Of a DNA stretch of 64,000 bases, positions 1-64,000 are shown piece by piece (within the stretch, counting starts at the first letter, position 1; each line of letters starts with the position of its first letter). The notes beneath the pieces were generated by a model. The model was not told the DNA's origin and did not search any database. It was given only the letters and a program-made list of their open reading frames with translations. The position numbers and the translations under genes are program-made. The stretch is from Promethearchaeia archaeon (lineage in GTDB: Archaea; Asgardarchaeota; Lokiarchaeia; Sigyniarchaeales; SOKP01), in NCBI GenBank assembly GCA_029856145.1, contig JAHQWK010000004.1:1-64000 (forward strand), written 5' to 3'.

Positions 1-133
1 TAGGATTAGTAAAATCATATTTTCTTATGATAAAATTTTGAAGCAATGAAGAGTATTCTTTTGAAAATCCCATTGTTTCTTGTGGTGAACCTAAAAGTTC
101 ATTATCATCCTTTTTTCCCCATAGCTTCCCCAT
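1..133 (-). CDS. hypothetical protein, 5' part (runs off window start)
   Basis: ATG at 133-131 preceded by a GAGG SD-like motif; frame open to the window edge (MGKLWGKKDDNELLGSPQETMGFSKEYSSLL...). Confidence 0.5.
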   Translation of the reverse strand, partial: MGKLWGKKDDNELLGSPQETMGFSKEYSSLLQNFIIRKYDFTNP

Positions 134-307
134 AATATAACCTCGATATTTGTTTCTATAAAGGTTCTAATATTCTAATATTCACTCTTATAATAATTTC
201 TTATGAACATAAATAGAAGAAATATCGTGATGAATATCTACATAATACCTAGAAAACATAGTGGGTTGGGAAAAGTTTTTATTATTATATTTAACAATTG
301 TTAAAAT

Positions 308-844
308 ATGGATCTTATTAAAAATGATTTTATAGAGTTCATCAAACAGAGGAAAAGTTCTAGAAACTTTATTTATCAAAAAATTAATAAAGAAACGATT
401 CTAAATATTATAGAATGTGCTCAATGGGCGCCTTCTGGAAATAATAGTCAACCTTGGCGAGTTTGTGTAGTAATTCATCCCACTGTTAAAAGAATGCTTT
501 CGGAACTTTCTAAACATGGGGGAATTATAGAAGACGCATATGTTAATCTAGTAATATTTCTGGATCTTGAAAGAGGGTTTGATAGAGTAAAAGATATTCA
601 AGCAATCGGAGCATTCATGGAAAATATATTATTGGGGGTTCATACACAAGAAGATCTTGGTGCCGTATGGATTGGTGAGATTATAGGTCGAAAGGAAGAG
701 GTTAATGAAATTTTTAAATTTTCGAAGGATAAATTCGAGTTAATGGGGATCATAGCGATTGGGATAGTTGATGAAGCCCGAGAAAAAGCATATGAGAAAG
801 AAAGAAAACGACGCCCCTTAGACGAGTTTGTAGATTGGTATTGA
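308..844 (+). CDS. nitroreductase family protein
   Basis: RKSSRNF and WAPSGNNSQPWR motifs of the FMN-dependent nitroreductase fold. Confidence 0.9.
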   Translation: MDLIKNDFIEFIKQRKSSRNFIYQKINKETILNIIECAQWAPSGNNSQPWRVCVVIHPTVKRMLSELSKHGGIIEDAYVNLVIFLDLERGFDRVKDIQAIGAFMENILLGVHTQEDLGAVWIGEIIGRKEEVNEIFKFSKDKFELMGIIAIGIVDEAREKAYEKERKRRPLDEFVDWY

Positions 845-874
845 TTGAGTCAATAAAAAAGTTTTTATTTTACA

Positions 875-2194
875 TTATTTCTTTTTATTATCTTGTATAG
901 ATTCTACTAAATGTGGATTGAGAATCCATATCCCAATAATAAAGAAAGATATTAACGACCACTCAACTATAATTGAAATGATAAAGGGTGCTTGGGGGCT
1001 AATGGTATCATACACTATTCCTCCTAAGAATGGCCCTATCATCATCCCAACAGATTCAAAAAGGGTAATTAAACCGAAGATTTTTCCACGGTTTTTAATA
1101 GAAACACGACTGAGGAAATTTATAAACACGAAACTTACAGTTAGCATTATTGTATTATCAACTACAAGTAAAATAGCAAAAAACCATAAACTTCCCGAAT
1201 TAATAATCAACCAAGTTACTACTCCTCCCAGTAAACTCGCAATTGCAATAGTTAGATATGGATTAATTTTATCTGCAATTGTGCCTAATCTAGGTGCTAT
1301 AAGGGCGCCTAGTAACGCTGTTGGCAAGTAGAACCATGCAACTAATTCTGCATTACTATTAATATTTTCAAGTACATAAGGTTGAATAAAAGGTCGATAA
1401 AATCCATAATTAACAGCACTCAAAAGAAAACCCGCAAACAATATTATAATTCCTAAAAAAAATAAAAAATTTGGTGATGTTTTTGAAGATTCTGTGGAAT
1501 TCTCTAATTCCGGCTCTGATAGAGAATCATTATTACTCTCAGGATATACAAATTTTTTTTCTTCATCTACTTTCCGTGAGAATTGAATCCCTGCATAAAA
1601 ATTTGAGATCCCAAACACAGGAATCGCTCCATATATAAAAAAAGCATTATTTGGTGTAAATACATTTGCTAAACTAAATATTATGAACCCAACGACTGTT
1701 CCAAGCACCATTCCAATGCCCAAGGCGAATCTCCTCTTTCCAAAGGCAGAAGATCGATGATATTTTGAAGACTTTTCAGAAATTATAGAATCTAACGGAT
1801 TCCAGAAAATATACGCTCCTAAACCTAAGATAAAGGCACTAATATACATTCCTATTAGAGACTCCAGTATTATAGAAAAATAGAGCCCCAAATAGGATAA
1901 ACCTCTCCCAAAAGAACCAATCATTATCAAAATTCGCTTAGAAAAGCGATCAGTTAAATAACCAATAAAAATTGAACTGATTAAACCTCCAAAAGTGATA
2001 ATAGAAAAAAATAATCCAAGATAACTAGCGGGGTAATTCAAAACTTGTTTAATTAAGTAGGCCATAATATATTCAATAAAAAAAAAACCTAGTGAATTCC
2101 AAACCACAATAAATATTACTGAATTGAAATCTGAAGTGAACTTTTGATGATCCGGTACTGATTCTTTTTTCTCATTTCTAAAAGTTAACCGCAT
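875..2194 (-). CDS. MFS transporter
   Basis: ~12 hydrophobic segments; motif A GYLTDRFSKR. Confidence 0.88.
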   Translation of the reverse strand: MRLTFRNEKKESVPDHQKFTSDFNSVIFIVVWNSLGFFFIEYIMAYLIKQVLNYPASYLGLFFSIITFGGLISSIFIGYLTDRFSKRILIMIGSFGRGLSYLGLYFSIILESLIGMYISAFILGLGAYIFWNPLDSIISEKSSKYHRSSAFGKRRFALGIGMVLGTVVGFIIFSLANVFTPNNAFFIYGAIPVFGISNFYAGIQFSRKVDEEKKFVYPESNNDSLSEPELENSTESSKTSPNFLFFLGIIILFAGFLLSAVNYGFYRPFIQPYVLENINSNAELVAWFYLPTALLGALIAPRLGTIADKINPYLTIAIASLLGGVVTWLIINSGSLWFFAILLVVDNTIMLTVSFVFINFLSRVSIKNRGKIFGLITLFESVGMMIGPFLGGIVYDTISPQAPFIISIIVEWSLISFFIIGIWILNPHLVESIQDNKKK

Positions 2195-2260
2195 TTTAGT
2201 GATTAGGAAAATAAAGTACAGAAAAAAAGATTTGTGGTTTAAATAGGTTTTCTCAATTGA

Positions 2261-3712
2261 TTAATCTGTTTTAGATTTATTGCTTAATTCGGTTTCTCGT
2301 TGTTTCAAAATAGCGGAAACACGATTTACATCATCATTTATCCATATAGTAGCAAGTAGCCATAAAAGAGCACCCATTATACCTAAAATTAATGTTACTA
2401 AAACTGTTAATTGGTAATTTTGATTAAATGTCATTAAAACAATTCCTGCAATTATTGGACCTGTCCCACTTCCAATCGCTTCTAAAAATTGATTTGCTGA
2501 TGAAATTTTTCCTTGAGCTTCAGGTAAATTTATTTCTTGCAATACAGGTGGTTGATTTATATTCCAGAGACCAACAAAAGAACGTCCTATAAACATTATC
2601 AGACCTAGTATCCAAAAAGTTGGAAGTGAGAATATAAATATGATGCTACTTCCTTGTTCAATAGTCATGTTTGGAATTGGTAGAGTAAAGAAAAATATAA
2701 AACCAGTAAATAGAATGATGGCTGACAAAACTATCATATAAATTCGGTATTTGATATTTTTTTTAGCTAATCGATCAGAAACCTTGGCAAAAGCAAAAGA
2801 ACCAATTAAACCTCCTGGCAATCCAAATATTATTAGATATAGTGCTACTACAAGAGGAGAAATATTATGAGGAGGACTTGTTAAATATGCAATAAGTAGA
2901 AAATCAGGAACAGCCAATAATATTGTAGTAAAAATGCCTTCGAAGAATGCGATTAAGTTTGTAGGCTTAAATATCGTTGATTTTATTGTTTCTTTATTTA
3001 ATTTATATTCATACACAACTTTTTCACTTGAAAGGACGCTTTTTAATTCTTTGCGCGTTGCACCCCTTTTTGGCTCTTTTCCTCTTATCAATATTATTAA
3101 TCCAAAAAATAGTGCTATAATTCCCATTATCACGAAATATTGTCTCCAGTAATTATTTTCAAATAATATCGCTGAAACTACCATTCCTACAATTTGAAAC
3201 AGTTGAAAAAATCCTTGCATAGCGCCATAAAATTGAGATCGCTCTTTATCTTCCGTTGAATCATTAGCATGGGAAGTAATAAGAGGCCAGATGCCTCCGA
3301 TTGAAAAGCCTCTAACCAAGCTAAAGACTAAGAAAAAAATATATGTTGTTTGACCCTGACCCTCTGGTACAAATCCATTAAAAAACAGACCGATACCATA
3401 AATAAATTCTACAAATGCCATTAATTTTATGCGAGATATTTTATCGGCTAATGCTCCAAATAAAATACCCGAAATAGCAATTATGTAGATTGAAGTTCCT
3501 GTTAAAATTCCTAACTCGCCAGCATGAAGTTCAAAAGCTAAAAGACCATCACCGGGCCACATAATAAATGCAGCAATCACGATATTGATAATTAAAGCAG
3601 AAACTGTAAAAGCATAAGAATTATAGATAAGAAAATGTGGCCAAAGTCTTTTTATTAATATTAGAAAACCAGTTTTTTCTTCAGAATCTTCTGAGCTGTT
3701 TCTCATATTCAT
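2261..3712 (-). CDS. MFS transporter
   Basis: ~12 TM segments; motif A GALADKISR. Confidence 0.88.
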   Translation of the reverse strand: MNMRNSSEDSEEKTGFLILIKRLWPHFLIYNSYAFTVSALIINIVIAAFIMWPGDGLLAFELHAGELGILTGTSIYIIAISGILFGALADKISRIKLMAFVEFIYGIGLFFNGFVPEGQGQTTYIFFLVFSLVRGFSIGGIWPLITSHANDSTEDKERSQFYGAMQGFFQLFQIVGMVVSAILFENNYWRQYFVIMGIIALFFGLIILIRGKEPKRGATRKELKSVLSSEKVVYEYKLNKETIKSTIFKPTNLIAFFEGIFTTILLAVPDFLLIAYLTSPPHNISPLVVALYLIIFGLPGGLIGSFAFAKVSDRLAKKNIKYRIYMIVLSAIILFTGFIFFFTLPIPNMTIEQGSSIIFIFSLPTFWILGLIMFIGRSFVGLWNINQPPVLQEINLPEAQGKISSANQFLEAIGSGTGPIIAGIVLMTFNQNYQLTVLVTLILGIMGALLWLLATIWINDDVNRVSAILKQRETELSNKSKTD

Positions 3713-3757
3713 AATAATGGCAGAAAATGATTATGAAAATAAAAAGCTTTATAAAAT

Positions 3758-4411
3758 TTATAACCAAAAATGAATTATTGGTGAGAAAGTTTCTCCTAAC
3801 CAGTAATAAAAAACAATCCAATATTCGTAAGTAAATCCAAGAAATAATAGAGCATATAAAACTCCAAAAACAAATCCAAAAATTACGTCAATAGGGTAGT
3901 GTACTCCAAGTATTAATCTAGAAATCGCCATAATAATATCTAAAACAATAAATACAGATATGATAATCCAAAAAAACTCCGAAAAATAATAAGCAAATAT
4001 AAATCCAAAGAATAATAGAAATGTGACGTGCCCCGAAGGGAATGATTGCTTTTCTGATTCTTTCATTATGTAAGGAATTCTAATAAAATCATCATGTTTT
4101 TTCACACCTTCCTTTTGAAGGGTAATAAATGGACGATTTCTTCTAATAATTTTATATCGTATTATACTATGAATAATGATACTTTGTTCAAAACCACCTG
4201 TAAAGAGCACTAACAGATAATAATCCTTTGTGATGTACCCATAAATAAACCAAGCTAGCCAAACAAGCCCCCAGAAATACAAAGAGCCAAGAAAACTATA
4301 AATGATGGCAAACTTTTTAGTTCTTCTACTAAAACCACTTTTATAAATAGTTAGAAAAGTTTTTTGATCCCATGCTTCTAGCTTTTCAAGGTATTCTGAT
4401 AATGTTGACAT
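3758..4411 (-). CDS. PAP2 family membrane phosphatase
   Basis: KIIRRNRP, SFPSGH and SRLILGVHYPID motifs. Confidence 0.92.
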   Translation of the reverse strand: MSTLSEYLEKLEAWDQKTFLTIYKSGFSRRTKKFAIIYSFLGSLYFWGLVWLAWFIYGYITKDYYLLVLFTGGFEQSIIIHSIIRYKIIRRNRPFITLQKEGVKKHDDFIRIPYIMKESEKQSFPSGHVTFLLFFGFIFAYYFSEFFWIIISVFIVLDIIMAISRLILGVHYPIDVIFGFVFGVLYALLFLGFTYEYWIVFYYWLGETFSPIIHFWL

Positions 4412-4765
4412 GTTTAAGTTATTGGAATAATTTGGGGCAGAATTTATATAATTTACACAAATTGATATTTATACTTTTTGCTACTCTTAATCATCTTGTT
4501 TGATTTTATTATTCCGAATATAATTAGTATTATTTTAAAGATGTGACAGTTTTTGAAGATCTTGTAAAACTTTAAAACCAAATATATATCTACCATTAAA
4601 ATTTCAATATCATTAAATTGTTATTGTTTCAATTTTAAAGATTTCAAAGGATCTCTACTTATTTGTATAAACGGTATGTAGAATCAACAACAACTTTTTA
4701 TATTGGAATTTATTTTAGAGAAGTAAGCAGTTAAATTTTAGATTTCCCAAATATTTAATTAAATT

Positions 4766-5278
4766 ATGAATGAAAATAACGCATTTTCAGAAGAAAGTCT
4801 AAGAAAAATAGCAGCACAGAAAGTAAGTTTCAGGTTTTCTGTGAAAATCCACGCATATGTTTTTATCTTAATCAATGTATTGCTTATTATCGTAAATCTT
4901 GTCTTTACACCAGGAATCTATTGGTTTTTTTTCCCCCTTTTTTCATGGTTAATAGGTTTTAATATGCACACCTTAGCATATATTTTATATGCTAGAGGAG
5001 TTTATCCAATGGCTAAACGTGGAGTGATATATCATTTAACATCATATATTTTTGTAATGCTTTTTTTATTTATCATCAATTTTACAACACTTTCAGCTTA
5101 TTATTGGGTCATTTTTCCTGCAATTTTTTGGGGTGCAGCTGTTATTTTACACATATTATTTTATATACAATATCTTAGTGGAAAACCGGAAGAAGGCAGG
5201 AAGTTTAAATCAAGAAAAGAACGCGCAATTGAAAAAGAACTGGAAAAAATGAGAAAAAAACAAGTAAAAAAAAATTAG
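4766..5278 (+). CDS. 2TM-domain membrane protein (tandem 2TM domains)
   Basis: two repeats of H..SY.FV..L..IN......YW..FP...WG. Confidence 0.7.
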   Translation: MNENNAFSEESLRKIAAQKVSFRFSVKIHAYVFILINVLLIIVNLVFTPGIYWFFFPLFSWLIGFNMHTLAYILYARGVYPMAKRGVIYHLTSYIFVMLFLFIINFTTLSAYYWVIFPAIFWGAAVILHILFYIQYLSGKPEEGRKFKSRKERAIEKELEKMRKKQVKKN

Positions 5279-5290
5279 AACAAGTTTAAA

Positions 5291-5917
5291 ATGTGGCTAG
5301 GAAAATTTTTGGATCTTGAAGATGACATTGAAGAATTGAGATCTAGAATTAAAAAGGAAATTTTTAATAACCTTCATAAAAGTAAGCTTACTCCTCTTGA
5401 ATTTACCATAATTGAGACAATATTTAATAGTAAGCAACTTTCTGGTTATGATTTGATAAAAAATTTAAATAGAAGTTTTGCAGGTACATGGGAAGCGCAA
5501 TCTGGTACAATTTATCCAATATTGAGAAAATTAGAAAAAGATGGCTTTTTAAAGGCACAAAAAGTAAAGAGTCCAATAGGACCAATAAAAAAAGTTTATT
5601 CTTTAACTGAAGCAGGTGATGAACTATTAAAATATAAAGTGAATAAAAATTATTACGATCAACTTAAGTTCGTTGAGAATTTCTTAGTAGAACTCTCCTC
5701 AATTTTCATTCGTTCATTTCCTAGTAAAGAACAGAAACAAAAAATTTCGGAAATACAAAAAGCTCTTAACGAAACCCTCAAAAATGTGATGCATAATATT
5801 CCTCCAACACTTGAGTTTAAAACAATGTGTAATAATTGTGAGGCTGAAATTGGTCGAGAAGTAGCCTATTGCCCACAATGTGGAGAATCTTTATTCATTG
5901 AGAAAGAAAATGAATAG
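5291..5917 (+). CDS. PadR family transcriptional regulator with C-terminal zinc ribbon
   Basis: SGYDL...GTIYPILRKLEKDG...KKVYSLTEAG; CNNC/CPQCG. Confidence 0.9.
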   Translation: MWLGKFLDLEDDIEELRSRIKKEIFNNLHKSKLTPLEFTIIETIFNSKQLSGYDLIKNLNRSFAGTWEAQSGTIYPILRKLEKDGFLKAQKVKSPIGPIKKVYSLTEAGDELLKYKVNKNYYDQLKFVENFLVELSSIFIRSFPSKEQKQKISEIQKALNETLKNVMHNIPPTLEFKTMCNNCEAEIGREVAYCPQCGESLFIEKENE

Positions 5918-5945
5918 AAAATAAAAAAATAATTTTCAATTAAAA

Positions 5946-7214
5946 TTATTCAATATTAATGCCCAGTTTTCTAAAAACTTTAAGCAACTCATCGTTCGCT
6001 AAATGTTTTAAAATATCCTCTAAGGGGGCTATTATCTCATCCTTCGTGGTAGTTCTGTTCCTACTTATTCTGCCCTCTCTTATTTCTAGAGATCGTTGAG
6101 CCCAGCTGAACTCGTCGTTAAATGTAAAGAGCACATCCCTATAAGCGCTTTCAGTTCCTCCATTCCTAGCTAGGGGTTTTTCTCCAACAGGGATTTCGGG
6201 ATCCTGTAAATAACACCAATCAAGTATCACCCACTCTAATTTTCTATCGGAATCTGGGCGATCTGCAAGATATAGACAATAAGCATGACCACCGACTTCC
6301 GTGTCCGATGGAGCAAACACAGGATCAGCTATCACTTCTGCAGCAGCTACTTTTACACGCCAGCTTGGGATACCGGCATTGATCAATAAAGCAGCAATCA
6401 GTATAGCACCATCTTCACAGTCTCCTATTTCAGCTTGTATACTCTCAAATGGAAACAACCAAAATTCTTCAATCTCTGCAGTTAAATCATCGTATTTATA
6501 TTTCAGAAAATTACAGACGAAATTTTGTATTACAAAAGCGGTTTCATTAGGTGTTTCTTTCCGTAATCCCACCTGTGTTATAACATGCCATAGAATTGCA
6601 TCATCTTTTTTAATAAAAGACTTAACATCTGCATCTATTCGTTTTTTGTACGCTTCTGCTCTTAATGCCCTGCCCGTGTATATGATTGGAGCAGTTTCCC
6701 ATTTATTATTCCAAAATTCGGGGCCATACTCTCCATATTCTCCCTTAAATTTCTCGATGGGTACATAATCAATTTTAGGTATAGGTGATGGTTTAGGTTC
6801 ATCTTTTTTCGCTGGTTTTTTCTCTGGGGCTCCTGAAAGATCTTTGGCTGCTTTAATCCAAGTCTCAATATCCTTTTGAGCAGGAATTTTTGCGAGAACT
6901 TTAGGCTTATCTTTTTTTAATTGTTTTAACTTTTCCAAAGTACTTTTTGGATTTCTATAAGCAAATTCCTTCACAGAATCGATACCGATAAGATTTAAGG
7001 CATTAGCCATTTCAGGGCCTACACCTTCAATTTGCATTAATTCTGCGTGTTCTTGCCATGTATCAAGCGCTTTTACAGAAACACCAACTTTTCTAGCGAG
7101 TTTTCCAATTTCACTTTTAGTAAGTGGAATTAAATCTTCTGTACTTGATATTCCTTCTTTCTCTAAAAGTTTAGCATGTTTTACTTCTAGACCAATAATT
7201 TCTGTTAATTTCAA
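5946..7214 (-). CDS. DUF4332 (HhH repeat) protein fused to a transglutaminase-like cysteine protease domain
   Basis: N-terminal repeats LTEIIGL/LMQIEGVGPEMA; C-terminal GDCED, GGHAY, ILDW (Cys-His-Asp triad). Confidence 0.75.
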   Translation of the reverse strand: MKLTEIIGLEVKHAKLLEKEGISSTEDLIPLTKSEIGKLARKVGVSVKALDTWQEHAELMQIEGVGPEMANALNLIGIDSVKEFAYRNPKSTLEKLKQLKKDKPKVLAKIPAQKDIETWIKAAKDLSGAPEKKPAKKDEPKPSPIPKIDYVPIEKFKGEYGEYGPEFWNNKWETAPIIYTGRALRAEAYKKRIDADVKSFIKKDDAILWHVITQVGLRKETPNETAFVIQNFVCNFLKYKYDDLTAEIEEFWLFPFESIQAEIGDCEDGAILIAALLINAGIPSWRVKVAAAEVIADPVFAPSDTEVGGHAYCLYLADRPDSDRKLEWVILDWCYLQDPEIPVGEKPLARNGGTESAYRDVLFTFNDEFSWAQRSLEIREGRISRNRTTTKDEIIAPLEDILKHLANDELLKVFRKLGINIE

Positions 7215-7343
7215 TTCTCTTACTCCTTATTTTTAAGTTAAATTGAATTTGATTTGTAAAAATATTGTATGCTTAGTTTAAATTCTTTTTCGAAAGTAGC
7301 TAAAAATTAAGTTTTTAGAGTTTTCTTAATGGACTTAAAACTT

Positions 7344-8039
7344 TTAAAAGTGAATAGGAAATTTCTTTTTTGATTCCTCCTTTGAAATGGTTAGAAGAGC
7401 TTCAGTTTCCACTAAGGCGTAAATTAAATCAGCAATTTCTTCATTACTTAATTTGAAAGATTTACTAACTTCTGTAAATAAATTATCCAATAAAATTTGA
7501 CCTTTTTCTTTATGAGCAAGAACTTTAGCAAATTGATAAATCTTTTTTGCTTTAGGAGGTAATTTTTTTCTTCTTGTTGAGCCTATTTTAAAAGGTAAAG
7601 TCAGATATAAATGGAAGATATCCTCCATTTCTTTATTTAAACTTTGTCGTGAATAAGGATCCTTTCGAAACACCGAGATATCTCCTTCGAATTTTGTGTA
7701 TAACTCTTGTATTTCTCTTTCGTATTGATTTTCAAATAGTTTACAGAAAAATTTCAATATTTCTCTCGTAAATCGAATAGGTTTATATTTAAGTATTAGA
7801 GTAATCCAAACTAATTTTCCAGCTCTTGTTATTAAATACTTCCCTTCGAGAGTAGCTTGTTCAATTTCCCCCTCTTCTGAAGGTAAATCTAATATCTCAT
7901 ACTGAACTGAACTTCGGAACATATCAAGTATGTCAGGATCGAAATCACCAGCTGTTTTATAATAAATAATCTCTCTCGATTCCCTATGAGTTATAACAAT
8001 ATATTCAATTGATAATGCTAAAGAAAGATACTCAGACAT
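7344..8039 (-). CDS. hypothetical protein, probable longin-like domain plus C-terminal winged helix
   Basis: beta-beta-alpha-beta-beta-beta-alpha pattern ending FEGDISVF; C-terminal HTH-like segment. Confidence 0.5.
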   Translation of the reverse strand: MSEYLSLALSIEYIVITHRESREIIYYKTAGDFDPDILDMFRSSVQYEILDLPSEEGEIEQATLEGKYLITRAGKLVWITLILKYKPIRFTREILKFFCKLFENQYEREIQELYTKFEGDISVFRKDPYSRQSLNKEMEDIFHLYLTLPFKIGSTRRKKLPPKAKKIYQFAKVLAHKEKGQILLDNLFTEVSKSFKLSNEEIADLIYALVETEALLTISKEESKKKFPIHF

Positions 8040-8330
8040 TGAAATCTGTACCTATCACTGTGATTTCTATGTATATTGAATAGTCCCTTTTTTATTTATA
8101 ATTTTGCTCATTAAATCCAAATAAGTAAGAATTTGTAAAGAAATTAAATCTAGAATCCTCCATTAGAGTAATTATTTGATATGTAAAAAAAAGGCTAAAA
8201 ATGTCATCATATTTTTATTCACATATAACTTACTATTTAACAAAATCATAACCGTTGTTTTTGGGTAATTTTTGAGTATATCATAGTCGTTTTAGAGTTT
8301 GCTGATAAATAACAATGATGGAGGATATAA

Positions 8331-10487
8331 ATTATCTTAAAAGGTAAAAAAAAAGTTTATGTAATTTTTGGATGTTTAATTCTCTTAATATCTTTATCAA
8401 TAAATCAAGAATGTAAGGGACCCAATAGTAATAAGTCAGGTTTTATTGATCCTGAAAATATTAACAATAATGCAATCAATAATACATCTCCAACTCCTTA
8501 TTGGAATTTCAATGCTACTGGTTATATAAAATGTGTTTCAATGTCTTCCAATGGTAGTTATATTGTTGCTGGAGGTTACAATAATCAAATTTATTTATTT
8601 CATAATTCAAGTTCTACTCCTCTCTGGACTTATCCTGCAATAAATGACATATTAGATATTGCCATATCTTCTGATGGGAATTATATTATTGCTTCTACCT
8701 CACCATATTATCCAACTGGTTCTCGGGCTTATTTCTTTCATAAATCAAGTCCTAACCCCTTATGGACTTTTACCTCTATTACTGATCACATGCGTCATGT
8801 AGCTATTTCTGCGAATGGGAGCTATATTGCTGTTGTTACTGATAGGGTGTATTTATTTGAAAAGTCAAGTTCAACACCACTTTGGATATATGCTGCAGGA
8901 GGATTAGAATCCTTAGCAATTTCTGATGATGGTAACTATATTGTTGCAGGAGGAGGTTACCCTTCAGCTCATGTTTACTTCTTTCATAGATCAAGTTCGA
9001 CTCCTCTATGGATACATGATTCTCCTCAAGTATGGTCTTTAGCAATCTCAAGTGATGGCAATTATATTGTAGCGGGAGATCATGGAGGAGAAGTTAATTT
9101 TTTTCAGAGATCAAGTTCAACACCTATTTGGGAATACACTGCAAGTGATGCTGTATGGTCAGTATCAATCTCAAATGATGGAAAGTACATTGGAGCAGGG
9201 TCTGCAGATGGTAATGTATATTTCTTCGAAAATTCTAATTCAACACCAATATGGAATTACCAAGTTGGAGCACTTGTAAGATCAGCTGAACTTACTGATT
9301 TTGGTGACTATCTCATAGTAGGAAGTGAAGACAATAGTATATATTTTTTCAATACTTTAAAAAATGAACCAATTTGGAAATTTGATACCGCTAATAAGGT
9401 CTTATCTGCTGATATTTCCTCTAAAGGGACATGTTCTGTTGCAGGAAGCTTTGATTATAACGTGTATTATTTTAATAAATTACATGATAATAAGCCACCA
9501 ATTATTACTAACATTACAGTGAGCAAAGATTTGATAGAAGAGGGTGACATTCAATTTATAAGCTGCAAAGTTACTGACAATACTGGAATCCAAAATGTAA
9601 TTGCTAATCTTGAGAATCCTGATGAGAATATTTCATTAGATATAGATCTTTATGACGATGGAACATATGGAGATCTTATACCTAATGATGCAATATTCAC
9701 AAGAAGTTGGAATTCGCTAGGATTTCCGATGAATAATTATTTTGTGGATTTTAAAGCAATTGATAATAGTTCAGTAGGAAATATACAAAGTATTGATAAT
9801 GGTGCTATGTTTACTATACTTGACACTAGAGTTCCAAGAATCAATATAGATTCACCCTCACCAAATTTTTTAAGTGGAATTGTAGCTCCAACTTTTTCTC
9901 TTACTATATATGAGCCAAATATTCTGGCGAAATATTATTCAATTAACGGGAGAGCTAACATTACATTTACTATAGAAAATCAGATTAATCAATCAGAATG
10001 GAATTCTATTGGAAATGGAACTGTTAATATAACTTTCTATGTCATAGATAAGGTAGGACATATGAATTCTAGTGAAATAACTATAAGAAAAGACTCTTAT
10101 GTTCCAGATATTACAATTTTTGCTCCAATACAAGATGAAATATTTGGATTAACTCCTCCTGAGTTCAATATTTCTATTGTTGAGGAAGATCTAAACAAAA
10201 CCTGGTATACACTACAGCGTAGTACAATACAAAACTCATTTACAGGATTTACTGGAATAATTAATCAATATGCTTGGAATAATTTACCTGAAGGGAATAT
10301 TACTATTACATTTTTTGCTCAAGATCGAGCAGGGAATATTGGAACTATAAATGTATCTATTTTAAAGCACATTCCATATATACCCACCCCATATACGCCA
10401 ACAATTTTTGAATACATTACATTTCTGATAATTGGAATTATTGGAGTAATGTCAATAATAATAAAGCATCTATATCGTAAAAATTAA
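8331..10487 (+). CDS. secreted, membrane-anchored WD40/PQQ-like beta-propeller protein with Ig-like domains
   Basis: ~7 repeats AISSDGNYIVAG...VYFF..SSSTPLW; DLYDDGTYGD..ND.IFT motif; C-terminal TM. Frame is open upstream of ATG 8541 to 8331 and encodes a signal peptide; true start uncertain. Confidence 0.8.
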   Translation: MILKGKKKVYVIFGCLILLISLSINQECKGPNSNKSGFIDPENINNNAINNTSPTPYWNFNATGYIKCVSMSSNGSYIVAGGYNNQIYLFHNSSSTPLWTYPAINDILDIAISSDGNYIIASTSPYYPTGSRAYFFHKSSPNPLWTFTSITDHMRHVAISANGSYIAVVTDRVYLFEKSSSTPLWIYAAGGLESLAISDDGNYIVAGGGYPSAHVYFFHRSSSTPLWIHDSPQVWSLAISSDGNYIVAGDHGGEVNFFQRSSSTPIWEYTASDAVWSVSISNDGKYIGAGSADGNVYFFENSNSTPIWNYQVGALVRSAELTDFGDYLIVGSEDNSIYFFNTLKNEPIWKFDTANKVLSADISSKGTCSVAGSFDYNVYYFNKLHDNKPPIITNITVSKDLIEEGDIQFISCKVTDNTGIQNVIANLENPDENISLDIDLYDDGTYGDLIPNDAIFTRSWNSLGFPMNNYFVDFKAIDNSSVGNIQSIDNGAMFTILDTRVPRINIDSPSPNFLSGIVAPTFSLTIYEPNILAKYYSINGRANITFTIENQINQSEWNSIGNGTVNITFYVIDKVGHMNSSEITIRKDSYVPDITIFAPIQDEIFGLTPPEFNISIVEEDLNKTWYTLQRSTIQNSFTGFTGIINQYAWNNLPEGNITITFFAQDRAGNIGTINVSILKHIPYIPTPYTPTIFEYITFLIIGIIGVMSIIIKHLYRKN

Positions 10488-10711
10488 TTCTTCTGAAAAT
10501 AAGTTCACTCTTTTACTCTTTTCAAAAATAGTTAAATAACAAAGGAGAATTAATAGAGAATACAGTATAGATTGAAATCTATACAAGTGCAAATCCAAAA
10601 AAAAATTTATTGAGTTGGGAAATTCTTCATCTTCAGAAATCCCTTACATGTTTTGAAACCTCGAAATATACATTTGAATTTAAAATTTACTCCAGAATAG
10701 AGAAAAGAGTG

Positions 10712-10858
10712 TGGAGAAGGGGAGATTTGAACTCCCGAAGGCCTTTGCCATTGTCCTACTAAGGCTGTTGCCTTTGTATCTGGATCTTAAGTCCAGCACC
10801 TATAGTCTTGACCCATTTTGGCGTAAAATGGCGATTGACCATGCTCGGTAACCTCTCC
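10712..10858 (-). tRNA. tRNA-Leu(UAA) with two non-canonical introns (21/22 and 43/44)
   Basis: acceptor GGAGAGG/CTTCTCC-A; anticodon arm CTGGA-CTTAAGA-TCCAG; T arm GGGAG-TTCAAAT-CTCCC; removing 10802-10834 and 10751-10779 gives an 85-nt class II tRNA. Confidence 0.9.
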
Positions 10859-11134
10859 AATGGTAAAAAACTGCTTTTTTTTTTAAGTAAGCAGTAATTC
10901 TAAGCTTTTAAGGGTGACAATAAATCAAAGTTATAATTTCAATTTAAATTTTTTCTTAGAAATAAGAGCATCTAGGATTTGATTTGTATTAATGGTCGGA
11001 TAAGATATACAAAAAAATAAAAAGAAATAAATAAAAGTAAGATATTAAATTAATAACATAAGTATTATTCTATAAAGTCTACAAATAAGTTTTCATAATT
11101 ATCATAAAATCGGTTAATCGAAAGGTATAAGATC

Positions 11135-11512
11135 ATGCCTGTAGGTATTCTTGTAATTCGTTGGGATAATGAGATTGGTCCAATTAATGAAGGTTTTTAT
11201 CCAGGTACTTTAAAGATCACGAATAATTTACTTACACAGGTGTATTCTTCACACAGGTACCAAAGTCTCAAACCTGGCTTCGCAAGCATCGCGCTAAAGA
11301 ATAATAAGGTTGTTTCCTTCTTCTCTGGAGTTGGACAAGACTTTATTTCAGTTGAAAATTATGTAGTCGCCCTTTTACTTCGACGAGATGAAAAACCGGC
11401 TAAATATCGGGAGATATTAAAGACAATTGCAGCTGAAATACTTGAAAAAATACCAGATGATACATTTAAAGAAGTTTTGCCTGGATTGTATGATCAATTA
11501 GCAAAGATCTAA
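11135..11512 (+). CDS. small longin/uDENN-like protein (NPRL2/C9orf72 N-terminal type)
   Basis: N-terminal ILVIRWDNEIGP resembles the uDENN/longin hhhxFDxxxGP start; 125 aa. Confidence 0.6.
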   Translation: MPVGILVIRWDNEIGPINEGFYPGTLKITNNLLTQVYSSHRYQSLKPGFASIALKNNKVVSFFSGVGQDFISVENYVVALLLRRDEKPAKYREILKTIAAEILEKIPDDTFKEVLPGLYDQLAKI

Positions 11513-11609
11513 AGCTATTTTCTTTTAATATTTAACTTATATCCAATAATTAAAGGGTCTTTAAGTTAAAAACTATAAAATTAGTACTTAAAAATAATAT
11601 TAAGAAGAT

Positions 11610-12614
11610 TTAAAATTTTTCCATACTTTTTACTACAATTTTCCCTCTATCATCTGTTTTGATAAGGCCAATATTTTCCAGTTGCTGAACATTCTTTTTT
11701 ACTGTAACAATAGGAATACCTAGCGCATTTTTAAGATCTTCTAATGAAATCCCTCCCACTTCTTCTATGATTAAAAAAGTTTTAAAAAGGGGTTCTTTTT
11801 CCATTATTGGTTTTAATTTATCATAATAATTTATTTTATCTATATTATCTTTTTGGAGAGTCTTGAGTTCATTAAGTTGTTTATTTACCTTTTCGACTTC
11901 TTCATTTGCGTCTCGATTTTTATCACTTAATTCTCCTACTTTAGCAATTAATTCATCATATTTTGATCTCATACTTTCAAATCGGGAAGCGAAATCTTTT
12001 GCTTCAGAAGTTTTTTCAGTGGAAATTAACTTACTGTCCATTAAAAAGGTATCAAGCTTATTTCTTTCTTCTTTTAATTCCGTTGTTTCTTTTCTATGTT
12101 TTTCTTCCAATTCTTGGATCATTTTAACTTGTTCTTCCTTAAATTTATCTGTAAATGCTTCTAATTCTTGTACTTTATTTTCCACGTTTTTCATTGCTTC
12201 ATTCTTCAAAATTAATTCAGAATTTTTTTCAGCTAACTCTGCTCTTAAATTCCCCAATGTTTCATATGCTTCTTCTAATTTGCTTTGAGAAGGAATTATT
12301 TGTTTTTTTACTAATTCTAATTCTTTTTGAGATTGAGCAACCTCGCCTTTAGCATATTCTAATTCAAGTTCTTTTTCATTAATAATTTGGCGTTGTGCTC
12401 CAATCAATTCTTTTAATTCAAGTATATCTTCAGGGATATCAGTCATTTTTGAAAGTTTTGTTTTTTGTTGTTCAATAATACCCTCTTGTTCACTGATAAT
12501 ACGTTTTTGTCGTTCTGCTAATGCAGTTAATTTATCGGCCTTTGCTTGTAAATTAGCCATCTCTTTTTCACTGGATTCAATACTATCCAATGTTTTTCTT
12601 AAATCTTTAGGCAT
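11610..12614 (-). CDS. long coiled-coil protein with C-terminal winged-helix domain
   Basis: ~270 aa of E/K/Q-rich heptads, then ISLEDLKNALGIPIVTVKKNVQQLENIGLI. Confidence 0.7.
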   Translation of the reverse strand: MPKDLRKTLDSIESSEKEMANLQAKADKLTALAERQKRIISEQEGIIEQQKTKLSKMTDIPEDILELKELIGAQRQIINEKELELEYAKGEVAQSQKELELVKKQIIPSQSKLEEAYETLGNLRAELAEKNSELILKNEAMKNVENKVQELEAFTDKFKEEQVKMIQELEEKHRKETTELKEERNKLDTFLMDSKLISTEKTSEAKDFASRFESMRSKYDELIAKVGELSDKNRDANEEVEKVNKQLNELKTLQKDNIDKINYYDKLKPIMEKEPLFKTFLIIEEVGGISLEDLKNALGIPIVTVKKNVQQLENIGLIKTDDRGKIVVKSMEKF

Positions 12615-12835
12615 AGTTAAATTACTCCAAAATTTAATTCAAAATAGATATTTTGTGATACTTTAATAGTTAAAATATTTATTAAATTTTTTAAATAAGA
12701 CTTGTAATTATTAAGAGAGATTAGTTTTAAATAATTTTCGAAATAAAAAGCTCATTTTAATACATAAATCTCTTTATTTTTAATGCCTATTATTATGGAA
12801 ATTAATATATATCGTTAAAGCTTTTAATTAATATT

Positions 12836-14038
12836 ATGGTATTGATAACTCCACTAAAACCATATATACCGGTTAATCCAGAAGAATTCTGCACTAATCC
12901 ATACGATATTATAAGTAAAGAGGAAGAGAATGAGTTAAAGAGAAATTCAAAATCATTAATACATCTTATTTTACCAGATGGAGAAGGTGATGAAATTTAT
13001 CAAAATGCTGCTAAGGCATATAATAATTTTAAAGAAAAAAGAATCATAGAGCAGGAAGAAAGTCCAAGTATATTTATATATCGACAGGAATCAGTAAATT
13101 TTAGTCATCAAGGATTAATAATGGGGGTTGCTCTTCAGGATTATGAAGATGGAAACATAGTAAAACATGAACATACTCGAGAAAAGCCACTTAAAGACCG
13201 TACCAATCATATTGTCTCATCAGACGTTGCAGCTGGTTTAGTTTGGACGGTTTTTCAAGCTAATAAAAAAATAAATACTTTAATTGAAATAATTAAAAAA
13301 AAAGAGTCAAAATTTAACTTCGAGAAATATGGATATCGTCATCTATTATGGCAAGAAACTGATCCTAAAGTAATCCAAAAATTAAAAGGATTATTTAAAA
13401 ATGAAAAGATTTACATTGCAGATGGACATCACAGAGCTGCTAGTGCTGCGGAATACCGTAAAATAAAACTGGAAAAATCAGGTGTGGATAAAAGTACAAA
13501 AGCTCCTTGGCAAAATCTACTATCCTACGTAGCATCAGACGATCAAATATGTATTCTACCATACAACCGTGTTATTAAAAAATTACCTTTAACGGAGAAT
13601 GATTTCTTAAAAAGGATTGAAAGCGATTTTGAAACACTTTCTATGAAGAATGCTTTTAATCCAGAAAAGAAAAATGAAATCGCAATTTGTATAAAAGGCT
13701 CATGGTATAAGCTATTAGTTAAAAATAAAAAATTTAAAACTAAACGAGATAGTCTAGATGTTGCCATTCTTCAAGATAAAATTTTGGAACCTATTCTAAA
13801 CATTAAAGACCCTCGTTCCGATGAGAATATCTTCTTTGTAGGAGGTATACAAGATCCCAAAGAAATGGAGAAATATGTTACAAATGAAGGAAATGATTTA
13901 TTTGTTAATTTATATCCAATAGATATCAGAGATTTGGAATCAATTGCAGATAAAGGTGGTGTAATGCCCCCAAAAAGCACTTGGTTCGATCCAAAAGTTC
14001 TCTCGGGATTAATTTTACACGATTTAGGAGAAAATTAA
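12836..14038 (+). CDS. DUF1015 family protein (ParB/Srx-like fold)
   Basis: PYDII, KHEHT, IADGHHR and MPPKSTWFDPK motifs. Confidence 0.9.
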   Translation: MVLITPLKPYIPVNPEEFCTNPYDIISKEEENELKRNSKSLIHLILPDGEGDEIYQNAAKAYNNFKEKRIIEQEESPSIFIYRQESVNFSHQGLIMGVALQDYEDGNIVKHEHTREKPLKDRTNHIVSSDVAAGLVWTVFQANKKINTLIEIIKKKESKFNFEKYGYRHLLWQETDPKVIQKLKGLFKNEKIYIADGHHRAASAAEYRKIKLEKSGVDKSTKAPWQNLLSYVASDDQICILPYNRVIKKLPLTENDFLKRIESDFETLSMKNAFNPEKKNEIAICIKGSWYKLLVKNKKFKTKRDSLDVAILQDKILEPILNIKDPRSDENIFFVGGIQDPKEMEKYVTNEGNDLFVNLYPIDIRDLESIADKGGVMPPKSTWFDPKVLSGLILHDLGEN

Positions 14039-14052
14039 AAAAAATTAATTGA

Positions 14053-14985
14053 TTATTTACTTTTTAGAAAATTTGTCATTTTTTCTGCAACCATAGTAGC
14101 CGCAGCTGTTTGGTTTTCAATACTCTGGGAAGCTATGTGTGGAGTAAGCACGAGATTCTCATCCCAGTTAATTATTTCTTGATCTTTTAACGGTTCTTCA
14201 CGATACACATCAAGAGCAGCACCAGCAATATCTTTGTTCTTCAATGCTTTCAATAAAGCTTTATCGTCAATTAAATTACCTCTTGCGGTATTTATCAGAA
14301 TTGCATCTTTTCTCATTAAGTTTATTCGCTCTTCGTTGATTATATTTTCAGTTTGGGGAGAAGAAGGAAGATGTAATGAAACAACTTGGGCGTCTTTTAA
14401 TAAATCTTCAACTGAAGGATAAATTGAGCATCCTATTTCTTTAGCCTCATCAATAGCAACTTGACCTTTACTAAATCTAGAATAGACTCCAACATCCATT
14501 CCTATAGCAATTGCAATTTTTGCTAAATGTTTTGCGATATTTCCAAAACCTAGTAACCCAAGTTTCTTTCCATTTAAAGTATATCCTAAGCATTTATTTT
14601 TATTCCATTGCGATTCGTGGGTTGTACGATCAGCATAGGAAATCTTTCTTGCGAGTGTTAGTATTAATCCCAATGCAAATTCTGCAACTGATACAGCGGG
14701 GGCTTCAGGAGTATTTAAAACCTCTATGTTTAATTCAGCAGCTTTTTTTCGATCTACATTGTCTAAACCAACTCCTGCTCTTCCAATAACTTTAAGATTT
14801 TTTGCGTTTTCTAATACATCGGCAGTCAATTTTGTTCTTGAACGAATTACAATCCCGTCATAATCTCCTATTTCCTGCTTTAGTTCTTCTTTAGAAATTG
14901 TAAACTTTTTAATAACTTCAAATCCATTATCTTCAAATATTTTGATACCCGCATCTTGAAGTTTATCACTAATTAATATTTTCAT
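14053..14985 (-). CDS. serA: D-3-phosphoglycerate dehydrogenase / D-2-hydroxyacid dehydrogenase
   Basis: IGRAGVGLDNVD, GFGNIA, INTARG, DVYREEP, TPHIA; adjacent class V aminotransferase. Confidence 0.8.
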   Translation of the reverse strand: MKILISDKLQDAGIKIFEDNGFEVIKKFTISKEELKQEIGDYDGIVIRSRTKLTADVLENAKNLKVIGRAGVGLDNVDRKKAAELNIEVLNTPEAPAVSVAEFALGLILTLARKISYADRTTHESQWNKNKCLGYTLNGKKLGLLGFGNIAKHLAKIAIAIGMDVGVYSRFSKGQVAIDEAKEIGCSIYPSVEDLLKDAQVVSLHLPSSPQTENIINEERINLMRKDAILINTARGNLIDDKALLKALKNKDIAGAALDVYREEPLKDQEIINWDENLVLTPHIASQSIENQTAAATMVAEKMTNFLKSK

Positions 14986-15160
14986 TTATATCACATGGAT
15001 TGGTTTTAATTAAATTGAATACGATTTTTAGTTTTTAAATCTTTAAAGAGTTTTTGTTATTTTATCTATTCCCATTTTCAATTTAAAGACAGTTTTAGTA
15101 AAATTACCAAAAAAATAAAATAGAATTAATTAAAGAATTAAATTATTATATTTTCTGTAT

Positions 15161-16276
15161 TTATTTCAGATCACTTATAATATCTGCTAATACTTTTAAC
15201 ATCTTTTCAAGGTCTTTGATTTGAATTTCACCCATATGACCAATCCGAAATGTTTTATTTACAAGTTGTCCATACCCATTCACAATTCGGTAACCTTTTT
15301 CTAGAAGTAAAGAAACCATTTTTGGAATATCAAGATCTAATGAATTCTTTATTGTAGAAACGGTATTTGACTCATATCCCTTCTCAGGGAACATCTCAAG
15401 ATTGAGATCTTCAGTCCACTTACGTGTGTGTTTTCCAAGTTGTTCATGTCTTTCAAATCTTTTCTCTAAACCTTCTACATTCAGTATGTATTCTAATTGT
15501 GCAGTTAAACCTCTTATTTGGGGTATAGGTGGAGTCGTTGGAGTCTGATATTTAGCGACATGTCTTTTTTTCAATCCAATGAAATCGAAATAAAGACCTC
15601 TATTTTTTACTTGTTCGGCTTTTTCAACTGCTGCATCAGAAATAGAACAGACAGCAAGTCCAGGTGGTAACGCAAAACATTTTTGAACAGAAGCTAAACA
15701 AACATCTATACCTAATTTGTCAACTTCTATTTTCACTCCTGCCATTGAAGAGGTGGCATCTATACATAATAACGCTCCTGAATCTTTAATTATTGGTGCT
15801 ACTTCATCAATTGGATTATAAACTCCGGTAGATGTTTCATTGGCTTGAATGAAAACAACCGCATATTTATCCTTGTTTAAAGCTTCTTGAGCGAATTCTG
15901 GGGTTATTGGATTGCCCCACTCAACTCCTTCTTTAACAGAATTCTTTCCATTGGTCACTCCTATCTCGTACCATCGATCTCCAAAAGCTCCAATTGAGAA
16001 GAATAACCCTTTTTCATCTTCCTTAACTAGATTTCTCACACAAGCTTCCATTATCCCTGTTGCACTTGATGTAAAAATTAAACATTCATTTTTAGTATAT
16101 AATAGCTTCTGAAGGCCTTCCGCAACCAATTGATGCATTTCTGAATAAGGTTTAGATCTATGAGTATCATTAGGTTTTGCCATTTCCTTGAGAACTCTTT
16201 CTGGAACATGAACGGGTCCGGGAGTGAATAACTTCAATTGTGAACCTTTCTCTTTATCAAAATGAATATCAGTCAT
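15161..16276 (-). CDS. class V PLP aminotransferase (serine-pyruvate/phosphoserine aminotransferase type)
   Basis: LFTPGPV, NETSTGV, DATSS, SVQKCFALPPG (PLP Lys), FRIGHMG. Confidence 0.9.
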   Translation of the reverse strand: MTDIHFDKEKGSQLKLFTPGPVHVPERVLKEMAKPNDTHRSKPYSEMHQLVAEGLQKLLYTKNECLIFTSSATGIMEACVRNLVKEDEKGLFFSIGAFGDRWYEIGVTNGKNSVKEGVEWGNPITPEFAQEALNKDKYAVVFIQANETSTGVYNPIDEVAPIIKDSGALLCIDATSSMAGVKIEVDKLGIDVCLASVQKCFALPPGLAVCSISDAAVEKAEQVKNRGLYFDFIGLKKRHVAKYQTPTTPPIPQIRGLTAQLEYILNVEGLEKRFERHEQLGKHTRKWTEDLNLEMFPEKGYESNTVSTIKNSLDLDIPKMVSLLLEKGYRIVNGYGQLVNKTFRIGHMGEIQIKDLEKMLKVLADIISDLK

Positions 16277-16367
16277 AATTGCTTCAATTTTTTGATTAAT
16301 TAAAATTTTTAGTTCTGATACTTTAAATTAAGTTGTAAGGGGTAATAAATTATTTATTATTTCTTAT

Positions 16368-17021
16368 TTATAATTTGGATAATACTAAGTTTCCATTTCT
16401 ATCTATGTATATTAAGTAATCAGAGATAATATATAAGAAGATTTTAAAATTCCTTATATGCACGATAGATAATCCAAATTCGCTTAAGTATAATGCAGCT
16501 CTACTTAATATATTAAATAAAAATGTGAGAGATAGTGCAACAATATTAAATACAAGATTATTCATTAAATTAGCGAATACTAACAAGGTTATTAGTATAG
16601 TGATGATACCAACAATAATAGTCATTAATCGGTGTTTTTTTGAATAGATATCAATTATAGACCCTTTTATAATACCTGCAAATCCAACAATTATCATTGG
16701 TAATGAAATTAAACCTATTAACACATGAGGAGTAACGTTAGGTTGTATTAATATAAACCATAAAAATAATATTGAAACTATAAGACTAACAATTCCAAAT
16801 AAGAATTTAATCGGATTTCTCTCCCTTGCATTCCTTTTATTAAAAAATTCAATAATCTTTAAAACGCCATAAACTGCTAAAGATACGAAAGGATAGACAA
16901 TTATAGATACAAGCACTTCCAAATGGAAAAAAACAGCAAACAAAACAAAAATAATGACTATTGTAACACTAATATAGTCATCAGCTTTAATTTTATTTTT
17001 GTTTATCAAATCCAGGCTCAT
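16368..17021 (-). CDS. DUF308/HdeD-like membrane protein
   Basis: 6 TM segments in two repeated hairpin units. Confidence 0.55.
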   Translation of the reverse strand: MSLDLINKNKIKADDYISVTIVIIFVLFAVFFHLEVLVSIIVYPFVSLAVYGVLKIIEFFNKRNARERNPIKFLFGIVSLIVSILFLWFILIQPNVTPHVLIGLISLPMIIVGFAGIIKGSIIDIYSKKHRLMTIIVGIITILITLLVFANLMNNLVFNIVALSLTFLFNILSRAALYLSEFGLSIVHIRNFKIFLYIISDYLIYIDRNGNLVLSKL

Positions 17022-17158
17022 AATTCAGAAATCACACAAATAAATTTATTTCTATAAGTTATATAATGGTTTCTTTTATTTTTAATTATCTCGAATATTT
17101 ATTTTGATAATTCAAAATATCGCGTTTGAATTATTTGATTTGAAAATTAAATTAAGTT

Positions 17159-18094
17159 TTACAAGAAAAGAATTATGTAATTACCGCCAATAATTAAGAT
17201 CACAGCAATTATAAATCTCTTACGAAATTTTTCTTTCAAAATCAATATTGAAAAAATTTGTTGAACCATTGGAGTATTTACTGCAAATGTAGATGTTAAA
17301 ACTAACCCATTAATTTCTCCGGCTTTAATATAGAGAGCATCAGCAAAACCTAAAGATAGAATTCCTGCTATTCCAATATATATAAAATACTTTAGGTTTA
17401 TCCTATTTTCTTTTTTAAATCCAGCATAATAATCACGTTTAAATATACCTAACATGGCAATCGCAATCATACCAAAAACTACTCTAAAAAAATTTGATAC
17501 AAATACGTCTCCAGTTAAAAATCTTGCTTGGTCAAGTGAAATATATGCTAGTGCCCAAAAAAAAGCGGTACTAATTGCTAATAATACACCTAAAATTAAA
17601 TCTTCTGAAATTCTTTCTTTTAGACTTCTCTTTTTACCAATTTTCTCAGATTTGTCTTTCGAACTCAATATAAAAACACTCGATAGTATTAGTCCACCCC
17701 CTACTAAAATTGAAACTGAGATCTCTTGACCCAAAAATATTACAGAAAAGAAAATTACAAAAATAAGTGAGAGTTGGACGAGAGGATAGGTACGTGAAGC
17801 ATCTATCTTAGTTAATGACATATAATAAAGTAGATCTCCTATAGTAACACTTAATCCGGATATGAGACAAGCTATTAAATAGGCAATTAATTCTGTATTC
17901 GTTAAATTACTTAGTAAAATATAATTTCCAAAAAATAAAGAGAACATAAAGGTCCCGAGACTTGTACAACACAATCTAAAAAATAAATTCGCTTTTGGTT
18001 GTGTTTTTTCCAAGCCTTTTTTATAGACGAGAGAGGCTAATGCCCATACGAATATTGTGAATATTGCGAAAATTAAACCTATTAACTCGACCAT
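17159..18094 (-). CDS. DMT/EamA family transporter
   Basis: 10 TM, duplicated EamA halves (IDASRTYPL; ILKEK). Confidence 0.88.
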   Translation of the reverse strand: MVELIGLIFAIFTIFVWALASLVYKKGLEKTQPKANLFFRLCCTSLGTFMFSLFFGNYILLSNLTNTELIAYLIACLISGLSVTIGDLLYYMSLTKIDASRTYPLVQLSLIFVIFFSVIFLGQEISVSILVGGGLILSSVFILSSKDKSEKIGKKRSLKERISEDLILGVLLAISTAFFWALAYISLDQARFLTGDVFVSNFFRVVFGMIAIAMLGIFKRDYYAGFKKENRINLKYFIYIGIAGILSLGFADALYIKAGEINGLVLTSTFAVNTPMVQQIFSILILKEKFRKRFIIAVILIIGGNYIILFL

Positions 18095-18142
18095 TTAAGA
18101 ATTTAAATATAAAATTACTTTAAAAGTGTTTTTAAAATAGGC

Positions 18143-19321
18143 TTAATTTTCAGATTTTAATCTCATTATGAAATCTTTCGGTGGTGCCTTACTAAAGAGA
18201 AACATATTTACAACCTTTTCTCTAAAAACACTATCTTTCTCAGCTATTTTACACATTTTTGAAAAATTTTGACCTTGGTTTTCAAAACAAAAATCAAGTA
18301 GAGATCGGGTTAATTTATAACTTCGTGCAATTTTCCTTATAGTTGGATGGAATTTATAATTTCTTAAAGATTGTTGAGATATATTCTCATTTTCCAATGC
18401 ATTAATTCCCGTTTCAGCAGCTGCTTTTCCAGATGCAATACTAGGACATATTCCTTCCCCACTGATTGGATTCACAAAACCAGCAGCGTCTCCAATCAAC
18501 ATCATGTTATCGCCATATAAACTTTTATCTAAAACTCCTAAACCTGGTATTGGACAAGCACCCATCCATATCTTCTTATAATTGTTTTCAGGTATAAAAT
18601 TCTTTATTTTTGAATCATTTAAGAATTCATTGAATATATGATTAAGATTATATTTCAAGTTATCTTCACCTATCGTACCGACACCTATATTAAATTTATT
18701 TTCTTCTAATGGAAATAGCCACCCATACCCTCTAAAGGATTTAAAGAAAAGAGAAATGGTTTCTTTATCAATATTGTTAACACCTTCCATAATCGCACTT
18801 TTTGCTACCATTATTTCTTCTCTCTTCCATTTTTTCTTTAAACCTGATTTTATAGCTAATTTTGAGCTCATTCCATCTGCAATAACAATAATTTTACCTT
18901 TATATTCTTGTATTCCTGATGGAGATTTTGTTTTTACTCCGATTCTCTGCTTATCTTTAATGATAAAATCATATGACATATTCTTATCAAACAACTCGGC
19001 CCCCGCATCAATGGCTATGTTTCTCAAAAGATTATCAAATTCTAATCGATCAACATTTATCGAATAATCAATTGCTTCTTTCCATCTATACCCAAATTTA
19101 TAAAAGTCAGCAGAATAGATATTAATTTTATTGATACGATGAAAATCAAACTTACGTAATTGAGGGTAATATTTAAAAATCCTTGAATTTACAGCACCAC
19201 CACAAGGTTTGCGCCAATTTACATCTTTTTCGATTAAAGCAACCTTAAAGCCATTTTTCGATAATATCTCAGCACATTTCGAACCTGCAGGTCCTGCTCC
19301 GGAGATTACAACATCATACAT
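18143..19321 (-). CDS. geranylgeranyl reductase family FAD oxidoreductase
   Basis: GAGPAGS, KPCGGA, GYGWLFP, GDAAGFVNPISGEGI. Confidence 0.9.
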   Translation of the reverse strand: MYDVVISGAGPAGSKCAEILSKNGFKVALIEKDVNWRKPCGGAVNSRIFKYYPQLRKFDFHRINKINIYSADFYKFGYRWKEAIDYSINVDRLEFDNLLRNIAIDAGAELFDKNMSYDFIIKDKQRIGVKTKSPSGIQEYKGKIIVIADGMSSKLAIKSGLKKKWKREEIMVAKSAIMEGVNNIDKETISLFFKSFRGYGWLFPLEENKFNIGVGTIGEDNLKYNLNHIFNEFLNDSKIKNFIPENNYKKIWMGACPIPGLGVLDKSLYGDNMMLIGDAAGFVNPISGEGICPSIASGKAAAETGINALENENISQQSLRNYKFHPTIRKIARSYKLTRSLLDFCFENQGQNFSKMCKIAEKDSVFREKVVNMFLFSKAPPKDFIMRLKSEN

Positions 19322-19452
19322 TTTAATTTATCAAACCTTAAAAATAGTACTCTAATTAATTTATTAATTCTTAAAAAAATTAATACATAATCAATTTAAG
19401 ATTAATAAAAAATTAAAAAAAATTATAAAAACAAGAGTTCTTTAATGAAATT

Positions 19453-20145
19453 ATGAGAAAAGAAGATTTAATAAAGCCAATCATCTCTAGATTCATGGGA
19501 AATTCTGAAAATATGACATTAAAAAATCAAAAAATTATACCTAACACTCTAAAAACGGGCACTACTACTGTAGGATTAATATGTAAAGATGCTGTGGTTT
19601 TTGGAACAGATAAAAGAGCTACAATGGCATATTTCATAGCAAGCAAAATATCCGAGAAATTATATGAAATTCAAGAACATCTTTGGATGACTACAGCGGG
19701 AGGTGTTGCTGATACTCAGTACTTAGTAGATATTTTAAAAGCTGAAACTACAATATATCAATTAGCACATGATGATAAACCTATGATGGTTAAATCTGCG
19801 GGAAAATTGTTATCAAATGTTTTATATCAAAATAAACTATTTCCTTTCCAAGTGGGACTCATGCTAGGTGGGGTTACCGAAGAAGAAGGTCCTTCGCTTT
19901 TGGATATTAGTGCTTATGGATCAATCTTACCGCAAAAATATTGTGCAGTAGGAAGTGGACAGAATTTTTCATACGGTGTTTTAGAAGCAAGATATAAAGA
20001 TAATTTAACTATTAATGAGGGCAAAGAAATTGTAAAAAAAGCTGTTACATCATCAATAATAAGAGATATGGCGAGTGGTAATGGAATTGATATTGCTGTA
20101 ATCTATAAAGATAAAACTGCTGACCGAGAATTTATACCAATATAA
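19453..20145 (+). CDS. psmB: proteasome subunit beta
   Basis: propeptide ending LKTG/TTTVGL, DKRAT, GSG, RDMASG. Confidence 0.95.
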   Translation: MRKEDLIKPIISRFMGNSENMTLKNQKIIPNTLKTGTTTVGLICKDAVVFGTDKRATMAYFIASKISEKLYEIQEHLWMTTAGGVADTQYLVDILKAETTIYQLAHDDKPMMVKSAGKLLSNVLYQNKLFPFQVGLMLGGVTEEEGPSLLDISAYGSILPQKYCAVGSGQNFSYGVLEARYKDNLTINEGKEIVKKAVTSSIIRDMASGNGIDIAVIYKDKTADREFIPI

Positions 20146-20384
20146 GATCCTCTTTTCTAGCACTATAAACCTAAGAACTTAATTTCTTCCTATTAAAGTT
20201 TTCTCTTTAACAATTTTCTTTTAAAAAAATTTAAAAGAAAATATTTAATAATAGTGATAGCATATTTTTATAAAAATAATTTATATGTTCTTAAGCTAGA
20301 AGGATTATCTCTTAAAAGATCTTGGAATAATCAGTCCAAACCGGTATTAATCAATAGAAAACAAAAATATAGCAGTGTATTAAA

Positions 20385-21116
20385 ATGCCTTATGAAATCA
20401 TAGTGGATTTATCTCACAAAGAAAAACTAGAAGAGTTTCCAGAGTTCAGTCTTGGTGAAGATGATTATGAAATTAGTTACATTGATAAAAATGAAGGTCC
20501 TATCGAATTTGATATGCTTGAAGACTTTGATATTTTATTCATTGGAAATATCCAAAATTCTGATGGTGGGAGAGTAGATAAATTTACGCAAGAAGAATTA
20601 AAGGTTATTAAGAAATTTATTGGAGAAGGTGGGGGATTACTTTTAACGAGTGGAGATGGGGGGGATAGAGATATATCGATGAAAAAAGGTTCTATTAGAG
20701 TTCTGTATAAACTAACTGGTGTTAGAAGATTCTGGAATGGAATTATTCAAGAAGCACCGTCTAATTTTTTAGTAAAGAAGAAAAATGTTTTAATTACAGA
20801 ATTATTTAACCACCCAATAACAGAAGGAATTACTGAAGTTGTCTTTCCTAACTGCACATTCTTTACAATTTCAGAAGAAGATGTTGATGATATAATAGTA
20901 ACTTCTGAAAAATCAGAATTTAAATATTTTGTTGATGATGATATAGATAAAATTGGGCCCGTCCCGATCTGTGTTGTTTCTGAATTTTATGAAGGTAGAT
21001 GTGTAACTGTAGGTTCCTCTGATTGGTTGGTCGAAGGCAACGATTATGGGCTTGATGCAGGAGATAATCTTAAGTTTCTATCAAATATTATAGAATGGTT
21101 ATCTTTTGAACGTTAG
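20385..21116 (+). CDS. GIFT/DUF4350-like domain protein (IFT52/GldG-related)
   Basis: VDLSHKE, KFTQEELKVIKKFIGEGGGLLL, GRCVTVGS..., NLKFLSNIIEWL. Confidence 0.65.
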   Translation: MPYEIIVDLSHKEKLEEFPEFSLGEDDYEISYIDKNEGPIEFDMLEDFDILFIGNIQNSDGGRVDKFTQEELKVIKKFIGEGGGLLLTSGDGGDRDISMKKGSIRVLYKLTGVRRFWNGIIQEAPSNFLVKKKNVLITELFNHPITEGITEVVFPNCTFFTISEEDVDDIIVTSEKSEFKYFVDDDIDKIGPVPICVVSEFYEGRCVTVGSSDWLVEGNDYGLDAGDNLKFLSNIIEWLSFER

Positions 21117-21141
21117 TTAATTAATTGATGCCTTATTCATT

Positions 21142-22239
21142 ATGGTTTTTAGACGTGTAGTCGTGTGGCAAAATAAAGAAATTCTTAAAAGGTTTCCAAA
21201 ATATAGAGGTATAATTGATGGAACTCAAGTAGCAAGATATCTGATTGCTAAAACTATAGAATGTGCATATAATTCTAATGACTCAGTAGAAGATCTTGAA
21301 AAACTTTTAAAAGAAAAATCTCTGGAATTCAATGAATTATTAGAAAAAGATATTGAAGAAATTAAAAATCGAAAAGTATCTTCTAATTCCTATATTCATC
21401 TAGCAGAAACTCTTGCAAATAAATATCTTGAAAGTTGTATTTTTTGCGAGCGTCAATGTGAAGTTAATAGAATTGATGGAAAAAAGGGTTTCTGCTTGAT
21501 ATCTAAAGATTCATATATTTCTTCTGCCTTTCTTCATATGGGCGAAGAACCCGTGTTGATTCCAAGCGGTACAATTTTTTTTCAGGGTTGTAACTTTGGC
21601 TGTGTTTTCTGCCAGAATTATGATATCTCTCAAGCTTGGAAAGGAAAAAAAAATATTGAGGATATAGCTCAGAAAGTTAATACAAGGGAATTAGCTGTAG
21701 TCGCAGAAAAGCTAGTTGATAGAGGAGCAATAAATATCAATTATGTAGGAGGGGATCCAATCCCCAATGTTCATACAATTGTTGGAAGTTTAAATTTTCA
21801 ACAATCTAATATTTGTCAGTTATGGAATTCAAATTTTTATTTGACTAATAAATCTTTATCATTAATAATCGATTTTATAGACTTTTGGTTACCTGATTTT
21901 AAATATGGTAATAATGAATGTGGAAAAAAATATTCTGGTATTGATAATTACTTTGATTTTGTTGCCAGAAATCATAAAAGAATCCATGATGAGGGAAGTG
22001 GAGAAATTTGTATTAGACATTTAGTCATGCCAAACCATATTGAATGCTGCTCTAAACCAATATTAGATTATGTTGCTAAAGAACTTCCAAAAGCGGTTAT
22101 GAATATCATGGGGCAGTTTAGACCTCAATTTAAAGCATTTAATTATGAAGAAATAAATAGACGTCCTACATCTGAAGAAATGCGTGAAGTAAAAATGTAT
22201 GCTCAAAAATTAGGAATAATATTTGAGCCAGTATCATAA
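21142..22239 (+). CDS. radical SAM protein, PflX-like
   Basis: CNFGCVFCQN (CxxxCxxC), HMGEE, PDFKYGN, IRHLVMP. Confidence 0.9.
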   Translation: MVFRRVVVWQNKEILKRFPKYRGIIDGTQVARYLIAKTIECAYNSNDSVEDLEKLLKEKSLEFNELLEKDIEEIKNRKVSSNSYIHLAETLANKYLESCIFCERQCEVNRIDGKKGFCLISKDSYISSAFLHMGEEPVLIPSGTIFFQGCNFGCVFCQNYDISQAWKGKKNIEDIAQKVNTRELAVVAEKLVDRGAININYVGGDPIPNVHTIVGSLNFQQSNICQLWNSNFYLTNKSLSLIIDFIDFWLPDFKYGNNECGKKYSGIDNYFDFVARNHKRIHDEGSGEICIRHLVMPNHIECCSKPILDYVAKELPKAVMNIMGQFRPQFKAFNYEEINRRPTSEEMREVKMYAQKLGIIFEPVS

Positions 22240-22336
22240 GGAATTCTTTATTTTAGAAAAATCTATAAGTAATCAAATATTATAGCGCTTATCATTTTAT
22301 AACTCTACTATTAAAAATTAATATAATTGAGTTGAA

Positions 22337-23458
22337 ATGGCTCTTAAGTTAGAAGATATTAAAGGTCTTGGTAAAAAAATCGACACTTTAAAAGAAGCAG
22401 GGATAGATTCAGTTGAAAAATTAGCAAACTCAAAGATTGAAGCATTAACTGAATTAAAAGGAATTGGAAAAGCTACTGCCGAAAAAATTGTTGATAATGC
22501 AAAAGATTTGCTAAAAAACTCTAAAAGTGATTCTGGAGGAGTTTTAGATAAAGAGGTACTAGATAAATCTGAAATTCAGAAAGAAAAGAAAAAAGCAGAA
22601 GAAGAGATCAAAAAATTAGAAGAGAAGAAAACCAAATTACAAGGTAAAAAAGTTGAAGATGGCAATTTTATCCTTGTAAAAATTACTGCTCGTACTCAGA
22701 AAGGTACTATTTTTAGAGTTTCTTCTGAAGAAGATGCAAGAAAAGCGGGGATATATGATGAAAAAAAAGCGAAACAAGGATATTATACTCCTGAATTTAT
22801 TATAGTAGGAAAACCAGGATTTGTAAATGAAGGACTTACTGAATTTATTAAAGAAATGAATTATTTTGAGAAGAAGTCCGTAAGAATTCCTCCTACCAAA
22901 GCTTTTGGAAAACGGGATCCCCAAAAGATTGAAAGAATTGGCATTGCAAAATTCAGGAAACTCAATGAGGGGAAAAACCCTGAAATTGGTCAAGAATTTG
23001 TGAAAAAATCTCAGGGACAAGCACAAAGAGGGACTGTAACGAATGTCATGCAAGGAAGAGTTATAGTAGATTATAATCATCCGTTAGCAGGACAAAGTAT
23101 TGATTATAATTTAGAAATTATAGATAAAATTGAAGATTTCCATGAAAAAATAGAGTATTTCATGATAAATAAAGGAATTCCATCTGAAAATGTTCCCGAT
23201 TTTCAAGTTAGTTATATTCCTAAAAGTAAGACTCTTGAGATTATTATTCCTAAAATGTTTCTGTTTCAAAATTTAACCTATATTAAATTTGGATTAGCAA
23301 TGGATCTTCAAACTCACATGTTGGAAGACATTGATGATGTTAAGTTTATTGAGATTTATGAAAAGATACCTTTACCAGAGACACCATCTGAATCGGTTAT
23401 GAAAAAAGTTGAGGAATTCAATAAAGAACAAAAAGAAAAAGAAGAGAATGTAGATTAA
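22337..23458 (+). CDS. slyD: FKBP-type peptidyl-prolyl isomerase (long archaeal SlyD) with N-terminal HhH domain
   Basis: IPPTKAFGKRDP, VDYNHPLAG; N-terminal LKGIGKATAEKI. Confidence 0.85.
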   Translation: MALKLEDIKGLGKKIDTLKEAGIDSVEKLANSKIEALTELKGIGKATAEKIVDNAKDLLKNSKSDSGGVLDKEVLDKSEIQKEKKKAEEEIKKLEEKKTKLQGKKVEDGNFILVKITARTQKGTIFRVSSEEDARKAGIYDEKKAKQGYYTPEFIIVGKPGFVNEGLTEFIKEMNYFEKKSVRIPPTKAFGKRDPQKIERIGIAKFRKLNEGKNPEIGQEFVKKSQGQAQRGTVTNVMQGRVIVDYNHPLAGQSIDYNLEIIDKIEDFHEKIEYFMINKGIPSENVPDFQVSYIPKSKTLEIIIPKMFLFQNLTYIKFGLAMDLQTHMLEDIDDVKFIEIYEKIPLPETPSESVMKKVEEFNKEQKEKEENVD

Positions 23459-23468
23459 TAATAAACCT

Positions 23469-24437
23469 TTAAGTTATTTTGAGTTTAGTAACAAGTTCTT
23501 CCTTTTTTTTAGCTTTCTCTTTTTTATATTCTGCCTTTTTCTTACGATATTGCGAGCTTTTTCGTTGATAGTTCATTCTCCTCTTCAATGATTTTCCTTT
23601 TTTTTTTAAATACTCCTTTCTGGCTTTCTTATATTCCTTTTTTGCTTTTTTATATTCCTTTTTTGTTTTTTGATATTTTTTATATCTCTTCTTTATTTCA
23701 TGTCGAAGATCTCTACTGATGTTTCCTATTCCTAATTCATTTAATTGTTCTTTGAACTTATTAAATGATTCAAATCTAATTACTATAAAACCTAACTCTC
23801 TGGCTGGAACTAGATTTTGAATTTTATCATCAATAAAAACGCATTTTTTTGGCTTTGTATCTAATTTTTTTAACATATACTTATATTTATCCATATCTGG
23901 TTTAATAAAACCAATCTCATTCGATAAGAAGACATTATCAAAAATATCGTAAAAACCCCTTAATAAATTCGATTTAGCATGAATACCATGAGTATTAGAC
24001 ATCAAACTTACGGTATAATCTGCTTGATGCAAACGTTCTATTATTTCTGCCATTTCGGACGATATATTTGTTACCTGAGAATAGAGATCAAACCATAAGT
24101 CAATATAATACTCTGTATTTACTTTTTTTGGGGGTAAAGCTCCATTTTTGTTTTGAAAAGGATAATAGTATTTTTTAAAAATTTTTTCTAGAAAATCTTG
24201 AGAAGAAATTCTACCAGAACTTAAACCTCTTTTATTTTTTCTAATATACGAATTCTCATTACGAGGAATGGATATATTCAAATCTGATTCAATCATATCA
24301 AGTACGTTCTTTAATACAAAAGTTTTTTCAATCATCACACCCCCAAAATCAAAAATGAAGTGTTTAATCTTATATAATCTGACTTTTTGTTTTTCCCCAT
24401 AAATCTTAGATTTGGATAGTTCCTCTTGACCAATCAT
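23469..24437 (-). CDS. HAD-superfamily phosphatase (YihX-like) with Lys-rich C-terminal tail
   Basis: FIFDFGGV, MSNT, KPD, FIDD motifs; C-terminal KKEYKKA-type repeats. Confidence 0.85.
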   Translation of the reverse strand: MIGQEELSKSKIYGEKQKVRLYKIKHFIFDFGGVMIEKTFVLKNVLDMIESDLNISIPRNENSYIRKNKRGLSSGRISSQDFLEKIFKKYYYPFQNKNGALPPKKVNTEYYIDLWFDLYSQVTNISSEMAEIIERLHQADYTVSLMSNTHGIHAKSNLLRGFYDIFDNVFLSNEIGFIKPDMDKYKYMLKKLDTKPKKCVFIDDKIQNLVPARELGFIVIRFESFNKFKEQLNELGIGNISRDLRHEIKKRYKKYQKTKKEYKKAKKEYKKARKEYLKKKGKSLKRRMNYQRKSSQYRKKKAEYKKEKAKKKEELVTKLKIT

Positions 24438-24466
24438 CTTCTAGATAATTCAAGAAAGAATTATTA

Positions 24467-25258
24467 TTAACGATTATGGTCTTCTTTAACTAGTTTTAAG
24501 ATTAAATTGCAAATTTCTTCAACTGGAGAATTTTCACACTTCCAGTTTGTGAATTCAGGAAATGATCCAGGATCCACAATATACAATTTATTACTAATAT
24601 GTTCTCTAACAATATCTAAATGGCCAAATAATACTTTTCCATCAAAATATTTTTTCCATTTCTTTATTAATAATTTAATATCATTTGGAGTTTTGATTTT
24701 TTCCATGTCAGTATGCTCATTTGATAAAGGAGCTTTAACTAAGGTACAAATATTATCATCTATGAAATAAACAGTATAATGTATGCCTTCAACATATTTC
24801 TCTAAATATAATATTTTATTATTCCCATTATTCAAATCTTCAAATGATTCAATAATTCTTACGCCCCTACTTCCAGAACCCATTATAGGTTTTAAGATTA
24901 GGGGGAAATCTTCTAATTGAAGTCGATCTCTAAAAGTTTCCGAAGTTCCTAAATAGATATCAGGCGTTAAAAAGCCAATAGACTTAAGCAAAGAATGAGA
25001 TTCTATTCGATTTTTCTGTTTAAAAGAAATGTGAGGATCTGGGATAACTGGAATATTATTGGCTTTCAAATAATAACCCGCATAAATAAAAAAGAGTGAT
25101 TTCGATTTTAAAATATAAAAATCATTATTAAAAAGAGACTCATTTATTACTAGATTTTCCATGGTATATATTGAAACAATATGACCTTTATTTTCAAAGA
25201 ATTCTTTTATCTTGCCCGTCATCATTGTTGTTCTTTTTGATAAAATACCAATCTTCAT
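24467..25258 (-). CDS. ATP-grasp protein (RimK/ITPK1-like, divergent)
   Basis: PLILKPIMGSGSRGV, LEKYVEG, GHLD, YIVDPGSFPEF. Confidence 0.75.
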   Translation of the reverse strand: MKIGILSKRTTMMTGKIKEFFENKGHIVSIYTMENLVINESLFNNDFYILKSKSLFFIYAGYYLKANNIPVIPDPHISFKQKNRIESHSLLKSIGFLTPDIYLGTSETFRDRLQLEDFPLILKPIMGSGSRGVRIIESFEDLNNGNNKILYLEKYVEGIHYTVYFIDDNICTLVKAPLSNEHTDMEKIKTPNDIKLLIKKWKKYFDGKVLFGHLDIVREHISNKLYIVDPGSFPEFTNWKCENSPVEEICNLILKLVKEDHNR

Positions 25259-25272
25259 TTTCTTTTTTACTT

Positions 25273-26091
25273 TTATTTTTTTGCTTGTTCTAATAGAAAA
25301 TCTGCGACAATTTTATGACCATCTTTCATATAATTAAAATTGGGAGTACAATTAATATCAGTTAGAAAAAATTGATTATCACTTAATTTCAAAAAATCAA
25401 GAGAAGTCACTTTTAGATCCATAACTTCCATTGCCTTATAACAATATTCCTTTAATTCTGGAATTTCTTTTATTTCTTGTCTAGATTCCAATTTATTGGG
25501 ATTTAATAATATCGGCAATTGTTTATAGAAATACACATTTTCTCCAATGCCATAAATCTTATATTCCCATTCACTTTTAATGAATTTCTGATAGTAAAGA
25601 TACTTGTAATTAATATCTGTTCCGTCAACTTCATCCAAAGCTCTTTTATCTGCTACCTTAAAGTGACTATTTTGTTGACTAATTATGGGATGAAATTTAT
25701 AATTTCTCTGGTCAACGATGTTTTTTATAATAAAATCATTAAATGGAGGCAAAGAGCCCTCCGGGTTCAATGAAAAATCTGGTACTGGTATACCTGCTTT
25801 TCTTAGATAAGTACTATTGAGGAACCGATTAACTGCTAAGCAAATTGCCTTATAAGAATTTATTACCGGAACTGAGGTTTGGCCTTCAATGAGTTTTATT
25901 ATTCCCAAAATTAAAGTGCCCTTTGCTTTAACGAAGAATATATCCTCATCGAAATCCACTTCAGAACTCTTTAAAAGATATGATTCTTCGATATAAAGAT
26001 TCACTTCTGCTATAGATCTTAAATATTCTAAAAAATCTGTGACTTTGTAATTTAAATGATAATTATCAATTATTATACCTACTTTTCTCAA
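25273..26091 (-). CDS. ATP-grasp protein (ITPK1/RimK-like)
   Basis: YQKFI, EYKIYGIGE, SLDF, TDINCTPNF. Confidence 0.75.
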   Translation of the reverse strand: MRKVGIIIDNYHLNYKVTDFLEYLRSIAEVNLYIEESYLLKSSEVDFDEDIFFVKAKGTLILGIIKLIEGQTSVPVINSYKAICLAVNRFLNSTYLRKAGIPVPDFSLNPEGSLPPFNDFIIKNIVDQRNYKFHPIISQQNSHFKVADKRALDEVDGTDINYKYLYYQKFIKSEWEYKIYGIGENVYFYKQLPILLNPNKLESRQEIKEIPELKEYCYKAMEVMDLKVTSLDFLKLSDNQFFLTDINCTPNFNYMKDGHKIVADFLLEQAKK

Positions 26092-26307
26092 TTTTCAACC
26101 TAAGAAGCATGTTTTAAAGAAAAATTGTGCTTTTCTTGATATAAATTAAATAAATAATATAAATAAAATTGATATAAATTCTGAAGCTTCTTTTATTCTA
26201 AGAATTGACTACTCCATAATATATATGTATAAATATTCGTATATAGAAACATTAGATTTATAAATGTTAATTTACTCATAATCTATTAAAAAATTAGGGT
26301 TTTTTGG

Positions 26308-27216
26308 GTGTCTAATAAGCTAAGTAGAATCTACATAGGCTCTATTTACAATCGCGATCTCGAAGTTTTCGAGAAAATCAAAAAATTCTGTAATAAAAAC
26401 TATAATCTTTCTATTATAAACCTTTTAAAGAAAGGTTCGAATTCTTTTAACATTAAGTATTTTAAAAAACAATTAAAAAGATACCCTATTTCATTAATAA
26501 TTGTTAAAATTTTTTCTGAAGAATCAAATCAAGAAATCTACCAAGCAATTCGAGAGATCGCTCCAAATATCCCTCTATTAAATAGCTCAAGAGCGATTGA
26601 GATATGTGAAAGTAGAATTAAAACTTTTAAATTCATTGAACAAAGAGTAAAGAAATTAAACATCCCTAAAACATATTTTTCTATGAAAGAAGCTTATAAT
26701 GCCTGTTCTAATGGCACTAAAGTTATTATAAAATTAGATACCCATAATATGCCAAATTTACCAAAAAAAGATAGAATTATCGGAATAGCAGAAAATATCC
26801 CCCAATTCAAGAAATTGGTTGAAAATTATCGAGAAGACGATTTATTTTTCCAAACCTACTTAGGAAGTTTTGATATCATTTATAAAATATATGTAGTTGA
26901 TCGTTGGGCAGTATCAATTACATCTCATGATAGATTACAACAAAAAGATAATTTATCTCCATTAGAATTAATCCATATTCGAATATCTATCGAGAAACAA
27001 TTGAAGAGAAGAATTTTAAGATTAGGAAGAAAAATGGGTATGTCTGTTTTTGGTGTTGATTATATATTAACGGAAGAAGGGATACCATTCATCATAGATA
27101 TTAATGATTTTCCAAGTTTCAGAAGGATACCTGAAGCAGTGAGTTTGATATCAGATTATATCTATAACATAGTTATCATGCAACATCAACGGTTTAGAAT
27201 TCCTGCTAAAGTTTAA
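26308..27216 (+). CDS. ITPK1-like ATP-grasp inositol phosphate kinase
   Basis: YKIYVVD; FGVDYI...IIDINDFPSF matches the ITPK1 signature FGxD...IDINxFPGY. Confidence 0.7.
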   Translation: MSNKLSRIYIGSIYNRDLEVFEKIKKFCNKNYNLSIINLLKKGSNSFNIKYFKKQLKRYPISLIIVKIFSEESNQEIYQAIREIAPNIPLLNSSRAIEICESRIKTFKFIEQRVKKLNIPKTYFSMKEAYNACSNGTKVIIKLDTHNMPNLPKKDRIIGIAENIPQFKKLVENYREDDLFFQTYLGSFDIIYKIYVVDRWAVSITSHDRLQQKDNLSPLELIHIRISIEKQLKRRILRLGRKMGMSVFGVDYILTEEGIPFIIDINDFPSFRRIPEAVSLISDYIYNIVIMQHQRFRIPAKV

Positions 27217-27239
27217 GGTTAAAAATAAGAATTATTACT

Positions 27240-28331
27240 TTATCGTTCTCTCTTATTTTCTAAAAACTCTAAAAGTCTTTTTTTAGCGATATAATCATCT
27301 AATTGCTCTGGAGGATGTTTTGCAAAGAAAGAACAAGCTGATTGAAGAATACCTCCAATATTTCTGTCTTTTGCAATTTTGCTAACCCTAATACAATCAG
27401 CAATAATTCCTGCTGAATTATTACCATCTTCTACAAACATAGTAATATCAACTCTGACTGGAGCACCTCCAAAAACTCTACCTTCTAGTCTCATATAAGC
27501 TTCTTTTTGATTTTTTAGAAATGGAATATAATCTACAGCAGAAATTTGACAATCTATTGTATCTTTATTCGGGAGATTGGCAATTACCGCTTCAGTCTTT
27601 GACTGTCGTTTTCCCTCTTCATATCTTAATAAACCATTCTGCATTGGTGTTAATAAATTACAAAAGTCACTAGAACCCCCCCAATCAAGTTGAATTGTTT
27701 TATCTAATATGGCTCCCCGCATTGGAAAGAGACTAGTTAAGGCCCTATGAATGATAGTAGCCCCTATTTGGGATTTTACATCATCTCCCATTAACGAAAG
27801 GTTATTTTCTTCGGCTTTTTTAACAATTTCTGGATCTTTAACTACATGCGAAGGCATTCCATTTACAACACATGATCCTGCTTCAAGCGCACTCATAGCA
27901 TAAAATTTTACGGCTTCATGCGATCCTGTTGGAAGCAAGATTACAGTAACATCTGTATTTCTATTTTTTATTTCGTTAACAACATCCGTAGGATTTTGAT
28001 TATTATCTACTGGTATTATGGCTTTAATATTACTGTCTAATCCATCCATTACTGGACCTTTGATTACAGGAGCATTTAAATAATTAGGTTCAAAAAGTTT
28101 CATATTACAATTTGGTTCCGCAAAAATTGCTTCACTCAAATCTTTTCCAACTTTGTTTAAATTAACATCGATTCCTAAAACAAAATTAATGTCACTAATA
28201 CTATAGTGGATAATTTCTGGAAGGATCCCTATTGTTTTTTCGGGATTTTTCTTGTAGTTCGCACAACCTTGCACAAGGGCTGATGCTACATCACCTACTC
28301 CAACTATGGCAACATTTATTTTATTCGCCAT
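27240..28331 (-). CDS. ino1: myo-inositol-1-phosphate synthase
   Basis: VAIVGVG, KVGKDLSEAIFAEPN, GDDVKSQIGAT, SKTEAV, FFAKHPP. Confidence 0.93.
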   Translation of the reverse strand: MANKINVAIVGVGDVASALVQGCANYKKNPEKTIGILPEIIHYSISDINFVLGIDVNLNKVGKDLSEAIFAEPNCNMKLFEPNYLNAPVIKGPVMDGLDSNIKAIIPVDNNQNPTDVVNEIKNRNTDVTVILLPTGSHEAVKFYAMSALEAGSCVVNGMPSHVVKDPEIVKKAEENNLSLMGDDVKSQIGATIIHRALTSLFPMRGAILDKTIQLDWGGSSDFCNLLTPMQNGLLRYEEGKRQSKTEAVIANLPNKDTIDCQISAVDYIPFLKNQKEAYMRLEGRVFGGAPVRVDITMFVEDGNNSAGIIADCIRVSKIAKDRNIGGILQSACSFFAKHPPEQLDDYIAKKRLLEFLENKRER

Positions 28332-28376
28332 GATATTTTGTATAATAAAGTGATTATATTTAAATTATTTTAAAAT

Positions 28377-29285
28377 ATGGTATATGATAATATGGTTAAA
28401 AAAGTAGTTTTTTCAGCAAATCAAGATCATGTAGTAATTAAAAAGTTAATTAACAAATTAAAAAAAATAAAAGAATTTGATTTAATCTTCCATGATCCTA
28501 CAAAAGACTTTTTTTGCCTTTCTGATATGCCAGAACAGTTTAAGAATGCAGATCTAATCATTCTAAAGGTAAGAAATGAATGTTCTATTGATCTATTGCA
28601 TTTTGCTAAATTTTATAATATACCTACTCTACATGATGTAGATACAGTGTTAAATTGTAAGAATAAAATTGCTCTTGATTATGGATTAAGGAAAGCTTTG
28701 AATGATCATAAAAAAGATGTAGAAAATATTCTAATGCCTGACTCATGGAATCATTCTTTATCAGATGTTAATAAATTTAAAGAATGGGCTTTACCAAAAT
28801 TACCTATAGTTATTAAAAGTCATAATCAGCATGATAAATATAATCGATTTAATTTCTTAGTCCAAAAAATTGAAGAGGTTGAAAAATTCTGTGAAAGATA
28901 TAAGGAATTCTTATATTATGATGTATATGTACAAAAATTCATTGAATGTGATGGAATCGAGCGGAAAATATACGTAATTGGTGATAAGGTTTTTGGTATT
29001 AAAAGAGAAAACCCTATTTATAAATTTTTAAGAGAAAAACTTGACTATATCGATGTTAGTTTAATTGAACGGGAAAGTTTTGAAATTACAGAAGATATTA
29101 TAAAACTTTCAAACATTTTATCTGCAGATTTAAACCTTGAGATATTTGGCTTTGATCTGATTCGCCCAATTGACCAGAATATATACTATCTTATCGACTT
29201 AAATGATTTTCCAAGTTTCAAAGGAATTCCACATATTGAAAATGAGTTAAAGGATTTTATTTTAAATTATGTAATAAATCTTTAA
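28377..29285 (+). CDS. ITPK1-like ATP-grasp inositol phosphate kinase
   Basis: PIVIKS, VQKFI, KIYVIGD, FGFDLI...LIDLNDFPSFKG. Confidence 0.75.
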   Translation: MVYDNMVKKVVFSANQDHVVIKKLINKLKKIKEFDLIFHDPTKDFFCLSDMPEQFKNADLIILKVRNECSIDLLHFAKFYNIPTLHDVDTVLNCKNKIALDYGLRKALNDHKKDVENILMPDSWNHSLSDVNKFKEWALPKLPIVIKSHNQHDKYNRFNFLVQKIEEVEKFCERYKEFLYYDVYVQKFIECDGIERKIYVIGDKVFGIKRENPIYKFLREKLDYIDVSLIERESFEITEDIIKLSNILSADLNLEIFGFDLIRPIDQNIYYLIDLNDFPSFKGIPHIENELKDFILNYVINL

Positions 29286-30127
29286 GCTATAATCATGAAA
29301 GGTATTATTATTAGATAAGCTAATACTCCATACAAAATACAAAAGTACCCAAAGCTAATTTTTTGAGCAACTCGGAGTAAAAATTCTATAGTTAAATAGC
29401 CTACCAAGAAGCTAATTAATGTAGTACTAATAATCAAGAAGAAATTTAAGGTTCCAAAAATTGATCCTTCTCCAATAATAATATCAACTATAATAGAAGC
29501 AATAGCAACTGGTACCAACATTAAAAAACTCAATCTTAGTGCATTATCTTGGTTATATTTTTCCAATAAAATAGCTGAAACAGTAATTCCAGAACGGGAA
29601 ATACCTGGCAATATAGAAACTCCTTGAATAAGACCAGATAAAAAGCTGTCTTTTGGTATAAAATCTTTCGAAATTTCTTCTAGAGTGTTTTTTCCATAGA
29701 TTTTCCTTGTTTTTAGTAAAATAATCCCCGTAATAATTAGTAAACCTGAAATAATTAGTGTTATTAAATCTCCTTGGTAGGCAGTAAACGCACCTGAAAT
29801 GATTATTCTGAATATAAAATAGAGCGGTAAAGCGGTAATTCCTGATCCCAAGGTAGCATAAATTAACCAATTTCTTTTTTTGATATCTATTTCATCCACT
29901 ACATATTTTTTTGGTAAAAAACTTCTAAATATTTTAAAAAAATCAGTTCTAAATTTTAATAAAACGGCTAATGTCGTACCTAAATGTAACCAGATTGCAA
30001 GGCTGTATGCTTCTTCAGGAGAAATCCCAAAGATATTCATTGATACGATAAATGTCTGGCCACTGGATGATATTGGGAGCCATTCAAAGAGACCTTGTAA
30101 TATTGCAATAATAATAAACGCTATCAT
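29282..30127 (-). CDS. uppP: undecaprenyl/polyprenyl-diphosphate phosphatase (BacA/UppP)
   Basis: QGLFEWLPISSSG, LHLGT, PGISRSG. Confidence 0.92.
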   Translation of the reverse strand: MIAFIIIAILQGLFEWLPISSSGQTFIVSMNIFGISPEEAYSLAIWLHLGTTLAVLLKFRTDFFKIFRSFLPKKYVVDEIDIKKRNWLIYATLGSGITALPLYFIFRIIISGAFTAYQGDLITLIISGLLIITGIILLKTRKIYGKNTLEEISKDFIPKDSFLSGLIQGVSILPGISRSGITVSAILLEKYNQDNALRLSFLMLVPVAIASIIVDIIIGEGSIFGTLNFFLIISTTLISFLVGYLTIEFLLRVAQKISFGYFCILYGVLAYLIIIPFMIIA

Positions 30128-30130
30128 AAT

Positions 30131-30610
30131 TTAAAACTCATATTTATTTAGTCCTTTCATTAAACAATCAATAATTTCATTTCGGGCTTTTCTAAAACCT
30201 TCTAGTTCTTTCATACCTGGATCTTCAATATCTCCGCTTTCTCCAGCAAATTCTTTAATAGTTAATATCTCCTTACTATCAACATTAAAAAAATCATTGA
30301 TTTCTTCCTTATGTTTATTTGTTAATGTGAGAATCAAATCTGCATCCTCAATTATTTTAGGATACTTTTTCAAATCTCTAGATAAAGCACTTTCAGATAA
30401 TTTAATCCCCATTTCTTCCATAGCTAATTTAGCATCCATTGATATTAACATACCATCTCGTGCGTTTGAAGCTATCCCACCAGAAAATACTTCTACTTCT
30501 AAATTGATTTTCGAAAAAAAGTCTTTTAAGAACCCTTCAGCCATACGCGACCTAGCTGTATTCACTGAACATACAATTAAGAGATACCGATAAGGAAATT
30601 TTGTATTCAT
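30131..30610 (-). CDS. low molecular weight protein phosphatase / ArsC family
   Basis: P-loop CSVNTARS (CX5R), DIEDP. Confidence 0.88.
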   Translation of the reverse strand: MNTKFPYRYLLIVCSVNTARSRMAEGFLKDFFSKINLEVEVFSGGIASNARDGMLISMDAKLAMEEMGIKLSESALSRDLKKYPKIIEDADLILTLTNKHKEEINDFFNVDSKEILTIKEFAGESGDIEDPGMKELEGFRKARNEIIDCLMKGLNKYEF

Positions 30611-30646
30611 TAATTAGATAAAAAGAAAGATGTAAAAAAACTATTA

Positions 30647-31321
30647 TTATTTAAAACTCTTACTATTTACAAATTTTATTCCAGTTTTATTCATGTTTTC
30701 TAAAGCGTTTTTTATACTACCTTCTGGTAAATTGACACCCCTAGTTAGATCTACTAAAAAATACACTCTATAATCAAATTCAAATCCATCCATAGCTGTA
30801 TAATAGCAACAATAATCTAATGCTAACCCACATACAAAAATTCGTCGGATTCTTTTAGAATTTAAATAATCTCTCAATCCAGTTTCAGAGTTCTTATCAT
30901 TATCTCGGAATCCAGAATAACTATCCACATTTGGGTTCATCCCTTTTTGGATTACTTTGTCTGCTAAATCAATTTTTAAATCATTATGAAATTCTGCTCC
31001 TTTAGTATTTTGTACACAATGATCTGGCCATAAAACGGGACCTATAGCTCCATCTTCAGATGTAAATTCATCACCAGGAGATTTACCAGGGTGATTACTC
31101 GCAAATGATAAATGATTTTGTGAATGCCAATCTTGAGTTAACACTACTGTTGCTTTATTTTTTTTGAATAAGTTAGCAGTTTGATTAATATCCTCTATAA
31201 TTAGATCTCCTTCCTCAACAGGCAATGATCCCCCAGGTGTAAAATCATATTGCATATCTACAATAATCAAGGCATCCCTTGTATTAATCTTGATTTCTTT
31301 TTCAAATATCAATTGGTCCAT
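30647..31321 (-). CDS. pncA: nicotinamidase/pyrazinamidase
   Basis: VDMQYDF, DWH, WPDHC, DSYSGF, GLALDYC. Confidence 0.93.
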   Translation of the reverse strand: MDQLIFEKEIKINTRDALIIVDMQYDFTPGGSLPVEEGDLIIEDINQTANLFKKNKATVVLTQDWHSQNHLSFASNHPGKSPGDEFTSEDGAIGPVLWPDHCVQNTKGAEFHNDLKIDLADKVIQKGMNPNVDSYSGFRDNDKNSETGLRDYLNSKRIRRIFVCGLALDYCCYYTAMDGFEFDYRVYFLVDLTRGVNLPEGSIKNALENMNKTGIKFVNSKSFK

Positions 31322-31366
31322 GATATAATCACTTATTGAATTTATTGCTATACATCATTGAGTTTA

Positions 31367-32035
31367 TTAAATCTTTTTACGTTGTAAATAACAGGAGTTA
31401 AATAAATACCAAAGAAGAATCGAAAAAATCAAAGCCCACTCCCATACAGGCATTATCTTAACAACCATATCACCAAATGATAAACAGACGTAAGAGCAAA
31501 TTATCGTGATAAAAAACGGTATTAGATAAGTTGCAAATATTCCTCCGATTATAAGACTAATAACTGATATAACCTTTGTAAAATTTGAATTTTTTAACAT
31601 TAAAATACCAAAAATAATGCATGTCATTGCTCCACCAATCCAACTAAGAAACGCGAATCGACCATGTAAATCACTGATAAGCGGATCTTCTCCTGTAAAA
31701 GCTCCGGTTAAGATTACAGATATTGAAGAAAAAATTCCTGAACCTATTACAATTTTTCTAATATTTTCATTAACATTATCATCTTTTAAAGATCTTCCAA
31801 GAGAAATAATAAAGGGAATTGAAAAAATATTAGAAAGAATCAGTCCAATTCTTAAAAATATACCACCCGTATAAGTACCTAACATACTAATTGAACTTTT
31901 CCACATAACGTATTCCGGAGTCAAAAGAAGTGCAATAATAGTCCCTAATAGCCCAATAATAAATGTCAGCAGCCCAAATATATATCCTGGTATAAAATTG
32001 AAAAGTCTGTCAAAGATTTCATTTACTTTATTCAT
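31367..32035 (-). CDS. DUF998 family membrane protein
   Basis: 5-6 TM; ISMLG and LHG motifs. Confidence 0.65.
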   Translation of the reverse strand: MNKVNEIFDRLFNFIPGYIFGLLTFIIGLLGTIIALLLTPEYVMWKSSISMLGTYTGGIFLRIGLILSNIFSIPFIISLGRSLKDDNVNENIRKIVIGSGIFSSISVILTGAFTGEDPLISDLHGRFAFLSWIGGAMTCIIFGILMLKNSNFTKVISVISLIIGGIFATYLIPFFITIICSYVCLSFGDMVVKIMPVWEWALIFSILLWYLFNSCYLQRKKI

Positions 32036-32109
32036 AATATTCTGTCTACTTTTTATAATTTAAAAAAATTTCTATAATAATAAAAAACAGTAATATAAGA
32101 ATAAAAGAA

Positions 32110-32760
32110 TTAAATTTTCTTATAAATCATATAAGTTGAGATAAGAAAATACCACAGAATTATTGAAATTGTATTTATCCATTCTAAAGTCGGCAAAATT
32201 ATTACTAAAAATCTTAAAAATGGTATAAGGTATAGGAAAAAGAAGAAGATTAATAATGCAAGAATGAAAGAAACTATAAAACCAAAAAAAGCAAGATTTT
32301 TTGAATATTTTGGGTCTTTTAATATTAAAATACTATAGAACGTAATGTAGCAGATTCCAAATCCCCAACTAGTTAACGCAGCAGTACCATGTAAATATTG
32401 GATCACTATATTGGAACCACAGAACACTCCTAAAACAATAAAACTTATGCATGAGATATTTGCGCATATATTTGCTATTTTTTTTAATTTTGTATTTATC
32501 TGTCCTTCATTGAATGTTCTTATGAGAGAGTTTACAAAAATCAGAGCAAATACTCCTGAAAAAATATTTCCAATATTGAAAAATATCCCTCCTGGTCCTA
32601 AACATAATGTACTTACTGCCATTGTCAAGAAATTGTAGTCAGGAAACATTAAATACGCGATTATATCTCCTAAAATGCCAACAGTAATCGAAAGTAACCC
32701 AAATATTCTTCCGGGTATTATAGTATTAAGCTTTTTAATAAACAAATCTAATTTCTCCAT
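32110..32760 (-). CDS. DUF998 family membrane protein (tandem paralog)
   Basis: shares IPG.IFGLL, LHG and P..EW with the neighbouring gene. Confidence 0.65.
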   Translation of the reverse strand: MEKLDLFIKKLNTIIPGRIFGLLSITVGILGDIIAYLMFPDYNFLTMAVSTLCLGPGGIFFNIGNIFSGVFALIFVNSLIRTFNEGQINTKLKKIANICANISCISFIVLGVFCGSNIVIQYLHGTAALTSWGFGICYITFYSILILKDPKYSKNLAFFGFIVSFILALLIFFFFLYLIPFLRFLVIILPTLEWINTISIILWYFLISTYMIYKKI

Positions 32761-32889
32761 GATACCTTCTTTAAATAATATATTTGGATTTCTCTATAAA
32801 ATAAGGATTTACACAGTTTAAATGTATAAAATTTTATATTATTATTGAAAATAGAAGGAAAAAGAAAAGGATTTCTAAAAGTACCCTTT

Positions 32890-34398
32890 TTAATTAGATT
32901 TTGGTATTCTTATTGTAAAAGTTGATCCATTGTCCCTCCCACTAGACTCCACCAAAATTCTACCATTATGGAGTTCTACAATTTCTTTAGAGATATATAA
33001 ACCTAAACCAGATCCCTCAACATCTAATCCTTTACTATCTCTTTTAATCTTCCCAAATTTTTGAAACAATAATGACCTTTCTTTCTTAGTTAATCCAATA
33101 CCTGTGTCTCTTATAGATAGATCAACCCATTGATCATGGACTTTTAAATTAATATAGATGTTACCCTTAGGAGGAGTAAATTTGATTGCATTAGAAAGAA
33201 GATTAATAATAACCTGTTCTATTCTAATTTTATCAATTTTAATGATTATTTCTTTAGGAAGCTTGATGTTTATATCTATCTCCCTTTTATCAGCCCAATA
33301 CTTTAAATCATTGCAACATTCATTTATGATGTCAACCAGATTCTCTTTTTGTAACCTTAAACTCAATTTACTTGATTCTAATCTAGATACATCAAGTAAG
33401 TTTTCGATTAATTGTATTAGCCTTTGGCTTCCTCTATATATCATTTCTAGAAATTCTAAAGCTTTCTCTCCAATTTGATCTTTAAAATTATTTAGAAGAA
33501 TCTGGGATGCTGCATATACAGAACTCAAAGGAGTTTTAAATTCATGAGATGCTCTCATTATTAATTCACTTTTAATTTGGCTGAGTTCAAGGAGTTTTTT
33601 ATTTTCTTCAATAATAATCCTTTCAGTTCTTTTACGTTCTGTAATGTCTCTTGAAATAACAAGGAATTTTTGTTTATTATCTTTGTCTATAAAAGTTTTT
33701 CCATTAGTTTCTGTAGTTACATAATGTCCTCGTTTGTGTTTTACTCTTGCTTCAATTGGACCTTCAAATTTTTTATTTGAATCAATAAAACTTTTTAAGA
33801 GTTTCTCACGATCATCCGGATGAACAAAATCAATACCCTTCTTTCCAATTAGTTCATCATATTTATAACCTAAAATATTCGAAAAAGGTTTTTTATTAAT
33901 GTATTCAAACTGTAAATTCTCATTGAATATAGAAATTAAATCATTAGCATTTTCAGAAATTAAGCGATATATTTCTTCTGATTCTTTTTTCTCTTGTTCT
34001 ATTTTTTTTCGCTCAGTAATATCTCTGGATATAATTATTGCTTTTCTTTTTCCGTCAACATCTATAAAAGTTTTACCTTTATGTTCTAACCAAATGTAAT
34101 GACCATCTTTGTGCCTGATTCTCATTTCATTCCTACCTTCACCATACTTAAATCCTTCTCGCAGAGTTTTAAGTGTTAATTTAGTATCATCAGGATGTAA
34201 AGGAGTGAGTGGGGTCTTTCCAATTATTTCTTCTTTTTTATACCCTAATAAATCAATATAAGCCTTTTCATTGATATATTCATGTTCAAAATTCTCGTTT
34301 ATAATTGTAATTAAATCATTAGCATTATCCAAAATCAACTTATATTTTTCCTCTGATTCCTTTACTCTTTTCTCATTTTGTTTAAATTCTTCTGGCAC
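32890..34398 (-). CDS. cytoplasmic PAS-PAS sensor histidine kinase
   Basis: two PAS/PAC units (HPDD...RDITERK), H-box SHEFKTPL, NLLSNAIKF, DTGIG, GSGLGL. Confidence 0.95.
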   Translation of the reverse strand: MPEEFKQNEKRVKESEEKYKLILDNANDLITIINENFEHEYINEKAYIDLLGYKKEEIIGKTPLTPLHPDDTKLTLKTLREGFKYGEGRNEMRIRHKDGHYIWLEHKGKTFIDVDGKRKAIIISRDITERKKIEQEKKESEEIYRLISENANDLISIFNENLQFEYINKKPFSNILGYKYDELIGKKGIDFVHPDDREKLLKSFIDSNKKFEGPIEARVKHKRGHYVTTETNGKTFIDKDNKQKFLVISRDITERKRTERIIIEENKKLLELSQIKSELIMRASHEFKTPLSSVYAASQILLNNFKDQIGEKALEFLEMIYRGSQRLIQLIENLLDVSRLESSKLSLRLQKENLVDIINECCNDLKYWADKREIDINIKLPKEIIIKIDKIRIEQVIINLLSNAIKFTPPKGNIYINLKVHDQWVDLSIRDTGIGLTKKERSLLFQKFGKIKRDSKGLDVEGSGLGLYISKEIVELHNGRILVESSGRDNGSTFTIRIPKSN

Positions 34399-34712
34399 AT
34401 CAAGTTCCTCAAAGATTTCCTTATTTATTTAATAATTTTCATTAGTTCTAATATTTTTCAAACCCCATTTATATTTATTCATCCCAGGAATAAATAATAA
34501 TGAACTCTAAGAATCTGTCTTCCTCTAATACAATCGATATGATCAAATAAAATTTTATAGTTATATTTGTATGGACATTGTCTATTTGTACTATATATTG
34601 GTACGAAATAATGTTACAGCTTGTTTTACAAAAAATTTTATTTGTTAACCAAAATTATTGTTATATATATTTTTGTGATAAATCTTAATTAGCGGAATGG
34701 TTATAAAAATTT

Positions 34713-34783
34713 GCGCTCATAGTACAGTGGTAGTATGCTAGGTTCCCAACCTAGCGACCCGGGTTCAATTCCCGGTGGGCGCA
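34713..34783 (+). tRNA. tRNA-Gly(CCC)
   Basis: GCGCTCA/TGGGCGC-A acceptor; CTAGG-TTCCCAA-CCTAG anticodon arm; CCGGG-TTCAATT-CCCGG T arm. Confidence 0.95.
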
Positions 34784-34833
34784 CTTCATAATCATCCAAT
34801 ATTTAATGAATAACAAATTCAGGAAATGAAATC

Positions 34834-35124
34834 TTAGTTACCTAAATTTTCTAAAAAAGTACCTGAAGGTGAAGAACCATTTTCTATTTCTTTACATAAG
34901 TCAGAAATTTCACCAAACAAATATGCTGCTCTATCAAAAGTTCCATTCTTTTTGAATTCCTTTGACTCTTCCATCTTAATCATTTTATCCATCAAAGGCT
35001 TAAATAATGTTAGGATTTCATATACATGATTCAAGATCTCTTTAGTGAGTTTGATTTTCTTATTTATGTCATCTTCTCTTGTAAGCATCTCTCTTTCCTC
35101 GTTATAAAATTTCAATTTTTTCAT
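34834..35124 (-). CDS. small helical hypothetical protein
   Basis: 96 aa ORF in an otherwise empty interval, natural amino-acid composition. Confidence 0.6.
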   Translation of the reverse strand: MKKLKFYNEEREMLTREDDINKKIKLTKEILNHVYEILTLFKPLMDKMIKMEESKEFKKNGTFDRAAYLFGEISDLCKEIENGSSPSGTFLENLGN

Positions 35125-35370
35125 TAAATTTATTGATTATTATTTTATTTTCTCTCTTAATAAATGTTTTTGGTATATCCCTTTAAAATCCATATTTACA
35201 TACAAAAATATCTTAGTAAATTTATTGAATCCTTTTTTGTGGCAAAAAAATTAATGGAATAAATCTTTTGGTATAAATTTTTGAAGTTTCAAATCATCAG
35301 TTGTTACCTTTATTTAATGATTTTTATAAATAATTCAATTGAAATTGGATTTGTGAGTAAATTGCTTTGC

Positions 35371-35631
35371 TTAATAAACAACTTTTGCTGGAATTCTCAA
35401 TTCTTTTTCAGTTTTACGAAAAGGATATATTATAAGGATATCTTTGAAAGTTTCTTTTGGGATTGATTCATCAATAGCGATCATATGATTCTCATAAAAT
35501 AAGAGCATTTTGTGTTCAAAAATTCTCTTATTGTGTAATTTTTTAGGGACATTAAAATTTTTGTCATACTTAAAACCTAAATATTTCTTAAAAAATATTT
35601 GGTAATCTAAAATTATGTCGTATTTCTCCAA
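35371..35631 (-). CDS. small hypothetical protein
   Basis: 86 aa ORF with TTG start; no recognisable motif. Confidence 0.4.
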   Translation of the reverse strand: MEKYDIILDYQIFFKKYLGFKYDKNFNVPKKLHNKRIFEHKMLLFYENHMIAIDESIPKETFKDILIIYPFRKTEKELRIPAKVVY

Positions 35632-35907
35632 GAAGATAATTTAAATCTCAGTAATTATTAATGATAAAAAAAAAATGTTTTTACATTAGGATAACAATTT
35701 TTTATAACATCAAATTTAAATATACTTTCTAATATAAATTTTTTAGTTCAAATTTAGAAAAAACACTAAAAAATCAAAAATTATACTAATGTTTTACATC
35801 AAAAAATGTAGAAAGTTAGCACCAATTTTTTTGGGTAGAATTAGTAAAAGTGCTATGTAAGAAAAAACTATGAATATTATTCAAAGACAAATAATCTGTA
35901 AATATAT

Positions 35908-36741
35908 ATGTATGAATATAATATGATAGCAATGGATAAGGCTCAAAATATTAATACTAATTCAGAAAAGTTTCAAATGCTGGGATTTGGATTATTAAAT
36001 ATCTCAGATATAGAATCTGAAGGCACTTTTAAAATCATTCTTCAAAAAGGTATAGGAGTTCCTCTTATCCAAAATATTTTAGAACTCTATAAGAAAGAAA
36101 TTATAACCAAAAAACAAGGAAGCTCAATTATTCCATTAAATGAATTTACCATTCATATCCAATATTTCAATAATAAGGACAAAGAAATTTCTGTGATTTT
36201 GTATATGGAAGAAAAAGAACCAAGTATTGCGGTTAATTTTTCACAGCTTTACTTCCTGTCTAAAAAAATCAATAAAAAAATTCTTTCAAATGCTCCATTA
36301 TCTGAATTAGTCAAAATATTCGAAGACAAAATCAAGATTCCAAAATCTTCTGGAGTCATAGCTATCTTTGTTATTAGTTCCACAGGCAGTCCATTTCTTT
36401 CAAAAATTAATAAAAATCGCAACAATATAGCAGACCATGAAGTTCACATTGGTGGATTTATCTCTGCTTTGTTGTCGTTTTCAAATACAATTATTGGAGA
36501 AGAAACAGGGGCAAAATTGAAGGAAATAAACTTTGGGAATCAGCAATTTTACGTAATATCCAAAAGTAACGTAATTTTTGCCTTTTTAGTAGAAAATATG
36601 AATTCCTTGCTTCAAAGATATATGTATCTTATTGCAGATGAATTCATTTACGATTTCAACAATTATTTAAAAGGTTTTAATGGAGATGTAACTCCATTTG
36701 CATCTTTTGAAGATAAAATTAACCAATATTTTATTATTTAA
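35908..36741 (+). CDS. longin-domain protein, first gene of the che cluster
   Basis: C-terminal half IFVISSTGSPF...IGGFISALLSFS...LKEINFGN...IADEF...FNGDVTPFASF, a Fuz/Mon1/sedlin-type longin pattern. Confidence 0.7.
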   Translation: MYEYNMIAMDKAQNINTNSEKFQMLGFGLLNISDIESEGTFKIILQKGIGVPLIQNILELYKKEIITKKQGSSIIPLNEFTIHIQYFNNKDKEISVILYMEEKEPSIAVNFSQLYFLSKKINKKILSNAPLSELVKIFEDKIKIPKSSGVIAIFVISSTGSPFLSKINKNRNNIADHEVHIGGFISALLSFSNTIIGEETGAKLKEINFGNQQFYVISKSNVIFAFLVENMNSLLQRYMYLIADEFIYDFNNYLKGFNGDVTPFASFEDKINQYFII

Positions 36742-36761
36742 AAAATGAAGGTAAGAAAAAA

Positions 36762-37292
36762 ATGGTTCAAAAACAGGAATATGAAGATATGGATCAAATT
36801 TCCATCCTATCGTTTAAGATTGGTAGGGAAGAGTTCGTTATCGATCTCTTCGATGTGAAAGAAATAATTCAAGCAGGTCTAATAAGAAAATTACCAAAAA
36901 GCTTAGATTATATAGATGGAATCTATAATTACAGAGGGGAAATTATTCACATAATTAATTTAAAGAAAAAATTGAATTTGAATCAATATATTTTGTATTC
37001 AAGAAACTCCTCTATCGAAGAAGAATCAAGTACGTCGAAAAATTTCATTATAATTCTTAAAGTTGATAATAATCTGGTAGGATTTTATGTTGATCAAATA
37101 ATCAGTATTGATCATATTGATCCCACTGAGATTGTTGGATTAAGCCCAATCTTTCAAACTAATGTTGCTATGGAATATATTAAAGGAATTATTAACTTTG
37201 AACGGCGACCAAGAGTTATGCTTGATTTAAGCAAAATTTTTAGTGAAGTTGAGAAATTCAAAATTGAACAAGATTTATCATCATTAACATAA
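36762..37292 (+). CDS. cheW: chemotaxis coupling protein CheW
   Basis: SFKIGREEF, VKEII, GIYNYRGEII, GFYVD. Confidence 0.93.
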   Translation: MVQKQEYEDMDQISILSFKIGREEFVIDLFDVKEIIQAGLIRKLPKSLDYIDGIYNYRGEIIHIINLKKKLNLNQYILYSRNSSIEEESSTSKNFIIILKVDNNLVGFYVDQIISIDHIDPTEIVGLSPIFQTNVAMEYIKGIINFERRPRVMLDLSKIFSEVEKFKIEQDLSSLT

Positions 37293-37312
37293 ATTAAAAA
37301 GGAGTTGATAAA

Positions 37313-37690
37313 ATGACAAATAATAAAAAAAAAGTTTTGATAGTTGATGATGCAGCCTTTACAAGGAACATGCTTAAAAATATAATAAACAAGATCGAAC
37401 AAATTGAAGTTATCGGTGAAGCTTCAAATGGAGTGGAAGCTATCTCTTTATACAAGAAATTAAATCCTGATTTAGTTACTATGGATTTGGTTATGCCTGA
37501 AAAGGGTGGTATTGAGGCAACTGAAGAGATTCTAAAAATTAACTCAAAAGCATTGATAGTAGTGGTTTCTGCACTCGGTCAGGAGGCTCTTGTACTTGAG
37601 GCAGCAAAAAAAGGGGCAAAGGACTTTATCCAAAAACCATTCAAAACAGAGCAAATATTAGAAGTTATGGATCGAATTTTAAAGAAATAA
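37313..37690 (+). CDS. cheY: chemotaxis response regulator CheY
   Basis: VDDA, TMDLVMP (phospho-Asp), VSALGQ, QKPF. Confidence 0.93.
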   Translation: MTNNKKKVLIVDDAAFTRNMLKNIINKIEQIEVIGEASNGVEAISLYKKLNPDLVTMDLVMPEKGGIEATEEILKINSKALIVVVSALGQEALVLEAAKKGAKDFIQKPFKTEQILEVMDRILKK

Positions 37691-37774
37691 CATCTCTCAC
37701 ATCTGGTTGAGATTCTGGACAATATCTTAAAAAAATAAAAAAAACAATGAAAAAAAAAAATTTAAGGTGATTAT

Positions 37775-39850
37775 GTGTCATCTAAAGACGATATAAAGCT
37801 TTTCATAAGTGAAGCCGAGGATCTGATTCAAAAAACGGAAGATGAAATTCTAAAATTAGAAGAAAATCCAAATGATTTAAAACCAATTCAGGAACTTTTT
37901 TTCACATTTCATGCACTAAAAGGATTAACAGCGATGGCAGGTTTTGACAACTTATCTAAATTTTGTCATCATTTTGAATCTTTTTTAGAAAATACTAAGG
38001 ATAAGAAAGAGTCTAAAATCAAAAGAGAAAATTTCATCGAAATGCTATTTGAGAGTATTGATGTATTAAGAAATGTCATAAAGAGAGTAAAAAAAGGAGA
38101 TTTAAGTGATATTGATAATAAATTTGTAGAAGATATTAAAAATAGTTTTGAAAGTTTTGAGAATGAGTATGATATCACTTTTATTCAGCCTTTAAACTCA
38201 GAGGAAGTTACCCAAATCCTTAAACAAAAAGATATCAAATCATTTAAGATATATATTCGCCTTGAAGAAACATGTGTTTTCAAAAAGGTAAGGTTATTTA
38301 TTATATTTAGAGCATTAAATGAAAATGGAAAAATTTGCTGGACTAATCCTGCTCCTGAAGATTTAGAAAAAGCTACTCTCAAAAATGAGTTTGAAATTTA
38401 CTTTTTTAGCAATAAAAATAAGGATAATATTTCTCATGTTTTAGATGAAATTCTTGAAATCGAAAGTATAGTTATTACTCCATTAAAATCTGAAGAATTC
38501 ATAAAAATAATTAATAGTCTTAAGGAAAAATGGGAAAATGAAAAACCAGAACCCTTAAGCGATGATTTCTTTGAAGATGATTTTGAAGAAGACGTTGATA
38601 CTCAAGAACTGGAGCGAGTTTCACAAATTGTAGGTGATTTCTCAGAAGATACCCTTAAAATAATGAGTGTTAAAGTTAATATTGAGTATATAGAGGAATT
38701 AATGAATTATTTTGGAGAATTAGTAATAATGAAGAATCATATCAATCAACTTCTAAAGGAAAAACAAGATAGAATAATCGTACGGTTAATAGATAAAATG
38801 GATAAGCCTTTTCTAGATATACAAGAAATACTTTTTAGATTAAAACTAGTTCGAGTTGATTCAACATTCAGAAAATATAAAAGACTTGTTCGCAATGTAG
38901 CAAATGAAACTGGTAAGAAAATAAAATTAATTCTTGAAGGAATAAATGTAGAAATTGATAGAAAAATCCTAGAAGAAATTAACACTCCGCTGGTTCAATT
39001 AATTAGGAATGCAATTTATCATGGAATCGAATCTCCAAGAGATCGAATTAAAAAACGGAAAATTGAAATTGGTATATTGAAAATAAAAACATTTAGAAGA
39101 GCAGGATCCATTTTCATAGAAGTTCAAGATGATGGCGCGGGGCTTAATTATGATACAATAAGGGAAAAGGTTGTGAAAAAAGGTTATTATGACTCAATTG
39201 AAGTGGAACAACTAGCAAACGAGGATTTACATAAGTTTATACTAATGCCCGGGTTCTCAACACTTTCAGAAGCAGATATAATCTCTGGTAGAGGTATGGG
39301 TTTAGCAATCGTGGCTGAAAAAATAAAAGAATTAGGTGGTGATTTTACTATTCAATCTCAAGCTGGTGTTGGTACAAAATTTACAATCATCGTTCCATTT
39401 ACAAGAGCAATATTAAAAGCACAACAAATTCAGATTTCTGATGATTTATTTGCAATTCCAACTGAAAACATTAAACAAATATACTTTTTCAATCCAAGTC
39501 AAGTTGAATATGTAGATGGCCAACAATTTTACAAGATAAATTCAAAATTAATGCCAATTATTCATTTAGATGAGTATTTAAATATGGTAGAAAAAAGTAC
39601 AACAAATTCTCATAAAAAAATTGCAATATGGTGTCAAGGAGATGAGGATAGTTCAGCAGTGTTTATTGCAGATAAACAATTACAACAATTAGATGTAGTT
39701 GTGAAACCATTCAAGTCTAACTATTCAGATTCACGGGATATTTTAGGATCAACAATTACAGGAGAAGGTTCAATATGTCTAATTATCGACGTTTTAAGTA
39801 TAATTTCATCTATTTTAAATGAAAATATAATATCAAATTTAAATTTATAA
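37775..39850 (+). CDS. cheA: chemotaxis histidine kinase CheA (Hpt-P2-dimer-HATPase-CheW)
   Basis: FHALKG Hpt His; P2 domain; RNAIYHGIE, DDGAG, PGFST, SGRGMG; C-terminal CheW domain. Confidence 0.95.
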   Translation: MSSKDDIKLFISEAEDLIQKTEDEILKLEENPNDLKPIQELFFTFHALKGLTAMAGFDNLSKFCHHFESFLENTKDKKESKIKRENFIEMLFESIDVLRNVIKRVKKGDLSDIDNKFVEDIKNSFESFENEYDITFIQPLNSEEVTQILKQKDIKSFKIYIRLEETCVFKKVRLFIIFRALNENGKICWTNPAPEDLEKATLKNEFEIYFFSNKNKDNISHVLDEILEIESIVITPLKSEEFIKIINSLKEKWENEKPEPLSDDFFEDDFEEDVDTQELERVSQIVGDFSEDTLKIMSVKVNIEYIEELMNYFGELVIMKNHINQLLKEKQDRIIVRLIDKMDKPFLDIQEILFRLKLVRVDSTFRKYKRLVRNVANETGKKIKLILEGINVEIDRKILEEINTPLVQLIRNAIYHGIESPRDRIKKRKIEIGILKIKTFRRAGSIFIEVQDDGAGLNYDTIREKVVKKGYYDSIEVEQLANEDLHKFILMPGFSTLSEADIISGRGMGLAIVAEKIKELGGDFTIQSQAGVGTKFTIIVPFTRAILKAQQIQISDDLFAIPTENIKQIYFFNPSQVEYVDGQQFYKINSKLMPIIHLDEYLNMVEKSTTNSHKKIAIWCQGDEDSSAVFIADKQLQQLDVVVKPFKSNYSDSRDILGSTITGEGSICLIIDVLSIISSILNENIISNLNL

Positions 39851-39912
39851 TTAAAATTTTTTTTACAAATAACAAATTTATCAAATGAAGAAATACTTGG
39901 AGGAAAAATAAA

Positions 39913-41934
39913 ATGGGTTTTAAAAAGATTGACCATGACGAATTAAAAACAAAAATTAGCCCAAATTTTCTTGGCATCCCTATAAGGGAAGGTGGAAAGT
40001 TAGTACAGAAAAGTCAAAGAGAAAAGAAAATTGAATCTAGTTATACAGGTTCAATGTCAGAAGTATTAATATTAAATGAAGAATTTTTAGAATTCCAATA
40101 TCAAAATGATGGAACAAGAAAAGCAGTTACAGGTAACGGAAATATCTCAATATTTAATAATTCTGTTAAAGATAGAATTTGGGATGCAAATTTACAGTTT
40201 TCAGGCTCACAATTTGATAATCAAGAGAAAGAAAACAATATAAATTTAGGGATTTTTGAGCCTAGTTCAAATAAAATATTAAAATATGAAATTGTAAATT
40301 CCGATGATTTACCGGATTTAATAAAAGTAAATGAAAATATTGAAGTTCTGAGTGAAGATATTACTCAAGAAGGGTTAGAATTTCCTGAAAATGAAGAATT
40401 AAATGTATGTAATAAAAAACATTATTTACTAGTAATTGGAAAAGAAAATAAGGTAAAATTTTTAATTGATATAGTAAATGTCTCAAATTCGATGTTAGAA
40501 AATATCAAGTTTAAGAAATTATTTGTTAATAATTTTTATGACTTAGAATTTGACTGTAGCAAGAGCAAAGAATTTAAATTTACTAATAATTCTGTAGAAT
40601 GTACTATAAACGGTCTAAACCCTGGAGAAAAAGCAGAATTAACAATCACCGCTAATATTTTCCCTAAGAAGAAGGAAAATATTAAAACTGGTAAAATCGA
40701 AATAACCTACAACTTATCATCAAACGTAATTTCAGGCGTGAAAATCAATCAATTCTCAGCATATTCTCATGCAATGCATGCTATTGAGAAAGTAGAGAAA
40801 AATGATGCTCCAAATCATTGGGAATGTTCATTAATTTTCGAAAACCATAGTGACTTTAAATTGAAGTTAAATTCAATTCTGATCTATGATAAGACCAAAT
40901 CGAAAAAAATTTTAGATTTAGATTTTAGTACATCTGGTACTACAAAAATTAATCCTCGTGGAATATATAAAACCCAACATTTTAATTTGATTGATGAAAA
41001 AGAACCTATTTTCTCAAGAAAAGTCGAATATTCTGTTGATTATAAAACAGAGAACAATTCAATGATTACCACGAGATTTGATGACATTATCTTTAAAATA
41101 GTTAATATTACGATAAAAAAGAAATTACCTGAACAAGAAATTAAATCATTTGAGGAGACTACACTAAATTCTGAAATTATTATAAACAACCAAGGTACTG
41201 TTCCAATTAAAGGACTTCGAATAGTTGAAAAAATTCCTGAAGATTTCTTGCCACCAAGAAATTTATCTGATTTTACACTGTATAAATCATCTGGTAAACT
41301 AGAAATCGATGATATTGAATTAAATTTAAGTCCAGATGATGATGATCCCTCACATGAGCATATTATTGAAATAAGTATTAATTTAAAAAATGATACTTCA
41401 AAATCAGTTATTAGTACAGAAGATTTCTTAGAATTAAAATATCCATTTAAAGCAATTACTCCTAATTATAAAAAAGATTACGATTTCCCTGTTAAAGTCT
41501 ACGCTTATTATCCGATGTATGAAAAATCTGAAGTAGAAGGGCTTAGGGGACATTATGTTTTAATGGATGATCTCTCTAGTAAGGATACGTCTTCTTTAAA
41601 AATCACACATAAACGGCGGAAATTAATGATTGGAAAACAAATCTTTCCTGGAAGGAGTAGTGATGAATTTGCTATTTATATTGTGGCAAAGAACGGTTCA
41701 AATATTAAACTTAGTGATGTAGACATTACAGATGCTTTTCCAAATTCTTTTGAACTAATTTCCTCAAATGTAGAACATAAGATTAGCAAATCTAAAAATA
41801 ACGGAGAACAAAAAATTTCTTTCACAATCGATTCACTCCTACCTTATCAAGAAAAAGAGATAATGTATTATCTAAAAAGCTTAAGCGGAAAGGATGTATC
41901 ACAATCAGAATTAGAGTCATTTTTTGTTGGATAA
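39913..41934 (+). CDS. large cytoplasmic beta-sandwich repeat protein (DUF11/Ig-like; N-terminus resembles a mu-homology domain)
   Basis: repeated units such as IINNQGTVPIKGLRIVEKIPEDF and AKNGSNIKLSDVDITDAFPNSF; no signal peptide or TM. Confidence 0.55.
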   Translation: MGFKKIDHDELKTKISPNFLGIPIREGGKLVQKSQREKKIESSYTGSMSEVLILNEEFLEFQYQNDGTRKAVTGNGNISIFNNSVKDRIWDANLQFSGSQFDNQEKENNINLGIFEPSSNKILKYEIVNSDDLPDLIKVNENIEVLSEDITQEGLEFPENEELNVCNKKHYLLVIGKENKVKFLIDIVNVSNSMLENIKFKKLFVNNFYDLEFDCSKSKEFKFTNNSVECTINGLNPGEKAELTITANIFPKKKENIKTGKIEITYNLSSNVISGVKINQFSAYSHAMHAIEKVEKNDAPNHWECSLIFENHSDFKLKLNSILIYDKTKSKKILDLDFSTSGTTKINPRGIYKTQHFNLIDEKEPIFSRKVEYSVDYKTENNSMITTRFDDIIFKIVNITIKKKLPEQEIKSFEETTLNSEIIINNQGTVPIKGLRIVEKIPEDFLPPRNLSDFTLYKSSGKLEIDDIELNLSPDDDDPSHEHIIEISINLKNDTSKSVISTEDFLELKYPFKAITPNYKKDYDFPVKVYAYYPMYEKSEVEGLRGHYVLMDDLSSKDTSSLKITHKRRKLMIGKQIFPGRSSDEFAIYIVAKNGSNIKLSDVDITDAFPNSFELISSNVEHKISKSKNNGEQKISFTIDSLLPYQEKEIMYYLKSLSGKDVSQSELESFFVG

Positions 41935-41983
41935 ATAGAAAAAAAAATAATAAAATTTAAGAAAAAAAAATGGAGGAAGTATT

Positions 41984-51863: not shown

Positions 51864-51958
51864 GGGAAATGATTTTTCAAGACTCAAGATCTTCTTCATT
51901 AATCAGCAAACCAGTGTTGATTTCAGTTGGGTCAGAGCTTTCAATAAAATCATTTCCC
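51864..51958 (-). ncRNA. box C/D guide sRNA (predicted target C34 of tRNA-Leu(CAA))
   Basis: 13-bp terminal stem; C UUGAAAG, 11-nt guide, D' CUGA, internal stem, C' AUGAAGA, 12-nt guide AGAUCUUGAGUC, D UUGA. Confidence 0.75.
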
Positions 51959-51977
51959 TAAGATAATAAAGGAAGAG

Positions 51978-52610
51978 TTATAATTTAACTTCACCATTAA
52001 TACGAACTATTCTTCCATCAATATGTAATCTTCCATCGCAGAACAGTTCAATTGCCTTGGGGAATGCTTTATGTTCCCATTCTAAAATTCTAGGAGCAAG
52101 CGTTTTTTTTGTATCAGTATCATAAACAGTTACAGCGTGTTGAATAATAATTGGGCCATGATCTTCATGAATATCTACAAAATGAACAGTAACACCAGAG
52201 ACTTTTACTCCATAGGCAAGAGCATCTTCATGCGCATGCATCCCCTTGAAGCTTGGCAGGAGTGCAGGATGGATATTCATAATACTATCCTTGAAAGTTT
52301 CTATGAAATATTGACTTACATATCTCATGTACCCTACTAATACAATAAGTTCACATTCATACTTTTTCAATATATCTATCATTTTTTGGTCAAATTCCTC
52401 TCTTGTCCCTTCATGTTTATCTGATTCAATTAGTACATATGGAATATTATGATTTTTAGCTCTTTCCATACAATATACTCCAGCTTTATTACAAATCAGA
52501 ACTTCTACTGTTGCTTTATCCTTCAAAATTCCGGCTTCGCAAGCATTAACTATTGCTTGGAAATTACTTCCAGACCCACTAGCAATTGCACCTATTTTTA
52601 CTTTACTCAT
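51978..52610 (-). CDS. purN: phosphoribosylglycinamide formyltransferase
   Basis: ASGSGSNFQA, NIHPALLPSFKG, GVTVHFVD, DHGPII. Confidence 0.95.
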   Translation of the reverse strand: MSKVKIGAIASGSGSNFQAIVNACEAGILKDKATVEVLICNKAGVYCMERAKNHNIPYVLIESDKHEGTREEFDQKMIDILKKYECELIVLVGYMRYVSQYFIETFKDSIMNIHPALLPSFKGMHAHEDALAYGVKVSGVTVHFVDIHEDHGPIIIQHAVTVYDTDTKKTLAPRILEWEHKAFPKAIELFCDGRLHIDGRIVRINGEVKL

Positions 52611-53034
52611 AATTCTACTAAGTTTTTTCTCAAAAAAAAGAATACTTATTAATGAAGAATTATCAAATGGGAAAGAGTTGGAAAAAGAATATATAATAAA
52701 ATTTTAGATTTTTGATAATGATAATGTTTTTATTTGATTAATTCATATTTATCATAGAAATTTAGTAATATTTCATTCTCAAAATTATTCTCTTCCGAAA
52801 ATAAGCTATAATGTAAGAGAATGTAATACTATTTATCAAAAATAAGCAATTACAAATTAACAAACTATATCGACAAGTAAATGAAATTTCAAGTATTATT
52901 AATCAATACACGATAATATTGATGATAATAATAAATCAAGACATTAAGAAATAAGAATCTAAATTTTACGATTTAATCATCATATCGTTAAGATTTCAAA
53001 TATAAAAAGTAATTAACTAGCGTAATGAAGATTT

Positions 53035-54945
53035 ATGAGTTTTGAAAGTGAATTGAAACGAATTATGGATGAGATTGTCCAGAACCTTCCGCCAGAAATA
53101 AATGTTAAGAAAATTGAGTTTGAAGGTCCTGAAATTGCCGTCTATTCTGAAAATGCAGATGTAGATGCGATTGAAAGCTCAACAATATTAAAGGATTTAG
53201 CAAAAACCATGCGAAAACGTGTTGTTTTTCGGTGGAATGTAGATAAACGTAAAGATCCAGCTGAAACTGAAAGCTACATTAGAAATCTAGTTAATGAAGA
53301 TGCTGAGATTACTAGTATCGAATTTGATCATACTAGAGGCGAAGTAATAATAGAATCTGGGAAACCAGGACTTGTCATTGGAAAAAAAGGTGTTAATTTA
53401 AAAGAGATAAGAACAAACACCTTTTGGCAGCCTAGAACCATTCGAACTCCTCCACTACATTCAAGAACAATCCAATTAATCAGAGGGATGCTTTCAAAGG
53501 AACGACAGACACAAAAAGATATTTTACTAAAAATTGGTAAAAGAATCCATAGACCCGTACTATTTAAAGATTTAAAAATTAGATTAAGTGCTTTAGGTGG
53601 TTTTAGAGAAGTTGGAAGATCTTGTATATTGATGCAAACAAGAGACAGTAATATTCTATTAGATGTTGGTTTAAATGTTGGAAATCCAAATGAGAGATTT
53701 CCATTCTTTGAAATTCCTGAATTTACAATAAGAGATCTTGATGCAGTCATTATATCACATGCACATTTAGATCACTGTGGACTTGTCCCATTTTTGTATA
53801 AATATGGATATAGAGGCCCAGTTTATAGTACTTTACCCACACGTAATCTATCAACGATGCTACAACTAGATTTTATTCAAATTTGTGAAAAAGAAGGATA
53901 CCCATCGCCATATTCGAAGAGAGATGTAAAATCAACAGTACTCCATACGATTCCTCTTTCTTGGGGTAAAGTGACAGATATTGCTCCCGATATTAAATTA
54001 ACACTTCATAATTCTGGACATATTTTAGGTTCCTCAATGGTGCATTTACATTTTGGAAAAGGAGATTATAATTTTGTCTATACAGGAGATTTTAAATATC
54101 AAAAAACTCGATTATTAGAAAAAGCTGCTGTTAAATTTCCAAGAGTAGAAGCCCTATTAATTGAATCTACTTATGGGGGGCCTCAAGATCGTATTCCTAG
54201 TAGACAAGAATCTGAAAGAGAGCTTAAACAAATACTGAATTCAACTCTCAAAAGGGGTGGAAAAGTTTTAATTCCAGTATTAGCTGTTGGGCGAGCACAA
54301 GAATTACTAATTGTGTTAGAAGAATATATTTCAAAAGGATTTATTGATAAAGTACCTATATTTATTGATGGGTTAATTAGTGAAGCGACAGCAATACATA
54401 CTGCTAATCCTGATTTTCTCAGTAGCGATCTTAGAGAAAAAATATTACATCAAGGTAAAAATCCATTTTTAAGTGATTATTTTGAAACCGTATCAGCGCA
54501 AGAAGAGAGACTCAATATTATCACAGGTGGGCCTTGTATTATCTTGGCAACAAGTGGTATGCTTATAGGTGGACCATCGGTGCAATACTTAAAAGCGCTA
54601 GCAGAAGATCCCAACAATGCATTAATTTTTGTTTCTTATCAAGTTTCGGGTACGCTTGGCTCACGTGTACAGAAAGGATTTAAATCGTTTAATTATGTAG
54701 ACGCAAAAGGACGTACACAACTCGTAAAAATTAATTTAAAAATATTTACTCTTGAAGGGTTTTCAGGGCATTCATCTCGTAGTCAAATATCACAATTCCT
54801 AAGGAGAATTCAACCAAGACCTAAAAAAGTTCTTGTTTGTCATGGAGAAGAGTCCAAAGCCATTAGTTTATCAACAATGATACACAAAAAACTACGTAAA
54901 TCGACTGCCGCCCCTAAAAATCTAGAAACTGTGCTTCTGAAATAA
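53035..54945 (+). CDS. fttA: beta-CASP ribonuclease aCPSF1 / transcription termination factor FttA
   Basis: two KH domains (GLVIGKKG), SHAHLDH, GHILGS, AVGRAQE, FSGHS, VCHGE. Confidence 0.96.
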   Translation: MSFESELKRIMDEIVQNLPPEINVKKIEFEGPEIAVYSENADVDAIESSTILKDLAKTMRKRVVFRWNVDKRKDPAETESYIRNLVNEDAEITSIEFDHTRGEVIIESGKPGLVIGKKGVNLKEIRTNTFWQPRTIRTPPLHSRTIQLIRGMLSKERQTQKDILLKIGKRIHRPVLFKDLKIRLSALGGFREVGRSCILMQTRDSNILLDVGLNVGNPNERFPFFEIPEFTIRDLDAVIISHAHLDHCGLVPFLYKYGYRGPVYSTLPTRNLSTMLQLDFIQICEKEGYPSPYSKRDVKSTVLHTIPLSWGKVTDIAPDIKLTLHNSGHILGSSMVHLHFGKGDYNFVYTGDFKYQKTRLLEKAAVKFPRVEALLIESTYGGPQDRIPSRQESERELKQILNSTLKRGGKVLIPVLAVGRAQELLIVLEEYISKGFIDKVPIFIDGLISEATAIHTANPDFLSSDLREKILHQGKNPFLSDYFETVSAQEERLNIITGGPCIILATSGMLIGGPSVQYLKALAEDPNNALIFVSYQVSGTLGSRVQKGFKSFNYVDAKGRTQLVKINLKIFTLEGFSGHSSRSQISQFLRRIQPRPKKVLVCHGEESKAISLSTMIHKKLRKSTAAPKNLETVLLK

Positions 54946-55154
54946 TCTTTTTAATCAAATTTTTCTACTATTTGATCATTATCTAATATTAAATTTTAGG
55001 GATTAATATTTTGAGTAAATTTTGAATTGAAATATTTGAATTTATTTTGATGTCACAAGGTTTTTTTTCTTTAGCTTTTTTGTAAGGAAAAAATAATTTT
55101 TTTAAACAGTATTAATTAATCTTTTTATACTTTTATTGAGCTTAGTGGTAATTT

Positions 55155-56108
55155 TTGAATATAAAAGACTTTAAAATAAAAAATCATTCGATAACAATAT
55201 TTAGGCGTATCTTTCAAATTATCGCTTTCTTCATAATTAATTATTTAATCCTAGAAATAATTTTCGCAATTAATTTAATTGGCTTAGAGGGACTTTTAAA
55301 AGTACTTCCTATTTTAAATTCTGCTAGAAATCCCCTTTCAAATAGTACTGGAATTATAGAAATCATCTTCTATTCTTTTACGGCTGGAATAATTCCAATT
55401 TTTCTTATAGGAGTATTTATAATAATTATATTATTCACAAACAGATTTTTTTGTGGGTGGATATGTCCTATTGGAACAATTCAAGATGCATGTGCAGCAG
55501 TTCCAACAAAAAAAAGAACAGTAAAGATTAGTGGAGGGATTTTGAATCATAAATCTTTATTGAAAATTAAATATATTATAGTAGTATTCATACTCTTGCT
55601 TGTTGTCCCTTTAGCTATAATAGCAACAATAAATTGGCCATTTTATATAGAATATAGAGCAAATTTAGGAGATTTTGGAGATAATCCATTATCCTACTTC
55701 TCATTATCTGAATTTATTTTTGTTTTTTTTCCTGATTTGATTCGACAAATTATTGAGACAAGAAGTATTGCCCCCATTTTTTCCAATTTAATAGTGTTTA
55801 TTATTTCCATTTTTTATATCGCTCTTTTAGTCTTATCAGTATGGTATCCAAGGTTATACTGTAGATATATTTGCCCATTTGCGGCCGTGTCTTCTGTTGT
55901 TAGTGAATATTCTTTTTTGAAACTATCAAGGAGTCCGGTTAAATGCGTAGGAAGGGCGGAATGTGGGATTTGTGAAAAAGTTTGTCCGAAACAAATAAGG
56001 ATATTAGATGAGCCATTTGAATTCTTCACTGGAAAAGGTGAATGTAATTTATGCCTAAAATGTAAAGAAGCATGTCCATATAAAGCGATAGATATCAAGA
56101 TAGGTTAA
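55155..56108 (+). CDS. membrane 4Fe-4S protein, NapH/MauN-like
   Basis: FFCGWICP and YCRYICP, plus two ferredoxin-type Cys clusters; TM segments. Confidence 0.85.
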   Translation: MNIKDFKIKNHSITIFRRIFQIIAFFIINYLILEIIFAINLIGLEGLLKVLPILNSARNPLSNSTGIIEIIFYSFTAGIIPIFLIGVFIIIILFTNRFFCGWICPIGTIQDACAAVPTKKRTVKISGGILNHKSLLKIKYIIVVFILLLVVPLAIIATINWPFYIEYRANLGDFGDNPLSYFSLSEFIFVFFPDLIRQIIETRSIAPIFSNLIVFIISIFYIALLVLSVWYPRLYCRYICPFAAVSSVVSEYSFLKLSRSPVKCVGRAECGICEKVCPKQIRILDEPFEFFTGKGECNLCLKCKEACPYKAIDIKIG

Positions 56109-56139
56109 TTAGAATTAAAAAGATTATCATTTATTCAAG

Positions 56140-56184
56140 AGAAAAATCTTTATATTTTAGTACTACGTTAGAAAAATCTTTATA
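56140..56184 (+). promoter_or_regulatory. tandem 15-bp direct repeat AGAAAAATCTTTATA (BRE/TATA-like)
   Basis: identical copies at 56140-56154 and 56170-56184 upstream of the HD-domain gene. Confidence 0.45.
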
Positions 56185-56238
56185 ATAACCAATCTAATCT
56201 TATATCAATAGTTTCAAGGAAAAATTTCTCTTATCAAA

Positions 56239-57441
56239 ATGGATAAACGCATAATTGATCTTTTACAAACTCGAATGAAAAGAGATGTGAATGTAGGAAT
56301 TCACGGTATATTGGATTCTGAAGCTATTAGATATCATAAAGAAGAAAGCGAAGAAATTAGACCTCCATTCTTTAGAGATGTTGATAGGATTGTCCATTCC
56401 AAGGCTTATGCCCGTTATATTGACAAATCTCAGGTATTTTTTGATGTAAATAACGCCAATATCACCCATCGCTCACTTCATGTCCATATAGTCTCTAGAA
56501 TTGCTCGTCAAATAGGAAGAGTCTTAAGATTGAATACTGATTTAATAGAAGCAATTGCATTGGGTCATGACGTTGGCCATGCTCCCTTTGGGCATTTAGG
56601 TGAAGATATTCTATATGAGATTAGTAAAAAATATAATATGGGTACTTTTAGTCATAATGCTCAAGGAATTCGATGGCTTTCTTATCTTGAAAAAAGGAAT
56701 CCAGAACAACCTGCTAATGGTCTTAATTTGACATTGCAAGTCCTTGATGGAATTCTTTGCCATGATGGTGAAGTCAACGAACAACAATTGAAGCCTATCA
56801 AAAGAAATGGAAAGACTTGGGAAGATCATTTTGAGGAATATAAAGATTGCTTTAATGATAATGAGATTAAGAGAATTCCAATGACTTATGAAGCTATTGT
56901 TACTAGATTCAGTGATACAATTAGCTATATAGGGAGAGATATTGAAGATGCAATTTTGTTAAAGCTAATAAGCCGGAGTGAAATTCCTGATCATTGTAAA
57001 AAGGTTCTTGGAGATACAAATCCTAAAATTATAGATACTTTAATAACTGATCTACTTAATTTCAGCTTAAATAATGATGTTATAGGATATTCAGATGAGA
57101 TTTTCCAAGCTTTAAAAGAATTGAAAGCATTTAATTATGATAACATATATATTAGAAGAGATTTGTTTAAGAAAAATTCTACTGAAAAAACTTTTATCGA
57201 CAAATTAAAAGAGAGATTTATATTAATTTTTAAGAGATCTTTAAAGGATTTAGAAGAAGAAAATTATAATACTCCTATTTTTAGAGATCATATTGAATAT
57301 ATTGATGATAAAAATTACAATACTTATTTTGAGCCCCAAAAAAATAATAATCAATTAACACTCATAGTCCGGGATTATATCGCGGGAATGTCTGATAAAT
57401 ACTTTAATGAAATTTATGAGAAATTTCGAAAAAACAAATAA
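56239..57441 (+). CDS. HD-domain dNTP triphosphohydrolase (dGTPase-like)
   Basis: RDVDRIVHSKA, HRSLH, GHDVGHAPFGHLGE, CHDG, DIED, DYIAGMSD. Confidence 0.9.
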   Translation: MDKRIIDLLQTRMKRDVNVGIHGILDSEAIRYHKEESEEIRPPFFRDVDRIVHSKAYARYIDKSQVFFDVNNANITHRSLHVHIVSRIARQIGRVLRLNTDLIEAIALGHDVGHAPFGHLGEDILYEISKKYNMGTFSHNAQGIRWLSYLEKRNPEQPANGLNLTLQVLDGILCHDGEVNEQQLKPIKRNGKTWEDHFEEYKDCFNDNEIKRIPMTYEAIVTRFSDTISYIGRDIEDAILLKLISRSEIPDHCKKVLGDTNPKIIDTLITDLLNFSLNNDVIGYSDEIFQALKELKAFNYDNIYIRRDLFKKNSTEKTFIDKLKERFILIFKRSLKDLEEENYNTPIFRDHIEYIDDKNYNTYFEPQKNNNQLTLIVRDYIAGMSDKYFNEIYEKFRKNK

Positions 57442-57521
57442 AACACTACTTTTATATGATTTGAATATAATGGAATTAAGATATAATATCAATATCATAT
57501 CAATATTTAAATTTAAAAAGG

Positions 57522-57667
57522 GGACTACACACAGTGGAGGAATAAAGTAAAAAAGTATTCTCAGTTTATAAGGGGTTTTTTTTTATTTTCAGTCACACGG
57601 GGTTTATAAAAACTAGTTTATTAAACTGATATCTTTTTGAGTCCTCCAGATCAAGTGTGTGTAATCC
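57522..57667 (-). ncRNA. candidate rod-shaped structured RNA (~150 nt)
   Basis: four nested inverted repeats; G-U pair favours the minus strand; followed by a T-run. Confidence 0.5.
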
Positions 57668-57853
57668 AGTATATATATAGAGGATAGTAAATAAAAATCT
57701 ATCTTATTTAAAAAAGGAATTTTTTTATATGAAAATTTATATTTTGCAAGCCTTATACCAATACTCTTTTAAATTTAAATAATTGAGAAAGGTTTTTTAG
57801 AGTTTTCAGATTATTAATATTCAAATAAATTAGATTCAGAAAATCTCTGAAAA

Positions 57854-57955
57854 AGCCCAGTGGTGTAGAGGTCAAGCATCGGGGGCCCTGATAAGTCTTT
57901 ATGTCTAAGATCTTGGAGATACCCCTGGACCACGGTTCGAATCCGTGCTGGGCTA
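57854..57955 (+). tRNA. tRNA-Gln(CUG) with canonical 37/38 intron (57892-57920), C at position 33
   Basis: AGCCCAG/CTGGGCT-A acceptor; GGGGG/CCCCT anticodon stem; CACGG-TTCGAAT-CCGTG T arm; BHB-forming intron. Confidence 0.88.
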
Positions 57956-57963
57956 TTTTTCTT

Positions 57964-58323
57964 TTAACCTGTACGTTTAATGAGATGATATCCAAATTTC
58001 GTTTTAACTGGTTGAGAAATTTCTCCAATTTTTAATTTAGTACACGCGCTCCAAAATTCAGAAACCATATCCCCTTTACCAAATTCACCTAAATTGCCTC
58101 CTCTCTTCTTACTTGGGCATGTAGAATATTGACTAGCCAAATGTGCTAATTTATCACCTGCCATTAAATCTTCATAAATCTCTTGAGCTTTACTAAACTT
58201 CTCAACTAAGATGTGACTTGCTTTTATTTTTCCCTCGCGAATAGGATCTCCCGCTTGTTTAGAACTACCACCCGTTGATTGTTTTCCCTTTTGAAAACCT
58301 TTTCCATATTTATTTTTACCCAC
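57964..58323 (-). CDS. parvulin-type peptidyl-prolyl isomerase with basic N-terminal extension
   Basis: ASHILV, YSTCPS, GGNLG.F, MVSEF, PVKTKFGYHLI. Confidence 0.93.
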   Translation of the reverse strand: MGKNKYGKGFQKGKQSTGGSSKQAGDPIREGKIKASHILVEKFSKAQEIYEDLMAGDKLAHLASQYSTCPSKKRGGNLGEFGKGDMVSEFWSACTKLKIGEISQPVKTKFGYHLIKRTG

Positions 58324-58405
58324 TATTATATCACCAAATTTGAATTATGTCAGACTAAATTTTTATAAAAAATATTTTAGGTGTTTAGGTAATAAAAAGA
58401 TGATT

Positions 58406-58822
58406 TTAGTTTATAATCAAATACCTAAAATTTCTTATTTCTTCAATGCTGTTTATTTCAACAACAAGTTTTTGGAAATCTTGAAGATTTCCGTCATAAA
58501 TCATGAATGTAATGAAATTTTGATTCACAAAATTTAAGTTTTTGCTAACAATTTGTTCTTTATACTCACTTTCAATTCTATTCAATTTTTTTTGAACTTT
58601 GGATTCATTAGGAGCAACAATAATCATGTTACCAATTATATTCTTTGCAATAGGAGTAAAATCGCTAAATGTATCTAGAGTAGAGGATATATCCTCTGTA
58701 GACATTAAGCGTAATAGAGCATCTCTAATTAATTTAGATTTATTTTCATACTGATTTTTTGAAACAAGTTTATTTATGAATTTCTTAAGATTCTCATTTA
58801 AAGACACAGAAATAATTGGCAT
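58406..58822 (-). CDS. CopG/NikR-like ribbon-helix-helix regulator
   Basis: IISVSL...YENKSKLIRDAL RHH plus ACT-like C-terminus. Confidence 0.8.
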   Translation of the reverse strand: MPIISVSLNENLKKFINKLVSKNQYENKSKLIRDALLRLMSTEDISSTLDTFSDFTPIAKNIIGNMIIVAPNESKVQKKLNRIESEYKEQIVSKNLNFVNQNFITFMIYDGNLQDFQKLVVEINSIEEIRNFRYLIIN

Positions 58823-58899
58823 AATATAGGCAACTTTTTGTTTTTATTATTAAATATAGTCTTAACAATTTATAAATCTTTTTTTAGGTAAAATTAAGC

Positions 58900-61269
58900 T
58901 CATAATTTGATAGATCTTGCTATAACATTCCGAAAATTTTCTAGATCTGTTACAAGTTTATCAGCGTCTTCATCCGTAATTTTATCATCTTTTCCATATT
59001 TATTCAAGTTGGTTAACCAAAACTCCATTCTCCCAAGAATAGCTTCTTTATCTCCCATAATTTTTCTTACTCTAACAAAAGTATCATGCAACTTAGTTCT
59101 AATGTTTTGGGCTTTCCATCTTAACATACAATAGTCTGACATCTCTGCTAAATTCTGGGTTATAGCCATTATATCAATAGTTTTTTCACGTTCTTCGCTT
59201 TTAATCTTCCTTATTAAATTGATCTCTTCAAATAAGAGCTCTATAACCTTGGCTAAGAAGCCAGTCAACTGGCCGCTATGTGCCGCCCAGATCCTAACTT
59301 CTAATGATTGGTTTGCTTCAGATACATAAATACGCGTAATTATTCTTCCTCCCCCGACTTTCGCTTCTGAGCAATGCCAACTTTCTGCTTCATATTTTCC
59401 TTTAGCATCAGTACCTTCATGAGAAGTTACTGTGCTTACTTCAAAACGTTTTATTGTTCTTACTGCCGCTCTAAAACCCAAACGCGGATCTAAATCTGCA
59501 ATTAAAAATGCTCGAGCATCATTTGGAAGATCTGCAATAGATATTTGAATATCTTCTATGGTGGCTAAGCAGGATACCACTAATGGGCATTTAATTTGAA
59601 CAGCCTTTTTACGGATATGAACGGTCCTTTTTTCCCCTGATGCAGTTTTGTAGATAACATCACCCCCAATATTGGAGATTCCACATTCTTTTGGTTCTAA
59701 ATAAAAATCAACGCCCCTAGAATTATTTGCTTCAATAACGGGTATGTTAATGAGGGGATCTTTTGTTTTATAACTAGAAGGAACATCTAAAAGGACTTTT
59801 ACTGAATTGATTGCCATATTAGTTTGATTTCTCACAGCAATTTTAAAGTGTAATTGTCCACCAATAAAATCATAATCACGAACAACTTCGATTTTACCAC
59901 CATCTGAAGATTTATTAGCTGTTGGTTCAGCTTGTGTTTTAGCTTCCATGGGGACACTATACGCAACAAAGATTTTCTTTGCCATATCAATGTATCCATC
60001 GATATCTCCACGTGCTATAATTTGGGCCAAATTCTCTTCAATACTGGACTCAGTCACCCCCAATCTATTTGAAAGTTCTCTTAAAGGCATCGTTCTATAA
60101 GCTCTGGCGATTTCTCTTATTTTCTTCTCCATGCGTTTATTAGTCATAAATTCTCTTCTTTGAGTAAAAATACCTTTAATTTTACCTGTCTTAATTAACT
60201 CATGAAGGCTTTTTCTTGCTAATTCTACAGCAATTTTTAATTTTGAGGCGAGTTTTGAAAGCTCGAATAAGCCCGTTTCTTTTGAATATCTTTTAATTTC
60301 TTGATAAATTTGATTAGCAGTAATAATTTCGTTTCCACGATCTGCGAAAAATCCATTTACAGCTTTTGTTCTCATTAAATTAACGCAAAATGATTTAACA
60401 AGTTCTTGAGGGATATTAAAAATATTAGCAAGATCTTTTAGAGATACCCGACCTTTGCTCTTAATCTCTTTTATTAAATTATCTAATATGTGTTTTTGAG
60501 TATAATATATCTCTTTGTTTAATGAGAACGAACCTTTTATTTGGAACTGGTTAATTAATTTATAAATTACTTTTAGAGCAATTTCAGAACTCATATCAAG
60601 CATTACTCCTAGATCAGCCACATTAATTATACCTTCATCTTGAAATTTAGCTAATATATTTTCGCGCATCTCAGAAGATATATAGTAAAACATCTGGTTT
60701 TTTTGATCTATAATTCCATAGATTCGTTCTTCTTCAATATATTTATTAATAAATTTAATCATTTGCTCCGCAGAAATATTAAATGAATTCATTATTGTTG
60801 AAAAGTTAGTAATCGGAGCTATTTTTAATAAATCTAGAAAGCATTTAGGACAGACTTCTTTTCCAATAATATGACGTAATTTCTTACTGCATAAAATTAA
60901 TCTATTAGTTTTAATGAGATTATATCTTAATGCTTCTCTTGCAAGTTTTTCTTTTGAAGGAAAAAATAATCCCGGTGTCTTTAAATAAGAATTCCATGAT
61001 TCTGGGCAATTTCGATTAGTACATTCTAAATAATATTGTCCTGAGGATAATCTTTCTAATCTTAGAAGATGTTTACATACAGGACATTCACTATTTTCTA
61101 CAACTGTACATTTATAATTTCTTTCGATTGCTTTTACCTTAGAATAAATTAGATTATGTTTTCTACATTCGTGTATTTCAGTAGTAGCAATATGATTAAT
61201 ACAGAAGCTAGATTTACATTTCTCACACGTGAAATCGATTTTTTGACTTTCACAGAATAAACATTTCAT
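58900..61269 (-). CDS. Zn-finger / winged-helix (UFL1-DDRGK/PCI-like) repeat protein with C-terminal adaptin/COP appendage-like domain
   Basis: N-terminal Cys/His clusters; five WH repeats ending G.I.G; C-terminal beta-sandwich VRNQT...GDVIY. Confidence 0.65.
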   Translation of the reverse strand: MKCLFCESQKIDFTCEKCKSSFCINHIATTEIHECRKHNLIYSKVKAIERNYKCTVVENSECPVCKHLLRLERLSSGQYYLECTNRNCPESWNSYLKTPGLFFPSKEKLAREALRYNLIKTNRLILCSKKLRHIIGKEVCPKCFLDLLKIAPITNFSTIMNSFNISAEQMIKFINKYIEEERIYGIIDQKNQMFYYISSEMRENILAKFQDEGIINVADLGVMLDMSSEIALKVIYKLINQFQIKGSFSLNKEIYYTQKHILDNLIKEIKSKGRVSLKDLANIFNIPQELVKSFCVNLMRTKAVNGFFADRGNEIITANQIYQEIKRYSKETGLFELSKLASKLKIAVELARKSLHELIKTGKIKGIFTQRREFMTNKRMEKKIREIARAYRTMPLRELSNRLGVTESSIEENLAQIIARGDIDGYIDMAKKIFVAYSVPMEAKTQAEPTANKSSDGGKIEVVRDYDFIGGQLHFKIAVRNQTNMAINSVKVLLDVPSSYKTKDPLINIPVIEANNSRGVDFYLEPKECGISNIGGDVIYKTASGEKRTVHIRKKAVQIKCPLVVSCLATIEDIQISIADLPNDARAFLIADLDPRLGFRAAVRTIKRFEVSTVTSHEGTDAKGKYEAESWHCSEAKVGGGRIITRIYVSEANQSLEVRIWAAHSGQLTGFLAKVIELLFEEINLIRKIKSEEREKTIDIMAITQNLAEMSDYCMLRWKAQNIRTKLHDTFVRVRKIMGDKEAILGRMEFWLTNLNKYGKDDKITDEDADKLVTDLENFRNVIARSIKL

Positions 61270-61423
61270 AGTTTGAGATCAAATTTTAATTTATGAATCT
61301 ATATTATATTAAAAAAAATTCACGCTTAATATTTTTTATATAGCCCAAATTTTATTGTTTCAATAACAATTGAATATTCCTTGGATTTTTAAATTTTGTA
61401 TTAAATTAAATAAGATAAATTAT

Positions 61424-62152
61424 CTAAAATGTTACTTCTGGAAAGACGGGTATTCCTAAAAATGAAAGTATTAAAACAATACAATTAAAAGCAATAATTA
61501 TTAATATCATCACTATTAAAATCCAATTCTTTTTAGTTTCCTTATATTTCATAATCTGAGACGTTCCATGTTTCGCTAATGCTAAGGGAAATAATCCAAC
61601 AAATGTACCAAGGGAAAAATAAAATACAGTAAAAATTCCATCGATAAAACCCAAAACACTCCCTAATGAATAAGTTAAGCATTGAGTATATATGATAAAT
61701 TCAAAGATACAAGGAGCAAACCCCGCCAATATTCCAAATAGATATGGAGTCTTTTTCTTTTCCCAATTAAACTGAAAAATCTCATCCGTTCTTTTTGAAT
61801 GTGGGGTATAACCTTTTCTGGTTATATAGAACAAAAAAATAATTCCAGCAAACATCGAAGTTAAAGCTCCAAAAAAGTTTATTGTAGTAGACTCTGGAAT
61901 AATATCCGGGATTAGTATTTGAGGAATAAGACTAATTATAACAGTTATAAATGCAATTATTAAATTTGAGGATATCAAACCTAATCCATATAAAACTAAT
62001 ATAAGAAGACTTTTTTTAGGTGTTTTTGATATACCAAAGGACCAAAAAAAGAATATTGCTTTATCTTCACACGGAATAAAAGTATGTAAAATTCCTAAAA
62101 GAAATGCAGGCGCAAAAATCAGTAATAATGGAGGTGGATAAAATACGAACAT
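61424..62152 (-). CDS. membrane protein of the DsbD_2/RcnA/UreH (Ni/Co transporter-like) group
   Basis: GILHTFIPC and GILAGFAPC motifs, 6 TM. Confidence 0.6.
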   Translation of the reverse strand: MFVFYPPPLLLIFAPAFLLGILHTFIPCEDKAIFFFWSFGISKTPKKSLLILVLYGLGLISSNLIIAFITVIISLIPQILIPDIIPESTTINFFGALTSMFAGIIFLFYITRKGYTPHSKRTDEIFQFNWEKKKTPYLFGILAGFAPCIFEFIIYTQCLTYSLGSVLGFIDGIFTVFYFSLGTFVGLFPLALAKHGTSQIMKYKETKKNWILIVMILIIIAFNCIVLILSFLGIPVFPEVTF

Positions 62153-62283
62153 ATTGCTTTTAAATTGCTATTTTGTCTAATATTTATTGGAATTTTCTTA
62201 TTCTTAATATATTCTTTATGATTATAATTAGAATTTCCTTTTTTAAATATTTTTCAAATCTTTAATAAATAAGATGAACTTTT

Positions 62284-63552
62284 TTAATAATTTGAATCTT
62301 CAGTTAAGCAAAATTTAGTTGATCCGTAAAGTATTATTAATAAAAAGATAGTACTTACGAGATTAAAAGGAAACCATTTTTGAGTAATAAACCAAATTCC
62401 CATAAATGCTAAGTCAAAAAAACTAAAAAAGAAAAAACTAGGTTTTACGTACTTTTTCGTTATTTTAGAATTTCGAGGCATATAGAATATTAGAATTATT
62501 AAAAGTGGTGTTAGAGCTAATAGATGATGAGTCCATGAGTCATAATATACAAGTAGCATAATTAAAATGCCAAAAAGATAAGCAAAAATGATGGAATTCT
62601 CAGTAATCCTTCGAAAAACATAAACAACAAAACTTAATCCCCCAATAATGAATGAAATAAGTAGAAACACTAGTAATGGGTTATGGGAGATATTAAAAAA
62701 GATAAAAAAGTTTAAAATTATCTTGGTTAAACTAAATGAATGATTTACGATAATTGTTTCGCTCCCTGTAAAATTAGTTGTTAAAAAACCGTCCCATAGG
62801 GATGGATAAAGTAGAAACAAGAAAAGATTTAATGATAAAGGTAATAACAATCCAATTATTCTGATGAGACTTTTTAGAACCTTAAATTCAAATTGTTTCT
62901 GTTTAAATCTTAACTTTAATACCAATAAGAAAGGAATCATAAAAATAGTAATTGGCTTTATAATTATACTAAATCCCAAAATGATGCTAGATATTAAATC
63001 CCATTTAAAACCTTCACGAGTTAAAAACAAAAAGAGGGATAATAAAATTAGAAGAGTTACATATAAATTTATTTGGCCCAAGATGTAATTAAAAAGGTTT
63101 GGTAAACCCATTAGAAATAAGCAAATATACATGACAATTCTCTTATCACCTTTTTCATGATCTTCTCTTCTTATATGAATTAGAATTTTATATAGAAGAT
63201 TACAAATTAAAACATTCAATAATAAATTGAATAAGTTAAATACAATAAAGCCTAACTCGAACCCTAATAAGTAAAAAGGAACAAAGAAAGCAGCTGAAAT
63301 TGGAAAATATCTAAATGGCCACATATCAATATAATTTAAAGGATTATATAATCCATTAATATCAGTCATAAAAAGTTCCCCTACTCTGTAATAAACCCGA
63401 AAATCATTTTGTTCTTTAAAAAATACAAGTGTTAAGATCATTGATAAGATAAAATAAAATCCATGAATAAGAACAGTAAGACGAAATATTCTATAATCCC
63501 ATAGACTCCTCCATCTCTTTTCTATCCTAACAAATAATAGTTTTAAATCCAT
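62284..63552 (-). CDS. GT87/DUF2029 family polyprenol-sugar-dependent glycosyltransferase
   Basis: DFRVYY, FRYFP, LGQIN, IKP, SWTHH; multi-TM. Confidence 0.8.
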   Translation of the reverse strand: MDLKLLFVRIEKRWRSLWDYRIFRLTVLIHGFYFILSMILTLVFFKEQNDFRVYYRVGELFMTDINGLYNPLNYIDMWPFRYFPISAAFFVPFYLLGFELGFIVFNLFNLLLNVLICNLLYKILIHIRREDHEKGDKRIVMYICLFLMGLPNLFNYILGQINLYVTLLILLSLFLFLTREGFKWDLISSIILGFSIIIKPITIFMIPFLLVLKLRFKQKQFEFKVLKSLIRIIGLLLPLSLNLFLFLLYPSLWDGFLTTNFTGSETIIVNHSFSLTKIILNFFIFFNISHNPLLVFLLISFIIGGLSFVVYVFRRITENSIIFAYLFGILIMLLVYYDSWTHHLLALTPLLIILIFYMPRNSKITKKYVKPSFFFFSFFDLAFMGIWFITQKWFPFNLVSTIFLLIILYGSTKFCLTEDSNY

Positions 63553-63559
63553 TCTTGAA

Positions 63560-64000
63560 TTACCTATGTTTCCATGATTGGCATGATATTTTTCTTCTTT
63601 TTTTAAAGATATATATTATTATACTTACAGATATAATTGATATTAATCCTATTAAAGTTGGAATTACATATATAGGTAAAAAATTAAGAGATATGTCTAT
63701 AATAACTACATATCCCGTAGTATAGAGTTTATAGGAGTTTAAAATCCCTTGATCATTATAAATAGCGATAATTTTTATCTTTTTTAGAGGAAATCCGAGT
63801 GATATAGCATCTTTTTCAATTTCTACATTTAGAGTAGGTAAAACTCTGTTATCCACATCATACCATTCATTTAATTCTAAATTTCCCATATATTCTCCTA
63901 CGGGAACCGGGAACCAAAATGGAACTAAAGATGTATACTCTGTAAAATTCGATTCTTTAGAATTGAAAAAGTGTGTTATTTCAGAATCATTATCTTTTAT
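63560..64000 (-). CDS. C-terminally membrane-anchored protein, 3' part (starts beyond window end)
   Basis: frame is open from 64000 through the annotated ATG at 63889; C-terminal TM followed by KKRRK. Confidence 0.65.
   Translation of the reverse strand: MKDNDSEITHFFNSKESNFTEYTSLVPFWFPVPVGEYMGNLELNEWYDVDNRVLPTLNVEIEKDAISLGFPLKKIKIIAIYNDQGILNSYKLYTTGYVVIIDISLNFLPIYVIPTLIGLISIISVSIIIYIFKKRRKISCQSWKHR

Follow-up and report, generated by a model that had tools for sequence, protein, structure and literature searches.

A predicted ITPK-family gene cluster around inositol-3-phosphate synthase in a Lokiarchaeial genome, with a co-inherited pair of divergent ATP-grasp genes

The stretch of DNA analysed here (64,000 nucleotides of contig JAHQWK010000004.1, referred to below as the window) contains a gene for inositol-3-phosphate synthase (MIPS) flanked by genes for two predicted kinases of the ITPK family, designated KA and KB, and adjacent to KA a pair of more divergent ATP-grasp genes, KC and KD. 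We consider it fairly probable (probability about 0.6) that this locus is an orthologue of the IPS/ITPK1 cluster of Lokiarchaeum, that KA and KB are inositol-phosphate kinases, and that KC and KD are inherited with the block, KD being a non-catalytic partner. The core of this arrangement, viz. an IPS gene between two relatives of ITPK1, is already known, having been published for Lokiarchaeum in 2019. In the proposed pathway MIPS, whose enzyme family is recognizable from its sequence, would convert glucose-6-phosphate to inositol-3-phosphate, and KA and KB would phosphorylate this product, or other low inositol phosphates, in an ATP-dependent manner to higher soluble inositol phosphates by a route that involves no lipid step. 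Such a role for KA and KB is suggested by their family membership, their linkage to MIPS and the weak complementation of yeast by a Lokiarchaeum homologue.

Organization of the locus and its counterpart in Lokiarchaeum

All of the open reading frames that an earlier note on this DNA had placed between positions 23469 and 30610 are present where it located them. The MIPS gene, of the Ino1 type (27240–28331, minus strand), lies between KA (26308–27216, plus strand), with which it converges across a gap of 23 nt, and KB (28377–29285, plus strand), from which it diverges. The KA protein is very basic, with a pI of 9.7. Divergent from KA is KC (25273–26091, minus strand), the first gene of a KC-KD-HAD unit in which KD (24467–25258, minus strand) starts 14 nt downstream of KC and a HAD-IA (YihX-like) phosphatase gene (23469–24437, minus strand) comes last. 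The AT-rich intergenic region between KC and KA (26092–26307; 216 bp), read directly from the sequence, presumably contains the promoters of both divergent genes; a scan of it for bacterial-type promoters gave results no better than those for shuffled sequences. Terminator-like sites are few at this locus. As the same arrangement is seen again in about 100 related genomes, it is not due to chance.

The genes for UppP/BacA (29282–30127, minus strand) and an LMW phosphatase/ArsC-like protein (30131–30610, minus strand), which the earlier note had counted as parts of the cluster, form together with an isochorismatase gene an operon of their own that is convergent to KB. In genera which lack the MIPS block, KB is still flanked by the isochorismatase gene and, where it is present, by UppP, and matches to the LMW phosphatase are absent from these loci. 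UppP and the LMW phosphatase were thus rejected as phosphatases of the pathway, and all three genes are neighbours rather than parts of the cluster.

[quoted passage not shown] The existence of ITPK1-like genes in this lineage, which the earlier note had mentioned, is thus a matter of published record, and so is the central idea of that note. On a Loki's Castle contig the MIPS orthologue (LCGC14_1122870; 81% identical) and the KB orthologue (LCGC14_1122880; 73% identical) appear to be neighbours, as indicated by their consecutive locus tags. The two loci differ in that Lokiarchaeum has two IPS loci and the genome studied here one, and the available text of the Lokiarchaeum paper deals with ITPK1 homologues only and mentions neither the KC-KD pair nor the HAD gene (PMC6900528).

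The identification of MIPS is based upon a PF01658 match (73 bits) and a full-length match (residues 3–357; E 1.6e-80) to Ino1 of M. tuberculosis (1GR0). It scores 298 bits with TIGR03450, which is below the equivalog cut-off, and because the structure ranking next is that of a five-membered cyclitol-phosphate synthase (E 2.2e-42), its product specificity should be regarded as probable. The genome contains a single PF01658 match, making MIPS the only gene of its family found, and it also encodes five CDP-alcohol transferases and two IMPase-family proteins, in view of which MIPS has ordinary uses.

The HAD protein matches PF00702 (Hydrolase; 52 bits) and PF13419 (HAD_2; 40.7 bits), as well as the NCBIfam models for HAD-1A3 and glucose-1-phosphatase, each below its cut-off. 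Its motif I (FDFGGV) contains no second Asp two residues past the nucleophile, as is also the case for YihX of E. coli, and its C-terminal tail is polybasic. The gene does lie beside the kinases here, as had been claimed, but several genera do not have it at this position: no match was found in 7 of 12 loci from other genera (one of the 7 being cut at a contig end), and in one of the 12 it is duplicated. The HAD phosphatase is therefore an optional accessory.

Relationship of KA and KB to the ITPK family

The earlier note described all four ATP-grasp proteins as ITPK1-like kinases, which holds for KA and KB. Both score above the gathering threshold (23 bits) of the Pfam family PF05770 (Ins134_P3_kin), KA with 23.8 bits and KB with 43.8 bits (E 2.7e-11), a match which is not specific by itself since PF05770 matches also occur in many bacterial RimK-type clusters. 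In searches of the PDB with sequence profiles, the best match of KA was human ITPK1 (4.8e-07), the first ten matches were all ITPKs, and no RimK/LysX structure was present among the matches listed; KB matched ITPK1/ITPK4 exclusively (best 1.1e-08). Profile–profile comparisons with hhalign likewise favoured ITPK over RimK, both for KA (1.6e-17 vs. 2.6e-09) and KB (7e-25 vs. 9.4e-14), where the ITPK set was derived from matches to the KB profile and may bias the comparison. In the phylogenetic tree KA branched inside the clade that contains the eukaryote-type ITPKs. All 101 of the nearest full-length relatives of KB among 1.84 billion representatives match PF05770, and KB and the ITPKs from protists recover each other in reciprocal sequence matches. 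The Ino1-flanking pair thus groups with ITPK1 and not with RimK/LysX by Pfam, PDB profiles, profile–profile comparison and the tree. These sequence comparisons identify KA and KB as members of the ITPK family that are physically tied to MIPS. The self-contained route from Glc6P to InsPn with position-specialised kinases which the earlier note envisaged is conjectural.

The residues conserved in these proteins were compared with those of ITPKs from human (2q7d, 2odt), maize (7tn6) and Entamoeba (1z2n; PF05770), with which the window proteins share the ATP-grasp fold. Lys142, Lys193, Asp251, Asp264, and Asn266 are invariant in KA, and Lys147, Lys197, Arg210, Asp260, Asp274, and Asn276 are conserved in KB. 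The metal ligands (D251/D264/N266 in KA, D260/D274/N276 in KB) form an Asp...Asp-x-Asn site with Asp where the ligases carry Glu, a feature that KA, KB, and KC have in common with eukaryotic ITPK1. The D(I/L)NDFPSF motifs that had been reported are present as IIDINDFPSF in KA and LIDLNDFPSF in KB; in the column corresponding to Tyr of D-x-N-Y-F-P, which is aromatic in most ITPKs, both proteins have Asp. Human His167, Lys199, and Arg212 contact the inositol phosphate (PMC6900528). Subject to an uncertain loop alignment, these positions correspond in KA to H146, K193, and Ser206, the last replacing Arg212, whereas KB has K197 and R210 at the second and third of them, its His167 equivalent being ambiguous within an invariant His/Lys/Arg-rich loop (residues 148–159). 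On this alignment the Lys199 equivalent would be shared by KA, KB, and KC, and that of Arg212 would be present in KB.

In contrast to eukaryotic ITPK1, KA and KB are only about 300 aa long, and since the orthologues of KB are 297 aa in length its true start is probably Met6, at position 28392. The N-terminal pre-ATP-grasp domain PF17927 gave no match in KA, KB, KC, or KD at E up to 0.01, and the likeness of KA and KB to ITPK1 is mostly in the C-terminal half. Among the 101 nearest relatives of KB that match PF05770 only 26 contain this domain, so that it marks a eukaryote-type subgroup and not the entire family.

The divergent KC and KD proteins

The remaining part of the four-kinase claim found no support, as KC and KD are closer to the RimK/LysX profile and KD in addition lacks two conserved residues. 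KC has no Pfam match at all; the sole match of KD is to the generic ATP-grasp_3 family (32 bits), and one of its 10 orthologues matches PF05770 (E 3.6e-04). With hhalign both proteins scored better with the Asgard RimK/LysX profile than with ITPK (KC, 5.3e-17 vs. 2.9e-08; KD, 1.7e-14 vs. 7e-10), and the idea that either of them is a hidden ITPK was rejected on these scores. KD gave generic ATP-grasp matches in the PDB, and ArgX/LysX/RimK are the PDB structures that KC resembles best, by sequence as well as by fold. These results, together with the RimK-type Gly-rich loop of KD and the NCBI annotation of these ATP-grasp proteins as RimK-family ligases, are what would be expected if KC and KD, or conceivably all four proteins, were carboxylate-amine ligases of the RimK/LysX kind, forming or modifying a peptide-like or amino-acid-decorated product, perhaps an inositol-derived solute, and not kinases of inositol phosphates.

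We regard this alternative as rather unlikely. When compared with the RimK/LysX/ArgX references (3vpb, 3vpd, 5zct; PF08443), KC and KD resemble them in their compact three-domain size and fold, but not in their motifs. Unlike RimK of this genome and 13 other Asgard RimK sequences, none of the four window proteins contains E-x-N or W-K-x-N...G, and all four have the ITPK-type Asp, not Glu, at the metal site. No match to PF08443 was found for any of them at E up to 0.01, and the KC orthologues reached E 0.0036 at best. In the tree KC and KD are sisters (SH-aLRT 93), and the split that separates canonical RimK from the ITPK-like sequences (SH-aLRT 95) leaves them, on long branches, with the latter. 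All tests point to ITPK in the case of KA and KB. Because the Asp-x-Asn site is present and the ligase motifs are absent, KC/KD may act as kinases.

The two proteins differ in the state of their active sites. KC retains Lys123, Lys178, Asp232, Asp245, and Asn247, with an ITPK-type D-x-N and no RimK Gly-rich loop, and has, with an uncertain loop alignment, H134, K178, and Gln191 at the His167/Lys199/Arg212 sites. KD retains the ATP lysine, both Mg aspartates (D215/D229) and, alone among the four ATP-grasp proteins, a RimK-type loop (KPIMGSGSRGV). In all 22 orthologues Gly takes the place of the Mg asparagine (Gly231 in KD itself), the residue aligned with Lys199 of ITPK1 and with an Arg of RimK is basic in none of them, and in KD none of the His167/Lys199/Arg212 sites is matched by identity, again with an uncertain loop alignment. 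KD is thus degenerate, having lost two active-site residues which both the ITPK and RimK references keep, and for this reason it is probably a non-catalytic partner of KC, which has a full catalytic set.

The AF2 model of KC (pLDDT 88) has an ATP-grasp fold, which aligns with LysX/ArgX/RimK at Z 22–23, with PPIP5K2 at 21 and with ITPK1 at 20.5 (VIA; range 23.2–20.5); the Foldseek E-values for ArgX/LysX, ZmITPK1, and PPIP5K2 all lie within two orders of magnitude. With Z and E-values so close, comparison of this predicted fold does not settle the class of KC. The model of KD (pLDDT 64, with its central domain <50) was too poor to be searched. That inositol phosphates can be the substrates of a kinase with a RimK-like ATP-grasp fold is known from the PPIP5K/Vip1/Asp1 kinase domains (3t9b, 8e1v, 9gr8). 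The alignment of the KC model with them (Z 21 over 260 residues) is a likeness of fold only and no better than that with the ligases, and neither KC nor KD showed a sequence-level PDB match to PPIP5K at E up to 1.

Overall, KC and KD appear from these analyses to be a conserved pair that is not ITPK1-like, with one copy intact and the other degenerate; no description of such a pair was found in the literature searched. These tandem sister paralogues do not belong to the ITPK family proper and are co-inherited with KA and MIPS; like PPIP5K, they may attach one more phosphate to an inositol phosphate, or may instead ligate something to an inositol derivative. A bolder and quite improbable proposal is that KC and KD form a heteromer, with a catalytic and a degenerate subunit, which evolved independently as a third type of ATP-grasp inositol-phosphate kinase besides ITPK and PPIP5K. 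Jointly with KA, and with KB located elsewhere in the neighbourhood, it would convert the product of MIPS into highly phosphorylated inositols, and this in an archaeon without IPMK and IP5 2-kinase. No match to the IPK family was found in the genome, nor to IP5 2-kinase or SPX, where the controls for both were also silent.

Distribution of the block and its significance

In all loci examined, which represent six genera with 42–91% identity, KD-KC|KA-MIPS are adjacent, KA and MIPS are immediate convergent neighbours, and KC is found in the same genera as KD, always next to it. In three other genera this block is missing from the same syntenic slot while both flanks are kept. KD-KC, KA, and MIPS have thus been gained or lost as a single block among the genera of one Lokiarchaeial family. 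In a different family KA-like and KC-like genes are adjacent in the absence of MIPS. A search for related loci based upon KC recovered Lokiarchaeial contigs only; a single locus labelled "Nanopelagicaceae bacterium" was rejected as bacterial, being a mis-binned Lokiarchaeial contig with 31% GC and full synteny.

These observations also bear upon a further alternative, that the grouping is mostly inherited gene order, with MIPS supplying inositol lipid head groups or solutes, KA and KB acting on another phosphorylated metabolite and no dedicated InsPn pathway. Adjacency alone proves little, since synteny extends family-wide over a 12-kb neighbourhood, from the radical-SAM/FKBP genes through UppP/isochorismatase. 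KB is retained in genera without the block, including one 100%-complete genome with no PF01658 match, and in many genomes 1–10 kb of variable genes separate it from MIPS. In the present genome MIPS is the sole copy, and CDP-alcohol transferases and IMPases are encoded as well. We nevertheless consider this alternative improbable, given that the block comes and goes as a unit between constant flanks, that KA and MIPS are never separated, and that Ins(3)P and Ins(1)P are both in vitro substrates of ITPK1 enzymes, which in yeast also restore the synthesis of IP6, the Lokiarchaeum homologue doing the latter in part (PMC6900528).

Signalling and phosphate sensing by soluble inositol polyphosphates are viewed as eukaryotic traits. 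That a lipid-independent route predates eukaryotes is argued mainly from the 2019 report on ITPK1 homologues beside IPS in Lokiarchaeum. The window adds no new principle to this claim, but sharpens it in three respects. Firstly, the ITPK-like genes are, in the Asgard genomes sampled, almost confined to one Lokiarchaeial family: apart from one further genome they were found only there, and PF05770 was matched in none of 225 genomes from 28 other Asgard families. The proposal of the earlier note that the locus represents an archaeal precursor of the eukaryotic system is weakened by this distribution, and the label of ancestor calls for caution. Secondly, two of the co-inherited genes, KC and KD, appear not to be ITPK-like and find no mention in the literature searched. 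Lastly, the unit that is inherited together consists of four genes (KD-KC, KA, and MIPS), and not of an IPS gene plus two ITPKs.

Organization of the locus

The gene cluster is part of an AT-rich window (G+C content about 29%) on contig 3 of a 3.55-Mb genome (32 contigs, 97% complete), and the proteins nearest to those of the window bear the names Promethearchaeota or Lokiarchaeota. The open reading frames that the earlier note had listed between positions 23469 and 30610 were all recovered. On the minus strand, a tight unit is formed by the ATP-grasp genes KC (25273–26091) and KD (24467–25258, after a gap of 14 nt) and a HAD-IA (YihX-like) hydrolase gene, HAD (23469–24437, after 29 nt). An AT-rich spacer of 216 bp separates KC from the divergent ATP-grasp gene KA (26308–27216, plus strand), upon which the inositol-3-phosphate synthase gene, MIPS (27240–28331, minus strand), converges with a gap of 23 nt. 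The fourth ATP-grasp gene, KB (28377–29285, plus strand), is divergent from MIPS at a distance of about 45–60 nt. In Pfam searches MIPS was identified as PF01658 and KD as ATP-grasp_3, the ITPK domain PF05770 (Ins134_P3_kin) was matched by KB (43.8 bits) and KA (23.8 bits, with a cut-off of 23), and no match of any kind was obtained for KC.

The HAD protein, whose overall pI is 9.9, ends in a C-terminal tail of about 80 aa (window positions 23469–23720) that is very rich in Lys and Arg and contains repeats resembling KKEYKKA. As BLAST alignments with HAD from other genera cover 66–80% of the query protein, this tail appears to be variable.

Affinities of the four ATP-grasp proteins

The earlier note had described all four ATP-grasp proteins as ITPK1-like kinases; a likeness to ITPK1 holds for KA and KB but not for KC and KD, whose profiles are nearer to RimK. 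KA and KB both contain the ITPK1-like motifs that it quoted, and in single-sequence searches of the PDB the top matches of both proteins were ITPK1 entries, with RimK matches either lacking or marginal. The KB profile retrieved only ITPK1 and ITPK4 from the PDB (best E-value 1.1e-08), while for the KA profile human ITPK1 was the top match (4.8e-07) and the first ten rows were ITPKs. Against 1.84 billion representative proteins, the KB profile matched 441 at E ≤ 1e-3, which indicates a small family rather than the very large RimK superfamily; these matches include proteins from Tetrahymena and marine protists that match KB reciprocally. Among the best 150 of these 441, PF05770 was found in all 101 full-length proteins, 26 of which also contained the eukaryote-type N-terminal domain PF17927 and 40 of which also matched RimK. 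PF17927 was not detected by Pfam in KA or KB, whose likeness to ITPK is greatest in the C-terminal half, and in a language-model atlas PF05770 matches also occur in many bacterial RimK-type clusters.

Local profile–profile comparisons (hhalign) were made with 25 ITPK-type and 29 Asgard RimK/LysX reference sequences, which gave an ITPK versus RimK baseline of 1.8e-15. KB matched ITPK at 7e-25 and RimK at 9.4e-14, and KA matched them at 1.6e-17 and 2.6e-09, respectively, the ITPK set being biased toward KB, from whose own matches it was drawn, but not toward KA. In a maximum-likelihood tree of 98 rows rooted with RimK, KA and KB were part of a 65-row clade (SH-aLRT 92) that includes the eukaryote-type ITPK clade (SH-aLRT 100). 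A grouping with the RimK/LysX ligases, which the earlier note had named as evidence against its reading, is seen for KA and KB in neither the profiles nor the tree, so that this objection fails for these two proteins. Judged from their sequences, KA and KB are ITPK-family proteins.

For KC and KD the order of the hhalign scores was reversed (KC: RimK 5.3e-17 versus ITPK 2.9e-08; KD: RimK 1.7e-14 versus ITPK 7e-10). In the PDB, the KC profile matched a RiPP ligase as well as ArgX/LysX (8.1e-05), and the KD profile matched PurK, ArgX, and Ddl, with no ITPK among the matches of either protein. These results favor an alternative in which KC and KD, or more of the four proteins, are ligases, which we consider rather doubtful in view of their site-by-site comparison. 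The metal-site residue is Asp in all four proteins and in 25/25 ITPK-type sequences but Glu in 14/14 RimK sequences, and the W-K-x-N…G motif of RimK is absent from all four. The position of ITPK Lys199 is occupied by Lys in KA, KB, KC, and the ITPKs and by Arg in RimK, while the Gly-rich loop of RimK is kept, among the four, in KD only. In terms of these residues KC and KD are mosaics. The predicted model of KC (pLDDT 88) has a compact ATP-grasp fold, whose nearly tied matches to LysX/ArgX/RimK (Z 22–23), PPIP5K2 (Z 21), and ITPK1 (Z 20.5) leave the fold undecisive between these types; the model of KD was poor.

In all 22 KD orthologues, from seven genera, the metal-binding Asn is replaced by Gly and the Lys199/Arg position is never basic (T, N, L, or I), whereas the ATP lysine and both aspartates are retained in KD. 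As the KD reading frame is intact in about 100 genomes, it is a maintained gene, and its product is probably a degenerate subunit. In the tree KC and KD are sisters (SH-aLRT 93) and, at the split that sets canonical RimK apart (SH-aLRT 95), are found on the ITPK-like side, a placement to which little weight is given because the branches are long.

Co-inheritance of the genes

Within the genus, synteny extends from radical-SAM and FKBP-HhH genes to the isochorismatase and two membrane-protein genes, and at this close range it says little. Across the other genera of this Lokiarchaeial family (42–82% identity), the KD-KC|KA-MIPS genes are always contiguous. HAD was without a match in 7 of the 12 loci from other genera, of which one is truncated by the contig end, and was doubled in one. 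In three further genera of the family the same slot contains the radical-SAM and FKBP genes, followed by one or two others and then by KB, and the HAD-KD-KC-KA-MIPS block is absent from it; beyond KB, two of the three have UppP and isochorismatase, and the third has only isochorismatase, some kilobases further on. KC and KD are adjacent wherever both occur, and their presence or absence by genus matches with one exception, a genus represented by a single genome where KD lies at the edge of a contig and KC gave no strong match. Judged by this contiguity and joint absence, KD-KC, KA, and MIPS are inherited as one unit; this is a pattern by genus and not a statistical result, as related genomes are not independent samples. 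The UppP (29282–30127), LMW-phosphatase/ArsC-like (30131–30610), and isochorismatase-family (30647–31321) genes were considered as parts of the unit and rejected, since they form a separate minus-strand unit converging on KB, with the 3′ ends of UppP and KB overlapping by 4 nt; the inclusion of UppP and the LMW phosphatase in the cluster by the earlier note is accordingly not retained.

In other genera KB and MIPS are 0.1–10 kb apart, and the genes between them vary; they encode an MFS transporter, a protein of about 810 aa in which Pfam recognizes no domain, solute-binding proteins, and, in a single genome, additional MIPS paralogues together with dehydrogenases. Other types of MIPS are present elsewhere in 4/5 block-less genomes; in a 100% complete genome of genus g12, no PF01658 match was found anywhere, and a KB orthologue is retained (L053:9143–10030, 43% identical). 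That the linkage of MIPS with the putative kinases is largely historical, as the synteny of the whole neighborhood, the retention of KB without the block, and this last genome might suggest, is improbable given that KD-KC|KA-MIPS is contiguous across genera and absent together elsewhere. KB is an older resident of this neighborhood, and the block seems either to have entered next to it or to have been lost from there.

Several other features of these loci were observed. In several genomes the gene for the conserved protein of about 810 aa, absent from the window, is inserted between MIPS and KB and may point either way (L016:9194–11626, L019:6353–8734, L022:10011–12446, L023:7639–10074, L024:10080–12542, and L034:12486–14924). 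A gene of about 430–445 aa, likewise absent from the window, is divergently transcribed beside KB in other genera (L032:8161–9492, L033:8610–9881, L034:14929–16251, and L056:7762–9093) and is an MFS transporter in both copies scanned; L020:10278–10799 is a 173-aa MFS fragment. Locus L035 (G076:C9), from one related genome, contains three tandem MIPS-family paralogues (12981–16456; 32%, 40%, and 76% identical to the window MIPS); the genes that separate KB from the block there (6865–12715) encode a short-chain dehydrogenase, a Zn-dehydrogenase, and a DHDPS-family protein. In MAG CR_4, from a different Lokiarchaeial family, KA-like and KC-like genes are neighbors with no MIPS nearby. An HhH-FKBP fusion gene (window 22337–23458) flanks the cluster throughout the family, and a second Lokiarchaeial family has an FKBP-like gene (L027:7532–8602 and L028:7939–9051; 34–37% identical) in head-to-head arrangement with an ATP-grasp gene that is distantly ITPK-like; from this pairing, the FKBP/KB neighborhood may be older than the MIPS block.

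Distribution, precedent and a possible pathway

In a survey of 301 Asgard genomes from 70 genera, PF05770 (E ≤ 1e-4) was found in 61/68 genomes of the family and 1/7 of a second family, and in none of 225 genomes from 28 other Asgard families. A few other Lokiarchaeial genomes encode hybrid RimK/ITPK-like proteins with weaker matches, in surroundings unrelated to this cluster. In a 2026 preprint, Asgard sequences form the sister group of the eukaryotic ITPK1 clade. Public MAGs with gene copies of 70–89% identity are labeled by NCBI as Thor-, Hod-, Hermod-, Odin- or Promethearchaeota, so that record names are unreliable for judging the spread of the cluster. The one match obtained outside Asgard, a contig labeled "Candidatus Nanopelagicaceae bacterium" (DATKTW010000070.1, 31% G+C), has the Lokiarchaeial cluster in full, flanking genes included; mis-binning of an archaeal contig, rather than gene transfer, is almost certainly the explanation.

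Lokiarchaeum was reported by Desfougeres et al. (2019, PMC6900528) to have four homologues of ITPK1, named LcIKA to LcIKD. This report is echoed in later papers, and our literature search found no later biochemistry on archaeal ITPK-like enzymes. In the Loki's Castle metagenome, a MIPS (LCGC14_1122870, 81% identical to that of the window) and a KB orthologue (LCGC14_1122880, 73% identical) have adjacent locus tags and share a single contig of 10,497 bp; by these identities, the window locus is orthologous to the published Lokiarchaeum material.

The observed basis for a mechanism lies in the families and motifs of the genes, in their linkage, and in their inheritance as a block. MIPS would form inositol-3-phosphate, which, or the products of which, KA and KB would phosphorylate with ATP by analogy with ITPK1; KC and KD may be an active/degenerate pair acting on a related substrate as a further kinase or a ligase, and HAD, where present, would remove a phosphate. 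To this composite reading, of MIPS with the KA and KB kinases, the KC-KD pair and, where present, HAD, we assign a probability of about 60%. In the window genome no IPK-family match was found, nor any to IP5 2-kinase or SPX, the latter two absences being weak because the controls were silent in both searches. Ordinary roles are also available to MIPS, as the genome encodes two proteins of the IMPase family along with five CDP-alcohol transferases. The observation of the earlier note is confirmed and its interpretation is partly supported. The core of the cluster is already known from Lokiarchaeum, and the KC-KD pair provides a modest lead.
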